Of a stretch of 64,000 bases of DNA, positions 1-64,000 are shown in pieces (positions within the stretch are counted from its first letter, which is position 1; every line of letters begins with the position of its first letter). Position numbers and translations under genes: made by a program. The stretch comes from an uncultured Actinomycetota bacterium (GTDB lineage: Bacteria; Actinomycetota; Actinomycetes; CAVWCF01). The notes beneath the pieces were generated by a model that saw only the letters and a program-made list of their open reading frames with translations, ran no database searches and had not been told where the DNA came from. The DNA lies in contig CAVOOM010000009.1 in NCBI GenBank assembly GCA_963697565.1, positions 70,304-134,303 of the forward strand, written 5' to 3'.

Positions 1-689
1 CGACCTCGTCCACCGCAGCGTCTGGATCGTCGGGGGCGACGGCTGGGCGTACGACATCGGCTTCTCCGGCCTCGACCACGCGATGGCGTCCGGCCGCGAC
101 ATCAACATCCTGGTGCTCGACACCGAGGTCTACTCCAACACCGGCGGCCAGGCGTCCAAGGCGACGCCGCGCGGCGCCGTGGCGAAGTTCGCGATGGGCG
201 GCAAGCACACCCCGAAGAAGGACCTCGGGGCGATCGCGATGGCGTACGGCTCGGTCTACGTCGCGCAGGTGGCCCTGGGCGGCAACGACGTCCAGACGCT
301 GCGCGCCCTGCAGGAGGCCGAGGAGCACCGCGGGCCGTCGCTGGTGATCGCCTACTCGACCTGCATCGCCCACGGCATCGAGATGTCGACCTCGATGAGC
401 CACCAGAAGGAGGCGGTCGCCAGCGGGTACTGGCCGCTGTACCGCTTCCGGCCCGGCGCGGGCGAGCACGAGCACCCGTTCCAGCTGGACTCCAAGGCGC
501 CGACCATCCCGTTCCGCGAGTTCGCCAAGTCCGAGGCCCGCTTCTCGATGCTGGCGCGCTCGCAGCCGCAGGCCGCCGAGGCGCTTGAGCGCGGCCGCCC
601 AGGAGGACATCGACGAGCGTTGGCGCTACTACGCCCAGCTGGCCGGGCTTGAGCGCACCGTGACGGTGGAAGAGGAGGAGCAGCCGTGA
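1..689 (+). pseudogene. nifJ: pyruvate:ferredoxin (flavodoxin) oxidoreductase, C-terminal part (5' end outside window); apparent +1 frameshift near 592 as sequenced
   Basis: Frame 2 from nt 2 reads DLVHRSVWIVGGDGWAYDIGFSGLDH...DTEVYSNTGGQASKATPRGAVAKFA, the TPP-binding region of PFOR. ORF 83..652 ends in Arg/Ala junk. Frame 3 continues AQEDIDERWRYYAQLAGLERTV..EEEEQP to the TGA at 687-689. Confidence 0.85.
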
Positions 690-1677
690 GCCTCGACCTG
701 GCGACGACCTACCTGGGGCTGTCAGCTTGCGGTCCCCGCTCGTGGCGTCTGCGGGCCCCACCACCCGCACGCTCGACGGCCTGCGCCGCCTGGAGCAGGC
801 CGGCGTCGGCGCGGTCGTGCTGCCCTCGCTCTTCGAGGAGCAGCTGGAGGCCGAGGCCCACCACGTCGACGACCTGCTGTCCGGCCCGGCCTTCGCCGAG
901 GCCGACGCGTTCTTCCCTGAGCAGTCGGTCTTCGCGGCCGACTCCGACGAGCACCTGGCGCTCGTCATCGAGGCCAAGGCCACCCTGTCGGTCCCGGTCA
1001 TCGCCAGCCTGAACGGATCCTCGCCCGGCGGCTGGACGCACTACGCGACCGCGCTGGCCGAGGCCGGCGCCGACGCCCTCGAGCTCAACGTCTACCGGGT
1101 CGCCGCCGACCCGGAGCGATCGGCCGCGCAGGTCGAGGACGAGCTGCTCGAGGTGGTCGCCCAGGTGCGCGCCGAGGTCGGGCTGCCGCTGGCGGTCAAG
1201 CTCGGGCCGTACTTCTCGTCGCTGCCGCACCTCGCGCGCTCCGTCGCCGCCGCGGGGGCTGACGGGCTGGTGCTGTTCAACCGCTTCTACCAGCCCGACC
1301 TCGACCTGGAGACCCTGCGGGCGACGCCGCACCTCGTGCTGTCGACGTCGGACGAGCTGCGGCTGCCGCTGCGGTGGATCGGTCTGCTGCGCGGCCGGGT
1401 CGAGTGCGACCTGGCGCTGAGCACCGGCGTCCACACCGCGGAGGACGCGGTCAAGGGGCTGCTGGTCGGGGCGGACGTCGTGATGATGACGTCGGCGCTG
1501 CTGCACCACGGGCCGGGCCACGTCGCGGAGGTCGAGGCCGGGCTGCGCGCCTGGTTCGACGAGCGCGAGTACGAGTCGGTCGACCAGGCCCGCGGCTCGG
1601 CCGCGTGGGCGACCGGCCCCGACCCGACCGGCTTCGAGCGGGCCAACTACTTGGCGGTGCTCGCGAGCGGGCGCTGA
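686..1677 (+). pseudogene. dihydroorotate dehydrogenase-like (DHOD/DPD TIM-barrel family) protein, conserved PFOR partner; 1-nt deletion-type frameshift near 726 as sequenced
   Basis: GTG at 686 overlaps the nifJ stop (GTGA). VSLDLATTYLGLS is in frame 2, then ORF 727..1677 reads LRSPLVASAGPTTRTLDGLRRLEQAGVGAVVLPSLFEEQ...LFNRFYQPDLDLETL. Confidence 0.75.
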
Positions 1678-1705
1678 CGCTAGCCGGGGTGCAGCGGGAG
1701 CTCCG

Positions 1706-2062
1706 CTAGGAGGCCTCCGCCGCGGCCGATGCGCCTGCGCCCGGGTCCGACGCGCGTTGGGCAGCCAGCGCTCGTGCCACTTCACGCGCGACGTCGTCGG
1801 CTGCGGCCTCGGCGCGGTAGACCTCTCGCGACGAGGGCGGGTCGAGCAGGTCGAAGAGCAGGGTGACCGGGACGCCGTGGGCGAGCAGCGTCCGGGCGTA
1901 GCGCGCCGGGTCTCGAATCACATTGATGTAATTCGGCACCCCTGGGCCGAACCGACTAGGCCAAACGGGTGAACCCTGAGCGAGCCCCATTGGGCCGTCC
2001 CTCGTGGCGGCGACGAGGCGGCTTCCCCCGTCAAGCCGGACGGGGAGCCCCAGCGTTGACAC
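1706..2062 (-). CDS. hypothetical protein (weak; possibly only the C-terminal ~70 codons, from a GTG at 1921, are coding)
   Basis: ORF track 1706..2062. High GC3 and normal composition occur only in the 3' two thirds (RDPARYARTLLAHGVPVTLLFDLLDPPSSREVYRAEAAADDVAREVARAL). The 5' part has atypical codons and contains an AT-rich palindrome. Confidence 0.25.
   Translation of the reverse strand: MSTLGLPVRLDGGSRLVAATRDGPMGLAQGSPVWPSRFGPGVPNYINVIRDPARYARTLLAHGVPVTLLFDLLDPPSSREVYRAEAAADDVAREVARALAAQRASDPGAGASAAAEAS
1914..1935. promoter_or_regulatory. 22-bp AT-rich near-perfect palindrome CGAATCACAT-TG-ATGTAATTCG (candidate operator)
   Basis: Read directly. The half sites are reverse complements at 9 of 10 positions. 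It sits in the only AT-rich patch between the divergent ORFs 1706..2062(-) and 2084..2545(+). Confidence 0.3.
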
Positions 2063-2083
2063 GTTCTGTCCGCAGGTGGGAAC

Positions 2084-2545
2084 TTGCCCCGCAAGGGCAC
2101 AGCTCCTCGGCGGGCGGGGTCGGGCGCCACGGCGGGGTCCGCTCCTCCCAGCCCACCGTCATCGTCGGCTACGCCGCGCAACACCGCCGCGCCGAGTCCA
2201 CCGGCCGTTGCCCCCACCCCGACCGAGACGGCTCCCGGTATTCGCGGGACCGCCACCGACTTCTGCAGCGCCGGCCAACAGCTGGCCGCGGGAATCAATG
2301 CGGCGCAGTCGCCCGAGGAGCTGGTGGGGGCGCTGTACGGCTCGGCGGAAGACCTGCAGGAGTTCGCGCCCGCCGAGCTCCAGGAGGAGGCGAAGGCCTT
2401 TGGCGACGAGCTGAAGGCCATGGCGACCAACCTCGCTGTGGGGTTTAGCACGTCAGTCAAGGACCTCGACGCGGCTATGGGCGCGGCCCTTGCCTCGCCG
2501 TCCGGCATCGCGATCAGCCAGTACGGCGCTGACAACTGCCAGTGA
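2084..2545 (+). CDS. hypothetical protein with a Pro/Ser/Thr/Ala-rich linker and a C-terminal ~90-aa domain with two Cys; 5' end uncertain
   Basis: ORF 2084..2545. The C-terminal part has normal composition (DFCSAGQQLAAGINAAQSPEELVGALYGSAEDLQEF...ISQYGADNCQ). The linker resembles a lipoprotein tether, but no signal peptide is visible in frame. Confidence 0.4.
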   Translation: MPRKGTAPRRAGSGATAGSAPPSPPSSSATPRNTAAPSPPAVAPTPTETAPGIRGTATDFCSAGQQLAAGINAAQSPEELVGALYGSAEDLQEFAPAELQEEAKAFGDELKAMATNLAVGFSTSVKDLDAAMGAALASPSGIAISQYGADNCQ

Positions 2546-2671
2546 GCGGCTCGGGTCCTGCTCGGCGGCACCAAAGTGGCTTGCCCGCGCGCACCGGGCG
2601 CGGAGGCCGGCGACGTGACTGAAGACGACTCAGCGCCTCCACCCAGGGGGTGAAAGCGCTGGTCACACGGG

Positions 2672-2744
2672 TGCGCCGCCAGGGACTCGAACCCCGAACC
2701 CGCGGATTAAGAGTCCGCTGCTCTGCCAGTTGAGCTAGCGGCGC
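2672..2744 (-). tRNA. tRNA-Lys (anticodon CTT), CCA not encoded
   Basis: The reverse complement folds by hand as GCGCCGC-TA-GCTC..GAGC-A-GCGGA-CTCTTAA-TCCGC-GGGTT-CGGGG-TTCGAGT-CCCTG-GCGGCGC-A (73 nt cloverleaf). Confidence 0.9.
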
Positions 2745-2832
2745 GTAGCGCGGGACTTTACCAGGGGCCTTCGGTGCGGGTGAAATCCGTCGACCGCCGC
2801 GGGCGGCTTGCGCCGGGCCTGCGCGGCCGGCC

Positions 2833-3156
2833 TCAGTCGACCGCGTGCGGGGGCTTGCCGTGCTCGCGCTCCCAGGCCGAAAGCTGCTGCTCCAGGGCCT
2901 TCATCAGCTCGAAAACCTGGGCGGGCGGGATGCGCACCCGGGCGACGACCCGTGCCGGCACATGCAGGTACGTCCGTCCGTCGGACTCGTCGACGACCGG
3001 ATGCGGCTGCCGGGAGACCGAGGCGAAGTCGAGGGTGAAGACGTCCGGGTCGTGCCAGATGGAGGCGAACGACGCGTACACGCCCGGCTCGAGCTCGGGG
3101 CTCACCTCGAGCGCGACGCGGGTCTCCGGGGGCGGGGGCGGGGCGATGTCGGCCAT
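2833..3156 (-). CDS. DUF3467 domain protein
   Basis: Internal ATG of ORF 2833..3489 gives 107 aa: MADIAPPPPPETRVALEVSPELEPGVYASFASIWHDPDVFTLDFASV... The GVYA.F..IWH...FTLDF signature is typical of DUF3467. Confidence 0.75.
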   Translation of the reverse strand: MADIAPPPPPETRVALEVSPELEPGVYASFASIWHDPDVFTLDFASVSRQPHPVVDESDGRTYLHVPARVVARVRIPPAQVFELMKALEQQLSAWEREHGKPPHAVD

Positions 3157-3285
3157 CCCCGCAGCGTACGGCTCGGCCGGCCGGGCGGTCTGCGCCCATC
3201 GGAGGTCCTCCCGCGGCGGGCCGCCGGGCGATACGTTGCGAAAGACGCGCCGCAACGGCGCTGCCGACCAGGAGGGATAGCGACG

Positions 3286-4663
3286 ATGGACGAGACGGTG
3301 CGCCGGCACAAGTACGAGCTGGGCGAGGACGAGATGCCGACCCGCTGGTACAACCTGGTGCCCGATCTGCCGTCGCCCACCGCCGCCCGCGCTGCACCCG
3401 GGGACCCTGCAGCCGGCCGGCCCGGAGGACTTCGCGCCGCTGTTCCCGATGGACCTGATCCTGCAGGAGGTCTCGCAGGAGCGGTACATCGAGATCCCCG
3501 GCGCCGTGCTCGACGTCTACCGGCAGTGGCGGCCGTCCCCGCTGTTCCGCGCGCACCGGCTGGAGGCAGCGCTCGGCACGCCCGCGCGGATCTACTACAA
3601 GTACGAGGGCGTCTCGCCCGCCGGATCGCACAAGCCCAACACCGCGGTGCCGCAGGCGTACTACAACGCCAAGGCGGGCGTGAAGAAGCTGACCACCGAG
3701 ACCGGCGCCGGGCAGTGGGGCACCGCGCTGGCCTTCGCGTGCGCGCTGTTCGACCTTGAGTGCGAGGTGTGGCAGGTCGGTTCGTCGTACGACAGCAAGC
3801 CCTACCGGCGACTGATGATCGAGGCCTTCGGGGGCGTGGTGCACCGCTCGCCGTCCGACGTCACCGAGACGGGCCGTCGGCTCGGCGCCGACCCGGCGAA
3901 CTCCACCGGCTCGCTCGGCATCGCCATCTCGGAGGCGGTCGAGGTCGCGGCGCAGAACCCCGACGTGCGGTACGCGCTCGGCAGCGTGCTCAACCACGTG
4001 CTGATGCACCAGACGATCATCGGCGAGGAGGCGCTGCTGCAACTCGCCAAGGCCGGCGACACCCCCACGCACATCATCGGCTGCACGGGCGGCGGCTCGA
4101 ACTTCGCCGGGCTGTCGTTCCCGTTCCTGCGCGAGAAGCTCGCGGGGAACATCTCGCCGCGGCTCATCGCCGCCGAGCCCGCGTCCTGCCCTTCGCTCAC
4201 CCACGGCGTGTACGCGTACGACTTCGGCGACACCGCGGGGATGACGCCGCTGATGAAGATGCACACGCTGGGCCATGACTTCATCCCCGACCCGATCCAC
4301 GCCGGCGGCCTGCGCTACCACGGGATGGCCCCGCTGATCTCGCATGTCTACGAGCTGGGTCTGCTGGAGGCCCAGGCCGTGCCGCAGACCGAGTGCTTCG
4401 CGGCGGCCGTGCAGTTCGCGCGGACCGAGGGGATCGTGCCGGCCCCCGAGCCCACGCACGCCCTCGCGCTCGCGCTCCGCGAGGCGAAGCGCGCCAAGGA
4501 GACCGGCGAGGAGACGGTGATCCTGACCGCGCTCTGCGGCCACGGGCACTTCGACCTGGCCGCCTACGACGACTACCTGCGCGGGCGGATGGTCGACGAG
4601 GAGGTCAGCGAGGAGCGGTTCGCCGCCGGCCTGGCGACGATCCCGCCGGTTCCGGTGGGGTAG
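3286..4663 (+). pseudogene. TrpB2-type tryptophan synthase beta-like PLP enzyme; +1 frameshift near 3377 as sequenced
   Basis: [31 protein letters not shown] is in frame 1 (inside ORF 2845..3759). It continues [32 protein letters not shown]... in ORF 3449..4663. The PLP lysine motif GSHKPNTA and GGGSNFAG are present. Confidence 0.85.
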
Positions 4664-4686
4664 GCCGGCGCCCTCGCCAAACGACA

Positions 4687-4714
4687 CCGGGGGTCCGGGC
4701 GGCCGGACCCCCGG
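4687..4714. terminator. perfect 12-bp stem / 4-nt loop GC hairpin between convergent genes (candidate bidirectional terminator)
   Basis: The sequence CCGGGGGTCCGG-GCGG-CCGGACCCCCGG, followed by TT, lies between the TrpB2 stop (4663) and the stop of the minus-strand gene at 4824. Confidence 0.5.
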
Positions 4715-4823
4715 TTCGCAGCCCCGGCGCGGCCCGCGGGGTGTGCGGGCCCGGCCGGGACGTGGGGCGGAGGGGATGTGCCCCACGAGGTGGCGCGTCG
4801 AGCGTCGGTTCAGTGCGGGGCGA

Positions 4824-5207
4824 TCACCGCTTGAAGGGCTTGGCCAGGACCGACAGACCCTTGCCGAGGAACGACGAGGCTGTCCTCGCGAGCGACTCGG
4901 TCATCCCCATCACCGAGTGCATGGCCTTGGCCTGCGTGTCGATGAGGGACTTGGTGGCGCCGTCCGGGATGCCGAATCCGGCCATGGACCCCAGCGAGGA
5001 CTCGCCCACCATGGTGGTGGCCTGCTCGATGGAGCTGAGGCTGGACCGGAGCATCTTCAGGACGGGGCCGTCAGTGTCTTTGGCCGGCTTCGGGGCGGCT
5101 GCGGCGGTCTTGGGGGCCGCGGCCTTGGCGGGGCGCTTCGCCGCCGGGCGGGTGGTGGTCTTCTTGGCTGCCTTCGGGGGAGCCTTCACTGCGGTCGCGG
5201 TCGCCAT
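4824..5207 (-). CDS. small basic protein with an Ala/Lys/Pro-rich histone-like N-terminal tail, function unknown
   Basis: ORF 4824..5207. MATATAVKAPPKAAKKTTTRPAAKRPAKAAAPKTAAAAPKPAK is followed by a non-repetitive 75-aa C-terminal domain. I recognise no family. Confidence 0.6.
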   Translation of the reverse strand: MATATAVKAPPKAAKKTTTRPAAKRPAKAAAPKTAAAAPKPAKDTDGPVLKMLRSSLSSIEQATTMVGESSLGSMAGFGIPDGATKSLIDTQAKAMHSVMGMTESLARTASSFLGKGLSVLAKPFKR

Positions 5208-5272
5208 GCTGTCACCTCGTGCGTCTGGGGCGATCTGACGGTGGACCCGTCACCACCCTTCATACGCCTTCA

Positions 5273-5288
5273 GTGAACACTTGTCCAC
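5273..5288. promoter_or_regulatory. imperfect palindrome GTGAACA-CT-TGTCCAC in a divergent promoter region (weak operator candidate)
   Basis: Read directly. The half sites match at 6 of 7 positions. It lies between the divergent starts at 5207(-) and 5333(+). Confidence 0.2.
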
Positions 5289-5332
5289 CCATTCGGCTGA
5301 GAACGGCGCGTGTCGGGGAGCACGCTGGGGGC

Positions 5333-6481
5333 ATGGCCGCAGCGAGCCGTCACACGGTGCTCGTGCTCGGCGGGTACGGCCAGACCGGGCGGCGGGTGGT
5401 GACGTGGCTGGCCGGGCGCAACCCCGATCTGCGAATCGTGGTGGCCGGTCGCGACGGTGAACGGGCCGCCCGGCTGGCGACCGCACTCGACCCCACTCGG
5501 TCGGGGCGGGTCGTTCCCGCGATCGTCGATGCCGGAGACCCGATCTCGGTGCGGGCGGGCCTTGCGGGCGTCGATCTCCTCGTGAACACGGCCTCTGCCT
5601 CCGAGCACGCACCGTCGCTGATCCAGGCGACGCTGGAGGCGGGCGCGGACTGGTGCGACACGCAGGTGGCCAGGCCCCAATCGCAGGTGCTGCGAGGAGA
5701 GTCGGCCCGGATCGCCGCGGCTGGCCGCTGCTTCGTCACGCAGGCGGGGTTCCACCCGGGAGTGCCGGCCGCACTGGTGCGGTGGGCGGCCGCCCAGGTC
5801 GACGTGCTGACCGAGGCGTGGACCGCCGGCTTCATCCGGCAACGGGGAGGGTTTCCGCCTTCCTCGGCCATGGGCGAGCTGTTCGACGAGTTCCGCGACT
5901 ACCGAGCCGAGGTGTTCAGCGATGGCACCTGGCGCGACGTGGGTTGGCTGGGCTTCGGCGAGATGCCGATGGTCGACTTCGCCTTCGGCCTCGGGCGTGC
6001 GCGCACCTACCCGTACGAACTCGACGAGCTGCGCGCCCTGCCAGACCTGATGCCGGGGCTGCGGCGCCTGGGATTCGGTGTGGCCGGCTTCGACCCGGTG
6101 ACCGATTGGGTGGTCACTCCCGCGATCGTCGCCGGGGCCCACCTCAGCCGTCGCACCTACCCTGGCCTCGCCCGTGTCTTGGCGTGGTCCACCCGCACCT
6201 TCGGGCGACCTCCGTTCGGCGTGGCGGTGCAGTGCGACGCGGCTGGAGTCCGCGCGGGAGAACCGGTTGCCCTCCGCGTCGCGCTCGGACACCAGGACGC
6301 CTACGAGCTCACCGCGATTCCCGTGGTCTGCATGATCGAGCAGCTGCTGGACGGATCCGCTCGGGCCCCGGGCCTGCACCTGATGGGCCAGCTGGTCGAC
6401 CCGGACCGCCTGCTCGCCGAATGCGGCGCGATGGGGGTCAACGTCCTGGCGGGCGAGAGCCCCCGGGCGCAGAGGCTGTGA
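5333..6481 (+). CDS. saccharopine dehydrogenase-like NAD(P)-binding protein
   Basis: Internal ATG of ORF 5219..6481. The Rossmann motif VLVLGGYGQTGRRVV is followed by a long C-terminal domain typical of the saccharopine dehydrogenase NADP-binding family. Confidence 0.7.
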   Translation: MAAASRHTVLVLGGYGQTGRRVVTWLAGRNPDLRIVVAGRDGERAARLATALDPTRSGRVVPAIVDAGDPISVRAGLAGVDLLVNTASASEHAPSLIQATLEAGADWCDTQVARPQSQVLRGESARIAAAGRCFVTQAGFHPGVPAALVRWAAAQVDVLTEAWTAGFIRQRGGFPPSSAMGELFDEFRDYRAEVFSDGTWRDVGWLGFGEMPMVDFAFGLGRARTYPYELDELRALPDLMPGLRRLGFGVAGFDPVTDWVVTPAIVAGAHLSRRTYPGLARVLAWSTRTFGRPPFGVAVQCDAAGVRAGEPVALRVALGHQDAYELTAIPVVCMIEQLLDGSARAPGLHLMGQLVDPDRLLAECGAMGVNVLAGESPRAQRL

Positions 6482-6613
6482 CCGCTGCCACCGCAGGGCT
6501 AGGCTGCCGCAGACACGACCCAAGCCGCTCGGGGGACGGTGTCGGCGAGGGCGGTCTTCGGTTGGCCGTGGCCTCGCGACCGACCGGGTGAGAGGGGTGC
6601 GCCGGTGGGAGCG

Positions 6614-7420
6614 ATGACCACGCGGCGGCGGGTGACCCGGGTGACGGGGACCGCGAAGGCCGACGTCGTGGACGACATCGCCCGCGAGTCCCCGCTCGCC
6701 CTCGCCGTCAACGGCGTTCACCTGGTGACGACCATGCGGACTCCCGGTCACGACCTCGAGTTGGCCGCGGGCTGGCTCGTCGCCGAGGCCGGTGTGCGCG
6801 CCGCCGCCGACATCGTGGCCATGAAGGCGCTCACCGCAGACCCCGACCGCCCGGATGACGTGGACACCGTGCAGGTCACCCTCGCGGAGGGGCTCGCGGC
6901 GCCGGAGCCGAGGGCGGTGCTCACCTCCAGCGCGTGCGGGGTCTGCAGCTCCCGGCAGGGCGCCTCGGTGGCCAAACCCGGCGGCCCGCTGCACTCGCCC
7001 GGCTGGTCGGTGGCGGCGCGCACCCTGCTCGACGCCCCGGCCGCGATGCTCGCCCAGCAGCGCACCTTCGAGCGCACCGGCGGCCTGCACGCGGCCGCCA
7101 TCGCGGCAGCAGACGGCACGGTCGCCGGGGTCCGCGAGGACGTCGGGCGGCACAACGCCGTCGACAAGGTCGTCGGTCGCTGCCTGCTGGACGGCCGGCT
7201 GCCGCTCACGGACCGGCTGCTGCTCGTGAGCGGCCGGGTGTCGTTCGAGATCGTCCAGAAGGCGCTCGCAGCCGGGGCGGCGGGCATCGTCGCGGTCTCG
7301 GCGCCGTCGAGCCTGGCGGTCGACCTCGCGCGCGAGCACGGACTGCTCCTCGTCGGCTTCAGCCGGGGGTCGAGTCTGAACGCCTACGCGTGCCCCGAGC
7401 TCATCGGGGATCCGGTGTGA
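6614..7420 (+). CDS. fdhD: formate dehydrogenase accessory sulfurtransferase FdhD
   Basis: ORF 6539..7420, probable start at the MTTRRRV methionine. Family motifs are TTMRTPGHDLELAAGWL, SSACGVCS, GGLHAAA, GRHNAVDKVVG and SGRVSFEIVQKA. Confidence 0.85.
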   Translation: MTTRRRVTRVTGTAKADVVDDIARESPLALAVNGVHLVTTMRTPGHDLELAAGWLVAEAGVRAAADIVAMKALTADPDRPDDVDTVQVTLAEGLAAPEPRAVLTSSACGVCSSRQGASVAKPGGPLHSPGWSVAARTLLDAPAAMLAQQRTFERTGGLHAAAIAAADGTVAGVREDVGRHNAVDKVVGRCLLDGRLPLTDRLLLVSGRVSFEIVQKALAAGAAGIVAVSAPSSLAVDLAREHGLLLVGFSRGSSLNAYACPELIGDPV

Positions 7421-7897
7421 GCGCCTCCGAGTGGTCGACGGAGGGCGGCCGGGCCGTGCTCGCCGCCCTGCCGGAGCACGAGCGGCTGATCCTGCCCGCA
7501 CTGCAGGCGATCCAAGGCGCGTTCGGCTTCATCCCGGAGGGCGCCGCCGCCCTGGTCGCCGCGACGTTGAACGTGTCAGTGGCCGACGCGCACGGCGTCC
7601 TCACCTACTACCCGGATCTGCTCACCGAGCCGCCGGCCCCCGTCACGCTCGCGGTGTGCGCAGCGGAGGCCTGCCAGGCCACCGGCGCCCGCGCCCTGGT
7701 CGCGCATCTGGGCCGAATCGGTGGCCCAGCCCGGCGGTCGCTCGGCCGACGGGGTGGTGGCCGTGCGCGAGGTGTTCTGCCTCGGCAACTGCGCGCTTGG
7801 CCCAGCGGTGGCGGTGAACGGCCGCCTGGTGGGCCGGGTGACCCCTGCGGCCGTCGACGGGCTGCTGGCCGCCGCCCGCGAGCAGGTGGCGCGATGA
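7417..7897 (+). pseudogene. fdsG: NAD-dependent formate dehydrogenase gamma subunit (NuoE-like 2Fe-2S); +1 frameshift near 7713 as sequenced
   Basis: GTG at 7417 overlaps the fdhD stop. ...LILPALQAIQGAFGFIPEGAAALVAATLNVSVADAHGVLTYYPDL...CAAEACQATGA is in frame 1. ESVAQPGGRSADGVVAVREVFCLGNCALGPAVAVNGRLVG follows in frame 2, up to the TGA at 7895. Confidence 0.8.
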
Positions 7898-9428
7898 CCG
7901 CCACCGTCTTCGTGCCCTGCGACAGCGCGGCCCGCAGCGTCGGCGCCGACGAGGTCGAGGCCGCTGTCGTGCCGGGAGGCGGCGGCCCGCCGAATCGGGC
8001 TCACGGTGGTGCGCACCGGGTCGAGAGGGCTGCTCTGGCTCGAGCCGCTCGTGGAGGTGCAGACCGGATTCGGCCGCATGGGCTACGGCCCGGTGGCCGC
8101 CGGCTGAGGTGCCGTCCCTGTTCGACGCTGGCTTCCTGGCCGGCAACGAGCACCCGGCCGGTCTCGGACCGGTCGACGAGATCGCGTGGCTCGCGAGCCA
8201 GCAGCGCGTCGTGTTCCAGCGGGTGGGGGTGGTGGACCCGCTGAGCCTGGCCGACTTCGAGGCGCACGGCGGCCTCGTCGGTCTGCGGGCCGCCCTTGCG
8301 GCCGACCCGCAGGCGGTCATCGCCGAGGTGGCCGCCTCCGGGCTGCGCGGCCGCGGCGGGGCGGGGTTCCCCACCGGGGTCAAGTGGCAGACCGTGCGCG
8401 ACACCGCCGCCGACCAGAGGTACGTCTGCTGCAACGCCGACGAGGGGGACAGCGGGTCGTACGCCGACCGGATGCTCATGGAGGGCGACCCGTTCGGCCT
8501 CCTGGAGGGGATGGCGATCGCGGGGCTCGCGGTCGGCGCCACCAAGGGCGTGGTCTACATCCGCTCGGAGTACCCCGATGCCGTGGCCACGATGCGCGAG
8601 GCCGTCCGGATCGCCCGCGCCTCCGGGGTGCTCGGCGCGGACCTCCTCGGCAGCGGCCGGGAGTTCGACGTCGCCGTGCGGGTCGGCGCCGGCTCGTACG
8701 TCTGCGGCGAGGAGACCGCGATGCTCGACAGCCTGGAGGGGCTGCGGGGGACGGTGCGGGCCAAGCCCCCGCTGCCGGCCCGGCACGGCCTGTTCGGGCG
8801 GCCGACGGTCGTGAACAACGTGCTCACGCTCGCCGCGGTCCCGGGGATCCTCGCGCACGGGGCGGCGGCCCACCAGGCGCTCGGGCGCGACCGCTCGCGG
8901 GGCACCCAGGTCTTCCAGCTGGCCGGCAACGTCGCGCGCGGCGGCATCGTCGAGACCGAGTTCGGGATCAGCCTGGCCGAGCTGGTCCACGGGTACGGCG
9001 GCGGCACCCGGTCGGGCCGCCCGGTGCGCGCGGTGCAGGTCGGCGGGCCGCTCGGCGCGTACCTGCCCGCCGACCGCCTCGACGTGCCGCTCGACTACGA
9101 GGCGATGGCCGCCGAGGGCGCGATGCTCGGCCACGGCGGGGTGGTGGTCTTCGACGACACCGTCGACATGGCCGCGCAGGCGCGGTTCGCGATGGAGTTC
9201 TGCGCCAAGGAGTCGTGCGGCCGCTGCACGCCCTGCCGGATCGGCTCGGTGCGGGGGGTCGAGGTCATCGACCGGATCGTCGAGGGCGTCGACCGCGACC
9301 GCAACCTGGCCCTGCTCGACGACCTCTGCGACGTGATGGCGTCCGGGTCGCTGTGCGCCATGGGCGGCCTCACCCCGAATCCGGTGCGCAGCGCCCTGCG
9401 CCACTTCGGCGAGGACTTCGAGCGATGA
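7894..9428 (+). pseudogene. fdsB: NAD-dependent formate dehydrogenase beta subunit (NuoF-like, FMN/NAD/4Fe-4S); two +1 frameshifts near 7972 and 8102 as sequenced
   Basis: ATG at 7894 overlaps the fdsG stop (ATGA). Three frame segments join as MTATVFVPCDSAARSVGADEVEAAVV / REAAARRIGLTVVRTGSRGLLWLEPLVEV / EVPSLFDAGFL... (ORF 8109..9428). Motifs are GLRGRGGAGFPTGVKW and ESCGRCTPCRIG. Confidence 0.85.
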
Positions 9429-12400
9429 GCCTGCAGCGCGAGGCCGATCTCGGCACACCCCGGCGCCCCGGTGAGCCGAGCGTCGACGTCCGCATCGACG
9501 GGCGCCGCGTGGCGGTGCCGGCCGGCACCTCGGTCCTGCGCGCCGCCGCCGAGGCGGGCATCCCGGTGCCGCGGCTGTGCGCCACCGACTCCCTCGAGCC
9601 CTTCGGCTCCTGCCGGCTGTGCCTCGTCGAGGTCGAGGGCCGGGGCGGCACCCCCGCGTCCTGCACGACCCCGTGCGAGGACGGCATGGTCGTGCGCACC
9701 CAGACCCCGGCGCTGGAGCGGCTGCGCCGCGGCGTGATGGAGCTCTACATCTCCGACCACCCGCTGGACTGCCTCACCTGCCCGGCCAACGGCGACTGCG
9801 AGCTGCAGGACATGGCGGGCGTGGTCGGGCTGCGCGAGGTCCGGTACGGCTACGCCGGAGAGAACCACCTCGACGCGCCCACCGACGACAGCAACCCGTA
9901 CTTCTCGTTCGACGCCAGCAAGTGCATCGTCTGCAGCCGCTGCGTGCGCGCCTGCGCCGAGGTGCAGGGGACGTTCGCGCTCACCATCGAGGGCCGCGGC
10001 TTCGACTCGCAGGTGAGCGCGGGCGGGCGGTCCTTCATGGACAGCGAGTGCGTCTCCTGCGGCGCGTGCGTGCAGGCGTGCCCGACCTCCACGCTGCAGG
10101 AGAAGACCGTCATCGACCTCGGCACGCCGACGCGGCGCGTCGAGACCACCTGCGCGTACTGCGGGGTCGGCTGCTCCTTCGCCGCGGAGCTGCGCGGCGA
10201 CGAGGTCGTGCGGATGCTGCCGCTGAAGTCCGGCGGCGCCAACGAGGGCCACTCGTGCGTCAAGGGCCGCTTCGCCTGGGGGTACGCCACCCACGCCGAC
10301 CGCGTCACCCGGCCGATGATCCGGTCGACCACCGGTGAGCCCTGGCAGGAGGTCTCCTGGGACGAGGCGATCGGGTTCGCCGCCTCCCGGCTGCGGGAGA
10401 TCCAGGAGCGGCACGGCGTCGACAGCATCGGCGGCATCACGTCGTCCCGCTGCACCAACGAGGAGGTCTACGTCGTCCAGAAGATGGTGCGCGCGGCCTT
10501 CGGCAACAACAACGTCGACACCTGCGCGCGGGTCTGCCACTCGCCGACCGGGTACGGCCTGTCGCAGACGTACGGCACCTCGGCCGGCACGCAGGACTTC
10601 GCCTCCGTCGCCGACAGCGACGTCATCCTGCTGATCGGGGCGAACCCGACCGACGCCCATCCCGTCTTCGCCGCCCGGATGAAGCGGCGGCTGCGCGAGG
10701 GGGCGGCGCTCATCGTCGTCGACCCCCGCCGCATCGACCTCGTGCGGTCGGCCCACGTCGAGGCGGCCCACCACCTGGCCCTGCGGCCGGGCACCAACGT
10801 CGCGATCGTCAACGCGATGGCCCACGTCGATCGTGACCGAGGGTCTCGCCGACCGCGCGTTCGTGCAGGAGCGCTGCGACCCGGACGCCTTCGCCGCGTG
10901 GGAGGCGTTCATCCGGCAGCCGCAGAACTCCCCGGAGGCGATGGCCGAGGCCTCGGGAGTGCCGGCCGAGGACATCCGCGCGGCCGCCCGGCTCTACGCG
11001 CGGGGCCCGAACTCGGCCATCTACTACGGCCTCGGCGTCACCGAGCACAGCCAGGGCTCGACGATGGTGATGGCCATGGCCAACCTGGCCATGGTGACCG
11101 GCAACATCGGCCGCCGCGGGCGTCGGCGTGAACCCGCTGCGCGGGCAGAACAACGTCCAGGGCTCGTGCGACATGGGGTCGTTCCCGCACGAGCTCCCCG
11201 GCTACCGGCACGTCTCCGACGACGTCGTCCGCGAGCAGTTCGAGGCGGTCTGGGGGCTCGAGCTGCGGTCCCGGCCGGGCCTGCGCATCCCCAACATGCT
11301 CGACGCCGCCACGGCCGGCTCGTTCCGCGCGCTGTACATCCAGGGCGAGGACCTCGCCCAGTCCGACCCGAACACCACGCACGTCAAGGCGGCGCTGGCC
11401 GCGATGGACCTGGTCATCGTCCAAGACCTCTTCCTCAACGAGACCGCGGCCTTCGCCCACGTATTCCTGCCGGGCACCTCGTTCTTGGAGAAGGACGGCA
11501 CATTCACCAACGCCGAGCGCCGGATCAACCGGGTGCGCCCGGTGATGGCGCCCAAGACCGGGATGGCCGAGTGGGAGGTCACCTGCGCGCTGGCCACCGC
11601 GCTCGGCTACCCGATGGCCTACGGCAGCGCGGCCGAGATCATGGCCGAGATCGCGGCGCTGACCCCGACCTTCGCCGGGGTCTCCTTCGAACGGCTGGAC
11701 GAGCTCGGCAGCATCCAGTGGCCGTGCAACGCCGACCACCCCGACGGGACCCCGGTCATGCACGTCGGCACGTTCACCCGGGGCTTGGGCCGGTTCGTCC
11801 CCACGCCGTACGTGCCGACCGACGAGCGCGCCACCCGGCGCTTCCCGCTGCTGCTGACGACGGGCCGGATCCTGAGCCAGTACAACGTCGGCGCCCAGAC
11901 CCGGCGCACGGCCAACATCCAGTGGCAGGGCGAGGACCTGCTGGAGATCCACGAGGCCGACGCCGGCGTGCGGGGGATCGAGGACGGCGCCTGGGTTGAG
12001 CTGTCGAGCCGGGTCGGCAGCACGGCCATGCGGGCGCGCATCACCGACCGGGTCCCGCCCGGCGTCGTCTACACCACGTTCCACTTCCCGGTGAGCGGGG
12101 CGAACGTGGTCACGACCGAGTACTCCGACTGGGCCACCAACTGCCCGGAGTACAAGGTCACCGCTGTCGAGGTGAGGCCCACGTTGCGCGCGGGCGGCCC
12201 CGCATCGGCCGAGCACCTGGGGCTTCAACCCGCGGAGCCCCAGGATCCGCAGGGGGCCGCGGCGCTGGTGCGGATGGCCGAGCAGATCGCCGCGAACCAC
12301 GCCAACCTTGGCGCCGCCCAGGCGGGGGAGGCCGTCGCGCGGCACCTCGACCGATACTGGACCGACGAGATGCTGGCGGGGCTCGCCGATCACCTCGCGA

Positions 12401-12474
12401 CGCATCCCGGCTCGCTGTCCGAGGTCGTGCAGGCCGCCCTCAGGCGGCGGCCGCCGCCTCCAACTGCTTCTTGA
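9425..12474 (+). pseudogene. fdsA: formate dehydrogenase alpha subunit (Mo/W-bisPGD, Cys type) with a C-terminal FdsD-like extension; two +1 frameshifts near 10829 and 11119 as sequenced
   Basis: ATG at 9425 overlaps the fdsB stop. The 2Fe-2S and 4Fe-4S Cys clusters are present, as are CAYCGVGCSF, the active-site region TCARVCHSPTGYG, VGVNPLRGQNNVQG and EYKVTAVEV. The tail LVRMAEQIAANH...ARHLDRYWTDEM resembles FdsD. The gene is pieced from ORFs 8186..11131, 10833..11999 and 11128..12474. Confidence 0.9.
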
Positions 12475-12883
12475 TGTTGGCCAGCAGGAGCTCAAGGCCG
12501 TCCACGTGCTCCTTGACCATCATCTTCTCGAAGGTCTTCCCCACGGCCGGGACATTCACGTGCCACTCGCCCTGCGCCGTCAGCTTCGTGCCGCCGTCCA
12601 CGGGCTCGAACGTGAAGGTCCAGGTCGGGTGCTCCAGCGCGAAACCGACCTCGGCCGTGATCCGCTCGGGGCGGACGACCTCGGTGTACTCAATGCCCGC
12701 CTCCATGTGGAAGCCCAGCCAGTGCATCCACAGCCGAGCCGAGGACCCGACGCCGTCCGGCGTCAGCACGACATCCGCCAACGCGACGTCAGGCCAGTCC
12801 CACAACTTCTTGATATCCAGCGCGTAGTCGAACACCTCCTCGACTGGGGCGGCAATGGTCACGCTCCGCGTCAACTTCGCCAT
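12440..12883 (-). CDS. SRPBCC (START/polyketide cyclase-like) family protein
   Basis: ORF 12440..12931. The start is chosen at MAKLTRSVTIAAPVEEVFDY, with a GAGGGG Shine-Dalgarno about 9 nt upstream. The 3' end overlaps the fdsA 3' end by 35 nt (convergent). Confidence 0.75.
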   Translation of the reverse strand: MAKLTRSVTIAAPVEEVFDYALDIKKLWDWPDVALADVVLTPDGVGSSARLWMHWLGFHMEAGIEYTEVVRPERITAEVGFALEHPTWTFTFEPVDGGTKLTAQGEWHVNVPAVGKTFEKMMVKEHVDGLELLLANIKKQLEAAAAA

Positions 12884-13112
12884 CGAACTCATCCCCTCTT
12901 CACTCGATCCACCAACTCCACCTTCAGCCAAGTCCGCATCCCGCCCGCTTTCCAGAGCCGGAGGGCCTCAATGCACGGCATGGCTCACCGCCGTCGGGCG
13001 GCACGGCGTCAGGTCCGGCGGCGTGGTGGGAGAGGTCGGCACCGGGCTCGCGGTCGGTCAGGCGGGGAGGTCTCTGCGCGACGGCATCCCGAGGCCGGGC
13101 TGGCTCATGACG

Positions 13113-13189
13113 TGGGGTGAGTGACGGGACTTGAACCCGCGGCCACCTGGACCACAACCAGGTGCTCTACCAGCTGAGCTACACCCACC
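13113..13189 (-). tRNA. tRNA-His (anticodon GTG) with encoded G-1 and 3' CCA
   Basis: The reverse complement is G-GTGGGTG-TA-GCTC..GAGC-A-CCTGG-TTGTGGT-CCAGG-TGGCC-GCGGG-TTCAAGT-CCCGT-CACTCAC-C-CCA. Confidence 0.9.
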
Positions 13190-13285
13190 GCGCGGCCCGG
13201 GGGCCGGCAGCCCGAAGGCCGGGGCCGAGTGTACGGGAGGCCGGCGGGTGCCCGGTAATCCCTGACCGCGACCCGGTGCGGACGA

Positions 13286-13978
13286 TCAGCCCTCGGCCGG
13301 GGCCGGCATGCCGTACTGCGCGGCGATCGCGCGCGCGGTCGCCGTGTCGGGGCCAGGCGCCGGCACGAAGAGCGCCGCCCGGTAGAACCGCAGCTCCTCG
13401 ATGCTGTCGCGGATGTCGGCCAGCGCCCGGTGGCCGCCTTGCTTCGCCGGGGCGTTGAAGTAGACCCGCGGGTACCACCGCCGCGCCAGCTCTTTGAACG
13501 ACGAGACGTCGACCAGGCGGTAGTGCAGGTGCGCCTCCAGCGCTGGCATGTCGCGGGCGAGGAACCCGCGGTCGGTGTAGACCGACGAGCCGCACAGCGG
13601 GGCCTTGCGCGGCTCGGCCACATGGCCGGCGACGTAGGCGAGCACCTGGCGCTCGGCCTCCTCCAGGCTCACGGTCTCGGGGCCGGCCAGGGCCTCCAGC
13701 AGCCCCGAGGCGGTGTGCATCTGCACCACGAACTCGTCCATCTGGTCGAGGGCGGCCTGCGGCGGGGCGATCAGCACGTCGATGCCCTCGTCGAGCACGT
13801 TGAGATCGGCGTCGGTGACGATCGCCGCGACCTCGACCAGCGCGTCGTGGACAAGGTCCAGGCCGGTCATCTCGCAGTCGATCCAGACCAGGCGATCGGT
13901 CACGCGGGTGCCTCCAGGGGCGGGATACTGGGGCCGAGCAACGATGCTCGGCCGGTCGACACGAGGGTAGGGGGTCAT
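13286..13978 (-). CDS. orn: oligoribonuclease
   Basis: ORF 13286..14026. DEDDh exonuclease motifs are LVWIDCEMTGL, LCGSSVYTDRGFL and GGHRALADIRDSIEELRFY. The start is set at the second ATG (13978), so the exact start is uncertain. Confidence 0.85.
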   Translation of the reverse strand: MTPYPRVDRPSIVARPQYPAPGGTRVTDRLVWIDCEMTGLDLVHDALVEVAAIVTDADLNVLDEGIDVLIAPPQAALDQMDEFVVQMHTASGLLEALAGPETVSLEEAERQVLAYVAGHVAEPRKAPLCGSSVYTDRGFLARDMPALEAHLHYRLVDVSSFKELARRWYPRVYFNAPAKQGGHRALADIRDSIEELRFYRAALFVPAPGPDTATARAIAAQYGMPAPAEG

Positions 13979-15363
13979 GGCCACCGCACCTGTGCTGGCC
14001 TTCCACGGCGGCGTCGGCACGGTCACCGGCAGCCGGTTCGCGCTTGGAGACCCATCAGGCCCGCGTCCTGGTCGACGCCGGCCTCTTCCAGGGCCTGCGC
14101 GAGCTGCGCCGCCGCAACTGGGACCCCCCGCCGTTCGACCCGGCCCGGCTCGACGCGGTGCTCCTCACCCACGCCCACCTCGACCACTGCGGCTACCTCC
14201 CACGGCTGGCCAGGGACGGCCTCACCGCGCATGTGCTCGCCTCGCCGTACACCGCCGAGCTGGCCGAGATCGTGCTGCGCGACAGCGCGCACCTGCAGGA
14301 GGAGGACGCCCGCTACGCCGCGGAGAAGGGCTTCTCCAAGCACGCCCACCCGGAGCCGTTGTACGACACGGCCGACGTCGAGACCGCTCTGCGGCTGTTT
14401 GAGCCGCTGCCGTTCGGTGAGCGCCGCGCGATCGCGGCGGGGGTCCACGCCACCCTGCATCCGGCCGGCCACATCCTCGGGGCCTCGGTGGCCGAGGTCG
14501 AGGTGGACGGCCGGCGGGTGGTCTTCAGCGGCGACCTCGGGCGCGCCAACCACCCGCTCATGGAGCCCCCCGGCCCGCCGCCGGCCGCCGACGTCATCGT
14601 GGTCGAGTCCACCTACGGCAACCGCCGGCACGAGCCCGACGGCCAGGTGCTGGCCGACGCCATCCGGCGCACCGTCCAGCGCGGGGGCTCGGTGCTGATC
14701 CCGGCGTTCGCGGTCGACCGCACCGAGGTGCTGCTCCAGGCGCTGCGGCGGCTCGTCCGCCTCGGCGAGATCCCCGACCTGCCCGTCTGGGTGGACAGCC
14801 CGATGGCGCTCGCCGCCCTCGAGGTCTACCGGCGGGCGGTGCGCGAGGGCTCGCCCGAGCTGCGCGACGACGTCGTACGCGCCGGCGGCGACCTCTTCGA
14901 CCCCGGCCGGCTGCGCGAGGCCCGAACGGCCGAGCAGTCGATCGCGCTCAACGCCCCCAGCGTCCCGAGCATCGTGATCTCCGCCTCGGGGATGGCCTCG
15001 GGCGGCCGCGTCGTGCACCACCTCCGGGCGATGCTGCCCGACCCGCGCAACACGGTCGTCCTCGTGGGATACCAGGCCATCGGCACGCGCGGGCGCGACC
15101 TCGCCGAGGGGGCCACCCAGCTGAAGATGCACGGGCGGTACGTCCCGGTGCGCGCCGAGATCGCGCAGGCGCAGGCCTTCTCGGTGCACGCGGATGCAGA
15201 CGAGCTGATCGGGTGGCTGGCCTCCACGCCGAAGGCGCCCGAAGCCTGCTACGTCGTCCATGGCGAGCCGGACGCCTCGGCCGCGCTGGTCCAACGCATC
15301 GGCGCCGAGCTCGGCTGGCTGGCGGTGGCCCCGCGGCCGGGGGACCGGGTCCGCCTCGACTAG
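13977..15363 (+). pseudogene. MBL-fold metallo-hydrolase with beta-CASP / RNA-specificity domain; +1 frameshift near 14041 as sequenced
   Basis: MATAPVLAFHGGVGTVTGSRFAL is in frame 3, then ORF 14044..15363 reads ETHQARVLVDAGLFQGLRELRRRNWDPPPF...LTHAHLDHCGYLPRL...VESTYGNRRH...FSVHADADEL. Confidence 0.8.
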
Positions 15364-15370
15364 CCCGCGG

Positions 15371-16375
15371 TCACTCCTCGGCGAGGACGTCCGCCCCGTC
15401 CAGGACCTCCTCGACCGGTCGCCGCGGGATGGGCGGCGCCGCCGCCCCGTAGCCCAGCCGCAGCAGCATCTGGGGGTAGCCGATCCCGGCTCTGGGGTCG
15501 CGCACCAGCCAGCGCAGGTCGGCGCGCTCCAACGGCTGGTTGGCGAACGAGGCCGACACGCCCTCGATGGTGGCCACCAGCAAGACGCGCTCCAGGGCGG
15601 CGCCTGCCCGGATCCACGCCGCGCGGTCATCGTCGCGGGTGGCGAGCACGCCCAGCGTGGGGGTCCGCTCGAACGACTCCTGCTGGCGGCCCTCGATCGG
15701 CCGGCCGCGCCGCAGATCGCGGAACGGCGCATGCGGGTCGTCGGGGAGCGGCCCGAGCGCGTAGCCCGGAACGCCGTCCATGCGGTCGGGCGGGACACCC
15801 GTCCACTCGGCGGCCTCCGCCGCGAGCTCCGGGTTGAGATCGCGTTCGAGGTCGCCGGCATGGATGAGCTGCACGATGCGGCCCAGCTCGTGCGGGTCGG
15901 TCACCAGCCGCAGATCCGCCCCCTCGGCGGCGGCGGCGTCGATCAGCGCGCTCTGCACGCTCTGCGGGAGCGGGCGGTCCTCGAACGGCCCCCGGTGGGT
16001 GTGCCGCAGGGCGATCGCGTCGTAGAGGGCCCCGGCCATCCCGGAGCGCGCGTCGCGCCCCGACAAAGTGACCCGCGCCACCACGAGCGGGTCGCCGGGG
16101 TCCGGCAGCAGCCGGGTGGTCGGCTCATATCCGAAGTGCTCGGCCGCCACCTGCAGGTTGAGCAGCGCGGCGCCGCAGGACACGAGCATCGAGCGGCCCT
16201 CGGGGTCGACGTGCACCAGCTGGCGCCCGCTGTCGGCGCGCAGCCACACGTCCGCGCCGTCGACCTCGAACCGCCAAGGCTGGGTGTTGTGGATCGACGG
16301 AGCGGCGACGGCCGCCTCCAGCAGAACGCGCACGTCGTCGGCCGAGGGGGTGGGACGGGACGTGGTCGCGGGCAT
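15371..16375 (-). CDS. Acg-family nitroreductase-like FMN-binding oxidoreductase
   Basis: ORF 15371..16375, 334 aa. The N-terminus LLEAAVAAPSIHNTQPWRF and the two-lobed nitroreductase layout resemble M. tuberculosis Acg (Rv2032) type proteins. Confidence 0.8.
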   Translation of the reverse strand: MPATTSRPTPSADDVRVLLEAAVAAPSIHNTQPWRFEVDGADVWLRADSGRQLVHVDPEGRSMLVSCGAALLNLQVAAEHFGYEPTTRLLPDPGDPLVVARVTLSGRDARSGMAGALYDAIALRHTHRGPFEDRPLPQSVQSALIDAAAAEGADLRLVTDPHELGRIVQLIHAGDLERDLNPELAAEAAEWTGVPPDRMDGVPGYALGPLPDDPHAPFRDLRRGRPIEGRQQESFERTPTLGVLATRDDDRAAWIRAGAALERVLLVATIEGVSASFANQPLERADLRWLVRDPRAGIGYPQMLLRLGYGAAAPPIPRRPVEEVLDGADVLAEE

Positions 16376-16396
16376 GCAGGCCTCCAGGTGCGGGCG

Positions 16397-17308
16397 TCAG
16401 CCCACGCGGACGATGGCGACGGGGCAGTACGCGTGATGCAGCACGGAGTGCGACACGGACCCCAGCAGCAGGCTCGCGAAGCCGCCGCGGCCGCGGCTGC
16501 CGACGGCGACCAGCGCCGCCCCCTTGGATGCCTCGATCAGGATCTTGGCGGCCTTGCCGTGGTGGACGATCGTGCGCACATCCACATCGGGGTACTCCTC
16601 CCGCCAGCCGGCCAGGGCCTCGGCGGTCGTGCGCAGCTCGTCTGAGGCCACCTCGTCGAGGGGGACCGGCAGCACCACGGGGGTGCCGATGGCGTCGACC
16701 GTCGGCGCGTACCAGCCGTGGGCCACGGTCAGCCCGCACTGGCGCCGCGAGGCCTCCTGGAAGGCGAACGCCAGCGCGGCCTCGGAGATCTCCGAGCCGT
16801 CGACGCCGACGACCACGCGCCCGGCCTCCGGCCCGGGCGGCACGTCGGCGTGCTCGCGGTGGATCACCACGGGGCAATGCGCGTGCCCCGCGACCTGCAC
16901 ACCGGTGGAGCCGATGAGGAGCTCGCTGAAGCTGTCGAGTCCGCGCGAGCCCAGCACGATCAGGGAGGCGCGCTCAGACTCCGCGACGTCGAGCATCGCC
17001 GTGACGGGAGGCCCGCTGACCAGTCGGCCCTCGACAGCGACCCCGCCGGCGTGGGTGCGCGCGTGCTCGACCTCGGTGTCCAGCGAGTCTTGGGCGCCCT
17101 GCTTGACCGCGTCGAACGACGGGCCGGGGACCGCTGCACCCATCGCGACGGGAGGCAGCGGCATGGCCCAGGCATGGACGGCGATGAGGGCCAGGCCGCG
17201 CTGGGCGGCAGCCGCCAAGGCCCAATCCAAGGCGAGGCGCGAGGTGTCTGAGCCGTCGACGCCGACGACGACAGGGCCGGTGAGGTGTGCGGCGCTCTGG
17301 TCGGGCAT
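16397..17308 (-). CDS. universal stress protein with tandem USP domains
   Basis: ORF 16397..17371. The start is chosen at MPDQSAAHLTGPVVVGVDGSD, preceded by GAGGAGG. Two repeats carry VGVDGS...A..WA and GSRG.G.....LGS....V..HA.CPV. Confidence 0.85.
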   Translation of the reverse strand: MPDQSAAHLTGPVVVGVDGSDTSRLALDWALAAAAQRGLALIAVHAWAMPLPPVAMGAAVPGPSFDAVKQGAQDSLDTEVEHARTHAGGVAVEGRLVSGPPVTAMLDVAESERASLIVLGSRGLDSFSELLIGSTGVQVAGHAHCPVVIHREHADVPPGPEAGRVVVGVDGSEISEAALAFAFQEASRRQCGLTVAHGWYAPTVDAIGTPVVLPVPLDEVASDELRTTAEALAGWREEYPDVDVRTIVHHGKAAKILIEASKGAALVAVGSRGRGGFASLLLGSVSHSVLHHAYCPVAIVRVG

Positions 17309-17467
17309 GGCGACCTCCTCGCGACTGCGGGACCGGTGCGCAGGGGGAAGGCCCGAGCGCACACCGGCCACGACCGGACGCCTTCAGGATGCCGCTCCGC
17401 GGGCGGCGCGTGATCGGGCCGATGGTCCCGACTCGGGGGGTCCCTGGGCCGGGATTCGGCCCTGGGA

Positions 17468-18805
17468 CTAGCCGCCGAACTCCCAGTGCCACGGCTCGGG
17501 CTTGCTGCCGCCCTGCTGCGCCCACGACGGGAGGTACCAGCCAAAGCGCGGCGCGTTGGCCCGCATCCACTGGTGGGTCACCGAGCTGAACGAGTTGATG
17601 CCGTCGCACAGGTCGACGGCCTGGCCCCACCCGTGGTTGGAGGTGCCTGGGGCGGCGGCGAGGACGGGCTTCAGCGCCTTGAGCGCCACCTGCTGGGCGT
17701 ACGAGCGGTAGGAGTCCGTGACGCAGATCGGCTTGCCGAAGGTGCCCGCGTAGTCGCGGCTCATCCGGTCGAAGGCGGCCGCGGCGTCGCCGCGGAGGAA
17801 GTGGTACGGGTAGCCCCAGACCGACTTCAGGGCCGCCTTGGGGATGCAGCCGTTGCGGTAGCCACCTCGGGTGGCCGGGAGCGGGTTGGCGCAGCCGTCG
17901 GCCAAGGCCGGGATGCCCTGGGCCTGCTCCCGGGCCCGGCGCTTGGCGTCCTCTGCGGCGCGCCGCAGCGCCTCGGCGCGGGCCTTCTCCATCTGCTGGG
18001 CGCGGTCGGTCGCGGCGGCCGCGCCGGCCTGGCTTGCCGCGCGCGCGGCGTCCACGGCGGCGACCTGGCGCTTCTGCTGCGACGCGAGCGCGGCGGCCTG
18101 CTGGCGGGCTGCCGCTGCGGCGGCCTCCGCTGCCTCGGCCTGCTGCCGGGAGGCCTCGGCTTGGGCCCGGGCCGCCTCGGCCTGCTGATGGGCCTGGTCG
18201 GCCAAGTCCTGGGCCGCCTTCGCCGCGGCGCGGGCCGCCTCCAGGTCGTCCACGACGCCAGAGCTGGTGGTTCCCACGATCCGAACGGACTGCAGGCGCC
18301 GGGCGAATTCGGCTGGGTTGCCGGACTCCAGCAGCGTCCCGTACTGCGCGAGCTGGCCGTACTGGCCCTGCCGGTAGAGCGACGATGCGTACCGCCGCAG
18401 CTTGGTGCGAGCCTCATCTTCGCCGGCCTTCGCCGTGGCGAACTGCGCGGCAGCGGCCTCGGCGGCGGCGCGCGCCTGGCCTTCGGCGGCGCGGGCCTGG
18501 GCCTCGGCGGCCCGGGCCTGGCCGGCCTGCCCGGTCGCGTCGTTGAACTGCTGCAGCGCGGCGCTGGACTGGTTGGCGAGGTCCTGCAGGCGGGTCTGCT
18601 CGGCTGCGAGCTGCCTGCTTTGGGCGACCGCCTGGGCGGCCAGCTGCGCCGCCTTGGCCTTCTCCGCGGCGATCTGGGCCGGGGTCGGGACCGGGTTCTT
18701 GGCCGACGTCGCGGCCGCCGGCACGCCGAGGGTCGCCACCACGGCGAAGGCCGCGGCGAGGGCGAACAAGCGCGTGCGGGGACGTGCGGGCAGTCGGGGC
18801 GTCAC
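17468..18805 (-). CDS. secreted coiled-coil protein with C-terminal M15B (VanY-like D-Ala-D-Ala carboxypeptidase) domain
   Basis: ORF 17468..18805. Signal peptide MTPRLPARPRTRLFALAAAFAVVATLGVPAAATSA is followed by about 270 aa of Ala/Gln/Glu coiled coil with heptad repeats. Zn-peptidase motifs are SYRSYAQQ, SNHGWGQAVD and EPWHWE. Confidence 0.8.
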   Translation of the reverse strand: MTPRLPARPRTRLFALAAAFAVVATLGVPAAATSAKNPVPTPAQIAAEKAKAAQLAAQAVAQSRQLAAEQTRLQDLANQSSAALQQFNDATGQAGQARAAEAQARAAEGQARAAAEAAAAQFATAKAGEDEARTKLRRYASSLYRQGQYGQLAQYGTLLESGNPAEFARRLQSVRIVGTTSSGVVDDLEAARAAAKAAQDLADQAHQQAEAARAQAEASRQQAEAAEAAAAAARQQAAALASQQKRQVAAVDAARAASQAGAAAATDRAQQMEKARAEALRRAAEDAKRRAREQAQGIPALADGCANPLPATRGGYRNGCIPKAALKSVWGYPYHFLRGDAAAAFDRMSRDYAGTFGKPICVTDSYRSYAQQVALKALKPVLAAAPGTSNHGWGQAVDLCDGINSFSSVTHQWMRANAPRFGWYLPSWAQQGGSKPEPWHWEFGG

Positions 18806-18947
18806 GCAGGAGTCATCGGCACCTCCGCCCGAGCCCCTAAGCGGGCGTCTCGCGATCTGGACGTCTGCGCCGCCGCCACGGCCGATAATCGCAACTGCGT
18901 CTGGGTCGCGGCCCGGGCTTCCTTGACCCCCATGCGCGGAGGGCTCA

Positions 18948-19559
18948 GTGGCTCAACAGGAGCACCGTTCGCAGATGCGCGGGCGGATGGATCGCGGCGA
19001 GCTCTACCTCGCGGACGCACCAGATCTGCTCGCCGCGCGGCTGCGGGCCCAGCGGCTGCAGCATGCGTACAACGCCATCGAGCCGGGGGACGCGGTGGCG
19101 CGCTCGGCCCTGCTCGCCGAGCTGCTGGGGGAGGTCGGCGAGGGGGTGGTGGTGCTGCCGTCGTTCCGCTGCGACTACGGCTTCAACATCTCGATCGGGG
19201 CGGGCACCTTCGTGAACTTCGACGCAGTGCTGCTCGACACCTCGCCGATCCGGATCGGCGAGGCCTGCCAGCTGGCCCCGCGCGTGCAGCTGCTCACGGC
19301 CACGCATCCGGTCGACCCGGGCCCGCGCCGCGCGGGTTGGGAGTACGGCGCGCCGATCACGCTCGGCGACAACGTGTGGCTGGGCGGAGGCGTGATCGTG
19401 TGCCCGGGGGTCGCGATCGGCGACGACACGGTGGTCGGGGCGGGGGCCGTGGTCACCCGGGACCTGCCGGCCGGGGTGGTCGCCGTCGGCAACCCGGCGC
19501 GGGTGCTGCGCGCGATCGGCCCGGACGACCGCGTCGAGGTGCCCGGGCCCGGCGAGTAG
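18948..19559 (+). CDS. sugar (maltose/galactoside-type) O-acetyltransferase, left-handed beta-helix
   Basis: ORF 18948..19559. MDRGELYLA is the Maa N-terminal motif. Hexapeptide repeats are IGAGTFVNFDAVLLD...IGEACQLAPRV...LGDNVWLGGGVIVCPGVAIGDDTVVGAGAVV. Confidence 0.8.
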   Translation: MAQQEHRSQMRGRMDRGELYLADAPDLLAARLRAQRLQHAYNAIEPGDAVARSALLAELLGEVGEGVVVLPSFRCDYGFNISIGAGTFVNFDAVLLDTSPIRIGEACQLAPRVQLLTATHPVDPGPRRAGWEYGAPITLGDNVWLGGGVIVCPGVAIGDDTVVGAGAVVTRDLPAGVVAVGNPARVLRAIGPDDRVEVPGPGE

Positions 19560-19625
19560 CCCCGGGGCCGGCCGCCAGCGCTGGTTGACTGGCTGTCGTG
19601 CCGTCACTGACGCCGCGACCCGTGG

Positions 19626-20609
19626 GTGCTCGCCGCCTGCCTGGCGGCGGCCGTGCTCTCGCTCGCCGGCTGCGACCGAGCGGCCGACAGCGGGGAGGGC
19701 GGCACCCCGTCATCGCCGGCATCCTCGACCCCGGGTGACGGACTCGGTGAGGTGCAGTTCGGATCGGTCGTCACCCCGGACGGCCGCGAGCGGACGTACC
19801 GGCTCTACATCGCCGGGACGGCGCGCCCCAACCTGCCAGCGCCTCTGCTGGTGGCGATGCACGGGGGCGGGGGCTCCGGCGAGCAGTTCGAGCGCACCTC
19901 GGGGTTCGATGCCGTGGCCGACCAGCGTGGGTGGCTGGTGGCTTACCCCGACGGTGTGGGCGGCCCAGGGACCGCCAACCGCCTGCGCACCTGGAACGGG
20001 GGACCCGGGTACTGCTGCGGAGCAGCCGAGCGCGACGACGTCGACGACGTGGAGTTCATCCGGCTGCTGGTCCAGCAGATCTCCAGCGAGCGCCCCGTGG
20101 ACCCGCTGCGCACCTACGCCGCCGGGCACTCCAACGGCGGCATCATGGCCTACCGCCTGGCCTGCGAGCTCAGTGACGTGATCGTGGCCGTGGGATTGCA
20201 GGCCGGCAGCCTCGGGGTCGACCCGTGCGCCCCACCGCGGCCGGTCTCGCTGCTGCACCTGCACGGCACGGCCGACCGCAACCACCCCATCGACGGCGGC
20301 GTCGGCCCCAACGGGATCTCGGGCGTGGACTTCAACCCTGCGATCGACGGGGTGCGCACCCTCGCGGCCGCGGACGGCTGCCCGAGCAGCCCTCGCACCG
20401 AGGTGGATGCCGCCAACCCCGACGTCACCCGCGCGATCTGGTCGCCGTGCCTCGACGGCTCCGCGGTCGAGTTCGTCACGGTGGCGGGCGCCTCGCACGC
20501 GTGGATGGGGCGCGAGCCGGAGCGGGCCGCGCTGGTGGGCGAGGCGTACCTCCAGCTGGATGCGAGCGTCGTGATCGGCGACTTCCTGGCGGCGCACCCC
20601 CGCCGCTGA
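19626..20609 (+). CDS. lipoprotein esterase of the PHB-depolymerase/LpqC (CE1) family
   Basis: ORF 19626..20609. Lipobox LSLAGC is present. Family motifs are LLVAMHGGGGSGEQF, LVAYPDG, WNGGPGYCCG, VDDVEFI and the nucleophile elbow GHSNGG. Confidence 0.75.
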   Translation: MLAACLAAAVLSLAGCDRAADSGEGGTPSSPASSTPGDGLGEVQFGSVVTPDGRERTYRLYIAGTARPNLPAPLLVAMHGGGGSGEQFERTSGFDAVADQRGWLVAYPDGVGGPGTANRLRTWNGGPGYCCGAAERDDVDDVEFIRLLVQQISSERPVDPLRTYAAGHSNGGIMAYRLACELSDVIVAVGLQAGSLGVDPCAPPRPVSLLHLHGTADRNHPIDGGVGPNGISGVDFNPAIDGVRTLAAADGCPSSPRTEVDAANPDVTRAIWSPCLDGSAVEFVTVAGASHAWMGREPERAALVGEAYLQLDASVVIGDFLAAHPRR

Positions 20610-20624
20610 TGCCAGGCCGAGAGG

Positions 20625-21181
20625 TCAGGGCCGTCGGGCTTCGTAGCGGAGCCGGGCCATGCCGGCGCCGAGGTCGTCGCACGAGGTCAGGGTGAAGTCG
20701 TGACGGCCGGTGTGCGACCACAGCGGGACGCCCTCGCCGAGCAGCACGGGCACGACGTACAGCCGCAACTCGTCGACGAGGTCGCCGCGGAGGAAGGCGC
20801 CCGCGACCTCGCCGCCGCCGACCAGCCAGATGGCGCCCTCCGCGCGCACCGCGAGGTCGTCGACCAGGGCGCGCAGGTCGCGGCCGTCGTTCGCGAACAC
20901 CCCGGCGGGGGCGTCGCCCAGCGGACGCCTGGTGACGACTGCGGTCGGCTTGCCTTCGTACGGCCAGCCCCAGCCGAGGACCTGGTCGTACGTCCGGCGG
21001 CCCATGACCAGCGAGCCGACCTCGGCGAGGAACTGCTCGTAGTCGGACTCCGCTCCCGCACGGCGTCGAGGAAGCCGACCCCGCCGTCGGCCTCGGCGAT
21101 GTACCCGTCCAGCGACAGCGCGACGTAGAGGACCACCCGGGTTGGCGCGCTGATGGATCCGGGCTCCGGGGTCGGGGTCAT
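20625..21181 (-). pseudogene. dihydrofolate reductase family (RibD C-terminal domain) protein; 1-nt deletion-type frameshift near 21052 as sequenced
   Basis: The N-terminus MTPTPEPGSISAPTRVVLYVALSLDGYIAEADGGVGFLDAV lies in the frame of ORF 20687..22015. It joins ESDYEQFLAEVGSLVMGRRTYDQV...IWLVGGGEVAGAFL (ORF 20625..21005). The ATG overlaps the upstream stop (ATGA). Confidence 0.75.
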
Positions 21182-21751
21182 CCGCCGGGCCGCCAGGTCA
21201 TCGACTCCACCAAGGCCCTGAAGGCGGCCGAATCCGCAGCCACGTTCCCGTCCGGGGTGAACGAGGTGACGATCACTCCTTGCCCCTGCGCGGTGGCCAC
21301 GGCCTTCAGGACGAGCGTCGGCCCGAAGACCCCCTCCGGGCAGTGGATCTCCAGCAGCCGCGCGGGCTGGCCGTCGAGGGCCACCTCGGACGTGGCCGCG
21401 GGAGGCGGGCAGCCGCGGTTGGCGGTGAGCCAGGCGGCGTGGGCGTCGGCGAAGGCTTGGACGTCCAGCGGGGTCGGCTGCCCGAGGATGAACAAATCCT
21501 GCGGGCCCGGCGGATAGAGCCGATCGGCGTACGCGGCCGTGTGGTCGATGTCGCCGCCATCCCAGCGCTCGGTCGCGCCTGCTGAGTTCCAGCCCGGCGG
21601 GAGCGGGAGGGAGATGCCGTACTGGGTCGAGGCGAAGAGGCTGGCAGACGGGCTGGGCTGCCGCATCGGCGCCGCTGTCGGAGCCCGTGCACGCGGTGGC
21701 GCCAGCGGCCAAGGCCGCGGCCATCGCCGCGGCAGCGAGCGCACGGATCAT
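21178..21751 (-). pseudogene. putative lipoprotein, function unknown; +1 frameshift near 21652 as sequenced
   Basis: MIRALAAAAMAAALAAGATACTGSDSGADAAAQP (signal plus Cys, in the frame of ORF 20687..22015) joins SASLFASTQYGISLPLPPGWNSAG... (ORF 21178..21744). Confidence 0.55.
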
Positions 21752-21871
21752 GCGCGGGACGCTAGCAGCGGCCTCGGCTCGCCCAACAGCCTTCGGGGGG
21801 CAGGCCGAATAGCATGCCGGGGGAAGCGCGGGGAACCGGAGGAAGGGCCGTCCCGATGACCGTCCCCCACG

Positions 21872-21945
21872 CCCCCTGTAGCTCAGGTGGAGAGAGCGGC
21901 GGACTTCTAATCCGCGGGTCGCAGGTTCGAGTCCTGCCAGGGGGA
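21872..21945 (+). tRNA. tRNA-Arg (anticodon TCT), CCA not encoded
   Basis: Hand fold: CCCCCTG-TA-GCTC-AGGTGGAGA-GAGC-G-GCGGA-CTTCTAA-TCCGC-GGGTC-GCAGG-TTCGAGT-CCTGC-CAGGGGG-A. Confidence 0.85.
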
Positions 21946-22013
21946 CCGTGCGCCAAGGACCGTCGCGAGGTCGGCCGGGGCGCGTCCGCCCTGCTGGGTG
22001 CGACGATGGGTCC

Positions 22014-22361
22014 ATGACGTCCGGTCACGAGCCCCTAGGCAGCCTCCTCGCGGTCAAGCAAGCCGAGCTTGAGGCCGAGCTCGCGGGGTTGGAGTCAGCG
22101 TCTGAGCCCACCGAGATCTCGGGTTCGATCGCCTTCGGCAAGCGGGTGGGCGACGGCACCAGCATCGCCGTCGAGCGGCTCAGCCAGGTGGCGGCCCACG
22201 ACCGTCTCCAGCAGACGCTTTCGGACGTCAAGCGGGCCCGGGCCAAGCTGGATCAGCAGACCTACGGATTCTGTGACCGCTGCTACGAGCCCATCCCCGC
22301 GGCCCGGCTTGAGGCGCTCCCGTGGGCGGTTCGCTGCGTCGCCTGCGCCGCCCTTGACTGA
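22014..22361 (+). CDS. DksA/TraR-family C4 zinc-finger protein
   Basis: Internal ATG of ORF 21948..22361. A coiled-coil N-terminus is followed by GFCDRCYEPIPAARLEALPWAVRCVACA. Confidence 0.75.
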   Translation: MTSGHEPLGSLLAVKQAELEAELAGLESASEPTEISGSIAFGKRVGDGTSIAVERLSQVAAHDRLQQTLSDVKRARAKLDQQTYGFCDRCYEPIPAARLEALPWAVRCVACAALD

Positions 22362-22455
22362 CGGTCCGCGGTGAACCCGATCCGGCCATTCGCCGCCACG
22401 CGCGGGGCGGCAGCGGGCAGAGTGTGACTAGTGACCGCTCGGGGACGGAGGAGCC

Positions 22456-22914
22456 ATGACGGACCAGACTGCCGCCGAACAGATCGACAGGGTTCGACGC
22501 CGGCGCGCCGAGCTGCGGGAGTCGATCGGCGACATGGAGTTGGCGCTGGCCGAGGCCGTCCATGGGCGGGAGGCCGAGTGGACGGTGCTCGTGCGCGAGC
22601 GCTGTGCGCACCTTGAGGACGACTTCGCCATCCACCTCGAGGTCGCCGAGGCCCCCACAGGCTTGCACGCCCAGGTGCTTGCCGATGCCCCGTACCTCGC
22701 GCCGCAGGTGAACCGGCTGCAGCGCGACCACGCCGGCATCTCGAAGCAGTTCACCGAGGTGCACGGGCTGCTGGACCCCCCGGAGGGCGACGTCGACGTG
22801 GACGCCGTGCGGCTGTGCCTGACCGATTTGATCGGGCTGCTGGTGCGGCACCGCCAGCGGGGGGCCGACCTGCTGTGGGACGCGTACGCGACCAGCCTCG
22901 GCGGCGAGACCTGA
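22456..22914 (+). CDS. hypothetical helical protein (His/Glu-rich spacing, family not recognised)
   Basis: ORF 22456..22914 has good GC3 and is preceded by GGAGGAG. I recognise no motif with confidence. Confidence 0.6.
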   Translation: MTDQTAAEQIDRVRRRRAELRESIGDMELALAEAVHGREAEWTVLVRERCAHLEDDFAIHLEVAEAPTGLHAQVLADAPYLAPQVNRLQRDHAGISKQFTEVHGLLDPPEGDVDVDAVRLCLTDLIGLLVRHRQRGADLLWDAYATSLGGET

Positions 22915-23009
22915 CCCACCCGGGCCGCAGTCCGCTCAGGACCTCCCCACGCGGGCGCCCAGACCGGTACGTTCGCTGAGTCCGGACCCCTGGGTGAGGA
23001 AGTGGCGCG

Positions 23010-23847
23010 ATGTCGGTTGTGCGGGCAGCACTCGTCCAGACCCCCTGGACGGGCGACAAGGAGTCGATGATCGCGCGGCACGAGGAGTACGCCCGCGAGG
23101 CCGCCGCCGCGGGAGCCCAGGTCATGTGCTTCCAGGAGCTCTTCTACGGGCCCTACTTCTGCCAAGTGCAGGACGCCGCGTACTACGACTACGCCGAGTC
23201 GATCCCCGGCCCGACCACCGAGCGCTTCCAGGCGCTGGCCGCCGAGCTCGGCCTGGTCCTCGTGCTGCCGATGTACGAGCGCGAGCAGGAGGGCTTCCTC
23301 TACAACACCGCCGCCGTCGTCGACGCGGACGGCTCGTACCTCGGCAAGTACCGCAAGCACCACATCCCGCAGGTCAAGGGGTTCTGGGAGAAGTTCTACT
23401 TCCGCCCCGGCAACGGCGGCTTTCCGGTGTTCGACACCGCGGTCGGGCGGGTGGGGGTCTACATCTGCTACGACCGGCACTTCCCCGAGGGATGGCGCGC
23501 CCTCGGCCTCAATGGCGCGCAGATCGTGTTCAACCCGTCTGCGACGTCGCGCGGCCTGTCGTCGTACCTGTGGAAGTTGGAGCAGCCGGCCTCGGCGGTG
23601 GCCAACGAGTACTTCATCGGCGCCATCAACCGGGTCGGGGTCGAGGAGTTGGGCGACAACGACTTCTACGGCACCACGTACTTCGTCGACCCCGAGGGCG
23701 CCTTCGTCGGCGACGTCGCCAGCGACCGCGACGCCGAGCTGATCGTCCGCGACCTCGACATGGACAAGCTCACCGAGGTACGCAATCGGTGGGCCTTCTA
23801 CCGAGACCGCACGGCCGGACGCCTACGACGACCTGGTCCGGCCGTGA
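23010..23847 (+). pseudogene. beta-ureidopropionase-like carbon-nitrogen hydrolase (nitrilase superfamily); +1 frameshift near 23811 alters only the last ~12 codons as sequenced
   Basis: ORF 23010..23873. Motifs are CFQELFYGPYF, GKYRKHHIP and the catalytic Cys in VYICYDRHFPE. After WAFYRDR the shifted frame gives RPDAYDDLVRP and a TGA at 23845. Confidence 0.8.
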
Positions 23848-23869
23848 GCACGCGAAAGGGGTGTCAATC

Positions 23870-25288
23870 GTGACCGTGCTGATCTCCGGCGGCACCGTCA
23901 TCAGCCCGACCGGATCGTCGGCCATGGACGTGCTCATCGACGGCGAGCGGATCGCCGCGCTGCTCGAGCCGGGCTCGACCCGGTTGGGCAGCGACCTCGC
24001 CGCGACCGCCGAGCGGGTCATCGACGCCACCGGCAAGTACGTGATCCCGGGCGGCGTCGACTGCCACACGCACATGGAGCTGCCGTTCGGCGGCACGTAC
24101 GCCTCGGACACGTTCGAGACCGGCACCCGGGCGGCGGCGTGGGGCGGCACCACGACGATCGTCGACTTCGCCGTGCAGCGCACAGGTGAGCGCGTGCAGG
24201 ACGGGCTCGCGGCTTGGCACGCCAAGGCCGAGGGGCAGTGCGCCATCGACTACGGCTTCCACCAGATCATCGGCGGCGTCGACGACGACGCGCTCAAGGC
24301 CATGGACGAGCTGGTGGCCGAGGGCATCACCTCGTTCAAGCTGTTCATGGCCTACCCCGGAGTCCTCTACAGCGATGACGGCCAGATCCTGCGGGCCATG
24401 CAGACCGCCGCCGCCAACGGCGCGATGGTGATGATGCACGCCGAGAACGGCATCGCGATCGACGTGCTGGTGCACCAGGCGCTCTCCCGCGGGGAGACCG
24501 CCCCGGTCAACCACGGGCTGACCCGGCCGTGGGAGACCGAGGAGGAGGCGGTGCACCGCGCGATCATGCTGGCGCGGCTGACCGGGGCCCCGCTCTACAT
24601 CGTGCACATGTCGGCCAAGCAGGGGGTGGCCACGCTGCAGGCGCACCGCGACCAGGGCCTCAACGTGTTCGGCGAGACGTGCCCGCAGTACCTCTACCTC
24701 TCGTTGGAGGAGCACCTGGCCGCCCCCGGCTTCGAGGGGGCGAAGTGGGTCTGCTCGACGCCTGTGCGGGCGGCGGCTGAGGGCCACCAGGACGAGTTGT
24801 GGAAGTACCTGCGCACCAACGACCTGTCGGTCGTCAGCACCGACCACTGCCCGTTCTGCATGAAGGAGCAGAAGGAGCTCGGGGTCGGCGACTTCTCGAA
24901 GATCCCCAACGGCATCGGGTCGGTGGAGCACCGCATGGACCTGCTCTTCCAGGGCGTGGTCGATGGGCGCATCTCCAAGGAGCGCTGGGTCGAGCTGTGC
25001 TCGACGACCCCGGCCCGGATGTTCGGCCTGTACGGGCGCAAGGGCGTCATCGCGCCGGGAGCCGACGCCGACGTCGTGGTCTACGACCCCAACGGCCACA
25101 CCAGCATCGGCTACGGCAAGACGCACCACATGAACATGGACCACTCCGCGTGGGAGGGCTTCGAGATCGACGGCCACGTCGACACCGTGCTGTCCCGGGG
25201 TGCGGTGGTGATCGACCAGGGCGAGTATCACGGCAGCAAGGGACATGGCCGCTACCTGAAGCGCGGCTTGTCGCAGTACCTCCAGTAG
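23870..25288 (+). CDS. dihydropyrimidinase / D-hydantoinase
   Basis: GTG at 23870 lies inside ORF 22994..25288. Motifs are VIPGGVDCHTHMELPFGG, the carbamylated Lys region SFKLFMAY, MMHAENG, LYIVHMS and VSTDHCPF. Confidence 0.85.
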   Translation: MTVLISGGTVISPTGSSAMDVLIDGERIAALLEPGSTRLGSDLAATAERVIDATGKYVIPGGVDCHTHMELPFGGTYASDTFETGTRAAAWGGTTTIVDFAVQRTGERVQDGLAAWHAKAEGQCAIDYGFHQIIGGVDDDALKAMDELVAEGITSFKLFMAYPGVLYSDDGQILRAMQTAAANGAMVMMHAENGIAIDVLVHQALSRGETAPVNHGLTRPWETEEEAVHRAIMLARLTGAPLYIVHMSAKQGVATLQAHRDQGLNVFGETCPQYLYLSLEEHLAAPGFEGAKWVCSTPVRAAAEGHQDELWKYLRTNDLSVVSTDHCPFCMKEQKELGVGDFSKIPNGIGSVEHRMDLLFQGVVDGRISKERWVELCSTTPARMFGLYGRKGVIAPGADADVVVYDPNGHTSIGYGKTHHMNMDHSAWEGFEIDGHVDTVLSRGAVVIDQGEYHGSKGHGRYLKRGLSQYLQ

Positions 25289-25346
25289 GGGAGGCGCCGG
25301 GCCTGTTGGCGGGACCGGCCTCCCGCGACCGGAAGGAGACCGGCGC

Positions 25347-26363
25347 ATGCAGCTCGGCGTCGTCCTGCAGTGCAACCCGCCCGCGTCGCGCGTCGTCGAC
25401 CTGGCGCGCCAGGCCGAGAACCTCGGCTTCGACTACGTGTGGACGTTCGACTCCCACCTGCTGTGGGAGGAGCCCTTCGTCATCTACAGCCAGATCCTGG
25501 CCGAGACCCGCAAGGTCACGGTCGGCCCGATGGTCACCAACCCGGCCACCAGGGACTGGACCGTCACGGCCTCGCTCTTCGCGACGCTGAACGAGATGTA
25601 CGGCAACCGCACGGTCTGCGGGATCGGGCGCGGCGACTCGGCGGTGCGCGTCCTCAACGGCAAGCCCACGACGCTGGCGACGCTGCGCGACAGCATCCAC
25701 GTCATCCGCGAGCTCGCCAACGGGCGCGAGGTCGAGCACCAGGGGTCGACCCTGCGCTTCCCGTGGGGCGGCGAGTCCCGCCTTCCCGTGTGGGTCGCGG
25801 CGTACGGGCCGAAGGCGCTGGCCCTCGCCGGCGAGGTCGGGGACGGCTTCATCCTGCAGCTGGCCGACCCCTCGATCGCCGCCTGGACGATCAAGGCGGT
25901 CCGGGAGTCGGCCGAGCGCGCCGGCCGCGATCCGGACGCGATCACGATCTGCGTCGCGGCCCCGGCGTACGTCGGGGACGACCTGGCCCACATGCGCGAC
26001 CAGTGCCGGTGGTTCGGCGGGATGGTCGGCAACCACGTGGCCGACCTCGTGGCCCGCTACGGGGACGACGGGTCGGTGCCGAGCGCGTTGACCGACTACA
26101 TCAAGGGCCGCACGGGGTACGACTACAACGAGCACGGACGCGCCGGCAACACCCACACCGACTTCGTCCCGGACGAGATCGTCGACCGCTTCTGCATCCT
26201 GGGGACCCCGGCGGACCACATCGAGCGGCTCGAGGAGCTCAAGGCGCTCGGCGTCGACCAGTTCGCCGTCTACCTCCAGCACGACGGCAAGGCGCAGACG
26301 CTTGAGGCGTACGGGGAGACCGTGATCCCCGCGGTGCGGGAGCAGGTCGCCGCCAAGTCCTGA
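25347..26363 (+). CDS. luciferase-like monooxygenase (LLM) class oxidoreductase, probably F420-dependent
   Basis: ORF 25347..26363. The sequence MQLGVVLQCNPPA...LGFDYVWTFDSHLLWEEPF...VGPMVTNPATRDW...GIGRGDSAVR resembles the mer/LLM F420 family, which from memory is TIGR03842-like. Confidence 0.7.
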   Translation: MQLGVVLQCNPPASRVVDLARQAENLGFDYVWTFDSHLLWEEPFVIYSQILAETRKVTVGPMVTNPATRDWTVTASLFATLNEMYGNRTVCGIGRGDSAVRVLNGKPTTLATLRDSIHVIRELANGREVEHQGSTLRFPWGGESRLPVWVAAYGPKALALAGEVGDGFILQLADPSIAAWTIKAVRESAERAGRDPDAITICVAAPAYVGDDLAHMRDQCRWFGGMVGNHVADLVARYGDDGSVPSALTDYIKGRTGYDYNEHGRAGNTHTDFVPDEIVDRFCILGTPADHIERLEELKALGVDQFAVYLQHDGKAQTLEAYGETVIPAVREQVAAKS

Positions 26364-26444
26364 TCGCGCCGCCCGCGGGTAACCGTCATCGGTCCGTACG
26401 ATGGTTAGACCGCCGGGTGGGCGGGCGCGCGACGAGGGGGACCC

Positions 26445-27047
26445 ATGGGCGAGCCGCGGTCGATGCGCGTCGGCGGCCGGCTGTCGCTGGACTTCCTCAA
26501 CACGGTCCACCCGCGCCACGGGCCGGACCCGGTTGAGGGACTGCGCGACTATGCGGCGGTCCTCGACTGGGCGGCCGAGGGCGGGGTGGCCGTGCCCTCG
26601 GGGGTGCCCGCCCTGCGGCGGATGGCCGCGGCGGAGCCGTTGGCGGCGGCGTTGGCGCATGCGCAGGTGCTGGCGTTCCGTGAGTCCCTGCACGGGGTCT
26701 TCGTGGCCTCGATGGGGGGCCTGCGGGTCGCCGCCGCGGGGCTGGCGAGCGTCAACGCGGTGCTGCGCGACGCGACCGACCACCACGTGCTCGTCGCGGG
26801 CCGAGGCGGCGGGGTGCGCGATGGCTGGGCGGAGTCCGACGACCTCGCGCAGGTGCTGTGGCCCCTCGCGATCGACGCGTGGGACGTGCTCACCGAGGTG
26901 GCGCTGGACCGGGTGCGCGAGTGCCCGGGCGGCGGCGGCTGCGGGCGGCTCTTCCTTGACACCTCGCGGTCGGGGACGCGCCGGTGGTGCGACATGCGCA
27001 CCTGCGGCAACCGGGCCAAGGCCCGCGCCCACTACGCCCGCGGGTAG
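26445..27047 (+). CDS. CGNR zinc-finger (ABATE domain) protein
   Basis: ORF 26445..27047. The N-terminus LSLDFLNT and the C-terminus CGRLFLDTSRSGTRRWCDMRTCGNRAKARAHY are family motifs. Confidence 0.8.
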   Translation: MGEPRSMRVGGRLSLDFLNTVHPRHGPDPVEGLRDYAAVLDWAAEGGVAVPSGVPALRRMAAAEPLAAALAHAQVLAFRESLHGVFVASMGGLRVAAAGLASVNAVLRDATDHHVLVAGRGGGVRDGWAESDDLAQVLWPLAIDAWDVLTEVALDRVRECPGGGGCGRLFLDTSRSGTRRWCDMRTCGNRAKARAHYARG

Positions 27048-27191
27048 CCCGCGCACGGCGGCCGTCCACAGCGCCGCGAGGCGCCGCCCTCGTCCCCAGA
27101 TCGCCGCGCGGGCCTGTTGGCCGACGGCGGGGCCAGGCGAGGGTGGGCGCAGCCGGCGGATGGCCCGCCGCACCGTTTCGTGGGAGTTGCC

Positions 27192-27653
27192 GTGAACGAG
27201 ACCCCTGTCACCGTGGTGGGCAATGTCGCCACCGAGCTCCGCCCCGGCTCAAGCGCCTCCGGCGCCGATATGGCGACGTTTCGGATCGCCTCGACGGCCC
27301 GCCGATTCGACCGCTCGGCCGGGTGCTGGGTCGACGCCCACACCAACTACGCGACCGTGGTCTGCTGGCGCGGCCTGGCGCGGCACGTGCTGGCCAGCCT
27401 GCACAAGGGCCAGCCGGTGGTCGTGACCGGCAAGCTGCACCTGAAGTCGTGGGAGAAGGACGGCAAGTCCGGGCTCACCGCGGAGATCGAGGCCGTCGCC
27501 GTCGGGCACGACCTGTCCCGCGGCACCAGCGTCTTCACCAAGTGGCAGCGGGAGTCAGCGCCTAGCGACGAGCGTCCGCTCGCGGACGCCCTGGCGGCCG
27601 GACCGGAGTCCGCCGCCCCGGCGCCGCCCCTCCCCGACGCGGCGGCGGCCTGA
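27192..27653 (+). CDS. ssb: single-stranded DNA-binding protein paralog lacking the acidic C-terminal tip
   Basis: GTG at 27192 lies inside ORF 27117..27653. OB-fold motifs are VTVVGNVATELR...ATFRIAST...WRGLARHVLASLHKGQPVVVTGKL. The tail ends PPLPDAAAA rather than D-D-D-I-P-F. Confidence 0.75.
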   Translation: MNETPVTVVGNVATELRPGSSASGADMATFRIASTARRFDRSAGCWVDAHTNYATVVCWRGLARHVLASLHKGQPVVVTGKLHLKSWEKDGKSGLTAEIEAVAVGHDLSRGTSVFTKWQRESAPSDERPLADALAAGPESAAPAPPLPDAAAA

Positions 27654-27681
27654 CCTCCGCGCGGCCCGTACCCTTGCGCCC

Positions 27682-29352
<1,671 letters not shown>

Positions 29353-29362
29353 CCGGCGCCTG

Positions 29363-29776
29363 ATGGCCCGCCACCGCTACGACGCGGCGCTGCGGTGGTC
29401 GGATATCGACGCCCTCGGCCACGTCAACAACGTCGCCTACCTCTCGCTGCTGCAGGAGGCGCGCGTCGGCCTCTACGCCGCCCGGCTCGGCACGATCGAC
29501 TGGCAGGAGACCGGGGCGGTGGTGGCCCGCCACGAGATCGAGTACGCCACGCCGCTCACCTTCCGCGCCGAGCCGGTGCCGATCGACCTGTGGGTGACCC
29601 GGGTCGGCACCACGTCGTACACGCTGGCCTACGAGATCCGCGACGACGCCGCCGTCTACGCCAGGGCCTCGACCGTCATGGTCAAGTGGGACCTGGTGGC
29701 CGGGCGGCCCAAGCCCCTCGACGACGAGGAGCGGCTGGTCCTGGAGTCGCTGCGCGACGAGGTCGCGCCGGAGTGA
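29363..29776 (+). CDS. acyl-CoA thioesterase (4HBT/YbgC hotdog fold)
   Basis: ORF 29363..29776. The N-terminal motif is RWSDIDALGHVNNVAYLSLLQEAR. Confidence 0.75.
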   Translation: MARHRYDAALRWSDIDALGHVNNVAYLSLLQEARVGLYAARLGTIDWQETGAVVARHEIEYATPLTFRAEPVPIDLWVTRVGTTSYTLAYEIRDDAAVYARASTVMVKWDLVAGRPKPLDDEERLVLESLRDEVAPE

Positions 29777-30462
29777 CAGCCGAGGGGCCGACGGCGGGGG
29801 AGGCGCCCACCTGGGGGGCGGTCTTGGCTCTGGCTGGCGCGCACGAGGCGCTGGGCCTGGCGTCGTACCTGCGCCGGCTGACCGCGCTGGACTCGCGTGC
29901 GGCGGTGCGGATCCAGGCGCGCGGAGCGGTCGCGGGGGTGTTCGCCGGGCCGCCCTTCGAGGTGGTCGCGCTGCGCCCGGTGGCCCTGGCCGCGCCTGTC
30001 GACGTGGATGCCACCGTGTCGGCGCAGCGGCTGCTGGAGCGCCTCGACGAGGTGGCGCCGGGTGAGGCGATCACGCTGCCGCCGCCCGTGGTCGGCCCGG
30101 CCTGGGCCGGGCTGCTGCCGCCGCGCACCGGGTGGGCGCAGGCTGGCGAGGTGGAGGCCGTGGCGGTGGCCGCGGCCGTGCGGTCGGGGATCGTCTCGTT
30201 CCGGGAGAAGGCCGATCGCATTCCCGAGGCCGAGCGGACCGTCGACCGGCTCGACGCGATGGCCCGAGAGGTGTGGCGCACGCCGATCGTCGGCTCGGTG
30301 CCGCTGCGCGCCGCCCACGCAGCCGAGGCGCTCGGCCTGCTGGGCCGCGAGGGCGACGTGATCGCGTCGGCGAGCGGCGCCTGGCGGCGGCTGCGCTGCG
30401 CAGGCGGCTCGGTCGCCGTGCGCGACCTCGACGTCCCCGGCCTCGCCCTGCTCTTCAGCTGA
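29773..30462 (+). CDS. hypothetical protein
   Basis: GTG at 29773 overlaps the thioesterase stop (GTGA) in the frame of ORF 29395..30462. Composition is Ala-rich but non-junk, and I recognise no motif. Confidence 0.55.
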   Translation: MTAEGPTAGEAPTWGAVLALAGAHEALGLASYLRRLTALDSRAAVRIQARGAVAGVFAGPPFEVVALRPVALAAPVDVDATVSAQRLLERLDEVAPGEAITLPPPVVGPAWAGLLPPRTGWAQAGEVEAVAVAAAVRSGIVSFREKADRIPEAERTVDRLDAMAREVWRTPIVGSVPLRAAHAAEALGLLGREGDVIASASGAWRRLRCAGGSVAVRDLDVPGLALLFS

Positions 30463-30483
30463 AGCCGGCCGCCTCGGCGCCGG

Positions 30484-30879
30484 TCAGGCGTCCTCGGTGT
30501 TCTGCATCGAGAAGGCGGCCATGATCAGGTAGCGCCAGAGCCGGTCGTCCTGCGCCTCGGTGAGGCCCAGGGAGTCCACCGCGACCCGCATGTGCGCCAG
30601 CCAGGCGTCCCGGGCGGCCGAGTCGATCGCGTACGGCGCGTGGCGCATCCGCAGCCGCGGGTGGCCGCGCTCATCGGAGTACGTCGTGGGCCCGCCCCAG
30701 TACTGCTCAAGGAACATCCGCAGCCGCTCGGCGGCCGGGCCCAGGTCCTGCTCGGGGTACATCGGGCGGAGTTGCGGGTCGGCGGCGACCTCGGCGTAGA
30801 AGCGGGCCACCAGGCGCTCGAAGGCCGGGTGCCCGCCGATCTCGTCGTAGAAGGTCGGCTCCTGCGCTGGCTCGCTCAC
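30484..30879 (-). CDS. glbO: group II truncated hemoglobin (GlbO type)
   Basis: ORF 30484..30879. The sequence is FYDEIGGHPAFERLVARFYAEVAADPQLRPMYPEQDLGPAAERLRMFLEQYWGGP..Y...RGHPRLRMRH. Confidence 0.85.
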   Translation of the reverse strand: MSEPAQEPTFYDEIGGHPAFERLVARFYAEVAADPQLRPMYPEQDLGPAAERLRMFLEQYWGGPTTYSDERGHPRLRMRHAPYAIDSAARDAWLAHMRVAVDSLGLTEAQDDRLWRYLIMAAFSMQNTEDA

Positions 30880-32420
30880 CCGGCCAGTGTCTCAGGGCGC
30901 GTCGCTGCCCTCATCGCCTCCGCCGACTCTGCGCGCGCGAGCGCCTCAGCGGCGGCCCCGATGTTGCGCACCATGGACCCGAAGACCACCCCGTGGAAGG
31001 GCGCGACCGCCCACCAGTACAGGTGCCCGAGGAACCCGTGCGGGGCGAAGACGGCCCGCTGGCGGTACGTCGAGCGGCTCGGCCCGGCGGGCGCCACCCC
31101 GAACTCCAGCCAGGCCAACCCCGGCAGCCGCATCTCGGCGCGCAGCCGCAGCAGCTCGCAGGGCAGCCGCTCCTCCACCCGCCAGAAGTCGAGCGACTCG
31201 CCCACGACCACCCGGTCGGGGTCCCGCCGGCCGCGGCGCAGCCCGACCCCGCCGACCGCGCGATCGGCGATCCCGCGCAGCTCCCAGGCCCAGGGCAGCG
31301 AGTAGTAGCCGCGGTCTCCACCGATCCCCTCGACGATGCGCCACAGTGCCTCGGCAGGCGCGTCCACCACGGCCTCACGCGCGTCCTCGTACAACGAGCC
31401 GCCCGCCCAGTCCGGGTCGCTCGGCAGCGGATCGCTCGGAGCCCCCGGCGTGGAGGCCGAGGACCAGCGGGTGGCGACATCGGCCTCCTTGACCCGCTTG
31501 AGCGCCAGCTCCACGGCGCGCTCGAAGCCGACGAGCCCCTCCGGCGGGTCGGGGATGTACGCGGCGATGTCGTGCTCGTGCGCGAGCGCCTCGTTGCGCA
31601 GCGATTCGACCAGCGGGCGGGCGATGGCGCTGGGCACCGGGGTGATCGCCCCGACCCAGTGCGCGGAGAGCCCCGGTGTCAGCACCGGGACCTGGACGAT
31701 GAGCCGCTTGGGCAGCCTGGCGACCACCGCGTAGCGCTTCATCATGTCGGCGTAGGTGAGGATGTCCGGGCCGGCGATGTCGAACTCGCGCGACACCTCA
31801 GGGGGCAGCGATGCGGCGGCCACCAGGTAGCGCAGCACGTCGCGGATCGCGATGGGCTGGATGCGGTTGCTGGCCCAGCGCGGCACCACCATCGCAGGCA
31901 GCCGCTCGGTCAGGTGGCGGAGCATCTCGAACGACGCCGACCCGCTGCCGATGATCACGGCGGCCCGCAGCACGGCGGTGGGAACGCCGGCGCCGAGCAG
32001 GATGCGCCCCACCTCGAGCCGGGACGCCAGGTGCGGGGACACCCGCTCCTCGCGCGGCTGCGGCCCGCCGAGGTAGACGATCCGGCGGATCCCGGCCCGC
32101 TGGGCTTCGATCGCGAACGTCTCGGCGGCCCTGCGGTCGCGGTCAACGAAGTCCTCGCTGGCTAGGGAGTGCACGAGGTAGAAGGCGACCTCGACGCTGT
32201 CCAGGGCTGCGCGAACCGACGCCGCGTCTTGGAGGTCGCCGCGGGCCACCTCGACCTGGTCGGACCATGCGCGTCCGCGCAGCCGGGAGGGGTCACGGGC
32301 CAGGCAGCGCACGCGGTAGCCCGCGGCGAGCAGCTCTGGGACCAGCCGGCCGCCGATGTAACCGGTGGCCCCGGTGACCAGCACCAGCGGCGCCGGGGGG
32401 TCATTGCGCTCATCCGCCAC
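30876..32420 (-). CDS. NAD(P)H-binding SDR/NmrA-like protein fused to a DUF2867 domain
   Basis: GTG at 32420 lies inside ORF 30876..32690. LVTGATGYIGGRLVPELLAAGYRVRCLAR is present, and the C-terminal half carries DFWRVEE...LRAEMRLPGLAWLEF. The stop overlaps the glbO start (GTGA). Confidence 0.75.
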   Translation of the reverse strand: MADERNDPPAPLVLVTGATGYIGGRLVPELLAAGYRVRCLARDPSRLRGRAWSDQVEVARGDLQDAASVRAALDSVEVAFYLVHSLASEDFVDRDRRAAETFAIEAQRAGIRRIVYLGGPQPREERVSPHLASRLEVGRILLGAGVPTAVLRAAVIIGSGSASFEMLRHLTERLPAMVVPRWASNRIQPIAIRDVLRYLVAAASLPPEVSREFDIAGPDILTYADMMKRYAVVARLPKRLIVQVPVLTPGLSAHWVGAITPVPSAIARPLVESLRNEALAHEHDIAAYIPDPPEGLVGFERAVELALKRVKEADVATRWSSASTPGAPSDPLPSDPDWAGGSLYEDAREAVVDAPAEALWRIVEGIGGDRGYYSLPWAWELRGIADRAVGGVGLRRGRRDPDRVVVGESLDFWRVEERLPCELLRLRAEMRLPGLAWLEFGVAPAGPSRSTYRQRAVFAPHGFLGHLYWWAVAPFHGVVFGSMVRNIGAAAEALARAESAEAMRAATRPETLAG

Positions 32421-32470
32421 GCAGTGAGTGTGCGCCCCGTGCGGCGTCTGCGCACCTTCGGCCGGCCGGG

Positions 32471-33373
32471 TCAGGGGGTGTCGGTCAGCGGAGGCTGGGC
32501 GGCGGGGCCGGAGGTGGGCGGTCGGACGCCGGCGGCCTCGAGCGCGGCCATCAAGCGAACCCGCAGGGCGCGGGCGACCACCAGGTGCTTGCCGGGGACG
32601 GTCTGGACCTGGACCCGGAAGGTGACCGCCACCGGGGTCATCGTCTCCACCGCGACGATCGGCTCTTCGTCCAGGACGACGTCGGCCCACTCGGGGTCGC
32701 GCCCGAAGGCGATGGCCTCGGCGCGGAGGACTCCCGACACCGCCTCGATGTCCTCTCCGTACGGGATGGGCACGTCTGCCACCGCCAGCCCGTATCCCTG
32801 CGAGCGGTTGCCAAGCGCGCCGATCGTGCCGTTGGGGACGTACCAGACCACGCCGGAGGCGTCCCGCAGCTCCGTCACCCGCAGCCCGACGCGCTCGACC
32901 GTGCCCACCGCGTCGCCGATGTCGATCACGTCGCCGACGCCGTACTGGTCCTCAAGGATCATGAAGATCCCGGAGAGGAAGTCCTTGACGAGGCTTTGCG
33001 CCCCGAAGCCCACGGCGATGCCGACGAGGCCGGCGCTGGCCAGCAGCGGGGCCATGTTGACCCCCAGCTCGCTGAGCACGATCAGGGCGGCAAGCCCGAA
33101 GAGGGTGACGGTGACCAGGCTCTTGAGCAGCGATGAGACCGCGCCGATCCGCGCCCGGTAGCGCTCGATGGCCTGGGCGTCGGCTGCGCGCTGGCCGGAG
33201 ACCACCGGGCTCGTCGCCATCCGCCGGCTGATGGCGTTGTTGGCCATGCTGCGGGCGAGCCGATCGGTCAACCGGTGGATCGCCCAGCGCAGCACGAACG
33301 CCAGCACCACCGTCACCGCGATGACGATCAGTGCGTTGCCCTCGATCGAGAAGGGGTTCTCCGCCGTTGCCAC
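32471..33373 (-). CDS. mechanosensitive ion channel (MscS family) protein
   Basis: ORF 32471..33373. The pore helix plus beta domain reads LLASAGLVGIAVGFGAQSLVKDFLSGIFMILEDQYGVGDVIDIGD..GTVE.VGLR.T.LRD..G. Confidence 0.8.
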   Translation of the reverse strand: MATAENPFSIEGNALIVIAVTVVLAFVLRWAIHRLTDRLARSMANNAISRRMATSPVVSGQRAADAQAIERYRARIGAVSSLLKSLVTVTLFGLAALIVLSELGVNMAPLLASAGLVGIAVGFGAQSLVKDFLSGIFMILEDQYGVGDVIDIGDAVGTVERVGLRVTELRDASGVVWYVPNGTIGALGNRSQGYGLAVADVPIPYGEDIEAVSGVLRAEAIAFGRDPEWADVVLDEEPIVAVETMTPVAVTFRVQVQTVPGKHLVVARALRVRLMAALEAAGVRPPTSGPAAQPPLTDTP

Positions 33374-33383
33374 GCGCGTGATG

Positions 33384-35511
33384 CTAGCCAGCCCGGGCTG
33401 GGGTGGCGTCGAGGCCGCTCACCGCTGCGGCGAAGGCCAGGGTGTCGGCCGACAGCTCGATCGACTTCGAGAGCGCCCGCGCCCCATGGCCGACGTCCCC
33501 CTCGCGCCGCACCAGCACGGGTCGCGGCGAAGAGGTGGCGTGCTGCAGCGCCGCGCACATCTTGCGCGCGTGCATCGGATCGACGCGGGTGTCGCCGTCG
33601 AAGACCTGGAAGAGCACGGCCGGGTACGCGGTCCCCTCGCGCACGTGGTGGTACGGAGAGTAGCCGAGCAGCCAGCCCAGCTGCTCGGGGTCTTCGGCGG
33701 TGCCGTACTCGACGGCCCAGGTCGCGCCCAGGCCGAACTTCTCGAAGCGCACCATGTCAAGCAGCGGGGCGCTGCAGACCACCCCCGCGAAGAGGTCCGG
33801 CCGACGGGTCAGCGCGGCGCCGACCAGGAGCCCGCCGTTCGACCCGCCGGAGATGACCAGCCGGTCGGGCGTGGTCCAGCCTTCCGCGATCAGCCACTCG
33901 GCGGCCGCCTCGAAGTCCTCGAAGCTGCGCTGCTTGTGGGCGAGCATCCCGTCGCGGTGCCACTCCTCGCCCTCTTCTCCGCCGCCGCGGATGTTGGCGA
34001 CGGCATACACCCCGCCGGCCTCGACCCAGCCGAGGATGCTCGCGGAGAACGCCGGCGTCAGAGGCAGGCCGAACCCGCCGTAGCCGTACAGGATGGTGGG
34101 CCGCGGCTGGGCGGGCTGCCCGTCGTCGCTCGCGGGGAAGACCACGAACATCCGCACCTGAGTGCCGTCCGCAGACGTGTAGACCACCTGACGGGCGGTG
34201 ACATCCGGGACCTCGACGGTGCCGGGAGCAGTGGCCCACAACGTGGTCGTCCCGGTGCGGGCGTCCCAGCGCTGCACCGAGACCGGGGTGGTGTGGTCGG
34301 TGTAGGCGAACCATGCCTCGTGGCCGCCCTCGGGCCGCTCCACGATCCCGCTGATCGACCCGACGCCGGGCAGCGGCACCTCGCCGGTGCGCCGGCCCGT
34401 CTCCAGGTCATGGACGGTGATCTCGCCGACGGTGTGCCGGGTCCACGAGCACAGCAGCACGCCGCGCTCGAGCTCGGGGCCGTCCAGGATCGCGTACCCG
34501 TCCAGGACCGCCTCGGGGTCTTCGGGCACCAGGTCCTCCCAGGCTCCCGACACCAGCCCCTCGGGGGTGGCCACCGCGAGCCGACCGCGCGGGGCCCCAA
34601 GGTCGGTGAACACGTACATCCGGCCGTCGCGGCCAGCCTCGAAGCCGGTCTGGGCGTCGACGCCGATCTGGACCTCCGCGAATGCCGGCGCCTCGATCGG
34701 CCCGGCGGACAGGTCGGCCACCCACAGGTCGTTGCGTGGGGCCGTGCCCTCGCTGGCCGAGACCTGCAGCCAGCGGCCGTCCCGGCTGACTGACACGCCG
34801 TAGTAGTTCGTCTTCAGCAGCCCGTCGCCGAACACCAGGGTGTCGGTCGAGGGGTCCGTGCCGACGCGGTGCAGCCAAACCCGGCGGTGGTACTGCGCTT
34901 CGTCCTCGGGAAGGTCGGAGGGGTCGAGCCGCCGCACGTAGTAGAACGCGGCGCCGCCGGGCAGCCAGGCGACGGGGGAGTACCGCGCCCGGTCGATCGG
35001 GCCGTCGACGTCGGCGCCCGTCTCGACCTCGAGGACGCGCAGCACGGACTCCTCACGGCCTCCCTCGGAGACTTGGTACGCGAGCAGCGCGCCCTCCTTG
35101 GAGGGCTGCCAGGAGTCGAGCGTGGTGGCGCCGGACGGGTCCATCGCCATCGGGTCGAGCAGCACCCGCTCGGTGCCGTCTGGGTCGACCGTGAGCAACT
35201 GCGCGTGCTCTTGGTCCGCGGTGCGGCGCATGAAGAACTGCCGCTCTCCGCGCCAGACGGGCGGGGAGATCGCGCCGGCTGCGAGCAGGGCGGTGAGCCG
35301 CTCGCGGAACATCCCCACCGAGGCCCAGCCAGCCCGCGCGTCGGCGTAGAGCGCTGTCCTGGGCTGAAGACCAGGCGGCCGTGCGCGCGTCGTCGGCGTC
35401 CTCAAGCCACCGGTACGGGTCGGGAACATCCTGGCCATGGAGCCGGTCGACGAGGTCGAGTCGCTCGGCTTGCGGGTAGCGAGGGCCACCCAGTCGCGCG
35501 TCCGCAGTCAC
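33384..35511 (-). pseudogene. prolyl oligopeptidase (S9A); +1 frameshift near 35352 as sequenced
   Basis: The N-terminus VTADARLGGPRYPQAERLDLVDRLHGQDVPDPYRWLEDADDARTAAWSSAQDS (ORF 35053..35553) joins LYADARAGW... of ORF 33384..35489. The catalytic serine is in GGSNGGLLVG, with a C-terminal D and H (GHGA). Confidence 0.85.
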
Positions 35512-35540
35512 GACCCGCGACCCTACGGCACACTGGGGTC

Positions 35541-36053
35541 GTGCCTGCGTCACACGCGCTGGTCCTCAACGCCTCGTACGAGCCCCTGTGCGTGGTGACG
35601 CTGAGGCGCGCCGTGGTGCTGGTCCTCGCGGAGAAGGCCTTGGTCGTGGAGCACGGCGAGGGGTCGGTCCGCTCGGAGCGGCTGACCCTTGCCGCACCCT
35701 CGGTGGTGCGGCTGACGCGCTACGTGCGCGTCCCGTACCGCCGCACGGCGCCGCTGACCCGACGTGCCGTGCTGGAGCGCGACGGCCACTCCTGCGCGTA
35801 CTGCGCCCGGCGCGCCGAGTCGGTCGACCATGTCGTGCCGAAGTCGCGCGGCGGCCGGCACGAGTGGGCGAACGTGGTGGCTGCCTGCCTGCGCTGCAAC
35901 CGGACCAAGGGGGATCGCATGCTCGGCGAGCTCGGCTGGACCCTGCACTTCGCTCCCGCGCCGCCCCCGCCCACGACCGCCCTGCTGCTGGTCGCCGGGC
36001 GCCGCGATCCGGCCTGGTCGCCCTACCTGGCGCCGCAGGCGGTGAGCGCGTGA
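35541..36053 (+). CDS. HNH endonuclease family protein
   Basis: GTG at 35541 lies inside ORF 34869..36053. The HNH region is RDGHSCAYCARRAESVDHVVPKSRGGRHEWANVVAACLRCNRTKGDR. Confidence 0.8.
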   Translation: MPASHALVLNASYEPLCVVTLRRAVVLVLAEKALVVEHGEGSVRSERLTLAAPSVVRLTRYVRVPYRRTAPLTRRAVLERDGHSCAYCARRAESVDHVVPKSRGGRHEWANVVAACLRCNRTKGDRMLGELGWTLHFAPAPPPPTTALLLVAGRRDPAWSPYLAPQAVSA

Positions 36054-37471
36054 GCGAGCTCCACGACCTGACCGCGCTGGAGCAGGGGGCGGCGGTCCGC
36101 GCCGGCGAGGTGTCGGCCACCGAGCTGGCCGAGCACTACCTGGCGCGCATCGAGGCGGGCAACGAGGCGGTGGGGGCGTTCACCGTGGTGACGCGCGCGC
36201 TCGCCCTGGAGATGGCCGAGGCGGCCCAGCGCCGGCTGGCCGACGCCGACGGGGCGCCCACCCCGCCGCTGCTCGGCGTCCCGGTGCCGGTCAAGGACCT
36301 CGCGTTCGTGGCGGGGGTGCCGTGCCGGCTCGGCTCGCGGGCGTACGACCTCGTCCCGGCCGCGGACGACTACGTGGTGACCCGCCTGCGGGAGGCGGGG
36401 GTGGTCTTCACCGGCAAGACCGCCACCCCCGAGTTCGGGCTGCCCTGCTACACCGAGACGCTGGTGGGGCCGCCGGCCCGCACCCCGTGGGACCTCGAGC
36501 GGTCTGCGGGGGGCTCCAGCGGCGGGGCCGCGGCCGCGGTGGCCGCCGGGCTCGCCCCGGTCGCGCACGGCAGCGACGGCGGCGGGTCCATCCGGATCCC
36601 GGCCAGCGTGTGCGGGCTCGTCGGGCTCAAGCCGTCCCGCGGACGGATCAGCAACGGCCCGCTGCGCGACCCGGTGGGGGAGCTGCCCACTCAGGGCCCG
36701 TTGGCGCGCACGGTCGCCGACGCCGCGGCGCTGCTCGACGCGATGGCCGGGCCCTGGCCGGGCGACCCGTATCCGGCGCCCCCGCTTCCGCCCGGCGAGA
36801 CGTTCCTGGACCACGCCGGCCGCGACCCGGGGCGGCTGGTGATCGGCCGCTACCGGACCCCGGTCCTGGCCGACATCGAGGTCCACCCCGACTGCGTCGC
36901 GGCGTACGACGAGGCGACCGAGCTGCTGGTGTCGCTCGGCCACGAGGTGGTGGAGGTCGGGCCGCCGTTCACCCACGACGTGGTGCCGCAGTTCGAGGCG
37001 CTGTGGTCCGTGCTTGCGCTGCTGACCCCGGTGGCGCCCGACGACGAGGCTTCGCTGCTGCCGCTCACCCGGTGGCTGCGCGAGCGCGGGACCCAGGTCA
37101 GCGGGATCCAGCTGGCCGGGGCGGTGTCCATGTGCCGACTGCTCTCCAGGGTCGCCATCCAGGCCACCGCCCACTGCGACGCGGTGCTGGCGCCGACGCT
37201 GGCCCAACCGCCGGCGCTCGTCGGCGGGCTGCGCGACGACGCGGACCCCTGGCGCGACTTCGACAACCAGAAGCGCTTCTCCCCGTTCACCGCCGTCTAC
37301 AACGTCACCGGCCAGCCGGCCGTCAGCCTTCCCCTGCACTGGGCTGACAGCGGCCTGCCGATCGGCGTCATGCTCGCCGGCCGGCCGTACGGCGAGGCGG
37401 CGCTGATCGCGCTGGCGGCCCAGATCGAGGCGGCGCGGCCCTGGGCCCACCGCAAGCCCGCCCTCTGGTGA
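36050..37471 (+). CDS. amidase (amidase-signature family)
   Basis: GTG at 36050 overlaps the HNH stop (GTGA) inside ORF 35588..37471. The amidase signature is GGSSGGAAAAVAAGLAPVAHGSDGGGSIRIPAS. Confidence 0.85.
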   Translation: MSELHDLTALEQGAAVRAGEVSATELAEHYLARIEAGNEAVGAFTVVTRALALEMAEAAQRRLADADGAPTPPLLGVPVPVKDLAFVAGVPCRLGSRAYDLVPAADDYVVTRLREAGVVFTGKTATPEFGLPCYTETLVGPPARTPWDLERSAGGSSGGAAAAVAAGLAPVAHGSDGGGSIRIPASVCGLVGLKPSRGRISNGPLRDPVGELPTQGPLARTVADAAALLDAMAGPWPGDPYPAPPLPPGETFLDHAGRDPGRLVIGRYRTPVLADIEVHPDCVAAYDEATELLVSLGHEVVEVGPPFTHDVVPQFEALWSVLALLTPVAPDDEASLLPLTRWLRERGTQVSGIQLAGAVSMCRLLSRVAIQATAHCDAVLAPTLAQPPALVGGLRDDADPWRDFDNQKRFSPFTAVYNVTGQPAVSLPLHWADSGLPIGVMLAGRPYGEAALIALAAQIEAARPWAHRKPALW

Positions 37472-37475
37472 TCCC

Positions 37476-38841
37476 TCAGACGGGCGTCTGCCGGTTGAGG
37501 TCGCTGCGCAGCGTCCAGACGTACGCGGGCACGCCGAGCAGGAACAGCATCATCCAGGCGTACACCGACTCCTGGCCGGCGCCGGCGATCGCCACCACGG
37601 AGTAGACGAAGCCCAGGCCGGCGATCAGGCCGTTGCGCACCAACCGGTGCAGGGGGACCGCGTGGCGGGTGGCGAACGACCACACCAGCTCGGCCCCGGC
37701 GCTGAACGCGTAGGGCACCAGGGTCGCCACCGTGGCGAGCAGGACGATCGTGTTGTAGACGTCGACGAGTTCGCCGCTGGAGAAGTTCAGCACGATGACG
37801 ATCATCGCCAGGCCGCTCGACACCAGCAGCCCGATCACGGGCACGCCCTTGGGGTTGAGGCGCTGGAACCGGCTGGGGAACAGGTGGTCGCGGGCCGCGG
37901 CCATCGGCACCTGGGACTGGATCAGGATCAGGCCGAGCATCGCGCCCGCGCAGGAGATCACGGCGACCACAGACATCGCGGTGCCCGGCCCACGGCCCGA
38001 AGACGATCTCCGCGGAGTCGGCAAGCGGGGCGCTGGAGTTGACCAGGACTGGTCGCGGGGGACGGTGCCGAAGACCGAGAACGTGCTCAGCAGGTAGAGC
38101 GCGGCGACGCCCGAGCGTGCCCAGGACCGTGGCCCGCGGGATGGTCTTCTCCGGCTCGTGCACGTCGTCGGCCGGAACGCACGCCGACTCGAGGCCGATG
38201 AACGCGAAGAGGGTCAGCGGCAGGCAGGCCGCGATGGCCCCCCAGAACGAGTAGCCGTCGGCGATGAACGGCTGCAGGTATTCCGGGTTGAGGGCGAACA
38301 GCCCGGCGACCCCCAGCAGCAGCAGGGGCACCGCCTTGAGCAGGGTGAGGATCGCCGTGACAAGGCCCCCGGCCGCGGCGCCCCGCAGGTTGATCGCGGT
38401 GAGCAGGGCCACCGCAGCCGACGGCGACCAGCGATCTCGAGGCGCGCGGTTGCCGTCCACCGCCGGCACGAGTGAGCCGACGTAGCCGACGAGCGCCACG
38501 GAGATCGCGCCCACGCTGACCCACAGCCCGATCCAGTAGTTCCAGGCGGTCTGGAAGCCGAGGAAGTCGCCGAAGCCGCTGCGCGCGAAGGCGTACGGCC
38601 CGCCCGTCTGGGGGATCCGGCGGGCGAGCGAGGCGAAGGTCAGCGCCAGGGCCAGTGAGCCCGCGGCGGTGATCGCGAACGCGACCAGGCTCACCGAGCC
38701 GTACGCGGCCAGGCTGGCTGGGAGGAGGAAGACCCCCGACCCGATCATCGTCCCGGCGACCAGGCCGGTCGCGACCCACACCCCCATCTGCTTGCGCTGG
38801 GGGGCCTCCTGCGGGGCTGCCTGGTCTGTCTGCACCGTCAT
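37476..38841 (-). pseudogene. APC-family amino acid permease; at least three frameshifts (near 38115, 38052, 37985) as sequenced
   Basis: MTVQTDQ...MGVWVATGLVAGTMIGSGVFLLPASLA... lies in the frame of ORF 37297..39252. The segments VAALYLLSTFSVFGTVP / LVNSSAPLADSAEIVFGPWAG / AMSVVAVISCAGAML... (ORF 37476..38024) lie in different frames. Confidence 0.75.
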
Positions 38842-38899
38842 GCCGCGCATCCTGCCGGACGGTGAGCGCGGGCGTGCGCGGTCGGGCAGACTTCGAGGC

Positions 38900-41005
38900 G
38901 TGATCGACTCCGCGCTGCGCGAGCTAGCCTCGACCCACGGCATCTCCACCGAGTACTGGGATTGGCGCGGACGGCATGTCCAGGTGGGCCGCGACGCCTT
39001 GGTCGCCGTGCTCGCGGGGCTAGGGGTCGAGGCGGCGACGCCCGAGGCCGCCCAGGTCGCGGTCACCGCCGACCGCGCGGCGCGCTGGTCACGCATGCTG
39101 CCGCCCACTGTGGTCGCACGCCGCGGGGCGTCTCCGTGGTTCTGGGTCCATGTGCCGCATGGCGAGCCAGCCGAGGTGTGGATCGAGTTGGAGGACGGGG
39201 GCCGCCGCCACGACATCGCGCAGGTCGACCACTGGGTCGATCCGATGCGCATCGGCGGCGCGCTGATCGGCGAGGCGACCTACGCCGTGCCCTCGGACCT
39301 GCCCGCTGGCTACCACGCGCTGCGGGCCCGCTGCGGTGACACGACGGCGACGGCGACGCTGATCGTGGCCCCCGACCGCCTTGAGATCCCCGCGGCCTTG
39401 GAGCGGGGCCGTGCCTGGGGATTCCTCACCCAGCTGTACGCGGTGCGGTCGCGCCGCTCGTGGGGGATCGGCGACCTCGGCGACCTCGCCGACCTCGCCG
39501 CGTGGAGCGGCCACGAGCTGGGCGCCGGGTTTGTGTTGGTGAACCCGCTGCACGCGGGGTCGCCGGCCACGCCGATCGAGCCCTCGCCCTATCTGCCCGC
39601 GTCGCGCCGCTTCGCCAACCCGCTCTACCTGCGGCTGGAGGCGGTGCCCGAGGCGGCCTACCTCGGGGCCGCGCGGGCCGAGTTCGACCGGCTGGCCGAG
39701 CACGGTCGCGCCCTGACCGACGCGGACGTCATCGACCGCGACGCCTGCTGGCCACTCAAGCGACGGGCGCTCGAGCTGCTGTGCGCGGTCGAGCTCACCC
39801 CCGGGCGGGCCGCCTCGCTGGCCGCCTACCGCGAGCGCGAGGCGGAGGGGCTCGGCGAGTTCGCCACCTGGTGCGCGCTGGCCGAGGTCCACGGAGGGGC
39901 CCTGGAGGAGTGGCCGGAGGAGTTGCGCGACGCGCGATCGGAGAGCGTGGCCGCCGAGCGGCTGCGGCTGTCGGACGCGGTGGAGCTGCACGTCCGGGCG
40001 CAGTGGTGGCTCGATGAGCAGCTGGCCGCCGCCGCCACCGCGGCGCGCGACGCCGGGATGGGCATCGGGATCGTGCACGACCTGGCCGTCGGGGTCGACC
40101 CCGACGGGGCCGATCCGTGGGTGCTGGGTGACCTGCTGGCGGGCGACTGCAGCGTCGGGGCCCCGCCGGATGCGTACACCCAGGCCGGGCAGGACTGGTC
40201 GCAGCCGCCCTGGCGCCCGGATCGCCTCGCCGAAGTCGGCTACGCGCCCTACCGGGCGATGCTGCGCACGGTGCTCCGGCACGCCGGCGGGCTGCGCGTC
40301 GACCATGTGCTGGGGTTGTTCCGGCTCTGGTGGGTGCCGGCCGGGATGTCGCCGACCGAGGGCGCGTACGTCCGGTACGACCACGAGGCGCTGATCGGCA
40401 TCCTGTTGCTCGAGGCCGAGCGCGCGGGCGCCGTGGTGATCGGCGAAGACCTCGGGACCGTCGAGCCCTGGGTGCGCGACTACCTACGCGAGCGCGGGGT
40501 CTTCGGCACCTCGGTGCTGTGGTTCGAGCGCGGCTGGTCCGACGAGGCGCTGCGCCCCGAGCACTGGCGCGAGCTGTGCCTGGCCTCGGTCACGACGCAC
40601 GACCTGCCGCCGACCGCGGGCTACCTGGCCGGGGTCCACGTCGACCTGCGCGGCTCACTGGGCCTGCTGGAGCGCGCGGTCGAGGACGAGCGGGCCGTCC
40701 ACGAGGCCGATGTCGCCGAGTGGACCGCGCTGCTCGTGGAGCTCGGGCTGCTGCGCGAGGGCGCCGGCGAGCGGGAGGTCGTCGAGGCGCTGCACCGGTT
40801 CTTGGTCCGCACGCCGTCACGGCTGCTGGGCGTCGCGCTGCCCGATGCGGTCGGCGACCGGCGCCCGGTGAACCAACCCGGCACGCACCACGAGTACCCG
40901 AACTGGCGGGTGCCGATGACCGACTCGGCCGGCGCCGCGGTGCTGCTTGAGGACCTGCCCGCGCATCCGCGGCTGCGCTCGCTCGTCGAGGCGGTGCGCG
41001 GCTAG
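38900..41005 (+). CDS. malQ: 4-alpha-glucanotransferase (GH77 amylomaltase)
   Basis: GTG at 38900 lies inside ORF 38669..41005. Motifs are RSWGIGDLGDLADLA, VNPLHA, PSPYLPASRRF, LRVDHVLGLFRLWWVP, VIGEDLGTV and TTHDLPP. Confidence 0.85.
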   Translation: MIDSALRELASTHGISTEYWDWRGRHVQVGRDALVAVLAGLGVEAATPEAAQVAVTADRAARWSRMLPPTVVARRGASPWFWVHVPHGEPAEVWIELEDGGRRHDIAQVDHWVDPMRIGGALIGEATYAVPSDLPAGYHALRARCGDTTATATLIVAPDRLEIPAALERGRAWGFLTQLYAVRSRRSWGIGDLGDLADLAAWSGHELGAGFVLVNPLHAGSPATPIEPSPYLPASRRFANPLYLRLEAVPEAAYLGAARAEFDRLAEHGRALTDADVIDRDACWPLKRRALELLCAVELTPGRAASLAAYREREAEGLGEFATWCALAEVHGGALEEWPEELRDARSESVAAERLRLSDAVELHVRAQWWLDEQLAAAATAARDAGMGIGIVHDLAVGVDPDGADPWVLGDLLAGDCSVGAPPDAYTQAGQDWSQPPWRPDRLAEVGYAPYRAMLRTVLRHAGGLRVDHVLGLFRLWWVPAGMSPTEGAYVRYDHEALIGILLLEAERAGAVVIGEDLGTVEPWVRDYLRERGVFGTSVLWFERGWSDEALRPEHWRELCLASVTTHDLPPTAGYLAGVHVDLRGSLGLLERAVEDERAVHEADVAEWTALLVELGLLREGAGEREVVEALHRFLVRTPSRLLGVALPDAVGDRRPVNQPGTHHEYPNWRVPMTDSAGAAVLLEDLPAHPRLRSLVEAVRG

Positions 41006-43542
41006 CCCGCGTCGCAGGCCCGTGCGCGCATCGCGCGCAGCACCCCGTCGCGCCCCTCGGCCACCAGCCGGCGGGCCGCGGGGTTGAGGTCGGGGTTCGC
41101 CTGCAGGAACGCCTCGGCGAGGTCGGCGGTCTGCTGCTCGACCAGCAGCGCGGGAAACAGCCCGACCGTGATGTTCGAGGCCATCTCGGTCGTGCGACTG
41201 GCCCAGACGTCGGGCACCTGGGTGAAGAAGCGGGCCGCGTACGGGCGCAGCAGGTCGAGCTGGTCGGCCTGCTGGAAGCCGCCGATGGTGGCCGTCTGCA
41301 TGGCGTTGGGCAGCAGGTCCGCATCGACGACCTTGGCCCAGGCCCCCGCCTTGGCCTCGGCGCTGGGCACCGCGGCGCGAAGCGCGGCGGCGTAGCGCTC
41401 TCCGCTGGAGGTCGCGTCGCGGGCCAACTCGGCCTCGATCGCGTCGGCGGGCTCGGCCCCCGTGGCGATGAGCCGCCCGAGGAGCGGCCAGCGCAGGTCA
41501 GGGTCCAGTGCCAGCCCGTCCGGGACGGCCGAGCCGTCGAGCAGCCCGCGCACGGCCTCGAGCTCGTCGGGCGTGCTGGCGAAGTTGGCGAAGGCGCGCG
41601 CGAAGGCGAGTTGGTGGTCGGAGGCCGGCTCGGCCTCCTGCAGCAACCCGAAGAAGGCGGCGGCGACCCGGCGGACGAGGTCGGGGCGGTGGGACGGGTG
41701 GGCGAACTGGTCGATGACCAGCTTCGCCTGGCGCAGGATCGTGCCCACGGTCACCAGGTCGGACTCGGCGGCCACCCCGCGCACGACCAGCTCGAGGAAG
41801 TCGGTGGCGCTCATCTCGGCGTCGCGGGTCATGTCCCAGGCGGCGGCCCACAGCAGCGCCCGGGTGAGGGAGTCGTCGAGGGCGGCCAACGAGGTGGTGG
41901 CCGTGTGGAGGGACCGATCGTCGAGGCGGATCTTGGCGAAGGTGAGGTCGCCGTCGTTGAGCAGCAGCAGGTCAGGCTGCCCCACGCCGACCAGCTGCGG
42001 CACCTCGGTCACGGCGCCGACGAGGTCCAGCTCGACGCGGTCGCGGAGCACGAGCCGGTCGCCGGCGCGGTCGTACAGGCCGACGCCGATGCGGTGCGAG
42101 CGCAGCGTGGGGTAGTCGCTCGGGGCCTCCTGGGCGACGGCGAACTCGGCGTACGAGCCGTCCGGCCCCACGGTGAAGGCCGGGCGCAGGGTGTTGCAGC
42201 CGGCCGTCTCCAGCCACTCCTTCGACCAGGCCGACAGGTCGCGGCCGGATTCGCGCTCCAGCTCGGAGAGCAGGTCGCCGAGGGTGGTGTTCTGCCAGGC
42301 GTGGCGGTCCATGTAGGTGCGGACACCGGCCATGAACGGCTCGACGCCGACCCATGCGACGAGTTGGCGCAGGACGGAGGCGCCCTTGGCGTAGGTGATC
42401 CCGTCGAAGTTCTGCTTGGCGGTCTCCAGGTCGGGCGCGTCGGCGGCGATCGGGTGGGTCGACGGCAACTGGTCTTGGCGGTAGCCCCAGGCCTTGCGCC
42501 CGGTGGCGAAGCCGGTCCAGGACCCGGTGAACCGGGTCGCCTCGGCCGCGGAGTGGTAGGCCATGAACTCGGCGAACGACTCGTTCAGCCACAGGTCGTC
42601 CCACCACCGCATGGTCACGAGGTCGCCGAACCACATGTGGGCCATCTCGTGCAGGATCGTGTTGGCGCGGGCATCGCGCGAGGCGTCGGTGACCTTGCTG
42701 CGGAAGACCATGTCCTCCAAGAAGGTCACGCAGCCCGCGTTCTCCATCGCGCCGGCGTTGAACTCCGGCACGAACAGCTGGTCGTACTTCGCGAACGGGT
42801 ACGGGCGCCCGTACTGCTCCTCGAAGAAGGCGAAGCCCTGCTTGGTGACCTCGAGGATCTCGTCGGGGTCGAGGTACTGCCCGAGCGAGGCCCGGCAGAA
42901 CACCCCGAGCGGGATCGTGGAGCCGTCGGCGCGGACGTACTCATCGCGGACCGAGTAGTACGGGCCGGCGACGAGCGCCGTGATGTACGTCGAGATGCGC
43001 GCCGTCGGGGCGAACCCCCAGCGGGCGACCCCGTCGGAGACCGGCTGCGGCTCGGGGGTGGGGGAGTTGGAGACGACCTGCCAGTCGGCGGGCGCGGCCA
43101 CGGTGAGCTGGAAGGTGGCCTTGAGGTCGGGCTGGTCGAAGCAGCTGAAGACCCGCATCGCGTCGCGCGGCTCGTGCTGCGTGTAGAGGTAGACCGAGCC
43201 GTCGACCGGGTCGGTGAACCGGTGCAGCCCCTCGCCGGTGCGCGAGTACGCGCATTCCGCGACGACGCGCACCGTGTTGTCGGCGGCCAGGCCGGACAGC
43301 GCGATCCGGGCGCCGGTGACGGCGGTGGCCGGGTCGAGCCGCACCCCGTTGAGCTCGATCTCCAGCACCGACTCGGCGGCGAGGTCGATGAACGTGCCCG
43401 CCCCGGGCTCCTCGCAGCCGAACCGCACGGCCGTCTCGCTGCGGAAGGTCGTCTCGGACGTGGTGAGGTCGAGCCGCACGTCGTAGGACTCCACCTTGAG
43501 CAGGCGGGCGCGTTCCCGCGCCTCGGCGCGGGTCAGGTTCAT
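41002..43542 (-). CDS. pepN: aminopeptidase N (M1 family)
   Basis: ORF 41002..43611. The start is at MNLTRAEARERA (alternative GTG at 43563). Motifs are GAMEN and HEMAHMWFGDLVTMRWWDDLWLNESFA. Confidence 0.9.
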   Translation of the reverse strand: MNLTRAEARERARLLKVESYDVRLDLTTSETTFRSETAVRFGCEEPGAGTFIDLAAESVLEIELNGVRLDPATAVTGARIALSGLAADNTVRVVAECAYSRTGEGLHRFTDPVDGSVYLYTQHEPRDAMRVFSCFDQPDLKATFQLTVAAPADWQVVSNSPTPEPQPVSDGVARWGFAPTARISTYITALVAGPYYSVRDEYVRADGSTIPLGVFCRASLGQYLDPDEILEVTKQGFAFFEEQYGRPYPFAKYDQLFVPEFNAGAMENAGCVTFLEDMVFRSKVTDASRDARANTILHEMAHMWFGDLVTMRWWDDLWLNESFAEFMAYHSAAEATRFTGSWTGFATGRKAWGYRQDQLPSTHPIAADAPDLETAKQNFDGITYAKGASVLRQLVAWVGVEPFMAGVRTYMDRHAWQNTTLGDLLSELERESGRDLSAWSKEWLETAGCNTLRPAFTVGPDGSYAEFAVAQEAPSDYPTLRSHRIGVGLYDRAGDRLVLRDRVELDLVGAVTEVPQLVGVGQPDLLLLNDGDLTFAKIRLDDRSLHTATTSLAALDDSLTRALLWAAAWDMTRDAEMSATDFLELVVRGVAAESDLVTVGTILRQAKLVIDQFAHPSHRPDLVRRVAAAFFGLLQEAEPASDHQLAFARAFANFASTPDELEAVRGLLDGSAVPDGLALDPDLRWPLLGRLIATGAEPADAIEAELARDATSSGERYAAALRAAVPSAEAKAGAWAKVVDADLLPNAMQTATIGGFQQADQLDLLRPYAARFFTQVPDVWASRTTEMASNITVGLFPALLVEQQTADLAEAFLQANPDLNPAARRLVAEGRDGVLRAMRARACDAG

Positions 43543-43776
43543 CTCGGCAGGGGTGCCGGGCACGGGTGCTCCCTCGGTCGGGTCGTGGGAGGCGGCCCGG
43601 AGGCCGCCCAACCGGGGTCACGCTAGTCGGCCGGAGCCGGAATCGCGGCACAGATTGCGGTGGGACGGGGCCGCGTCCGCAAGACTGCCCGCCGCGGCGG
43701 GCGGGGCGGGCTATCCGTCCCCCGGCCGCGTGGGGCGTCCTCCCGCCCTCGGGACGCGGCTGACAGAATCCGCCGC

Positions 43777-44250
43777 ATGCGCGTCCACCTCGGCTCCGAT
43801 CACGCCGGCCTCGATCTCAAGCAGCGCCTCGCCGACCACCTCCAGGAGGCGGGCCACGAGGTCGTCGACCACGGCCCGGCGGTCTACGACGCGCTGGACG
43901 ACTACCCGCCGTTCTGCCTGCGCGCCGCCGAGGCGGTGATCGACGACCCCGGCAGCCTCGGCGTCGTCATCGGCGGCTCGGGCAACGGCGAGCAGATCGC
44001 CGCCAACAAGGTGCCGGGCGTCCGCGCGGCCCTCGCGTGGAGCCTGGAGACCGCGCAGCTCGCGCGGGAGCACAACGACGCCAACGTCGTCTCCGTGGGC
44101 GGCCGCATGCACCCCGCAGAGGAGGCGATCGCGTTCGTCGACCGCTTCCTGGCCACGCCGTACTCCGGCGAGGAGCGGCACAGCCGGCGGATCGCGATGC
44201 TCAGTCAGTACGAGCAGACGGGCGACCTGCCCCCCCTGCCGGGGGAGTAG
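43777..44250 (+). CDS. rpiB: ribose-5-phosphate isomerase B
   Basis: Internal ATG of ORF 43660..44250. The sequence is MRVHLGSDHAGLDLK...GVVIGGSGNGEQIAANKVPGVRAALAWS...AREHNDANV. Confidence 0.9.
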   Translation: MRVHLGSDHAGLDLKQRLADHLQEAGHEVVDHGPAVYDALDDYPPFCLRAAEAVIDDPGSLGVVIGGSGNGEQIAANKVPGVRAALAWSLETAQLAREHNDANVVSVGGRMHPAEEAIAFVDRFLATPYSGEERHSRRIAMLSQYEQTGDLPPLPGE

Positions 44251-44440
44251 CCGGGCGGGGGGCCCTGGGGGCCTCGGCCACCCGGGGGCCCTGCTTGAGC
44301 GGCAGCGCGGCGGCCGCCACGTGATCGGCCGGGCGAGGGCGCGCGACGTCTCGGGCGCGCATCGAGCCCTCGACCCCGACGATGGACGGGGCCGAACCCG
44401 TCAGCCCGCGAAGCGCCCGCTCGTCGTCCCGCTCGGCCAT
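44201..44440 (-). CDS. small ORF of doubtful reality (only the first ~35 codons look protein-like)
   Basis: ORF 44201..44440 starts MAERDDERALRGLTGSAPSIVGVEGSMRARDV. The 3' half is Pro/Ala/Arg junk and overlaps the rpiB 3' end. Confidence 0.2.
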   Translation of the reverse strand: MAERDDERALRGLTGSAPSIVGVEGSMRARDVARPRPADHVAAAALPLKQGPRVAEAPRAPRPATPPAGGAGRPSARTD

Positions 44441-44503
44441 CAGCCCCTCGCCTCCCTGGTCGACGCGCTCGCCGACTCCTTCGCGTGCGCCCCCATCATC
44501 GCC

Positions 44504-45745
44504 TCAGAACACCCACGGGCACCATGGGCGCGGCTCGTGTGACATCGCCGCCGACCAGCGGGCGATCGCGGCCCGGTCGCCGTGGATCCGGCCCGCCTCG
44601 GCGTACTGCACCAGGCTGGACCCACCGAGGAAGGCCGCTCCGATGTCGGCCACGTCGCAGCGCACGTCTGGTTCGCTGGCGACGCGGACCGCCTCGCCGC
44701 CCTCCGGCCGAAGCACCAGCCGCCAGGTGCCTGCCGCGTGCCCGGTGAACCCGTCGGAGACCGCCACGACGAGGTCTGCGGGCGCCGCGTACGTCCGGGC
44801 CGCGATGGCCGCGGGCAGGTCCAGCACGCGGACCCACAGGGTGTCGGCCACGGACCGCACCACCCCGCGCACTCCCGCCATCATCGTCAGGATCGGGTCG
44901 TCGACCGGGGCCAGCCGCCACTCGACGGTGTTGGTCAGGTCGTGGCCGAGCAGCACGCGCCACACCGCGGCCCGGGATGCCGGGTCGACCGCGGCGAGCT
45001 CGCGGATCCGCACGGTCCCGGTCGGCCCGCCGGGGCCCCACTCCTGCTTGACCGCGTAGAGCGCGTACGCGCGGGCCTCGCCGTCGCGCTCGACCACCAG
45101 GGCCCGCAGCTCGCAGGCGCCGTCGCGGCGGTGCTCGGGGTCGTCGATGCGGTACGCCCAGCGGGCGTCGGTCGTCGTGGCCAGGTGGCCGGGCCGCTGC
45201 GGCCCGGTGACGGCGTCGACGGCGTCGACCGCGGCGCGGGCCTCGGCCGGGGTGGTGATCCGCGCGCGGAGCCCGGCCTCGCCCTCGACCGGCGGCAGCA
45301 GGGCTGCGTCGCCGGGCAGCTCGAGGGCTGCGCGGTGGGCGGCCACTCCGTATCCGAAGCGGCCGTAGATGGTGGGCTCGCTCGACCAGAGGACCGCCAC
45401 CGGCTCACGGTTGGCCGAAGCGATGTCGTCGAGCTGCCGCCGCATCAGCGCGCGGGCGACTCCGCGGCGGCGGTGGGTCGGCAGCACCCCGACCCAGGTG
45501 ATGCCGGCTGCGGGGACGTACCTGCCGCCAGGGACGGCCAGCCGCAGGGAGTACGCGGAGGCGATGCCGGCGGCGGCGCCGTCGAGGTAGGCGACCAGCG
45601 AGCGGTCCATCTCGAGGGTGGCCTTGTCCGCGGCCAGCCCGTCGCTCTGCCAGGTGTAGCCGAAGGCGATCTCGTCGATCCGGCGGAACTCCTCCCAGTC
45701 GCCGCCGAACGGTCTGACGTCGAGGTCCGTGCCGCTGGTGTCCAT
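44504..45745 (-). CDS. Eis-like GNAT N-acetyltransferase (GNAT + GNAT-like + SCP2-like C-terminal domain)
   Basis: ORF 44504..45781. The start is at MDTSGTDLDVRPF. The acetyl-CoA motif is VLPTHRRRGVARALM. The ~410-aa three-domain layout ends in F, as in Eis proteins. Confidence 0.75.
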   Translation of the reverse strand: MDTSGTDLDVRPFGGDWEEFRRIDEIAFGYTWQSDGLAADKATLEMDRSLVAYLDGAAAGIASAYSLRLAVPGGRYVPAAGITWVGVLPTHRRRGVARALMRRQLDDIASANREPVAVLWSSEPTIYGRFGYGVAAHRAALELPGDAALLPPVEGEAGLRARITTPAEARAAVDAVDAVTGPQRPGHLATTTDARWAYRIDDPEHRRDGACELRALVVERDGEARAYALYAVKQEWGPGGPTGTVRIRELAAVDPASRAAVWRVLLGHDLTNTVEWRLAPVDDPILTMMAGVRGVVRSVADTLWVRVLDLPAAIAARTYAAPADLVVAVSDGFTGHAAGTWRLVLRPEGGEAVRVASEPDVRCDVADIGAAFLGGSSLVQYAEAGRIHGDRAAIARWSAAMSHEPRPWCPWVF

Positions 45746-45816
45746 GCCGCCGTTATACCTGGGGCTGGCCGTGAGGGGCACGCGGTTATCGCCCAGGGGC
45801 AGGCGGGCGACGGCGG

Positions 45817-46518
45817 TCAGGAGTGCCGGAGCAGGCCGAGCACGGCGTCGCGCGCCTCGGCGCCCACCAGGGCCCCGAACGAGCCCCAGACCGGGTCGGT
45901 GGCCTCATCGAAGAGCGCGGCCAGGTGCGCCGAGTCCCGGGCGGCGAGGTCGGCCGCCTCCACCAGCGAGGCCGGCGGCTCCAGCACGCACTCGGCGAAG
46001 CGCCCGGCATACGCGCTCAGCACCTGCTCGGCCACGGGGTAGTCCTCGGGCGCCACCCGCGCCGCGACGAGCCACGGGGACGAGAGCGCACGCAGCCGCA
46101 GGGGAACGGGCAGCCCGCCGAGCGAGGGGGCGGCGGCCAGGCCGGCCCGGATCTGGTCCAGCCCGGCGTAGACCGCCTCGAACCAGTCCGGGTCCAGGGG
46201 CGCCTCGACGCGCGGGAGCAGATCGCAGCCGAACGCGAGGTCGTCATCGGCCAGGGCGAGGTCGCTGGTCAGGTGCGGGATTGGGCTGTCCGGCTCGGCG
46301 AGGGCATGCAGCATCGAGCCCTCGATGCGCTGGGAGGGCACGCTGAGCGTCACGCTCACCAGGGCTCGCACGGGGCCTCCCCGCCACACGTCCACGGCCC
46401 CGGCTGGCGTGCCGTTCGCGAGGCGCAGCACGCTCGACGACGAGACGTCGAACGACACGGGCAACAGGGCGACCAGCTGGTCGCGCAGGAGCGAGGCGTG
46501 CTCCAGAAGGGCGGTCAC
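45817..46518 (-). CDS. hypothetical protein; loose resemblance to ferredoxin-dependent bilin reductase / RCC-reductase fold (low-confidence function)
   Basis: ORF 45817..46518. Coding potential is good. The segments MLHALAEPDSPIPHLTSDLAL...AFGCDLLP, LRALSSPWLVAARV and DPVWGSFGALVG loosely parallel PcyA-family blocks. Confidence 0.5.
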   Translation of the reverse strand: MTALLEHASLLRDQLVALLPVSFDVSSSSVLRLANGTPAGAVDVWRGGPVRALVSVTLSVPSQRIEGSMLHALAEPDSPIPHLTSDLALADDDLAFGCDLLPRVEAPLDPDWFEAVYAGLDQIRAGLAAAPSLGGLPVPLRLRALSSPWLVAARVAPEDYPVAEQVLSAYAGRFAECVLEPPASLVEAADLAARDSAHLAALFDEATDPVWGSFGALVGAEARDAVLGLLRHS

Positions 46519-46578
46519 CCGGCGAACCCTAGGGCGGCGGGGCCGCCTACCCGCCTCGGCGCGCCCGGCAGGGCGTGG

Positions 46579-47523
46579 CTAGGCGGCGAGCGACCGCGCG
46601 TCGATCTCCGGCAGCCGGCTGGGGTCCATGCCGGGCAAGGGGGTCTTCCAGTCGTACCCCCAGCCGCCGTCCAGCAGGTCCTGCCGCCGGCGGCGGTAGG
46701 CCAGGGCCATCTGGTCGCTGCGGATATGGAGCTCCGCCGACAGGTCGTACGGCAGCAGCTCGGGCCGCTGGTGCTCGACGACGGCGGCGTCGTTGACGAA
46801 GATCGGCATGGTGCGCTTGACGGCGTTCTTGTCGGCCCAGGTGCCGGTGAGGAAGGTCCGCAGCACGACGAACTTGGTCAGCGTCTGGTTCTTGGCCACC
46901 GGGATGTTGGTGTCGTAGAGGCAGAGCACCCCGATCGGGATGTTCACCTTGAGCCGGATGATGTTCGGCATCATCCAGCAGGTGTTGGTGGTGACGCCGG
47001 GGCGGTCGTCGAGGTTGACGTTGCGGTTCTTGAACTTGCCCCACATCCCCTTGGAGCCCGGCGGGTAGAGCGTCACGGTCGTCTCGGCGGTGTACTCCGT
47101 CTCGATCACCGTGTGCTCGGGCACCTCGGGCCGGTTGGGGTTGCCGAACTGGCCCGCGTGGACGAACGGCGCGTGCGCGATGTCGACGCCGTTCTCCAGG
47201 ATCCGCTCCGCGCCGGCGTTCCAGAAGAACTCCCCGGTGGCGGCGTGGCCGCCGTACGCGGGGTCGTCCCACTCGGGCCAGTCGGGGATCGGCGGCATCG
47301 CGCTGGCCGGCAGGTCCGGGTCGCCGAGGAACACCCAGACGAAGCCGTACCGGTCGGTGGCCGGGAACTCGGCCTTGCCGGTTCGGGCCTTGTTCCAGGC
47401 GCGCACCCGTCCCGACGGGTCACGGTGCATGACGACGTCCTGGCCGAGGCACGGCATCTCGACCGGGCGCTTGCCGTCGACGACCTTGGAGAACTCCAGC
47501 GCGTACCAAAAGTTCTTGAACAT
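46579..47523 (-). CDS. Rieske-type non-heme iron oxygenase alpha-subunit-like protein lacking the Rieske [2Fe-2S] ligands
   Basis: ORF 46579..47523, 314 aa. The N-terminus MFKNFWYALEFS...LGQDVVMHRDPSGRVRAW is Rieske-domain-like, but it is followed by NKARTGKAEFPATDRYGFVWVF with no CxH or CxxH. The mononuclear iron motif ENGVDIAHAPFVH is intact. Confidence 0.7.
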   Translation of the reverse strand: MFKNFWYALEFSKVVDGKRPVEMPCLGQDVVMHRDPSGRVRAWNKARTGKAEFPATDRYGFVWVFLGDPDLPASAMPPIPDWPEWDDPAYGGHAATGEFFWNAGAERILENGVDIAHAPFVHAGQFGNPNRPEVPEHTVIETEYTAETTVTLYPPGSKGMWGKFKNRNVNLDDRPGVTTNTCWMMPNIIRLKVNIPIGVLCLYDTNIPVAKNQTLTKFVVLRTFLTGTWADKNAVKRTMPIFVNDAAVVEHQRPELLPYDLSAELHIRSDQMALAYRRRRQDLLDGGWGYDWKTPLPGMDPSRLPEIDARSLAA

Positions 47524-47594
47524 GCAACCAGCGTCACCCGTGGAACGGGATTCCGCATCTTGAGCCGGGTCGCGCAGGCGGCGGCAGGCGAGGC

Positions 47595-47840
47595 TCAGGC
47601 GGCCCGGCGGACGAGGTACGCGACCAGGCCGTCCAGGCTGCGGACCTCGCGGTAGTCGTCCTCGGGGATGTCGACGCCGGTGGACTCGGCCAGGGCCTCG
47701 ACCAGGCCGAGGAAGTCCATCGAGTCGAGGTCGATCTCGCTGCGCAGGTCCCCGCCGGCGTCGACCTCATCGAGGTCGGCCTCTGGGGCGATCCGGGCGA
47801 GCGCGGCGACGACGGCGGCCCTGGCTTCTTCGGTGTTCAT
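47595..47840 (-). CDS. stand-alone acyl carrier protein
   Basis: ORF 47595..47840, 81 aa. The phosphopantetheine site is EIDLDSMDFLGLVEAL. The ATG overlaps the E2 stop (ATGA). Confidence 0.8.
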   Translation of the reverse strand: MNTEEARAAVVAALARIAPEADLDEVDAGGDLRSEIDLDSMDFLGLVEALAESTGVDIPEDDYREVRSLDGLVAYLVRRAA

Positions 47841-49184
47841 AGCGCCTCCGGGTGGGTGAGCCGCGCCTCGAGCGCGGCCAGGTAGCGGCTGCCGAGCCGG
47901 CCGTCGGTGACCCGGTGGTCGGCGGCGAGGGTGGCGACGGTGACCGGCCGGACGAGGACGGCGCCGTCGACGGCGCAGGGCCGGTCGACCACGCGGCCGA
48001 AGCCGACGAGCGCCACCTGGGGCGGGTAGATGACGCCGTGGACGAGCTCGGCGCCCTGCTCGCCGAGGTTGGTGACGGTGAGGGTCGGGTCGCTCATCTC
48101 GGACCCGCGCAGGCGGCCGGCGCGGGCCCGGGAGACCAGGTCCTTGAGCGCGGCCATCAGGTCGACGAGCGCCAGGGTGTCGGCGTCGTGGATCGCGGGG
48201 GCGATCAGGCCGCCGCCGCGCAGCGCCACCGCGACCCCGAGGTGGACCTGCTCGGACCGCTGGAACCCGCTGTCGAGGTAGAACCCGTTGAGGTCCGGGA
48301 CCTCGCGCACCGCCAGCGCGGCGGCCTTGAGCAGGAGCGCGGCCGGAATGATCCGCTCGGAGGGCGGCCGCCCGGTGTTCCGCTCAGCCAGCCACTCCAT
48401 CGCCGGCCCGAGGTCGATCGACGTCTGCAGGTAGTAGTGCGGGATCTCGCGCTTCGAGCGGGCCATCAGCTGGCCGATCGCGGCGCGCATGGCCTCGGCG
48501 GGCGTGCGCTCGGCGGCGGGGCGGCCCGGGCCGCTGCAGGGCGCTCGGCCCCGGCGCCCGTGGGGCCGCGGCGGCCGCCTCGATCTCGGCGGCGCGGACC
48601 ACGCCTCCCGGCCGACCGGGGGCGACCACGGCGGGGTCCAGGCCGAGCTCGCGGGCCCGGCGGCGCGCGTACGGCGAGACGCGCGGCCGTTGCGCGGCGC
48701 GTGCGGCGGTGTCGACGTCATGCCGGGTCGGCTGGCCGTCCGGCCCGGAGCCGTGCACGGTCGCGAGGTCGACGCCGAGCTCGTGCGCGTGGTGGCGGAC
48801 GACGGGGGAGACCCGTGCCGGCGGCGGTGGGGCGGCCGTCGGGGCGGCCACTGTCGCAGTGGGGCGGGTGGGCGCGGGCTCGGGCTCAGGCTCCACCGGG
48901 GACTCGGATTCGGCCGCCGGCGCGGGAGCGGACCCGGTGAGAGGGGCCGCGCCCTCCAGGATCGTGGCCAGCGGGGTGCCGACGGGCACGGTCGTGCCGA
49001 CGGGCACGAGCAGCTCGCCGACCACCCCGTCCTGGAAGACCTCGACCTCGATGGCCGACTTGGAGGTGTCGACGACCGCCACGACCTGGCCGCGGTGCAC
49101 CGGATCCCCGGGCCCCACCAGCCACTCGATCAGCGTGCCCTCGTCCATGTCTGCGCCGAGCGAGGGCATCAGGTAGTCAGCCAC
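47837..49184 (-). pseudogene. 2-oxoacid dehydrogenase E2 (dihydrolipoamide acyltransferase): lipoyl domain, two PSBD-like segments, catalytic domain; +1 frameshift near 48540 as sequenced
   Basis: The N-terminal part is in ORF 48384..49247: [22 protein letters not shown]...VVDTSKSAIEVEV, VSPVVRHHAHELGVDL and VSPYARRRARELGLD. The C-terminal part is in ORF 47837..48721: REIPHYY...AADHRVTDG. Confidence 0.85.
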
Positions 49185-50175
49185 CGTCCAGCACCTCCCG
49201 CACCGCCGCCAGCACCCGGGGGACGCTGGGCAGGACGGCCTGCTCAAGGTGGCGGGCGTAGGGGATCGGGACCTCGGCCGAGCAGACCCGCTGCACGGGG
49301 GCGTCGAGGTCGTAGAAGGCCTGCTCCATCAGGATCGCGGAGATCTCGCCGGCGAGCGACCCGGTGCGCCAGCCCTCGTCCACGATCACCGCGCGGTGCG
49401 TGCGGGACACCGAGGCCACCAGGGTCGCGGTGTCGAGCGGTCGCAGGGTGCGCAGGTCGATCACCTCGGCGGAGACGCCGTCCGCGGCCAGGGACTCGGC
49501 CGCCTCCAACGTCAGCGGCAGGCTGCCGCCGTAGGTGATCAGCGTGACGTCGCTCCCGGCCCGCCGCACGGCCGCGCGGTCGAGGTCGACCGGCCCGGCG
49601 TCGGCGGGCAGCTCGCCCTCGACCCCGTACATCGACCCGTGCTCGAAGATGACGACCGGGTCCGGGTCCTGCAGGGCGGTCCAGAGCATGCCGCGGGCGT
49701 CGGCCAAGGTGGCCGGCTCGACGACGCGGAGCCCGGGCACGTGCGCGTACCAGTTCTCCAGGGAGTGCGAGTGCTGCGCCGCCAGCTGCCGGCCGGCCCC
49801 GGTGGTCATCCGGATGACCACCGGCACGTGGAACTGCCCGCCGCTCATGTGCAGCAGCGAGGCCGCGGTGTTGACGATCTGGTCGAGGGCGAGCAGCGAG
49901 AAGTTGACCGTCATGATCTCGACGATCGGCCGCATCCCGCCGAGCGCGGCGCCGATGCCGGCGCCGACGAAGCCGGACTCCGACAGCGGGGTGTCGCGGA
50001 TGCGCTCGGGGCCGAACTCCTCAAGCAGCCCCAGGCTGACGCCGAAGCCGCCGCCGTACGGGCCGACGTCCTCGCCCATCAGGAAGACGCGGTCGTCCCT
50101 GCGCATCGCGTCGCGGATGGCCTCGCGGATGGCCTCGCGGTACGTCATCCGGACGGTCTCAGTCAGGGCGGTCAT
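49177..50175 (-). CDS. 2-oxoacid dehydrogenase E1 component beta subunit
   Basis: ORF 49177..50175, intact. Motifs are [49 protein letters not shown] and MRPIVEIM. Confidence 0.9.
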
Positions 50176-51157
50176 GAGGTCACCCGCTCACTCGTGACGA
50201 ACTGCGTCAGCGTCTCGATCGGCTCGTCGCTGCCCGCGTCGGCGAACGCGACGGCCTGCGTCGATCTCCGAGCCGATCTCGGCCTCCATCGCGGCGACGG
50301 CCTCGTCGTCGAGCAGCCCTTCGGCGCGCAGCCGCTCGCCCAGCAGCAGCAGGGGATCGCGCTCCTTCCAGTGCTCGATCTCGGCCTTGTTGCGGTAGCG
50401 GTCGGGGTCGTACATCGAGTGCGCTCGGAACCGGTAGGTCTTGGCCTCCAGGAACACCGGCCCGCCGCCGTCGCGCACGAGCTCGACCGCGCGGTGCGCG
50501 GCCTCCGCGACCGCAAGCACGTCCATCCCGTCGACGGTCCACGCGGGCACCTCGTACGCCGCCGCCTTCACCGCCAGGTTGGTCTCCGACTCCGAGCGCG
50601 CCAGGGCGGTGCCCATGGCGTACAGGTTGTTCTCGCACAAGAAGAGCACCGGCAGCCGCCAGAGCGCGGCCAGGTTGAGCGACTCGTGGAACTCGCCCTC
50701 GGCCATCGCGCCCTCGCCGAAGAAGCAGACCGTGACCCGGTCGCGCCCCTGCATCGCGTCGGCCAGCGCGAGCCCGACCGCCAGCGGCAGGCCGCCGGCG
50801 ACGATGCCGTTGCCCCCGTAGAGCCGGGTGGGCTCGTGGAACAGGTGCATCGAGCCGCCGCGTCCGCGGCAGACGCCCTCAACCCGGCCGTACATCTCGG
50901 CCATCACGGCGTCCATCGGGACGCCGCGCGCGAGCGCGTGCCCGTGCTCGCGGTACGTCGCGACGATCGCGTCGTCGGGCCGCAGCGCGCCCAGGACCCC
51001 GACGGCGACGGCCTCCTCGCCGATGTAGAGGTGCAGGAAGCCCGCGGATCTTCATTGCGCTGTACAGCTCGACGCAGCGCTCCTCGAACCGGCGGATGCG
51101 CAGCATCTCGCGGTACTGCTCGACCCCCCGGACCGGGTCCAGCGGGATGCCTGTCAC
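50172..51157 (-). pseudogene. 2-oxoacid dehydrogenase E1 component alpha subunit (TPP-binding); two +1 frameshifts near 51045 and 50262 as sequenced
   Basis: [39 protein letters not shown] joins FLHLYIGEE..., continues in ORF 50188..50916 ([47 protein letters not shown]), and ends with the tail [25 protein letters not shown] in ORF 50172..50516. Confidence 0.85.
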
Positions 51158-52945
51158 GGTGCCACCTCCAGCGTTGAGAGGTCCCCCTCGGGGAGCCCGA
51201 GTTCGCGCGCCTTCAGCAGCCGGCGCATGATCTTGCCGCTCTTCGTCTTGGGCAGGTCCGCCGCGAACGCGATGTCGCGGGGCGCCACGGCGGCGCCCAG
51301 CGACTTGCGGGCGAACCCGATCAGCTCCAGCCGCAGCTCGTCGGTGGGCTCGTACCCGGGGCGCAGCGCCACGAAGGCCTTGACCACCTCGCCGGCCACC
51401 GGGTCTGGCACGCCGATCACGCCGGCCTCCGCGACGGCCGGGTGCTCCATCAGCGCGCTCTCGACCTCGAAGGGGCCGATCAGGTGGCCGGCCGTCTTGA
51501 TGATGTCGTCGCCGCGCCCGATGAACCAGAACCAGCCGTCGGCGTCGCGCTTGGCCAGGTCGCCGGTGCGGTACCACCCGCCCGCAAAGGCCTTGCGGTA
51601 GCGGGGCTCGTCGTCGAGGTAGGTGCGCATCATGCTCGGCCAGGGGGTGCGCAGGGCGAGCTCGCCCTCGACCCCGGGCTCGGTCACCTGCTCGGGCTCG
51701 CCGTCGGCGTCGAGCACGACCTCGCCGAGCGGCGTCGCGTCGCAGCACGGTCGCCTCGATGCCGGGGACCGGGCGGCCCATCGCGCCGGGGCGGATCTCG
51801 GCGCAGGCGTAGTTGGCGACCATGATCGCGCCGGTCTCGGTCTGCCACCAGGTGTCGTGCACGGGCTTGCCGAAGGCCTCCTGGCCCCAGACGACCACCT
51901 CGGGGTTGAGCGGCTCGCCCACGCTCGCGACGTGGCGCAGGGCGGACAGGTCGTGCCCGCGGGCGTGCTCGGCGCCGGCGCGCATCAGCATGCGCAGCGC
52001 GGTGGGCGCGGTGTACCAGACGGTGACCCGCTGCTCCTCGAGGATTGTGTACCAGCGGTCGGCGTCGAACTCCTCCTCGTCGACGATGCTCGTCACCCCG
52101 CACGTGAGCGGCGCGACGATCCCGTACGACGTGCCGGTGACCCAGCCCGGGTCGGCCGTGCACCAGAACACGTCGTCGCCGTCGCCGAGGTCGAGGACCG
52201 AGCGCGCGGTGGCCTGGTGCGCGACGACGGCCTGGTGGACGTGGACGACCCCCTTCGGCTTCCCGGTCGTGCCGCTGGTGAAGTGCAGCAGCGACCAGTC
52301 CTCGGGGTCGGTCGGGGGCACGGGTCCGGGGTCGGGGGCCTCGGCCAGCAACGCCTGCAGGTCGTGCACGCCGCCGTCGGTGAAGCGCTCGGCCCCGGGC
52401 CCGGCGATGAGCACGTGGGCGAGGTCCGGCAGCTGGTCGCGGATGGGCGCGACCTTGCGCCGGTAGAGCGACGCCGTGGTCACCAGCACACGGCCGGTGC
52501 CCAGCTCCAGCCGCTGCCGGACCGGCTCGGGGCCGAACGCGCTGAACAGCGGGCAGAACACGGCGCGGTGCCGCAGGGTGCCGAGCAGCGCGGCGTACAG
52601 CTCCGGCCGGCGGGTGAGCAGGCCGAACACCCGCTCGCCGGGCTGGATCCCAAGCGCGGTGAGCACGCCGTCGAACCGCCGGGCCCGGTCGGCCAGCATC
52701 GCGTACGTGACGTCCTCGTCGAGCCCGTCCGGGCCGAGGAACCGAAGGGCGACCTGGTCGCCGCGGCCATGGGCCACATGGCGTTCGGCCGCCTCGTACG
52801 CGATGTTCAACCCGGCGCCGTCGGGCAGGCCGTCGAGGGCGCCCCGGGCCTCCGCCCAGCTGAACGACCGGCGCGCCGCCTCGTAGTCGGGCATCCGCGC
52901 GGCCGCCACCTGCTCGGCCGTCTTGCCGATCACATCCCAGGTCAC
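51154..52945 (-). pseudogene. AMP-forming acyl-CoA/acyl-carrier ligase (AcsA-like adenylate-forming enzyme); +1 frameshift near 51745 as sequenced
   Basis: The N-terminal part is in ORF 50879..52945 ([35 protein letters not shown]). The C-terminal part is in ORF 51154..51717 ([39 protein letters not shown]). GTG start at 52945; the stop overlaps the E1alpha start. Confidence 0.85.
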
Positions 52946-53196
52946 CGCGTACCCCCTCGTGGTGTGCAGTTCCGTGACCAGCCGATCACTCGGCCAGGGG
53001 CCCGTCTATAGGTCTGATGTCCCTTGATCACCGGGCGCAGCCGGCAAACCGATCCCTTGGCGGGAAGGGGACTTGCGGCCCTGCCGGGGCTTTCGATAGA
53101 TGCGATCGGATGGAGGTGACCACGACAGGCCGCGTCCTCTAGGGCTGGAGGCCAGTGGGGCTTTCGGGCTGCCGCGCGGCCAGGAAGGAGCGGGTC

Positions 53197-53920
53197 ATGA
53201 CACGCGGTCATGGCCGCCGGATGACGCTCGCGGTGTTCGCCGCCCTGATGTTGGCCGCGGTGCCGGTGGGGGCAGCCCTCGGCGCTGATGCGACCGGCTG
53301 CTCCGGCTCGGCGGTCTCATCCGACGCTGATGGCAACCTGCTGGACAAGATGAGCGCTCCCGGAGCCGCGCGGCACCTTCGACGAGCCATTCGTCGTCGA
53401 TCTCGACGGGACGGTGTCGTGGCAGGGCGGCACTCCCGTTGCCCTCCAGGACGGGAGCTGGTCGGTCACGGTCGGCGGGTTCCCGGTCGCCTCTGGCGAC
53501 ATGCAGAACGGCGAGGCGGTGACCACGAAGTCCGGCGATTCCGAGGTCTCGGCGCTTCCCGCGGTTGCCAAGGCTCCTCTTGAGGGCAAGCAGAAGGTCC
53601 CCGTCGTCGTGGATATCAGCACGGCCACTGGTGACTGCTCGGCGACGATCTACGTCACCACCGATCAGCCGCCAGCCTTCACCCCGCTGTGGTGGGCCGG
53701 GATGGCGCTCATGTTGTTCGCAGTCTTCCTGCTGTGGGTCCTGCTCAGCCGCACGATCATCGAGTTCGGGCTTAGCCCGGATGAGGTTCGCGCAGAAAAC
53801 ACTTCAACACGCGGCTCTTCTGGTGGGACTTACGTCTCCGGTCAGACGGTTCTCGGTGGGTCTGGCTCGGCCCCTGGTGCCCCCTCGACCCAAACGCCCG
53901 ACAAGGGGGTCTTGCCATGA
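53197..53920 (+). pseudogene. secreted, C-terminally membrane-anchored protein of unknown function; +1 frameshift near 53368 as sequenced
   Basis: AGGAAGGAG precedes the ATG at 53197. Signal peptide MTRGHGRRMTLAVFAALMLAAVPVGAALGADA (ORF 53155..53583) joins GTFDEPFVVDLDGTVSWQGG... (ORF 53414..53920). A TM helix reads LWWAGMALMLFAVFLLWVLL. Confidence 0.55.
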
Positions 53921-53969
53921 CCACGGCTCCGATGACACGGCCAAGCCGAAGGTGCACCGGCACCGGGTG

Positions 53970-54143
53970 ATGGGGTTCTTCGCCGGGCTGCTGTTCGGCG
54001 TCGGCCTCGTCCTGATGCTGTTCGTCTACGGGATCATCGCGATGACCTGGGTGCCGCTGGCGATCGCCGCCGGGGTGGGCGCCCTGCTGGGCATCCTGCT
54101 CGCCTCGGTCGTCCCGGGACGCAAGCCCAAGCCCAAGAAGTAG
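53970..54143 (+). CDS. 57-aa two-TM mini membrane protein with a Lys/Pro tail
   Basis: The 3' part of ORF 53565..54143 reads MGFFAGLLFGVGLVLMLFVYGIIAMTWVPLAIAAGVGALLGILLASVVPGRKPKPKK. An alternative GTG lies at 53952. Confidence 0.45.
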   Translation: MGFFAGLLFGVGLVLMLFVYGIIAMTWVPLAIAAGVGALLGILLASVVPGRKPKPKK

Positions 54144-54181
54144 CGGACCAAGATCCGGGGGCGCGGCCCCGGACTGGCGGG

Positions 54182-55369
54182 ATGGGGCCCGTGAGCGACC
54201 CGTCTGGTCAGGACCCGGTCGCGGGCTTCGCTGGGGCCGAGGCCGAAGAGCCCGCACGCCGGCCAACGACCGAGCCGCCCGAAGACGCAGGTCTGCCGAA
54301 GGACCGCCCAAGGGGATCGGCCGGCGGATCGTCTCCGGCTTCCTGTCGTACGGCGTGATCATCCTCGTCGTCTACTACCTGCTGGAGGCCTGGCGGGCGC
54401 GGAGACGACCCAGGCCGCCTTCGCCGCGATCACCCCGGCCCAGGTGGCGCTGTTCACCGCCCTCGGGGTGGTGAACCTCGCGACGAACTGGCCGCCCATC
54501 GCGATCGCGTGCCCGGAATGCGGATCCGCGAGGCCGCGGTCACCAACACCGCGGCGGCGGCGCTGTCCAACACCGTGCCCGAGGGCGGCGCGGTCGCCAC
54601 CGGGCTCAACTTCGCCATGCTCCGCTCCTGGGGCTTCCCGCTCTCCGACATCACCTCCGAGGTGGTGGTCACCGGCACCTGGTCGCAGATGACCAAGTAC
54701 CTGCTGCTCGGACTGTCGATGGTGGCCGTCTTCCTGCAGGGGTGGGGCCCGGAGTGGATCGGGTGGGCGGCGCTCGCTGTGTGCGTGCTGTACGCGGTGG
54801 CGGTGGTCGTCCTGGCCATGATCCTGCGCAGCGACGCCCTGGCCGCGCGAATCGGCCAGCTGAGCGACCGGGTCTGGGGCTGGCTGACCGGCCTCGTACG
54901 GCACCGGAAGGCGGCGCACCTGGCCGAGGCGCTGCCCAAGTTCCGCACCATGATGGTGGCCCTGCTCGCCGTCTGCTGGGGCCGCCTCACCGCCGCCATG
55001 CTCGTCTCGCAGCTCACCGCGGCGGCCGTCCTGGGCATCGCCTGCCGCGTTCAGGGCCTGGACCAGGCGACGGTCTCCTGGGCGGTGATCCTGGTGGCGT
55101 GGGGCGGGGCGACGCTGGCGTCCCTGATCATCCCGGTGCCCGGGGGCATCGGGGTGGCCGAGGTGGTGCTCACCGCGATCCTCGGCTTCGGGCTGCCCGC
55201 GTCCGACCAAGCGGCGGTGCTCGCCGCCGTGCTCCTCTACCGGCTGGCGACCTTCCTGGTCCCCATCCCGATCGGGCTGGTCAGCTACCTCTACTGGCGC
55301 AAGTCCAAGGCGTGGCGCCGCCCGGTCGACTCACGCCGGGTGCGCCTGCCCGCGCAGCCCTCGGCCTGA
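54182..55369 (+). pseudogene. UPF0104 / lysylphosphatidylglycerol-synthase transmembrane-domain (MprF flippase-like) protein; about three frameshifts (near 54296, 54392, 54506) as sequenced
   Basis: The segments MGPVSDPSGQ..., IGRRIVSGFLSYGVIILVVYYLLEA, AGAETTQAAFAAITPAQVALFTALGVVNLATNWPPIAIA and ORF 54509..55369 (...IIPVPGGIGVAEVVLTAIL...) lie in different frames but read through as one membrane protein. Confidence 0.7.
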
Positions 55370-55396
55370 GGCCGACGGAGCGCCCGCCGCAGCCGG

Positions 55397-56777
55397 TCAG
55401 CCGGCGGCCGCGGCGACCAGCTCGTCCAGCGACTCCTGGATCGCGTCGCACAGCACGTCAAGGTCCGGCACGGCGTCGTAGTCGCCGGTCACCCCGAAGG
55501 CCACCTGCCCGTTGTACGTCGCGATGCCGATGCTGATCCGCACGCCCTCGGCGATCGGGACGTAGGGGATCACCTCGCGCATGCGGCGACCCAGCAGGTA
55601 CAGCGGCTGCTGCGGCCCCGGGATGTTGGTGGTGACGGTGTTGACCAGCCGCTGGCCGGTCTTGGCCACCACCCGCCCGCTCACCACCATCACCCCTACC
55701 GGAAGGAAGTCGGCAGCAGAGAAGACGGCGTCGATCCCGGCCGCCGCCCCGCTGCGCTTGAGGTGGTCGAGCTGGCCGGAGACGGCGGCGAGGCGCTCAA
55801 GCGGGTCCGCCAGGCCGACCGGCAGCTCGGCCAGCACGGCGGTCACCCGGTTGCCCAGCTGGCCGTGCTCGTGGGGGAGTCGAAGCGACACCGGCACCAG
55901 CGACCGGAGGAGGTCGTCCTCGACGGTCTCGCCCCGGCTCGCCAGGTACTCGCGGAATCCACCCGTGATCGCGGCCAGCAGCACGTCGTTGACCGTGCTG
56001 CCCGTGGCGTTCTTCACCGCCTTCACCTCGGCCAGGTCGCCCCTCGCCCAGGCCCACCGCCGGTGCGGGCTCAGCGGGCCGTTCAGGACGCTCGTCGGGT
56101 GTGTGGCGGCCCGGCCGATCTGGCCGACTCCGTACGCGCGGGCGGCGGCAGTGCGGGTGCTCTCGATCGGCGACCGCACGCCGCCGACGAGGGCGCGGCC
56201 GATCTCGACGGGGATGCGCGCGGTCCAGGCGGCACTCGAGCCGACCAGGGCGCGGCGGGAGGGCGCCGGGGTCGGCCGCCACGTGGAGGCGGTTGACGGA
56301 GGGCGCCTCGGGATCCAGGTCCAGCATGAGCTGCAGGACGTCGTTGCCGGAGACGCCGTCGATCATCGCGTGGTGCACCTTCGACAGCACGGCCCACCGC
56401 CGGCGCGGCAGCCCCTCGATGAGCCACATCTCCCACAGCGGCCGGTCGCGGTCGAGGCGCTGCCCCATCACCCGCCCGCACAGGGTCCGGAGCTGGGCCT
56501 CGTCTCCGGGCCGGGGGATGGCGGAGTGCCGCAGGTGGTGGGTCAGCGAGAAGTGCGGGTCGTCGACCCACAGCGGACGGGCGACGCCCAGCGGCATCGG
56601 CTGGATCCGCTGGCGGTAACGCGGGAGCGCGTCGAGCCGCGACTCGATGTGGGCGCTGAACTCGCCGTAGTCCGGCGCCGGACCGTCGAAGGCCATCAGC
56701 CAGCCGACGTGCATCTGCTGGGTCTCGTTCTCGATCTGCAGGAAGGCGCAATCCAGCGCGCTGAGCCGGTCAGCCAT
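55397..56777 (-). pseudogene. wax ester synthase / diacylglycerol acyltransferase (WS/DGAT); +1 frameshift near 56285 as sequenced
   Basis: ORF 55797..56777 carries the N-terminus MADRLSALDCAFLQIE...HHAMIDGVSG. The frame of ORF 55397..56179 continues WRPTPAPSRRALVGSSAAWTARIPVEIG...NIPGPQQPLYLLG. Confidence 0.85.
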
Positions 56778-56903
56778 GGTCGTGCTCCACCCAGGGGCCC
56801 ATGCGTGCCAGCATGCGCGATCCGGCGCCCGAGCGTGGCGCGGTCGCCCAACTTCGCGGTGCGGGCTCCCCTTCGCGGGGCGCGGGGCCTAGTGTCACGC
56901 CGC

Positions 56904-59049
56904 ATGCGAGAGAGAAGCCCGGCCAGGCCATCCAAGTGGAGACTGAGGCTCGGTGACCTCGGTCGGTTTGCGGTGGGCTTGGTCGCGGCCATGGCGGGCC
57001 TCATGCTGTCCGACTGGCTGCTGCCCGGCTTCGACGTGGACGGTTGGGATCAGGCCTTCATCGCGGCGCTCTCCATCGCGATCTGGAGCGCCCTCCTGCG
57101 CCCGGTCCTGGTGGCGCTGGCCACCCGGCTCGGCTGGGTGGGAGCCCTGCTGCTGGCGGTCTTCGGGCAGGCGTTCATCATCTGGCTGACGTTCTGGGAA
57201 CCCGGCGTCAGCGGCGTCTCCTTCCTGTCGGCGATCGTCGCCGCATGGATCGTCGCCATCGTCTCGACGGGCGCGGTGTGGGTGGTCACGGCGGGCACCG
57301 ACGAGGCGGTGACGGCCGGCCTGGTCCGCAAGGCCAGCCGCCGCAAGGGGACCGTCCTGCCCGACGCGGATGTCCCGGGCGTGGTCTTCGTGCAGGCCGA
57401 CGGCGTGCCGTTCCCGGTCCTCGAGTTGGGCGTGAAGGGCGGCACCCTTCCGACCCTCTCGCGCTGGGTGCGCAGCGGCTCGCACCAGATGGCCGAGTGG
57501 CGGCCCCGGCTGCCCGCGACCACGCCGGCCAGCCAGATGGGCATCCTGCACGGGACCAATGAGGGCATCCCCGCCTTCCGGTGGGTGGACCGGCCGACCG
57601 GGCGGGTGTTCGTCGCCAACAAGCCCGCCGACGCCGCCGACATCGAGGCCCTGCACTCCGACGGGCACGGCCTGCTCGCCGACGACGGCGTCTCGGTGAG
57701 CAACCTCTTCACCGGCGACGCCCCGACCGCCTACGTCACGATGAGCGCCATCAAGCGGACGCAGGAGACGAAGGAGGCCCGGGCGTCGGTCTCCCGGTTC
57801 CTGGCAAGGCCCGACGGGCTGGCCCGTGGGCTGTCGCGGACGATCAGCGAGATCGTCCGCGAGCGCTTCCAGGCCAGGCGGGCGATCCGGCAGGGACTTC
57901 CGGCCGCGGGTGCACCGCGGCTGGGGCTTCGCCGGCGAGCGGGCCGCGCTCAACGGGGTGCTGCGCGACCTGAACACCTCTTTGGTGGCGGAGTCGATGC
58001 TGGCTGGCCGCCGCTCGATCTACGTGGACTACGTCGACTACGACGCGATGGCCCACCACGCCGGGATCCTGCGGCAGGAGTCGATGGACGCGCTGGCCGG
58101 CATCGACGCGGTGCTGGCGCAGCTCGAGAAGGTCGCCGAGGTCGCGCCGCGCCCGTACCGGTTCGTCGTGCTGTCCGACCACGGGCAGTCGCAGGGGGAG
58201 GTCTTCGCCGACCGCTACGGAGAGGACCTGGCGACGCTGGTCGGGCGGCTGGCCGACGCCCACGTGACGGCCGCGATCGACGCCGACTCCGAGGGGGCCG
58301 GGCGGGTGAACGCGTTCGCCGCCTCCGCCGGCAGCAGCCAGACCATCCTGGGCCGAACCCTCGACCGGGCGGCGGACCGGTTGAGCCCCGGCGAGTACGC
58401 GAAGGACGCGCCCGCAGAGGGATCCGGGCCGCCACCGACGCGGCCGCCGGAGGCCGAGCCATCGGCCGTCGCCGACGAGTTCCTCGTGTTCGGCTCCGGC
58501 AACCTGGGGCTGGTCTACGTCGCCGGCGAAGACCACCGGCTGACGAGCGAGGAGCTGGCCGAGCGGTTCCCCGCGCTGGTGCCCGGCCTCGTCGAGCACC
58601 CGGGCGTGGGGTTCGTGGTGGTCGAGTCGGCCGCCGACGGGCCGGTCGTCCTCGGGGCCGAGGGCGAGCACCGGCTGCGAGACGGCATGGTGACGGGCAC
58701 GGACCCGTTGGGTCCGTTCGGCCCGGACGCCGCCGCCTTCGTGCTGCGGGTGACCCGGATGCCGGAGTGCCCGGACGTGCTGGTCAACAGCCTGCTCGAC
58801 TCGATGGGCGAGGTCGCCGCGTTCGAGGGGCTGGTCGGCTGCCACGGCGGGCTCGGCGGGTGGCAGGACCGGGCCATGATGGTGTGGCCCGCCGACCTCC
58901 CGGCGCCTGACGCGATGGTGGTCGGCGCCGAGGGCGTCCACGAGGTGCTCGTGGGCTGGCTGGAGCACCTCGGCCACCGGCGCGACCTGCCGCAGCGCCG
59001 ACCACGCCCGTACGACGAGCAGCTCCGGGAGCGGGCGGGCAAGGCCTAG
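56904..59049 (+). pseudogene. membrane protein: holin-like 4-TM N-terminal domain fused to an alkaline-phosphatase/type I phosphodiesterase-family domain; +1 frameshift near 57893 as sequenced
   Basis: ATG at 56904 lies in the frame of ORF 55581..58910 (LLPGFDVDGWDQAFIAALSIAIWSALLRPVL...). ORF 57826..59049 continues with DYVDYDAMAHHAG, VVLSDHGQS and CHGGLGGWQ. Confidence 0.8.
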
Positions 59050-60364
59050 GGCCGGCGGCGCCTCGGGCGTGATCGGCTCGGACCGCCTCGTCGAGCCGCC
59101 CGCGCAAGAAGGCCCGTTCCGCGTCGTTCGTCGCGGTGGCGAGAGCGCGCGTGTACTCAGCCGCGGCCTCGTCGACGCGCCCCAGCCGGACGAGCAGGTC
59201 GGCCCGGGCGGCGGGCACGTAGTGGTAGCCGTCGAGCGCGGGGTCGCCCGCGATCGCGTCCAAGGCCGACAACCCGGCCTGGGGGCCGTCGGCCATCCCC
59301 ACCGCGACCGCGCGGTTGACGGCCACGACCGGGCTGGGCCAGACCCGGAGCAGGCGGTTGTAGAGGGCGACCATCGCGGGCCAGTCGGTGTCCGTCCAGG
59401 CCGGCGACTCGGCGTGGACGGCCGCGATGCCCGCCTGCAGGAGGTATCGGCCGGCCGGGTGGCCGGGACCCGTGAGCCGGCCCGCCCGGGCGAGCAGGTC
59501 CAGTCCCTGCGCGATCTCCGCGCCGTCCCAGCGCGAGCGGTCCTGGTCGGCCAGCAGCACGAGGCCGCCCTGCACGTCGGTGCGGGCGGCGCTTCGCGCG
59601 TCGGTGAGCAGCAGCAGGGAGAGGAGGCCCAGGGCCTCCGACTCGTCGGGCATCAGCACGGCGAGGACCCGGGCCAGGTCGAGTGCCCGCGCGACCAGCT
59701 CGGGACGCAGCAGGCCGTCGCCGGCAGGGGCGGTATGGCCGGTGGTGAAGACCAGGTGGATCACCGCCAGCACCCCGTCGAGCCGGTCGGGGAGGTCGGC
59801 GTCCGGCGGCACGGCGTACGGGATCTTGGCCAGCGCGATCTTCTTCTTCGCCCGAGTGAGGCGCGCCGCCATCGTCGCCTCGCTGACGAGGAAGGCGCGC
59901 GCGATCTCCGGCGTGGTCAGCCCGCCCACCATCCGCAGCGTGAGGGCGACCCGGTTCTCCAGGGCCAGCGCCGGATGGCAGCACGTGAAGACGAGGCTCA
60001 GCCGGTCGTCGAGCACGGGGGCCTCCTCTTCTGCGTACGCAGCCTCGGGCTCGACCAGGGCTGGCAGCTTCCGGCGCAGCGTGGTGTCGCGGCGCAGGCG
60101 GTCGAGGACCTTGCGCTGCGCGGCGCGGGTCAGCCAGGCCCCGGGCTTGGCGGGGATGCCGCGTTCGCCCCAGGTCTCCAAGGCGGCCACGAAGGCGTCC
60201 TGGCCGGCCTCCTCGGCCAGGTGCAGGTCGCCCCCGGCGGCACGTGCCGCGGCTGCGAGGACCAGTGCCCACTCGGTGCGGTGGGCCGCGGCGACTGCCT
60301 CCCGCACCTCGGCGGGAGGCAGTCGCCCGGGGGAGCCGGCGCCTTCCAGGGGGTCAGTGCTCAA
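59046..60364 (-). pseudogene. ECF-type sigma-70 family factor with a long C-terminal helical-repeat domain (YciI-associated type); 3' end uncertain
   Basis: ORF 58784..60421. Sigma regions are [39 protein letters not shown] and [36 protein letters not shown]. After ...LRGRLDEAV the ORF runs on as Pro/Arg junk over the convergent gene. A TAG in the -1 frame at 59046-59048 suggests a 1-nt deletion. The start is set at a TTG near 60364. Confidence 0.7.
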
Positions 60365-60378
60365 GGCCCACGGGTTCG

Positions 60379-60744
60379 CTAGGCGCCGGAGGTGTCGATG
60401 ATCGGTCGCACCTCGACGCATCCCGAAGTCGGCAGGATGCGGGCGAAGCCGAGCGCCTGGTCGAGGTCGGCGCAGTCGATGACGTAGAAGCCGCCGAGCG
60501 CCTCCTTGGTCTCGGCGAACGGGCCGTCGGTGACGAGGGCCTCACCGCCGGGCACCGGGCGGACCGTGGTGGCCGCCAGCGTCGGGGCCAGCGCCTCGCC
60601 CCCGTGGATCGTGCCCCCGGCCGCGGTGACGGCGGCGGCGAACTCGCCGTGCCGCTGCATCATCTCCTGCCACGCCTCGGGGCTCGGGGGCTCCGCGCCG
60701 AACGCTGCCTCGTCGCCGTAGATCAGGTACATGTAGTGCGCCAT
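60379..60744 (-). CDS. YciI-family protein
   Basis: The last 121 codons of ORF 60379..62244 read [12 protein letters not shown]...[31 protein letters not shown]. Confidence 0.85.
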
Positions 60745-60845
60745 CGGGGTCTCCTCGCATCGGAGCGGATCGTGCCGGTCATCCACTCGACGAACAGGGT
60801 GCCCCCGAATCGACAGCCCCGCCAGGGTGAGTTCTGGCGGTGGTG

Positions 60846-62244
60846 TCAGACCAGCGGGGTGAAGCGCGCCTGGAAGAAGCGCAGGTGCTTGGGCTCGAAC
60901 GTCATCTCGAGGCCGCGGACCGCGTCGCGCCTGTCCCAGACGGCCAGCACGGCCTCGGCGGCCACGTCCATGTGCGCCTGGGTGTAGACCCGACGCGGCA
61001 ACGTCAGCCGCACGAGCTCCAGCCGTGGGTCGGTTGTGCTCGCCGGTCTCGGCGTTGCGGCCGGCCGAGACGATCCCGCGCTCCATCGACCGCACTCCGG
61101 CCTCCAGGTAGATCTCGCCCGCGAGGCGCTGTGCGGGGAACTCCTCCTGCGGCACCTGCGGCAGGAAGCGCGCCGCGTCGAGGAACACCGCGTGCCCCCC
61201 GATCGGCAGCACGATCGGCACGCCGCCGTCGCGGAGGGTGTTGCCGAGGTACTCGACCTGCCCGACCCGGGCCTGCAGGTGGTCCTCGTCGACGCTCTCG
61301 CGGATGCCGATCGACATGGCCTCCATGTCGCGCCCGGCCAGGCCCCCGTACGTGTCGAGCCCCTCGTAGACCACGCACAGGTTGCGGGCCTCCTCGAAGA
61401 CCTGCGGGTCGCGCAGGGCGAGGTAGCCGCCGATGTTGACGAGCGCGTCCTTCTTGCCGCTGAACCAGGCGCCGTCGGTGAGGTCGCAGATCTCGCGCAC
61501 GATCTGCCGCACCGGGGTGTCCTGGTAGCCGGCCTCGCGCTGCCGGACGAACCAGGCGTTCTCGGCGATGCGGGTCTTGTCGAGGTACAGCTTGATCCCG
61601 TACTCGTCGCACAGCGCCCGGACCGCACGGACGTTGGCGACGCTGACCGGCTGCCCGCCGGCCATGTTCACCGTGACGGCGAGCGAGACGTACGGGATGC
61701 GGTCGGCGCCGTGCTCGTCGAAGACGGCGCGCAGCTTGCCCAGGTCGACGTTGCCCTTGAACGGGCTCTCGTCGACCGGGTCGTGCGCCTCGTCGACGAT
61801 GACGTCGACGAAGCGCCCGCCGGCCAGCTCCTGGTGCAGCCGGGTGGTCGTGAAGTACATGTTGCCGGGGATCACGTCGCCGGGCTTGATGAGCACCTGG
61901 CTGATGATGTGCTCGGCGCCGCGGCCCTGGTGGGTGGGCACGACGTACGGGTAGCCGTAGACGTCCTGCACGGTCTGCTTGAGGTGGAAGAAGTTCTCGC
62001 TGCCCGCGTACGCCTCGTCGCCGAGCATGAGCCCGGCCCACTGCTCGGCCGACATCGCGTTGGTGCCGCTGTCGGTGAGCAGGTCGATGAACACGTCGCG
62101 GCTGCGCAGCTGGAAGGTGTTCCACCCCGCCTCGGCCAGCGCCGCCTCGCGCTCGGCCCGGGTGGTCCGGCGGATGTGCTCGACGGCCTTGATCTTGTAC
62201 GGCTCGGCCCACGAGTGGCGGCGGGCAGGCGCGGACTCGTTCAT
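60846..62244 (-). pseudogene. beta-eliminating lyase (tryptophanase / tyrosine phenol-lyase family, PLP); +1 frameshift near 61030 as sequenced
   Basis: ORF 60379..62244 carries the N-terminal part (SWAEPYKIKAVE, LTDSGTNAMS, and the PLP lysine in FSGKKDALVNIGG). The tail PRLELVRLTLPRRVYTQAHMDVAAEAV...FEPKHLRFFQARFTPLV lies in ORF 60846..61628. Confidence 0.85.
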
Positions 62245-62305
62245 GTGATCCTCCTGGTGCCGATCATGGCGGATCTACCTGGCCCGGACTGCGGGCGGCG
62301 CCCGG

Positions 62306-64000
<1,695 letters not shown>

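Follow-up and report, generated by a model that had tools for sequence, protein, structure and literature searches.

The defining feature of Rieske oxygenases is that electrons pass between subunits from the enzyme's own [2Fe-2S] cluster, and in these enzymes a bridging Asp joins an iron-ligand His to the cluster-ligand His of the neighbouring subunit. In the 64,000 bp stretch of uncultured Actinomycetota DNA analysed here (the window), one gene appears to encode an oxygenase of this class without its cluster, raising the questions of whether the loss is real and, if so, how the remaining iron site is supplied with electrons. An earlier note on this DNA had considered an assembly deletion, a dead gene, and a naturally Rieske-less oxygenase as explanations.

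The gene is located on the minus strand at positions 46579–47523 (stop codon included), and is an open frame coding for a Rieske-less non-haem iron oxygenase of the VanA/PaO type, 314 aa in length and with the N-terminus MFKNFWYALEFS. The sole Pfam domain is VanA_C (PF19112; residues 101–285, E 3.2e-20), and no Pfam match to the Rieske domain PF00355 is found in the 314 aa protein. There are three cysteines overall, and residues 1–70 contain one Cys (C25) and one His (H33). The mononuclear-iron motif ENGVDIAHAPFVH (residues 110–122; 47158–47196, minus strand) is invariant in 117 aligned homologues and includes E110, N111, the bridging Asp D114, and the ligands H117 and H122. The carboxylate ligand of the 2-His-1-carboxylate triad is predicted from the alignment to be D245 (46789–46791, minus strand), which is invariant within the clade of Rieske-less proteins described below, and at least 90% conserved among homologues overall. 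These features agree with the earlier note, which had described an uninterrupted 314 aa ORF, a single Cys and a single His in the first 70 residues, and an intact 2-His region; its central claim, that the Rieske ligand segment is gone and the mononuclear-iron site kept, is confirmed by both Pfam and alignment. Compared with alpha subunits of the VanA/phthalate class, the protein lacks the N-terminal CxH...CxxH Rieske domain, has the SRPBCC-type catalytic domain with its 2-His-1-carboxylate site and bridging Asp, and shares common descent with the full-length members. Its 47–49% identity to 395–400 aa proteins of the Actinoplanes type spans both flanks of the deletion. The nearest sequence relatives in the PDB are SxtT/GxtA, NdmA, guaiacol demethylase, and DdmC, and residue 53 of the query aligns with SxtT residue 107, an offset of 54 that leaves about 54 N-terminal residues unaccounted for.

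We considered whether a cluster could be encoded elsewhere in this frame. The stop-to-stop frame reaches 81 codons upstream, and a cluster-bearing N-terminal extension was rejected because the ACP gene, in a different frame, overlaps it and every homologue begins MFKNFWY. Substitute ligands from elsewhere in the protein, which the earlier note had recognised as fatal to its proposal, are likewise ruled out; the clade alignment contains neither an invariant Cys nor any conserved Cys or His elsewhere in the protein able to serve as a cluster ligand, and the lack of invariant Cys makes a replacement cluster unlikely.

A search of 5.8 billion proteins yielded relatives of two kinds, as distinguished by length and domains. 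The long kind (376–430 aa, with Rieske and VanA_C domains; 40–49% identity) is found in Actinoplanes, Catellatospora, Streptomyces, Nocardioides, and others, and the nearest full-length homologues are therefore longer than the 350–370 aa previously expected. The short kind (307–341 aa) has VanA_C alone and is 54–97% identical to the window protein. Alignment with the closest full-length homologues, as had been suggested for sizing the gap, gives a missing stretch of 46 residues, LCVHRGAALSGG...CPYHGWEY...KIPAQPxRPVP, which contains both CxH and CxxH and falls between K45 and A46. All of the short proteins in the alignment lack the identical 46 residues, and they also lack a conserved C-terminal tail (VIPSPARRxNPELARAWVHK...) that is present in all close full-length relatives. 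The healed junction, N44-K45/A46 (47386–47394, minus strand), was placed using three alignments against full-length homologues. The segment NKARTGKAEF was initially thought to replace the ligand region, but NK and ARTGKAEF are homologous to the ..SD and KARVDSYP of full-length proteins (..ALSD / KARVDSYP..), and the event is therefore a clean excision and not a replacement. Where full-length proteins have S and K, the Rieske-less clade has a conserved N44 and R47.

The deletion is present in independent JGI, ENA, NCBI, and Logan assemblies, with short-read contigs among them. The carriers include the congeneric genome G001 (98% identity), P0001 (97%), G002 from another genus of the same order (64%), and others at 54–57%. 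A maximum likelihood tree unites the 12 Rieske-less sequences in a single clade (SH-aLRT 100), with one state change and several deep sub-branches, indicating a single ancient deletion event; the orthologues thus do share the deletion, a question the earlier note had raised, and they do so as a monophyletic clade down to 54% identity. The clade groups with full-length actinobacterial clades, apart from more distant full-length sequences. Its branches are long (0.7–0.9 substitutions per site), and the N-terminal remnant evolves faster than the remainder of the protein. In a scan of 185,579 species, each represented by one genome, the short form was found in six (the window's own and five others), all of them uncultured Actinomycetota MAGs; the other carriers are Microflora Danica bins, 'Micrococcales Ww176', and 'Actinomycetes OTE_58'. 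Among 401 genomes sampled from the class, 16 have any close homologue of the oxygenase and three have the short form, all three belonging to the window's order. The gene order oxygenase-(Fpg/partner-GNAT)-RpiB-PepN-DUF5130 is conserved between the window, G002, and three further contigs.

There is virtually no prospect that the missing segment is an assembly or consensus artefact in which about 138 nt were lost from a normal Rieske oxygenase gene. The source genome is a long-read-type MAG with frequent frameshifts, as might favour such an error, but at least 12 sequences, produced by different projects and assemblers and drawn from all four of the sources named above, show the identical in-frame gap, the residues at the junction are conserved, and the full-length paralogue in the same genome was assembled with its Rieske segment. 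It is also very improbable that the gene is dead or dying, a pseudogene that is still open by chance. The defining cofactor site is gone, the downstream partner gene is frameshifted in G001, and dN/dS for deep pairwise comparisons is high (0.45–1.0); however, the deep values were judged unreliable, being inflated by synonymous saturation at a GC3 of about 0.9, and only close pairs were used. Relative to G001, dN/dS is 0.108 (20.5 synonymous and 7.5 non-synonymous differences), and it is 0.28–0.49 among the L001, L004, and L005 sequences. The ORF is intact in all assemblies over a divergence reaching 54% identity, and the MAG frameshifts are at different positions in the window's genome (G000) and in G001, and so resemble assembly noise. 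The clade alignment has 126 invariant columns, including K3–F11 and all of the iron-site residues (E110, N111, D114, H117, H122, and D245), and the 20-residue stretch ENGxDxAHxPFVHAGQFGNP is nearly fixed; M1–F11 is nearly invariant both across the clade and in full-length homologues. The deletion of the cluster segment is real, ancient, single, and under selection. Of the explanations considered at the outset, a naturally Rieske-less oxygenase is supported, and the shared deletion, the kept iron ligands, and purifying selection effectively exclude an assembly deletion and a dead gene.

The AlphaFold2 model of the 314 aa protein, built from an alignment of 117 sequences, has a mean pLDDT of 86.4 and a pTM of 0.86. 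The earlier note had proposed asking whether the N-terminal remnant still folds, and residues 1–66 (47326–47523, minus strand) are confidently predicted to form a six-stranded beta domain, the basal beta-domain of the former Rieske domain, with strands at 5–11, 21–25, 28–34, 40–44, 55–58, and 61–66. Block pLDDT across these residues is 94–97, dropping to 83 at residues 41–50 around the junction. By our reading of the alignment against the known Rieske fold, the excised part corresponds to the cluster-binding subdomain, leaving the basal beta-domain in place. Foldseek matches of the model are to GxtA/SxtT, guaiacol demethylase, NdmA, and DdmC (E 1e-17 to 1e-12, TM ~0.7), with a Foldseek probability of 1.00 for GxtA/SxtT, NdmA, and DdmC. 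Systematic differences between the clade and full-length proteins are confined to four regions: the junction (N44, K45, and R47–G49); the site following GD (71–73), where two residues are inserted and acidic residues are lost; a linker motif that has become fixed, WPEWDDPxYGGH (82–93), together with Q125 and E250; and the tail.

Directly downstream of the oxygenase is a gene (45817–46518, minus strand) encoding a 233 aa partner protein, whose AlphaFold2 model (pLDDT 91.5) and Foldseek matches indicate the fold of red chlorophyll catabolite (RCC) reductase (RCCR) and the ferredoxin-dependent bilin reductases (FDBR). The best Foldseek match is Arabidopsis RCCR (3agb; E 2.9e-10, TM 0.72), with further RCCR structures (2zxk and 3aga; E ~1e-10) among the top matches, and HY2 (phytochromobilin synthase), PebA, PcyA, PebB, and PebS following after RCCR. 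By these matches the partner is a ferredoxin-dependent bilin-reductase-fold protein. No Pfam family scores above threshold for the partner, the best being RCC_reductase (PF06405) at E 0.05, and a PDB profile search gave a weak RCCR match (E 0.025) that was lost with a larger alignment, which returned HY2 alone at E 0.68. The partner family has more than 1,000 members, all annotated as 'hypothetical' and with no Pfam model. Directly after the full-length paralogue, in the same genome, comes a homologue of the partner gene (E 3e-19), and the oxygenase-partner pairing is also seen in G002, on the P0002 contig (with a 4-nt overlap), and at most full-length loci examined. An RCCR/FDBR-fold gene is therefore found beside the oxygenase, as in the chlorophyll-catabolite module of pheophorbide a oxygenase (PAO) and RCCR, and the PaO C-terminal domain (PF08417) is absent both from the window protein, by Pfam, and from the precomputed domains of its homologues.

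A promoter and terminator scan of 45700–47900 found none. The oxygenase-partner pair is followed by a gene for an Eis-like, three-domain GNAT protein (Acetyltransf_9/17 and SCP2_2; 44504–45781, minus strand), which is also present in G002 (L045 11264–12493). A link to the upstream E1alpha/E1beta/E2/ACP operon was rejected, because G002 has the order oxygenase-partner-GNAT-RpiB-PepN without the operon. The E2 acyltransferase of this operon (47837–49247, minus strand) is present as two overlapping ORFs, one with the lipoyl and E3-binding domains (48384–49247) and the other with the catalytic domain (47837–48721), probably another assembly frameshift.

A full-length paralogue adjoining an RCCR-fold gene is present in all six carrier genomes (G000, G001, G002, G401, G402, and G403), such that a second, Rieske-bearing paralogous polypeptide is encoded in the same genome, as in split CAO (chlorophyllide a oxygenase). 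The paralogue is about 45% identical to the window protein and is encoded, together with a partner gene of its own, on a different contig; it keeps its own iron site, and any dependence of the two polypeptides would therefore be one-way. In G000 its cluster is on contig 6 at ~413.5–419.5 kb (L047 3588–9467, minus strand), and the same order is seen in G401 (L046): an RCC_reductase protein (Pfam E 8.4e-10), an alpha/beta hydrolase of the PETase/DLH type (GHSAGG), the Rieske+VanA_C oxygenase, the RCCR-fold protein (254 aa), an unknown protein (287 aa), and an SDR. The set has the look of a catabolic operon of the chlorophyll/pheophorbide type in uncultured Actinomycetota.

Both congeneric MAGs have a frameshift in the full-length paralogue, but at different positions, after ..RIPAQP in G000 (L014/L018; G000:C6 ~416.5–417.5 kb) and within ..GGWLTPDE.. 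in G001 (L016/L017; G001:C1 ~81.7–82.4 kb), and the 233 aa partner is likewise split in G001 (L009). The differing positions fit long-read consensus noise better than a shared pseudogenising mutation. At L048 1859–2323, the Rieske-less relative that branches most basally (P0121; 282 aa, JGI 3300012043) has an IclR regulator beside it, and an SDR gene similar to the one in the full-length cluster overlaps its end.

How, then, might the iron site be used? On balance, we lean towards the 314 aa protein being an active catalytic subunit that receives its electrons in trans. That the iron triad and D114 are conserved argues for continued use of the iron site and for its continued coupling to a donor, and this conservation, together with the co-occurrence of the paralogue and the precedents of NdmC and CAO, favours such a reading. 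We propose that a pair of genes for an oxygenase and an RCC-reductase-like protein, from a cluster resembling those for chlorophyll or tetrapyrrole catabolism, would have been duplicated to give rise to the Rieske-less gene, which, in an ancestor common to a few uncultured Actinomycetota, lost precisely its [2Fe-2S]-binding subdomain, along with the C-terminal tail. The gene product retains the catalytic domain with its 2-His-1-Asp Fe(II) site and cluster-coupling Asp, as well as the basal beta-domain. O2 and substrate, which we infer to be of the tetrapyrrole type, would be activated by the mononuclear iron in the manner usual for Rieske oxygenases, with two electrons delivered by the cluster of another polypeptide. 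By analogy with heterodimeric CAO, our tentative choice of donor is the Rieske domain of the full-length paralogue within a mixed alpha3 trimer. Otherwise, and this we think unlikely, a soluble or stand-alone Rieske ferredoxin could dock in the vacated interface space and act as donor in the way that NdmC is served by the Rieske domain of NdmD.

The genomic data bear on these donors in different ways. No electron-donor gene is adjacent to the oxygenase, its window neighbours being ACP, the RCCR-fold protein, and GNAT. There is no NdmD-like Rieske-reductase in its own genome (an 88%-complete assembly), and no GST neighbour. The five Rieske matches in this genome are the paralogue, a SufD-adjacent protein, a small ferredoxin, a secreted protein, and QcrA, none being a reductase fusion; a stand-alone Rieske ferredoxin is present on G000 contig 6 at ~25.1 kb. 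Against a role in trans for the paralogue, there is no complementary degeneration of the CAO kind, since the iron site of the paralogue is intact; the paralogue is only about 45% identical, with a contig and partner gene of its own; and its co-occurrence may simply reflect duplication history, covering only 2–3 independent lineages. The long clade branches and the fast-evolving N-terminal remnant also count against a trans-fed subunit.

The main alternative, which we consider somewhat doubtful, is that the 314 aa protein needs no external electrons, acting as a substrate-driven oxidase, a peroxide user, a Lewis-acid enzyme, or a non-catalytic, tetrapyrrole-binding partner. As an oxidase, it could use its 2-His-1-Asp iron on an electron-rich substrate of the tetrapyrrole or bilin type, with the reducing equivalents coming from the substrate itself; as a non-catalytic protein, it may be a substrate-binding or channelling partner of the RCCR-like protein. 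The absence of a donor gene nearby and the pairing with an RCCR-fold protein, itself tetrapyrrole-binding, are in keeping with this, as are the long branches of the clade, the loss of the C-terminal tail and of conserved acidic residues (E73 and E106) of full-length proteins, and the new clade-conserved residues W85, P88, Y90-G91, Q125, and E250, which suggest an altered function. However, D114 and the whole of the surrounding interface stretch remain invariant, and the one role known for these is coupling to a Rieske cluster. Moreover, all known Rieske-less relatives (NdmC and the CAO Fe subunit) use a Rieske cluster in trans (PMC4408171; bioRxiv 10.1101/2025.02.10.637544). We think it quite unlikely that the mononuclear iron is reduced without any Rieske cluster, either directly by a ferredoxin at the vacated interface or by way of a bound tetrapyrrole substrate complexed with the RCCR-like partner, which is cofactor-less and ferredoxin-dependent. 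If true, cluster-free reduction would be a previously undescribed drive for enzymes of this class, and the uncultured Actinomycetota concerned might also have a new tetrapyrrole-cleaving reaction.

The clade is a compact natural test case. Natural cluster-less members of the class are rare, and the known examples, NdmC and split CAO, show the catalytic module re-wired to other donors; the proteins described here can be used to ask whether mixed trimers or free ferredoxins feed the iron site, and what structural part the cluster-binding subdomain and the C-terminal tail play. They also bear on the tetrapyrrole-type chemistry of these uncultured Actinomycetota, and serve as a warning for annotation, as labels of 'aromatic ring-hydroxylating dioxygenase subunit alpha' conceal cluster-less proteins. 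In the literature searched we found no account of the Rieske-less clade, and matches to 'Rieske-less' concerned bc1-complex topics only. Given NdmC and split CAO, a Rieske-less oxygenase is not a new concept, and cluster-less relatives recur in metagenomes; this clade stands apart in that its loss is independent and took place in a different subfamily, and in having an RCCR-fold partner and a full-length paralogue that always coexists with it, without NdmD or NdmE.

A close parallel in architecture is NdmC, of the NdmCDE N7-demethylase of Pseudomonas putida CBB5, which like the window protein is a VanA-class catalytic subunit that has kept its iron site and lost its cluster. In place of a Rieske cluster of its own, NdmC relies on the additional Rieske domain in NdmD, which the GST-like NdmE holds in position (PMC4408171). 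The window oxygenase, in contrast, adjoins an RCCR-fold gene, with neither NdmD nor a GST-like NdmE encoded alongside, and belongs to a different subfamily (profile E ~1e-31, as against 1e-80 to 1e-97 for full-length actinobacterial relatives); its cluster loss is independent of that of NdmC. An NdmCDE-like locus, L051 3499–7745 (ENA ERZ27298222, k141_913280), has two tandem Rieske-less VanA_C genes (303 and 275 aa; P0174 is one of these) beside genes for a GST and a 596 aa Rieske+Fer2 reductase, and these NdmC-like oxygenases share with the window protein the arrangement of an N-terminal remnant followed by a catalytic domain. An exhaustive profile search recovered at least 10 other clusters, at 50% identity, of cluster-less relatives with a full N-terminus. 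In one relative, P0208 (537 aa), an N-terminal Rieske-less oxygenase is fused to a complete C-terminal Rieske domain (CPHR...CPFHG) in permuted order, a Rosetta-stone hint. Another cluster-less relative, P0167 (711 aa), has a eukaryote-like N-terminal extension. The structural relatives SxtT/GxtA, NdmA, DdmC, and the GcoA-type guaiacol demethylase, all alpha3 Rieske monooxygenases, have the same catalytic fold and iron motif but, unlike the window protein, all have the CxH...CxxH cluster-binding subdomain.

The model for a mixed oligomer is the heterodimeric CAO, which is tetrapyrrole-related, and in which a cluster-less iron-site polypeptide needs a Rieske-bearing paralogue. In the CAO of Micromonas and other Mamiellophyceae, one gene encodes the Rieske part and a second the iron-site part, and neither product is active without the other (Kunugi et al. 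2013 as cited in bioRxiv 10.1101/2025.02.10.637544; PMC9615114). That system differs in being eukaryotic and plastid-located, and in having complementary halves that each lack one site, whereas the paralogue in the window's genome retains both sites and has its own gene cluster. Plant PAO and RCCR offer a further likeness, namely an oxygenase of the same broad Rieske class adjoining an RCCR-fold protein, although plant PAO has both a Rieske cluster and the PaO domain (PF08417) and the window protein has neither, matching VanA_C instead. It is the full-length paralogue cluster, with its RCC_reductase protein, alpha/beta hydrolase, and SDR, that resembles the plant chlorophyllase/PPH-PAO-RCCR logic, and it fits a 2026 preprint that predicts prokaryotic structural homologues of PAO and RCCR, with Actinomycetota prominent among them (bioRxiv 10.64898/2026.03.19.712979).

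Follow-up and report, generated by a model that had tools for sequence, protein, structure and literature searches.

The minus strand of the 64-kb window (the whole stretch of DNA analysed) carries five genes in the order ligase, E1alpha, E1beta, E2 and acyl carrier protein (ACP). With a probability of roughly one half, we propose that they form a mobile operon centred on acetyl-S-ACP, pyruvate-fed, acetate-linked and associated with stress or hypoxia, and that the frame breaks seen in three of the genes are assembly errors. The presence of a small dedicated ACP beside the ligase and the pyruvate dehydrogenase (PDH)-type E1/E2 set makes it probable that acetyl is passed to this ACP, and not only to CoA. 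No published description of the five-gene cassette was found in the literature, and the operon is apparently uncharacterised to date.

Gene layout and reading frames

The features of the cassette region are as follows.

51154..52945, minus strand: AcsA-type acetate-activating ligase (AMP-forming), 596 aa when corrected (Pfam, NF003313)
50172..51157, minus strand: E1alpha, TPP-dependent, PDH type, 327 aa when corrected (Pfam, TIGR03182)
49177..50175, minus strand: E1beta, intact ORF of 332 aa (Pfam, NF006667)
47837..49184, minus strand: E2, 448 aa when corrected (Pfam, motifs)
47595..47840, minus strand: stand-alone, dedicated ACP, intact ORF of 81 aa (Pfam PP-binding)
53068..53081: DosR/OsdR-like palindromic box, GGGCCGCAAGTCCC on the minus strand (pattern match)

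Pfam domains bear out the gene order and strand given in the preliminary description: AMP-binding and AMP-binding_C in the ligase (in two different frames), E1_dh in E1alpha, Transket_pyr and Transketolase_C in E1beta, Biotin_lipoyl, two E3_binding and 2-oxoacid_dh in E2 (with matches split over two frames), and PP-binding in the ACP. All four start/stop overlaps were recovered when the sequence was re-read. The ligase starts at a GTG (52945) with the ribosome-binding site GAGGGGG, and its stop is overlapped by the E1alpha GTG (GTGA, 51157-51154). The E1beta ATG overlaps the E1alpha stop (ATGA, 50175-50172), the E2 GTG at 49184 overlaps the E1beta stop by 8 nt (ATG at 49169 being an alternative E2 start), and the ACP ATG overlaps the E2 stop (ATGA, 47840-47837), with GGAGG 6 nt upstream of the ACP start. 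The motifs DTSKSAIEVE and DHRVTDG and the ACP DSM are present as described, and the two PSBD-like segments of E2 correspond to the two E3_binding matches. A motif search over the window's real reading frames found neither an E3 redox-disulfide motif nor a KS active-site motif, in agreement with the reported absence of E3 and KS.

The description did not hold for the continuity of the ligase, E1alpha and E2, which had been taken as unbroken. Their lengths by the original coordinates (1792, 986 and 1348 nt) are not divisible by 3, and only E1beta and the ACP read through as intact ORFs. In the ligase, one extra base shifts the frame near 51725-51739, and the tblastn match of an orthologue with an unbroken gene is divided at residues 376/378. 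E1alpha contains two single-base insertions, at 51037-51046 (CGCGGGCTTC) and 50250-50262 (GACGCAGGCCGTC); in both places the alignment has a 1-nt gap in three orthologues. E2 has one extra base in its Ala/Pro linker (approximately 48490-48565). When a single base is deleted per site, the three genes yield uninterrupted proteins of the corrected lengths with no other lesion.

These insertions are most likely long-read assembly errors, with the genes intact in the organism, because three orthologues lack the extra base at both E1alpha sites and a short-read relative (a contig of 93% identity) has E2 in a single frame, because other breaks are scattered through the window (e.g. in the WS/DGAT gene at 55397-56777), and because a 95% identical long-read MAG has its 1-nt indels at different positions, where they hit genes unbroken in the present sequence. 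Cassette genes are likewise fragmented in 8 of the 14 loci from Microflora Danica long-read MAGs, and in almost none of the other loci. We consider it improbable that the frameshifts are real and mark a decaying pseudogene cluster, no longer functional as an operon in the present genome. Four breaks within 5.35 kb, in three of five genes, are indeed somewhat denser than in the rest of the window, but GC at the third position is 0.95-1.0 in the true frames, in-frame stops are absent, and the full-length proteins restored by single-base removal share 68-82% identity with orthologues.

Component families and distribution

The intact ligase orthologue scores 903 bits on the acetate--CoA ligase model NF003313 (cut-off 729), and the WWQTETG motif (Trp gate) is invariant in 98/98 cassette ligases; model and motif together identify the ligase as an acetate-CoA ligase of AcsA type. 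The E1alpha orthologue scores 439 bits on TIGR03182 (PDH_E1_alph_y, cut-off 394) and E1beta 413 bits on NF006667 (PDH E1 beta, cut-off 321). Both are closest to PDH E1 among solved structures, with human PDH E1beta the closest to E1beta (1e-85, vs 1e-57 to 1e-63 for BCKDH). By model score the E1 is assigned to the PDH type, a sequence-level assignment that does not distinguish between pyruvate, acetoin and ketose as substrate. E1beta identity among ACP-linked relatives is 63-77%, a mode separate from the ≤52% to ordinary PDH, whose E1beta relatives have neither ACP nor ligase beside them. On these identities, the E1/E2 pair and its ACP-linked relatives are a group of their own, clearly apart from ordinary PDH, and the clustering with housekeeping BCKDH that the preliminary description had entertained was not observed.

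The E2 combines a lipoyl domain, whose lysine lies in VDTSKS, with two E3/E1-binding domains, the Ala/Pro linker and a catalytic domain (DHRVTDG), and ends in ...HPEAL. It looks functional by its motifs: the lipoyl lysine is retained in 119/120 cassette E2s and DHRxxDG in 117/127. Among solved structures it is closest to PDH E2 (E2p). It falls below the cut-off on every NCBIfam E2 model, and the AcoC-type model matches it over the lipoyl domain only. The C-terminus lies exactly 20 residues past DHRxxDG in 107 of 117 proteins, which is 2 residues shorter than in the cage-forming E2s aligned (human, B. stearothermophilus E2p). Judged by the sub-cut-off scores and uniformly shortened C-terminus, E2 is the most divergent cassette component.

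The ACP has its phosphopantetheine-attachment serine in DLDSMDF and scores below the cut-offs of the AcpP models. D39 and S40 are invariant in its family, which at E<=1e-10 numbers 1327 representative clusters, almost all of them stand-alone. In P0262, P0226, P0251 and L051 a Pat-type GNAT acetyltransferase is either fused to a member of this family or encoded after it, and L080 consists of ligase, ACP and GNAT without E1/E2. Together, the acetate-type ligase, the PDH-type E1/E2 and these ACP-GNAT links point to an acetyl theme.

The cassette had been called an orphan, a view refuted by its distribution. Genome loci were found via the ACP and counted only where enough upstream sequence was available (n=65); all five genes are together in 57-60 of these. 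In the reverse test, with metagenome loci found via E1beta and counted only where there was room for neighbours, E2 and ACP are present in 42-43 of 44 loci and the ligase in 32 of 33. The adjacency of E2 and ACP, proposed earlier as a check, is very strongly conserved, with a 4-nt overlap of E2 stop and ACP start in 89/124 loci and an overlap or a gap of ≤40 nt in 116/124. The loci come from many phyla, and some lie on conjugative plasmids; their hosts and replicons have very diverse lifestyles (Nanopelagicales MAGs and a sulfate reducer among them), flanking genes are unrelated from lineage to lineage, and E1alpha and E1beta are fused in some lineages. By this distribution the cassette is a horizontally mobile five-gene unit and no actinobacterial peculiarity, and the ligase is a fixed, acetate-type member, not a mere upstream neighbour. 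Among the approximately 167 loci we found no E3/AcoL gene, no KS motif and no PKS or NRPS context, and a second adenylating enzyme occurs in only 5. On a Desulfotalea conjugative plasmid the cassette is accompanied by its own lipoate-protein ligase.

Proposed working and competing explanations

In the proposed scheme, E1 would decarboxylate pyruvate, or else a C2 donor much like it, with reductive acetylation of the E2 lipoyl arm. The E2 catalytic domain would then move the acetyl group onto the ACP's phosphopantetheine thiol, either in place of CoA or in addition to it, and an E3 from elsewhere in the genome would re-oxidise the dihydrolipoyl arm. The AcsA-type ligase would couple the acetyl-S-ACP pool to free acetate and ATP, either charging the ACP from acetate or, in reverse, discharging it with ATP gain. 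An acetyl-ACP consumer is not encoded in the five-gene unit. The earlier interpretation survives in part: its orphan status is lost and its flank-based pathway is unlikely, and the ACP as acyl acceptor, while not proven, remains the most economical idea, because the E2-ACP adjacency is conserved and the E1/E2 group stands apart from BCKDH. The same reaction type as proposed for the ligase is known from the acetate-[acyl-carrier-protein] ligases of malonate decarboxylase and citrate lyase (EC 6.2.1.35 / 6.2.1.22), which use ATP and free acetate to acetylate a carrier-protein thiol. The ACPs of those lyase/decarboxylase complexes carry a 2'-(5''-phosphoribosyl)-3'-dephospho-CoA group, whereas the cassette ACP is a PP-binding protein with a DSM serine.

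The E2 keeps all canonical catalytic features, and the ligase counts over its full length as an acetate--CoA ligase equivalog; CoA could therefore simply be the substrate of both, in which case the ACP would have another role. Moreover, CoA enters cage-forming E2 cores from the cage interior, so access of a 9-kDa ACP would be hindered unless the cassette E2 forms no closed cage. The operon might be an ordinary CoA-dependent catabolic one, a second PDH or acetoin-type dehydrogenase yielding acetyl-CoA, with AcsA recovering acetate or acetaldehyde-derived acetate and the ACP an accessory (regulatory, scaffold or lipoylation-related) rather than the acceptor. We regard this as rather unlikely, although curated models for acetate--CoA ligase and PDH E1 accept the ligase and the E1 subunits, RefSeq names the genes acsA and pdhA, the E2 shows the canonical motifs together with a pair of E3/E1-binding domains, and the GNAT neighbours could be explained without the ACP by the classical AcsA-GNAT (AcuA/Pat) link. 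It leaves unexplained an ACP that occurs in >90% of loci translationally coupled to E2, and a GNAT fusion partner that is the ACP itself, not the ligase. A lipoylation role is disfavoured by the Desulfotalea lipoate-protein ligase, because such enzymes work by salvage, independently of ACP. The Bacillus acoABCL and acsA/acuABC genes likewise place an NF003313 ligase beside an E1alpha/E1beta/E2 set giving acetyl units, and Bacillus AcuA provides a GNAT-AcsA connection paralleled by the cassette GNAT links; the cassette differs in lacking E3 (AcoL), in its ACP, in an E2 that the AcoC-type model matches in the lipoyl domain alone, and in having all five genes in one translationally coupled operon. 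Canonical PDH complexes with heterotetrameric E1 (mitochondrial, alphaproteobacterial, Gram-positive) share the PDH models, E2 domains and closest structures, but the cassette starts with acsA, ends in an ACP and never includes E3, and it is further set apart by its E1beta identity mode, sub-cut-off E2 and shortened E2 C-terminus.

To our knowledge, loading of an ACP by an E2 has been established only for QncN/QncL/QncM (NapB/NapD-type); in the quinocarcin/naphthyridinomycin route, the C2 unit goes from TPP via the lipoyl arm to the ACP. This precedent for E2-to-ACP transfer was reportedly described by Peng et al. in PNAS in 2012. Compared by architecture, the cassette also encodes together a TPP-dependent E1-like protein, an E2-like protein with lipoyl and acyltransferase domains, and a stand-alone ACP, and the E1alpha/E1beta fusions of some lineages resemble QncN. 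A similar precursor supply for a natural product, with a ketose-phosphate or 2-oxoacid C2 unit (glycolyl/hydroxyethyl) placed on the ACP for tailoring or assembly enzymes encoded nearby or elsewhere, nevertheless has very little probability. Unlike the Qnc/Nap genes, the cassette has an AcsA-type acetate ligase as fixed fifth member, an E1 scoring as genuine PDH E1alpha/beta, and a very wide spread that includes plasmids and stress islands; its flanks are not conserved, and adjoining genes are of stress, not biosynthetic, type. Because none of the approximately 167 loci has a PKS/NRPS context, the small-molecule tailoring pathway suggested in the preliminary description is also unlikely. The downstream oxygenase-like and Eis-like genes, on which it drew, occur (with a 233-aa gene) only in the closest relatives, and in one of these, L009, a LysR gene lies between the ACP and the oxygenase-like gene.

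Stress-type surroundings and a DosR/OsdR-like box

Cassette neighbours are enriched in USP, Hsp20, CBS and DosR-regulon-like genes. Genes for USP, Hsp20, CBS and Rv0571c-like proteins each occur close to the cassette in 13-21 loci from different phyla, relative to a background expectation that is rough. Judged by these neighbours, the cassette tends toward stress/hypoxia-type gene islands. The neighbours are of the kind seen in hypoxia/dormancy islands such as the mycobacterial DosR regulon, the Streptomyces OsdR region and the Burkholderia cenocepacia lxa locus: several USPs, Hsp20, CBS proteins, PfkB, a GAF sensor kinase, WS/DGAT, PPDK/PpsA, alcohol dehydrogenase, and proteins resembling Rv0571c/Rv2030c and Rv2632c. 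The cassette itself is not listed in the publications consulted on the OsdR region (PMC5069765) and on the lxa locus, which has Pta and AckA in its place.

As in the DosR/OsdR islands, a DosR/OsdR-like box lies upstream, making oxygen regulation of the cassette a candidate; the box is suggestive only, and DosR/OsdR-like control may operate in Actinobacteria. GGGMCN4GKCCC, a pattern derived from the OsdR/DevR consensus (PMC5069765), has two matches in the 64-kb window. One of these (14 nt) falls 123-136 nt ahead of the ligase start, in the divergent intergenic region. Upstream of cassette ligases the box is approximately 8-fold enriched (7 in 49 kb vs 28 in 1658 kb).

Gene content and frame breaks of the cassette

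Pfam bore out the gene order and the domains named in the preliminary description, with the ligase, E1alpha, E1beta, E2 and ACP genes lying on the minus strand within 52945-47595 of the window (G+C 70-76%). The four start/stop overlaps are likewise all as it had described them. The five genes are present, but only E1beta and the ACP form continuous ORFs.

Features of the cassette region
51154-52945, minus: ligase; Pfam AMP-binding and AMP-binding_C, in two frames
51725-51739, minus: ligase frame break
51157-51154, minus: ligase stop/E1alpha GTG junction; common GTGA
50172-51157, minus: E1alpha; Pfam E1_dh
51037-51046, minus: E1alpha frame break 1; CGCGGGCTTC
50250-50262, minus: E1alpha frame break 2; GACGCAGGCCGTC
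50175-50172, minus: E1alpha/E1beta junction; common ATGA
49177-50175, minus: E1beta; Pfam Transket_pyr and Transketolase_C; continuous ORF, 332 aa
GTG at 49184, minus: E1beta/E2 junction; 8-nt overlap with the E1beta stop, GTG preceded by GGGAGG
47837-49184, minus: E2; Pfam Biotin_lipoyl, two E3_binding segments and 2-oxoacid_dh
about 48490-48565, minus: E2 frame break, Ala/Pro linker
47840-47837, minus: E2/ACP junction; common ATGA, GGAGG upstream
47595-47840, minus: ACP; Pfam PP-binding; continuous ORF, 81 aa

An alternative E2 start is the ATG at 49169. Rfam and promoter/terminator scans of the cassette region yielded nothing useful.

Frame changes are evident from the ORF lists, from a frame plot of third-position GC and from tblastn searches that used intact orthologues; they occur once in the ligase, twice in E1alpha and once in the Ala/Pro linker of the E2. 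Removal of one base per site gives an unbroken ligase of 596 aa, E1alpha of 327 aa and E2 of 448 aa. Third-position GC is 0.95-1.0 in the true frames throughout, with no further lesion; both E1alpha sites correspond to an exact one-base gap in three orthologues, and the E2 lies in a single frame on a 93%-identical short-read contig. Comparable breaks are found elsewhere in the window, for example in a WS/DGAT gene. L009, a long-read MAG locus from Microflora Danica and the closest public relative at about 95% DNA identity, has isolated 1-nt indels at other positions, within genes that are intact in the window, and the cassette is fragmented in 8 of 14 Microflora Danica MAG copies as opposed to almost none of the other genome loci. 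Taken together, these observations suggest that the frameshifts are probably unreal: assembly error is the highly probable origin of all four breaks, and recent pseudogenisation, the alternative reading of the same sites, is correspondingly improbable. ORF-level oddities in this window should be judged with frequent single-base assembly errors in mind.

The WS/DGAT gene (55397-56777, minus strand) is split into two ORFs, the first covering Pfam positions 1-172 and the second positions 204-262 plus the C-terminal domain. Frame switches lacking stop/start structure, detected by the frame plot only, occur at about 7418-7900, 9424-12442, 37479-38835, 56972-59043 and 60394-62245.

Conservation and mobility of the five-gene unit

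The ACP belongs to a well-defined family with an invariant DS motif. At E<=1e-10, a library of 1.84 billion proteins yielded 1327 representative clusters, nearly all of which are stand-alone proteins with a length of 80-110 aa. Scanning species-representative genomes with the ACP profile gave at least 564 confirmed loci, the best 80 of which were taken. Among these 80, the order ligase-E1alpha-E1beta-E2-ACP was found in 57-60 of the 65 loci with enough upstream sequence, and the hosts comprise Actinomycetota, Alpha-, Beta- and Gammaproteobacteria, Binatia, Chloroflexota, Planctomycetota, Acidobacteriota and Gemmatimonadota. In the reverse test, which started from E1beta in metagenomes, E2 and then ACP followed in 42-43 of 44 loci with downstream room, and the ligase preceded in 32/33 loci with upstream room. 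The E2 stop and ACP start share an exact 4-nt overlap in 89 of 124 loci, with another overlap or a gap of at most 40 nt in 27 more. Adjacency of E2 and ACP, which the preliminary description had proposed to check across relatives, is therefore strongly kept in both directions, and the forward and reverse tests, plasmid records and overlap counts clearly argue against its concern that orthologous operons might generally lack the ACP. Nor is the cassette an orphan as first supposed, given its recurrence in these genomes and on plasmids.

One metagenome locus, L106 (3333-5280), is the only one with about 1.9 kb past a cassette-type E1beta in which neither E2 nor ACP was detected. Three Acetobacteraceae/Rhodospirillales loci (L066, L071 and L085) also contain, at 3-7 kb from the cassette, another E1alpha-E1beta-E2 set that is more distant and has no ACP.

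When compared with plasmids, E1beta identity is bimodal, with 33 records at 63-77% and the next at 52%. The inspected upper-mode records contain the whole cassette (Rhodococcus sp. DK17 pDK1, Leisingera, Desulfotalea psychrophila LSv54, Methylocystis, Streptomyces fungicidicus and Burkholderia savannae), annotated publicly as acsA, pdhA, beta subunit, dihydrolipoamide acetyltransferase family and acyl carrier protein; the best lower-mode record is a plain pdhA-pdhB pair with neither ligase nor ACP. Conjugative or mobilizable plasmids carry the cassette in L171 (the large plasmid of D. psychrophila LSv54), L170, L169, L172 and L175, and on the Desulfotalea plasmid traI/traJ adjoin it and a lipoate-protein ligase gene follows the ACP. 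Leisingera, Vibrio and Photobacterium have a single fused gene for E1alpha and E1beta. The cassette is conserved and mobile as a unit. Its flanking genes are unrelated except within genera, and clustering of all flank ORFs yielded only genus-level synteny and no conserved sixth gene (E3, KS, PPTase or acetyl-ACP consumer). We found no published description of the five-gene unit in the openly searchable literature, a prior description in the subscription literature being possible, and its public annotation is generic only.

Component families and a proposed acetyl-ACP mechanism

An intact ligase orthologue (L003) scores 903 bits on the NCBIfam acetate--CoA ligase model NF003313 (cut-off 729), a full-length equivalog match. 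The window ligase contains both ANL domains, in two frames, with 68-82% identity to the orthologue of L002. The Trp-gate motif WWQ[TS]ETG is found in 98/98 cassette ligases and the catalytic/regulatory Lys motif PKTxSGKIMR in at least 81 of the 98; the window copy has both, the former as WWQTETG. In Acs structures, the Trp gate limits the acyl pocket to very short acids. By sequence, the cassette ligase is a member of the AcsA-type acetate--CoA ligase family.

Scores on curated models, ranking of PDB matches and the two modes of identity served to place the E1 and E2 components. An E1alpha orthologue scores 439 bits on the PDH model TIGR03182 (cut-off 394) and the window E1beta 413 bits on the PDH model NF006667 (cut-off 321). 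Human PDH E1beta is the closest solved structure to E1beta (1e-85), with branched-chain enzymes in the PDB at 1e-57 to 1e-63. The E2 is the most divergent component, falling under every curated E2 cut-off (best TIGR01349, 254 bits against 445). Among solved structures it is closest to mitochondrial E2p, and on the AcoC-type model NF011457 only its lipoyl domain matches (77 bits, cut-off 307). The lipoyl lysine is kept in 119/120 cassette members and DHRxxDG in 117/127. Motif scans upheld the earlier statement that the window holds neither E3 nor KS, and in about 167 loci, too, no E3 redox-disulfide motif was found; an E3 encoded elsewhere is plausible, as two E3_binding domains are kept in the E2.

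The E2 ends exactly 20 residues past DHRxxDG, with ...PExL, in 107 of 117 family members (loci within L001-L168; window 47837-47900). Human E2p (647 residues, its P642 aligned with P223 of the cassette E2) and the B. stearothermophilus core both extend two residues further. In cage-forming E2s the extreme C-terminus is a hydrophobic knob joining trimers, and the shortened end may bear on closed-cage formation, a question of relevance since CoA normally enters the E2 core from inside the cage.

The ACP bears only a distant resemblance to FAS-type ACPs and scores 26-32 bits on AcpP models with cut-offs of 65-84. It follows the E2 throughout the forward and reverse loci and is not located with fab genes. 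Members of its family are occasionally fused to a Pat-type GNAT acetyltransferase domain (cluster representatives P0262, P0226 and P0251, and L051 at 9932-10801), and in L125 (6840-9407) a full Pat-type gene comes right after the cassette. These fusions and neighbours suggest that the ACP itself is tied to acetyl transfer. L080 (7882-10789) is a ligase-ACP-GNAT operon devoid of E1/E2, which indicates that the ligase-ACP pair can exist independently and keeps the ACP open as a candidate thiol acceptor of the ligase. A further representative, P0193, is an ACP-OsmC fusion. We considered a role of the ACP in E2 lipoylation, which is unlikely given the acetate-type ligase pocket and the Desulfotalea lipoate-protein ligase; the latter fits a functional lipoyl-E2 and argues against a need for the ACP in lipoylation.

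Judged by sequence, the parts are a PDH-type E1, a generic E2, AcsA and a PP-binding carrier protein. The closest system in working principle is the QncN/QncL/QncM trio of the quinocarcin pathway, likewise made up of adjacent genes for an E1-like protein, a lipoyl-E2-like protein and a stand-alone ACP; the donor in that system is a ketose phosphate and the product glycolicacyl-ACP. Unlike the trio, the cassette lacks an NRPS/PKS cluster, KS motifs being absent from the window and from about 167 loci; a second adenylating enzyme occurs in only 5 of these loci. As in PDH-type complexes, the E1 meets curated PDH models and the E2 has lipoyl-lysine, subunit-binding and DHRxxDG domains; in contrast to them, the E2 stays below the equivalog-level E2p/E2o/E2b models. 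The AcoABC/L acetoin dehydrogenase differs in its AcoL E3 and its AcoC-type E2, which the cassette E2 matches only over the lipoyl domain. AcpP differs in that the cassette ACP is below all AcpP cut-offs and sits after an E2 as opposed to among fab genes. The cassette thus appears to lie outside the Qnc-type biosynthetic module, the AcoABCL operon, AcpP and equivalog-level E2p. We rate it as a carrier-protein-coupled 2-oxoacid dehydrogenase with an acetate ligase, set in primary or stress metabolism.

The common chemical theme is acetyl, with an acetate-specific adenylating enzyme beside a pyruvate-type E1/E2. We propose that E1 would decarboxylate pyruvate and acetylate the lipoyl arm, that E2 would in turn acetylate the co-translated ACP on its phosphopantetheine, that the AcsA-type ligase would couple the same acetyl-S-ACP to acetate and ATP in either direction, and that a host E3 would re-oxidise the lipoyl arm. 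To this mechanism as a whole we assign a probability of roughly 0.5. Family membership points to the pyruvate-to-lipoyl step, and the later ones are suggested by the coupling of the genes, by the GNAT fusions and by Qnc as a precedent. Pyruvate dehydrogenase-type complexes are textbook CoA-dependent machines, and the main rival holds that both enzymes use CoA as usual, with the ACP an accessory; set beside the coupling of E2 to ACP and the GNAT fusions, we consider this the less probable account, at perhaps half the weight of the acetyl-S-ACP mechanism. The earlier idea of a Qnc-type natural-product precursor module has the likeness in gene make-up in its favour but is very improbable, as the loci have no biosynthetic context. 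A small-molecule tailoring pathway, also envisaged at first, is unlikely for similar reasons (no KS motif in about 167 loci, flanks unconserved).

To our knowledge, loading of a carrier protein by an E2 is limited to a few antibiotic pathways. Under the acetyl-S-ACP mechanism, the same logic would be found in hundreds of species of many phyla, and on conjugative plasmids, as five genes in a fixed unit that often lies beside dormancy/hypoxia genes. If the ACP is truly the acetyl acceptor, central or stress metabolism would gain a new branch and acetyl-ACP a new physiological role, and there would be a testable function for genes now annotated acsA, pdhA and 'acyl carrier protein, fatty acid biosynthesis'. 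Tractable isolates with the unit include Arthrobacter, Pseudarthrobacter, Rhodococcus sp. DK17 pDK1, Streptomyces fungicidicus, Leisingera, Burkholderia savannae and Photobacterium.

Stress-type neighbours and downstream genes

Cassette neighbours are biased to stress/hypoxia-type genes, in estimates that take rough background frequencies as their basis. Within the flanks, roughly 1.1 Mb in all, 21 loci have USP genes, 13 have Hsp20, 19 have CBS-pair proteins and 20 have Rv0571c-like phosphoribosyltransferase/hydrolase proteins. Pfam counts over non-redundant flank ORFs also include BON, Rv2632c-like, erythromycin-esterase-like, PPDK/PpsA, PfkB, WS/DGAT, alanine dehydrogenase and cation ATPase families. 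The Streptomyces copy lies amid six annotated USP genes, adjoining an alcohol dehydrogenase and with an Hsp20 gene near; the Rhodococcus copy has USP, GAF sensor kinase and PfkB genes nearby, and in the window the WS/DGAT gene is 2.5 kb upstream of the cassette. The same families are typical of DosR-type islands. Neighbourhoods of this kind are also typical of OsdR (PMC5069765) and lxa (PMC3721108) islands, and the cassette is not among the genes listed in either paper.

A DosR/OsdR-like box, GGGCCGCAAGTCCC, is located at 53068-53081, 123-136 nt upstream of the ligase start, and the window has just one other match. Compared with their overall frequency in the loci, such boxes are enriched about 8-fold ahead of cassette ligases; they stand upstream in actinobacterial copies, with two of them before the S. 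fungicidicus copy, making this a candidate DosR/DevR/OsdR-type box in the promoter region of the ligase. Divergent from the ligase is a plus-strand ORF (53155-53583) with a signal-peptide-like N-terminus (MTLAVFAALMLAAVPVGAALGADATGCSG...), possibly a small secreted protein or lipoprotein sharing the promoter region that holds the DosR-like box.

The hypoxia-type context and the lack of a consumer gene allow a further, rather doubtful reading: a closed, CoA-independent acetyl shuttle under hypoxia or dormancy in which pyruvate would end as acetate and ATP would be made from AMP and PPi. Here the E1/E2, possibly with a non-cage trimeric E2, would load pyruvate's acetyl group onto a private carrier protein, and the AcsA-type enzyme in reverse would conserve the energy (acetyl-S-ACP + AMP + PPi -> acetate + ATP); in some lineages acetyl-ACP might also be the donor for Pat-type protein acetyltransferases. 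This role would be analogous to that of Pta-AckA, whose genes the lxa locus carries (PMC3721108). If true, the shuttle would represent a new route of substrate-level phosphorylation and a new ACP role in central metabolism.

Downstream of the ACP, the preliminary description had seen pathway partners in an oxygenase, a 'bilin-reductase-like' protein and an Eis-like acetyltransferase. We reject these three genes as cassette members, as they are restricted to the closest relatives and as a LysR-bearing insertion in L009 separates them from the ACP. The first (46579-47523, minus strand, 71 nt past the ACP) encodes a 314-aa VanA_C-like oxygenase homologue that has no Rieske-type Cys/His cluster ligands in its N-terminal ~100 residues. 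The 314-aa length recurs in the short-read relatives L005-L007, which argues for a genuine Rieske-less variant as opposed to a deletion artefact. It is followed by the 'bilin-reductase-like' gene (45817-46518, minus strand), whose 233-aa product has no Pfam match, and by the Eis-like GNAT gene (44504-45781, minus strand; Acetyltransf_9/17 + SCP2_2), both found in closest relatives only. The L009 insertion (1344-2730, corresponding to window 47567-47584) is 1.4 kb in length, lies between the ACP and VanA_C-like genes and is absent from the window; the LysR-type regulator gene that it carries is divergent from the VanA_C-like gene.
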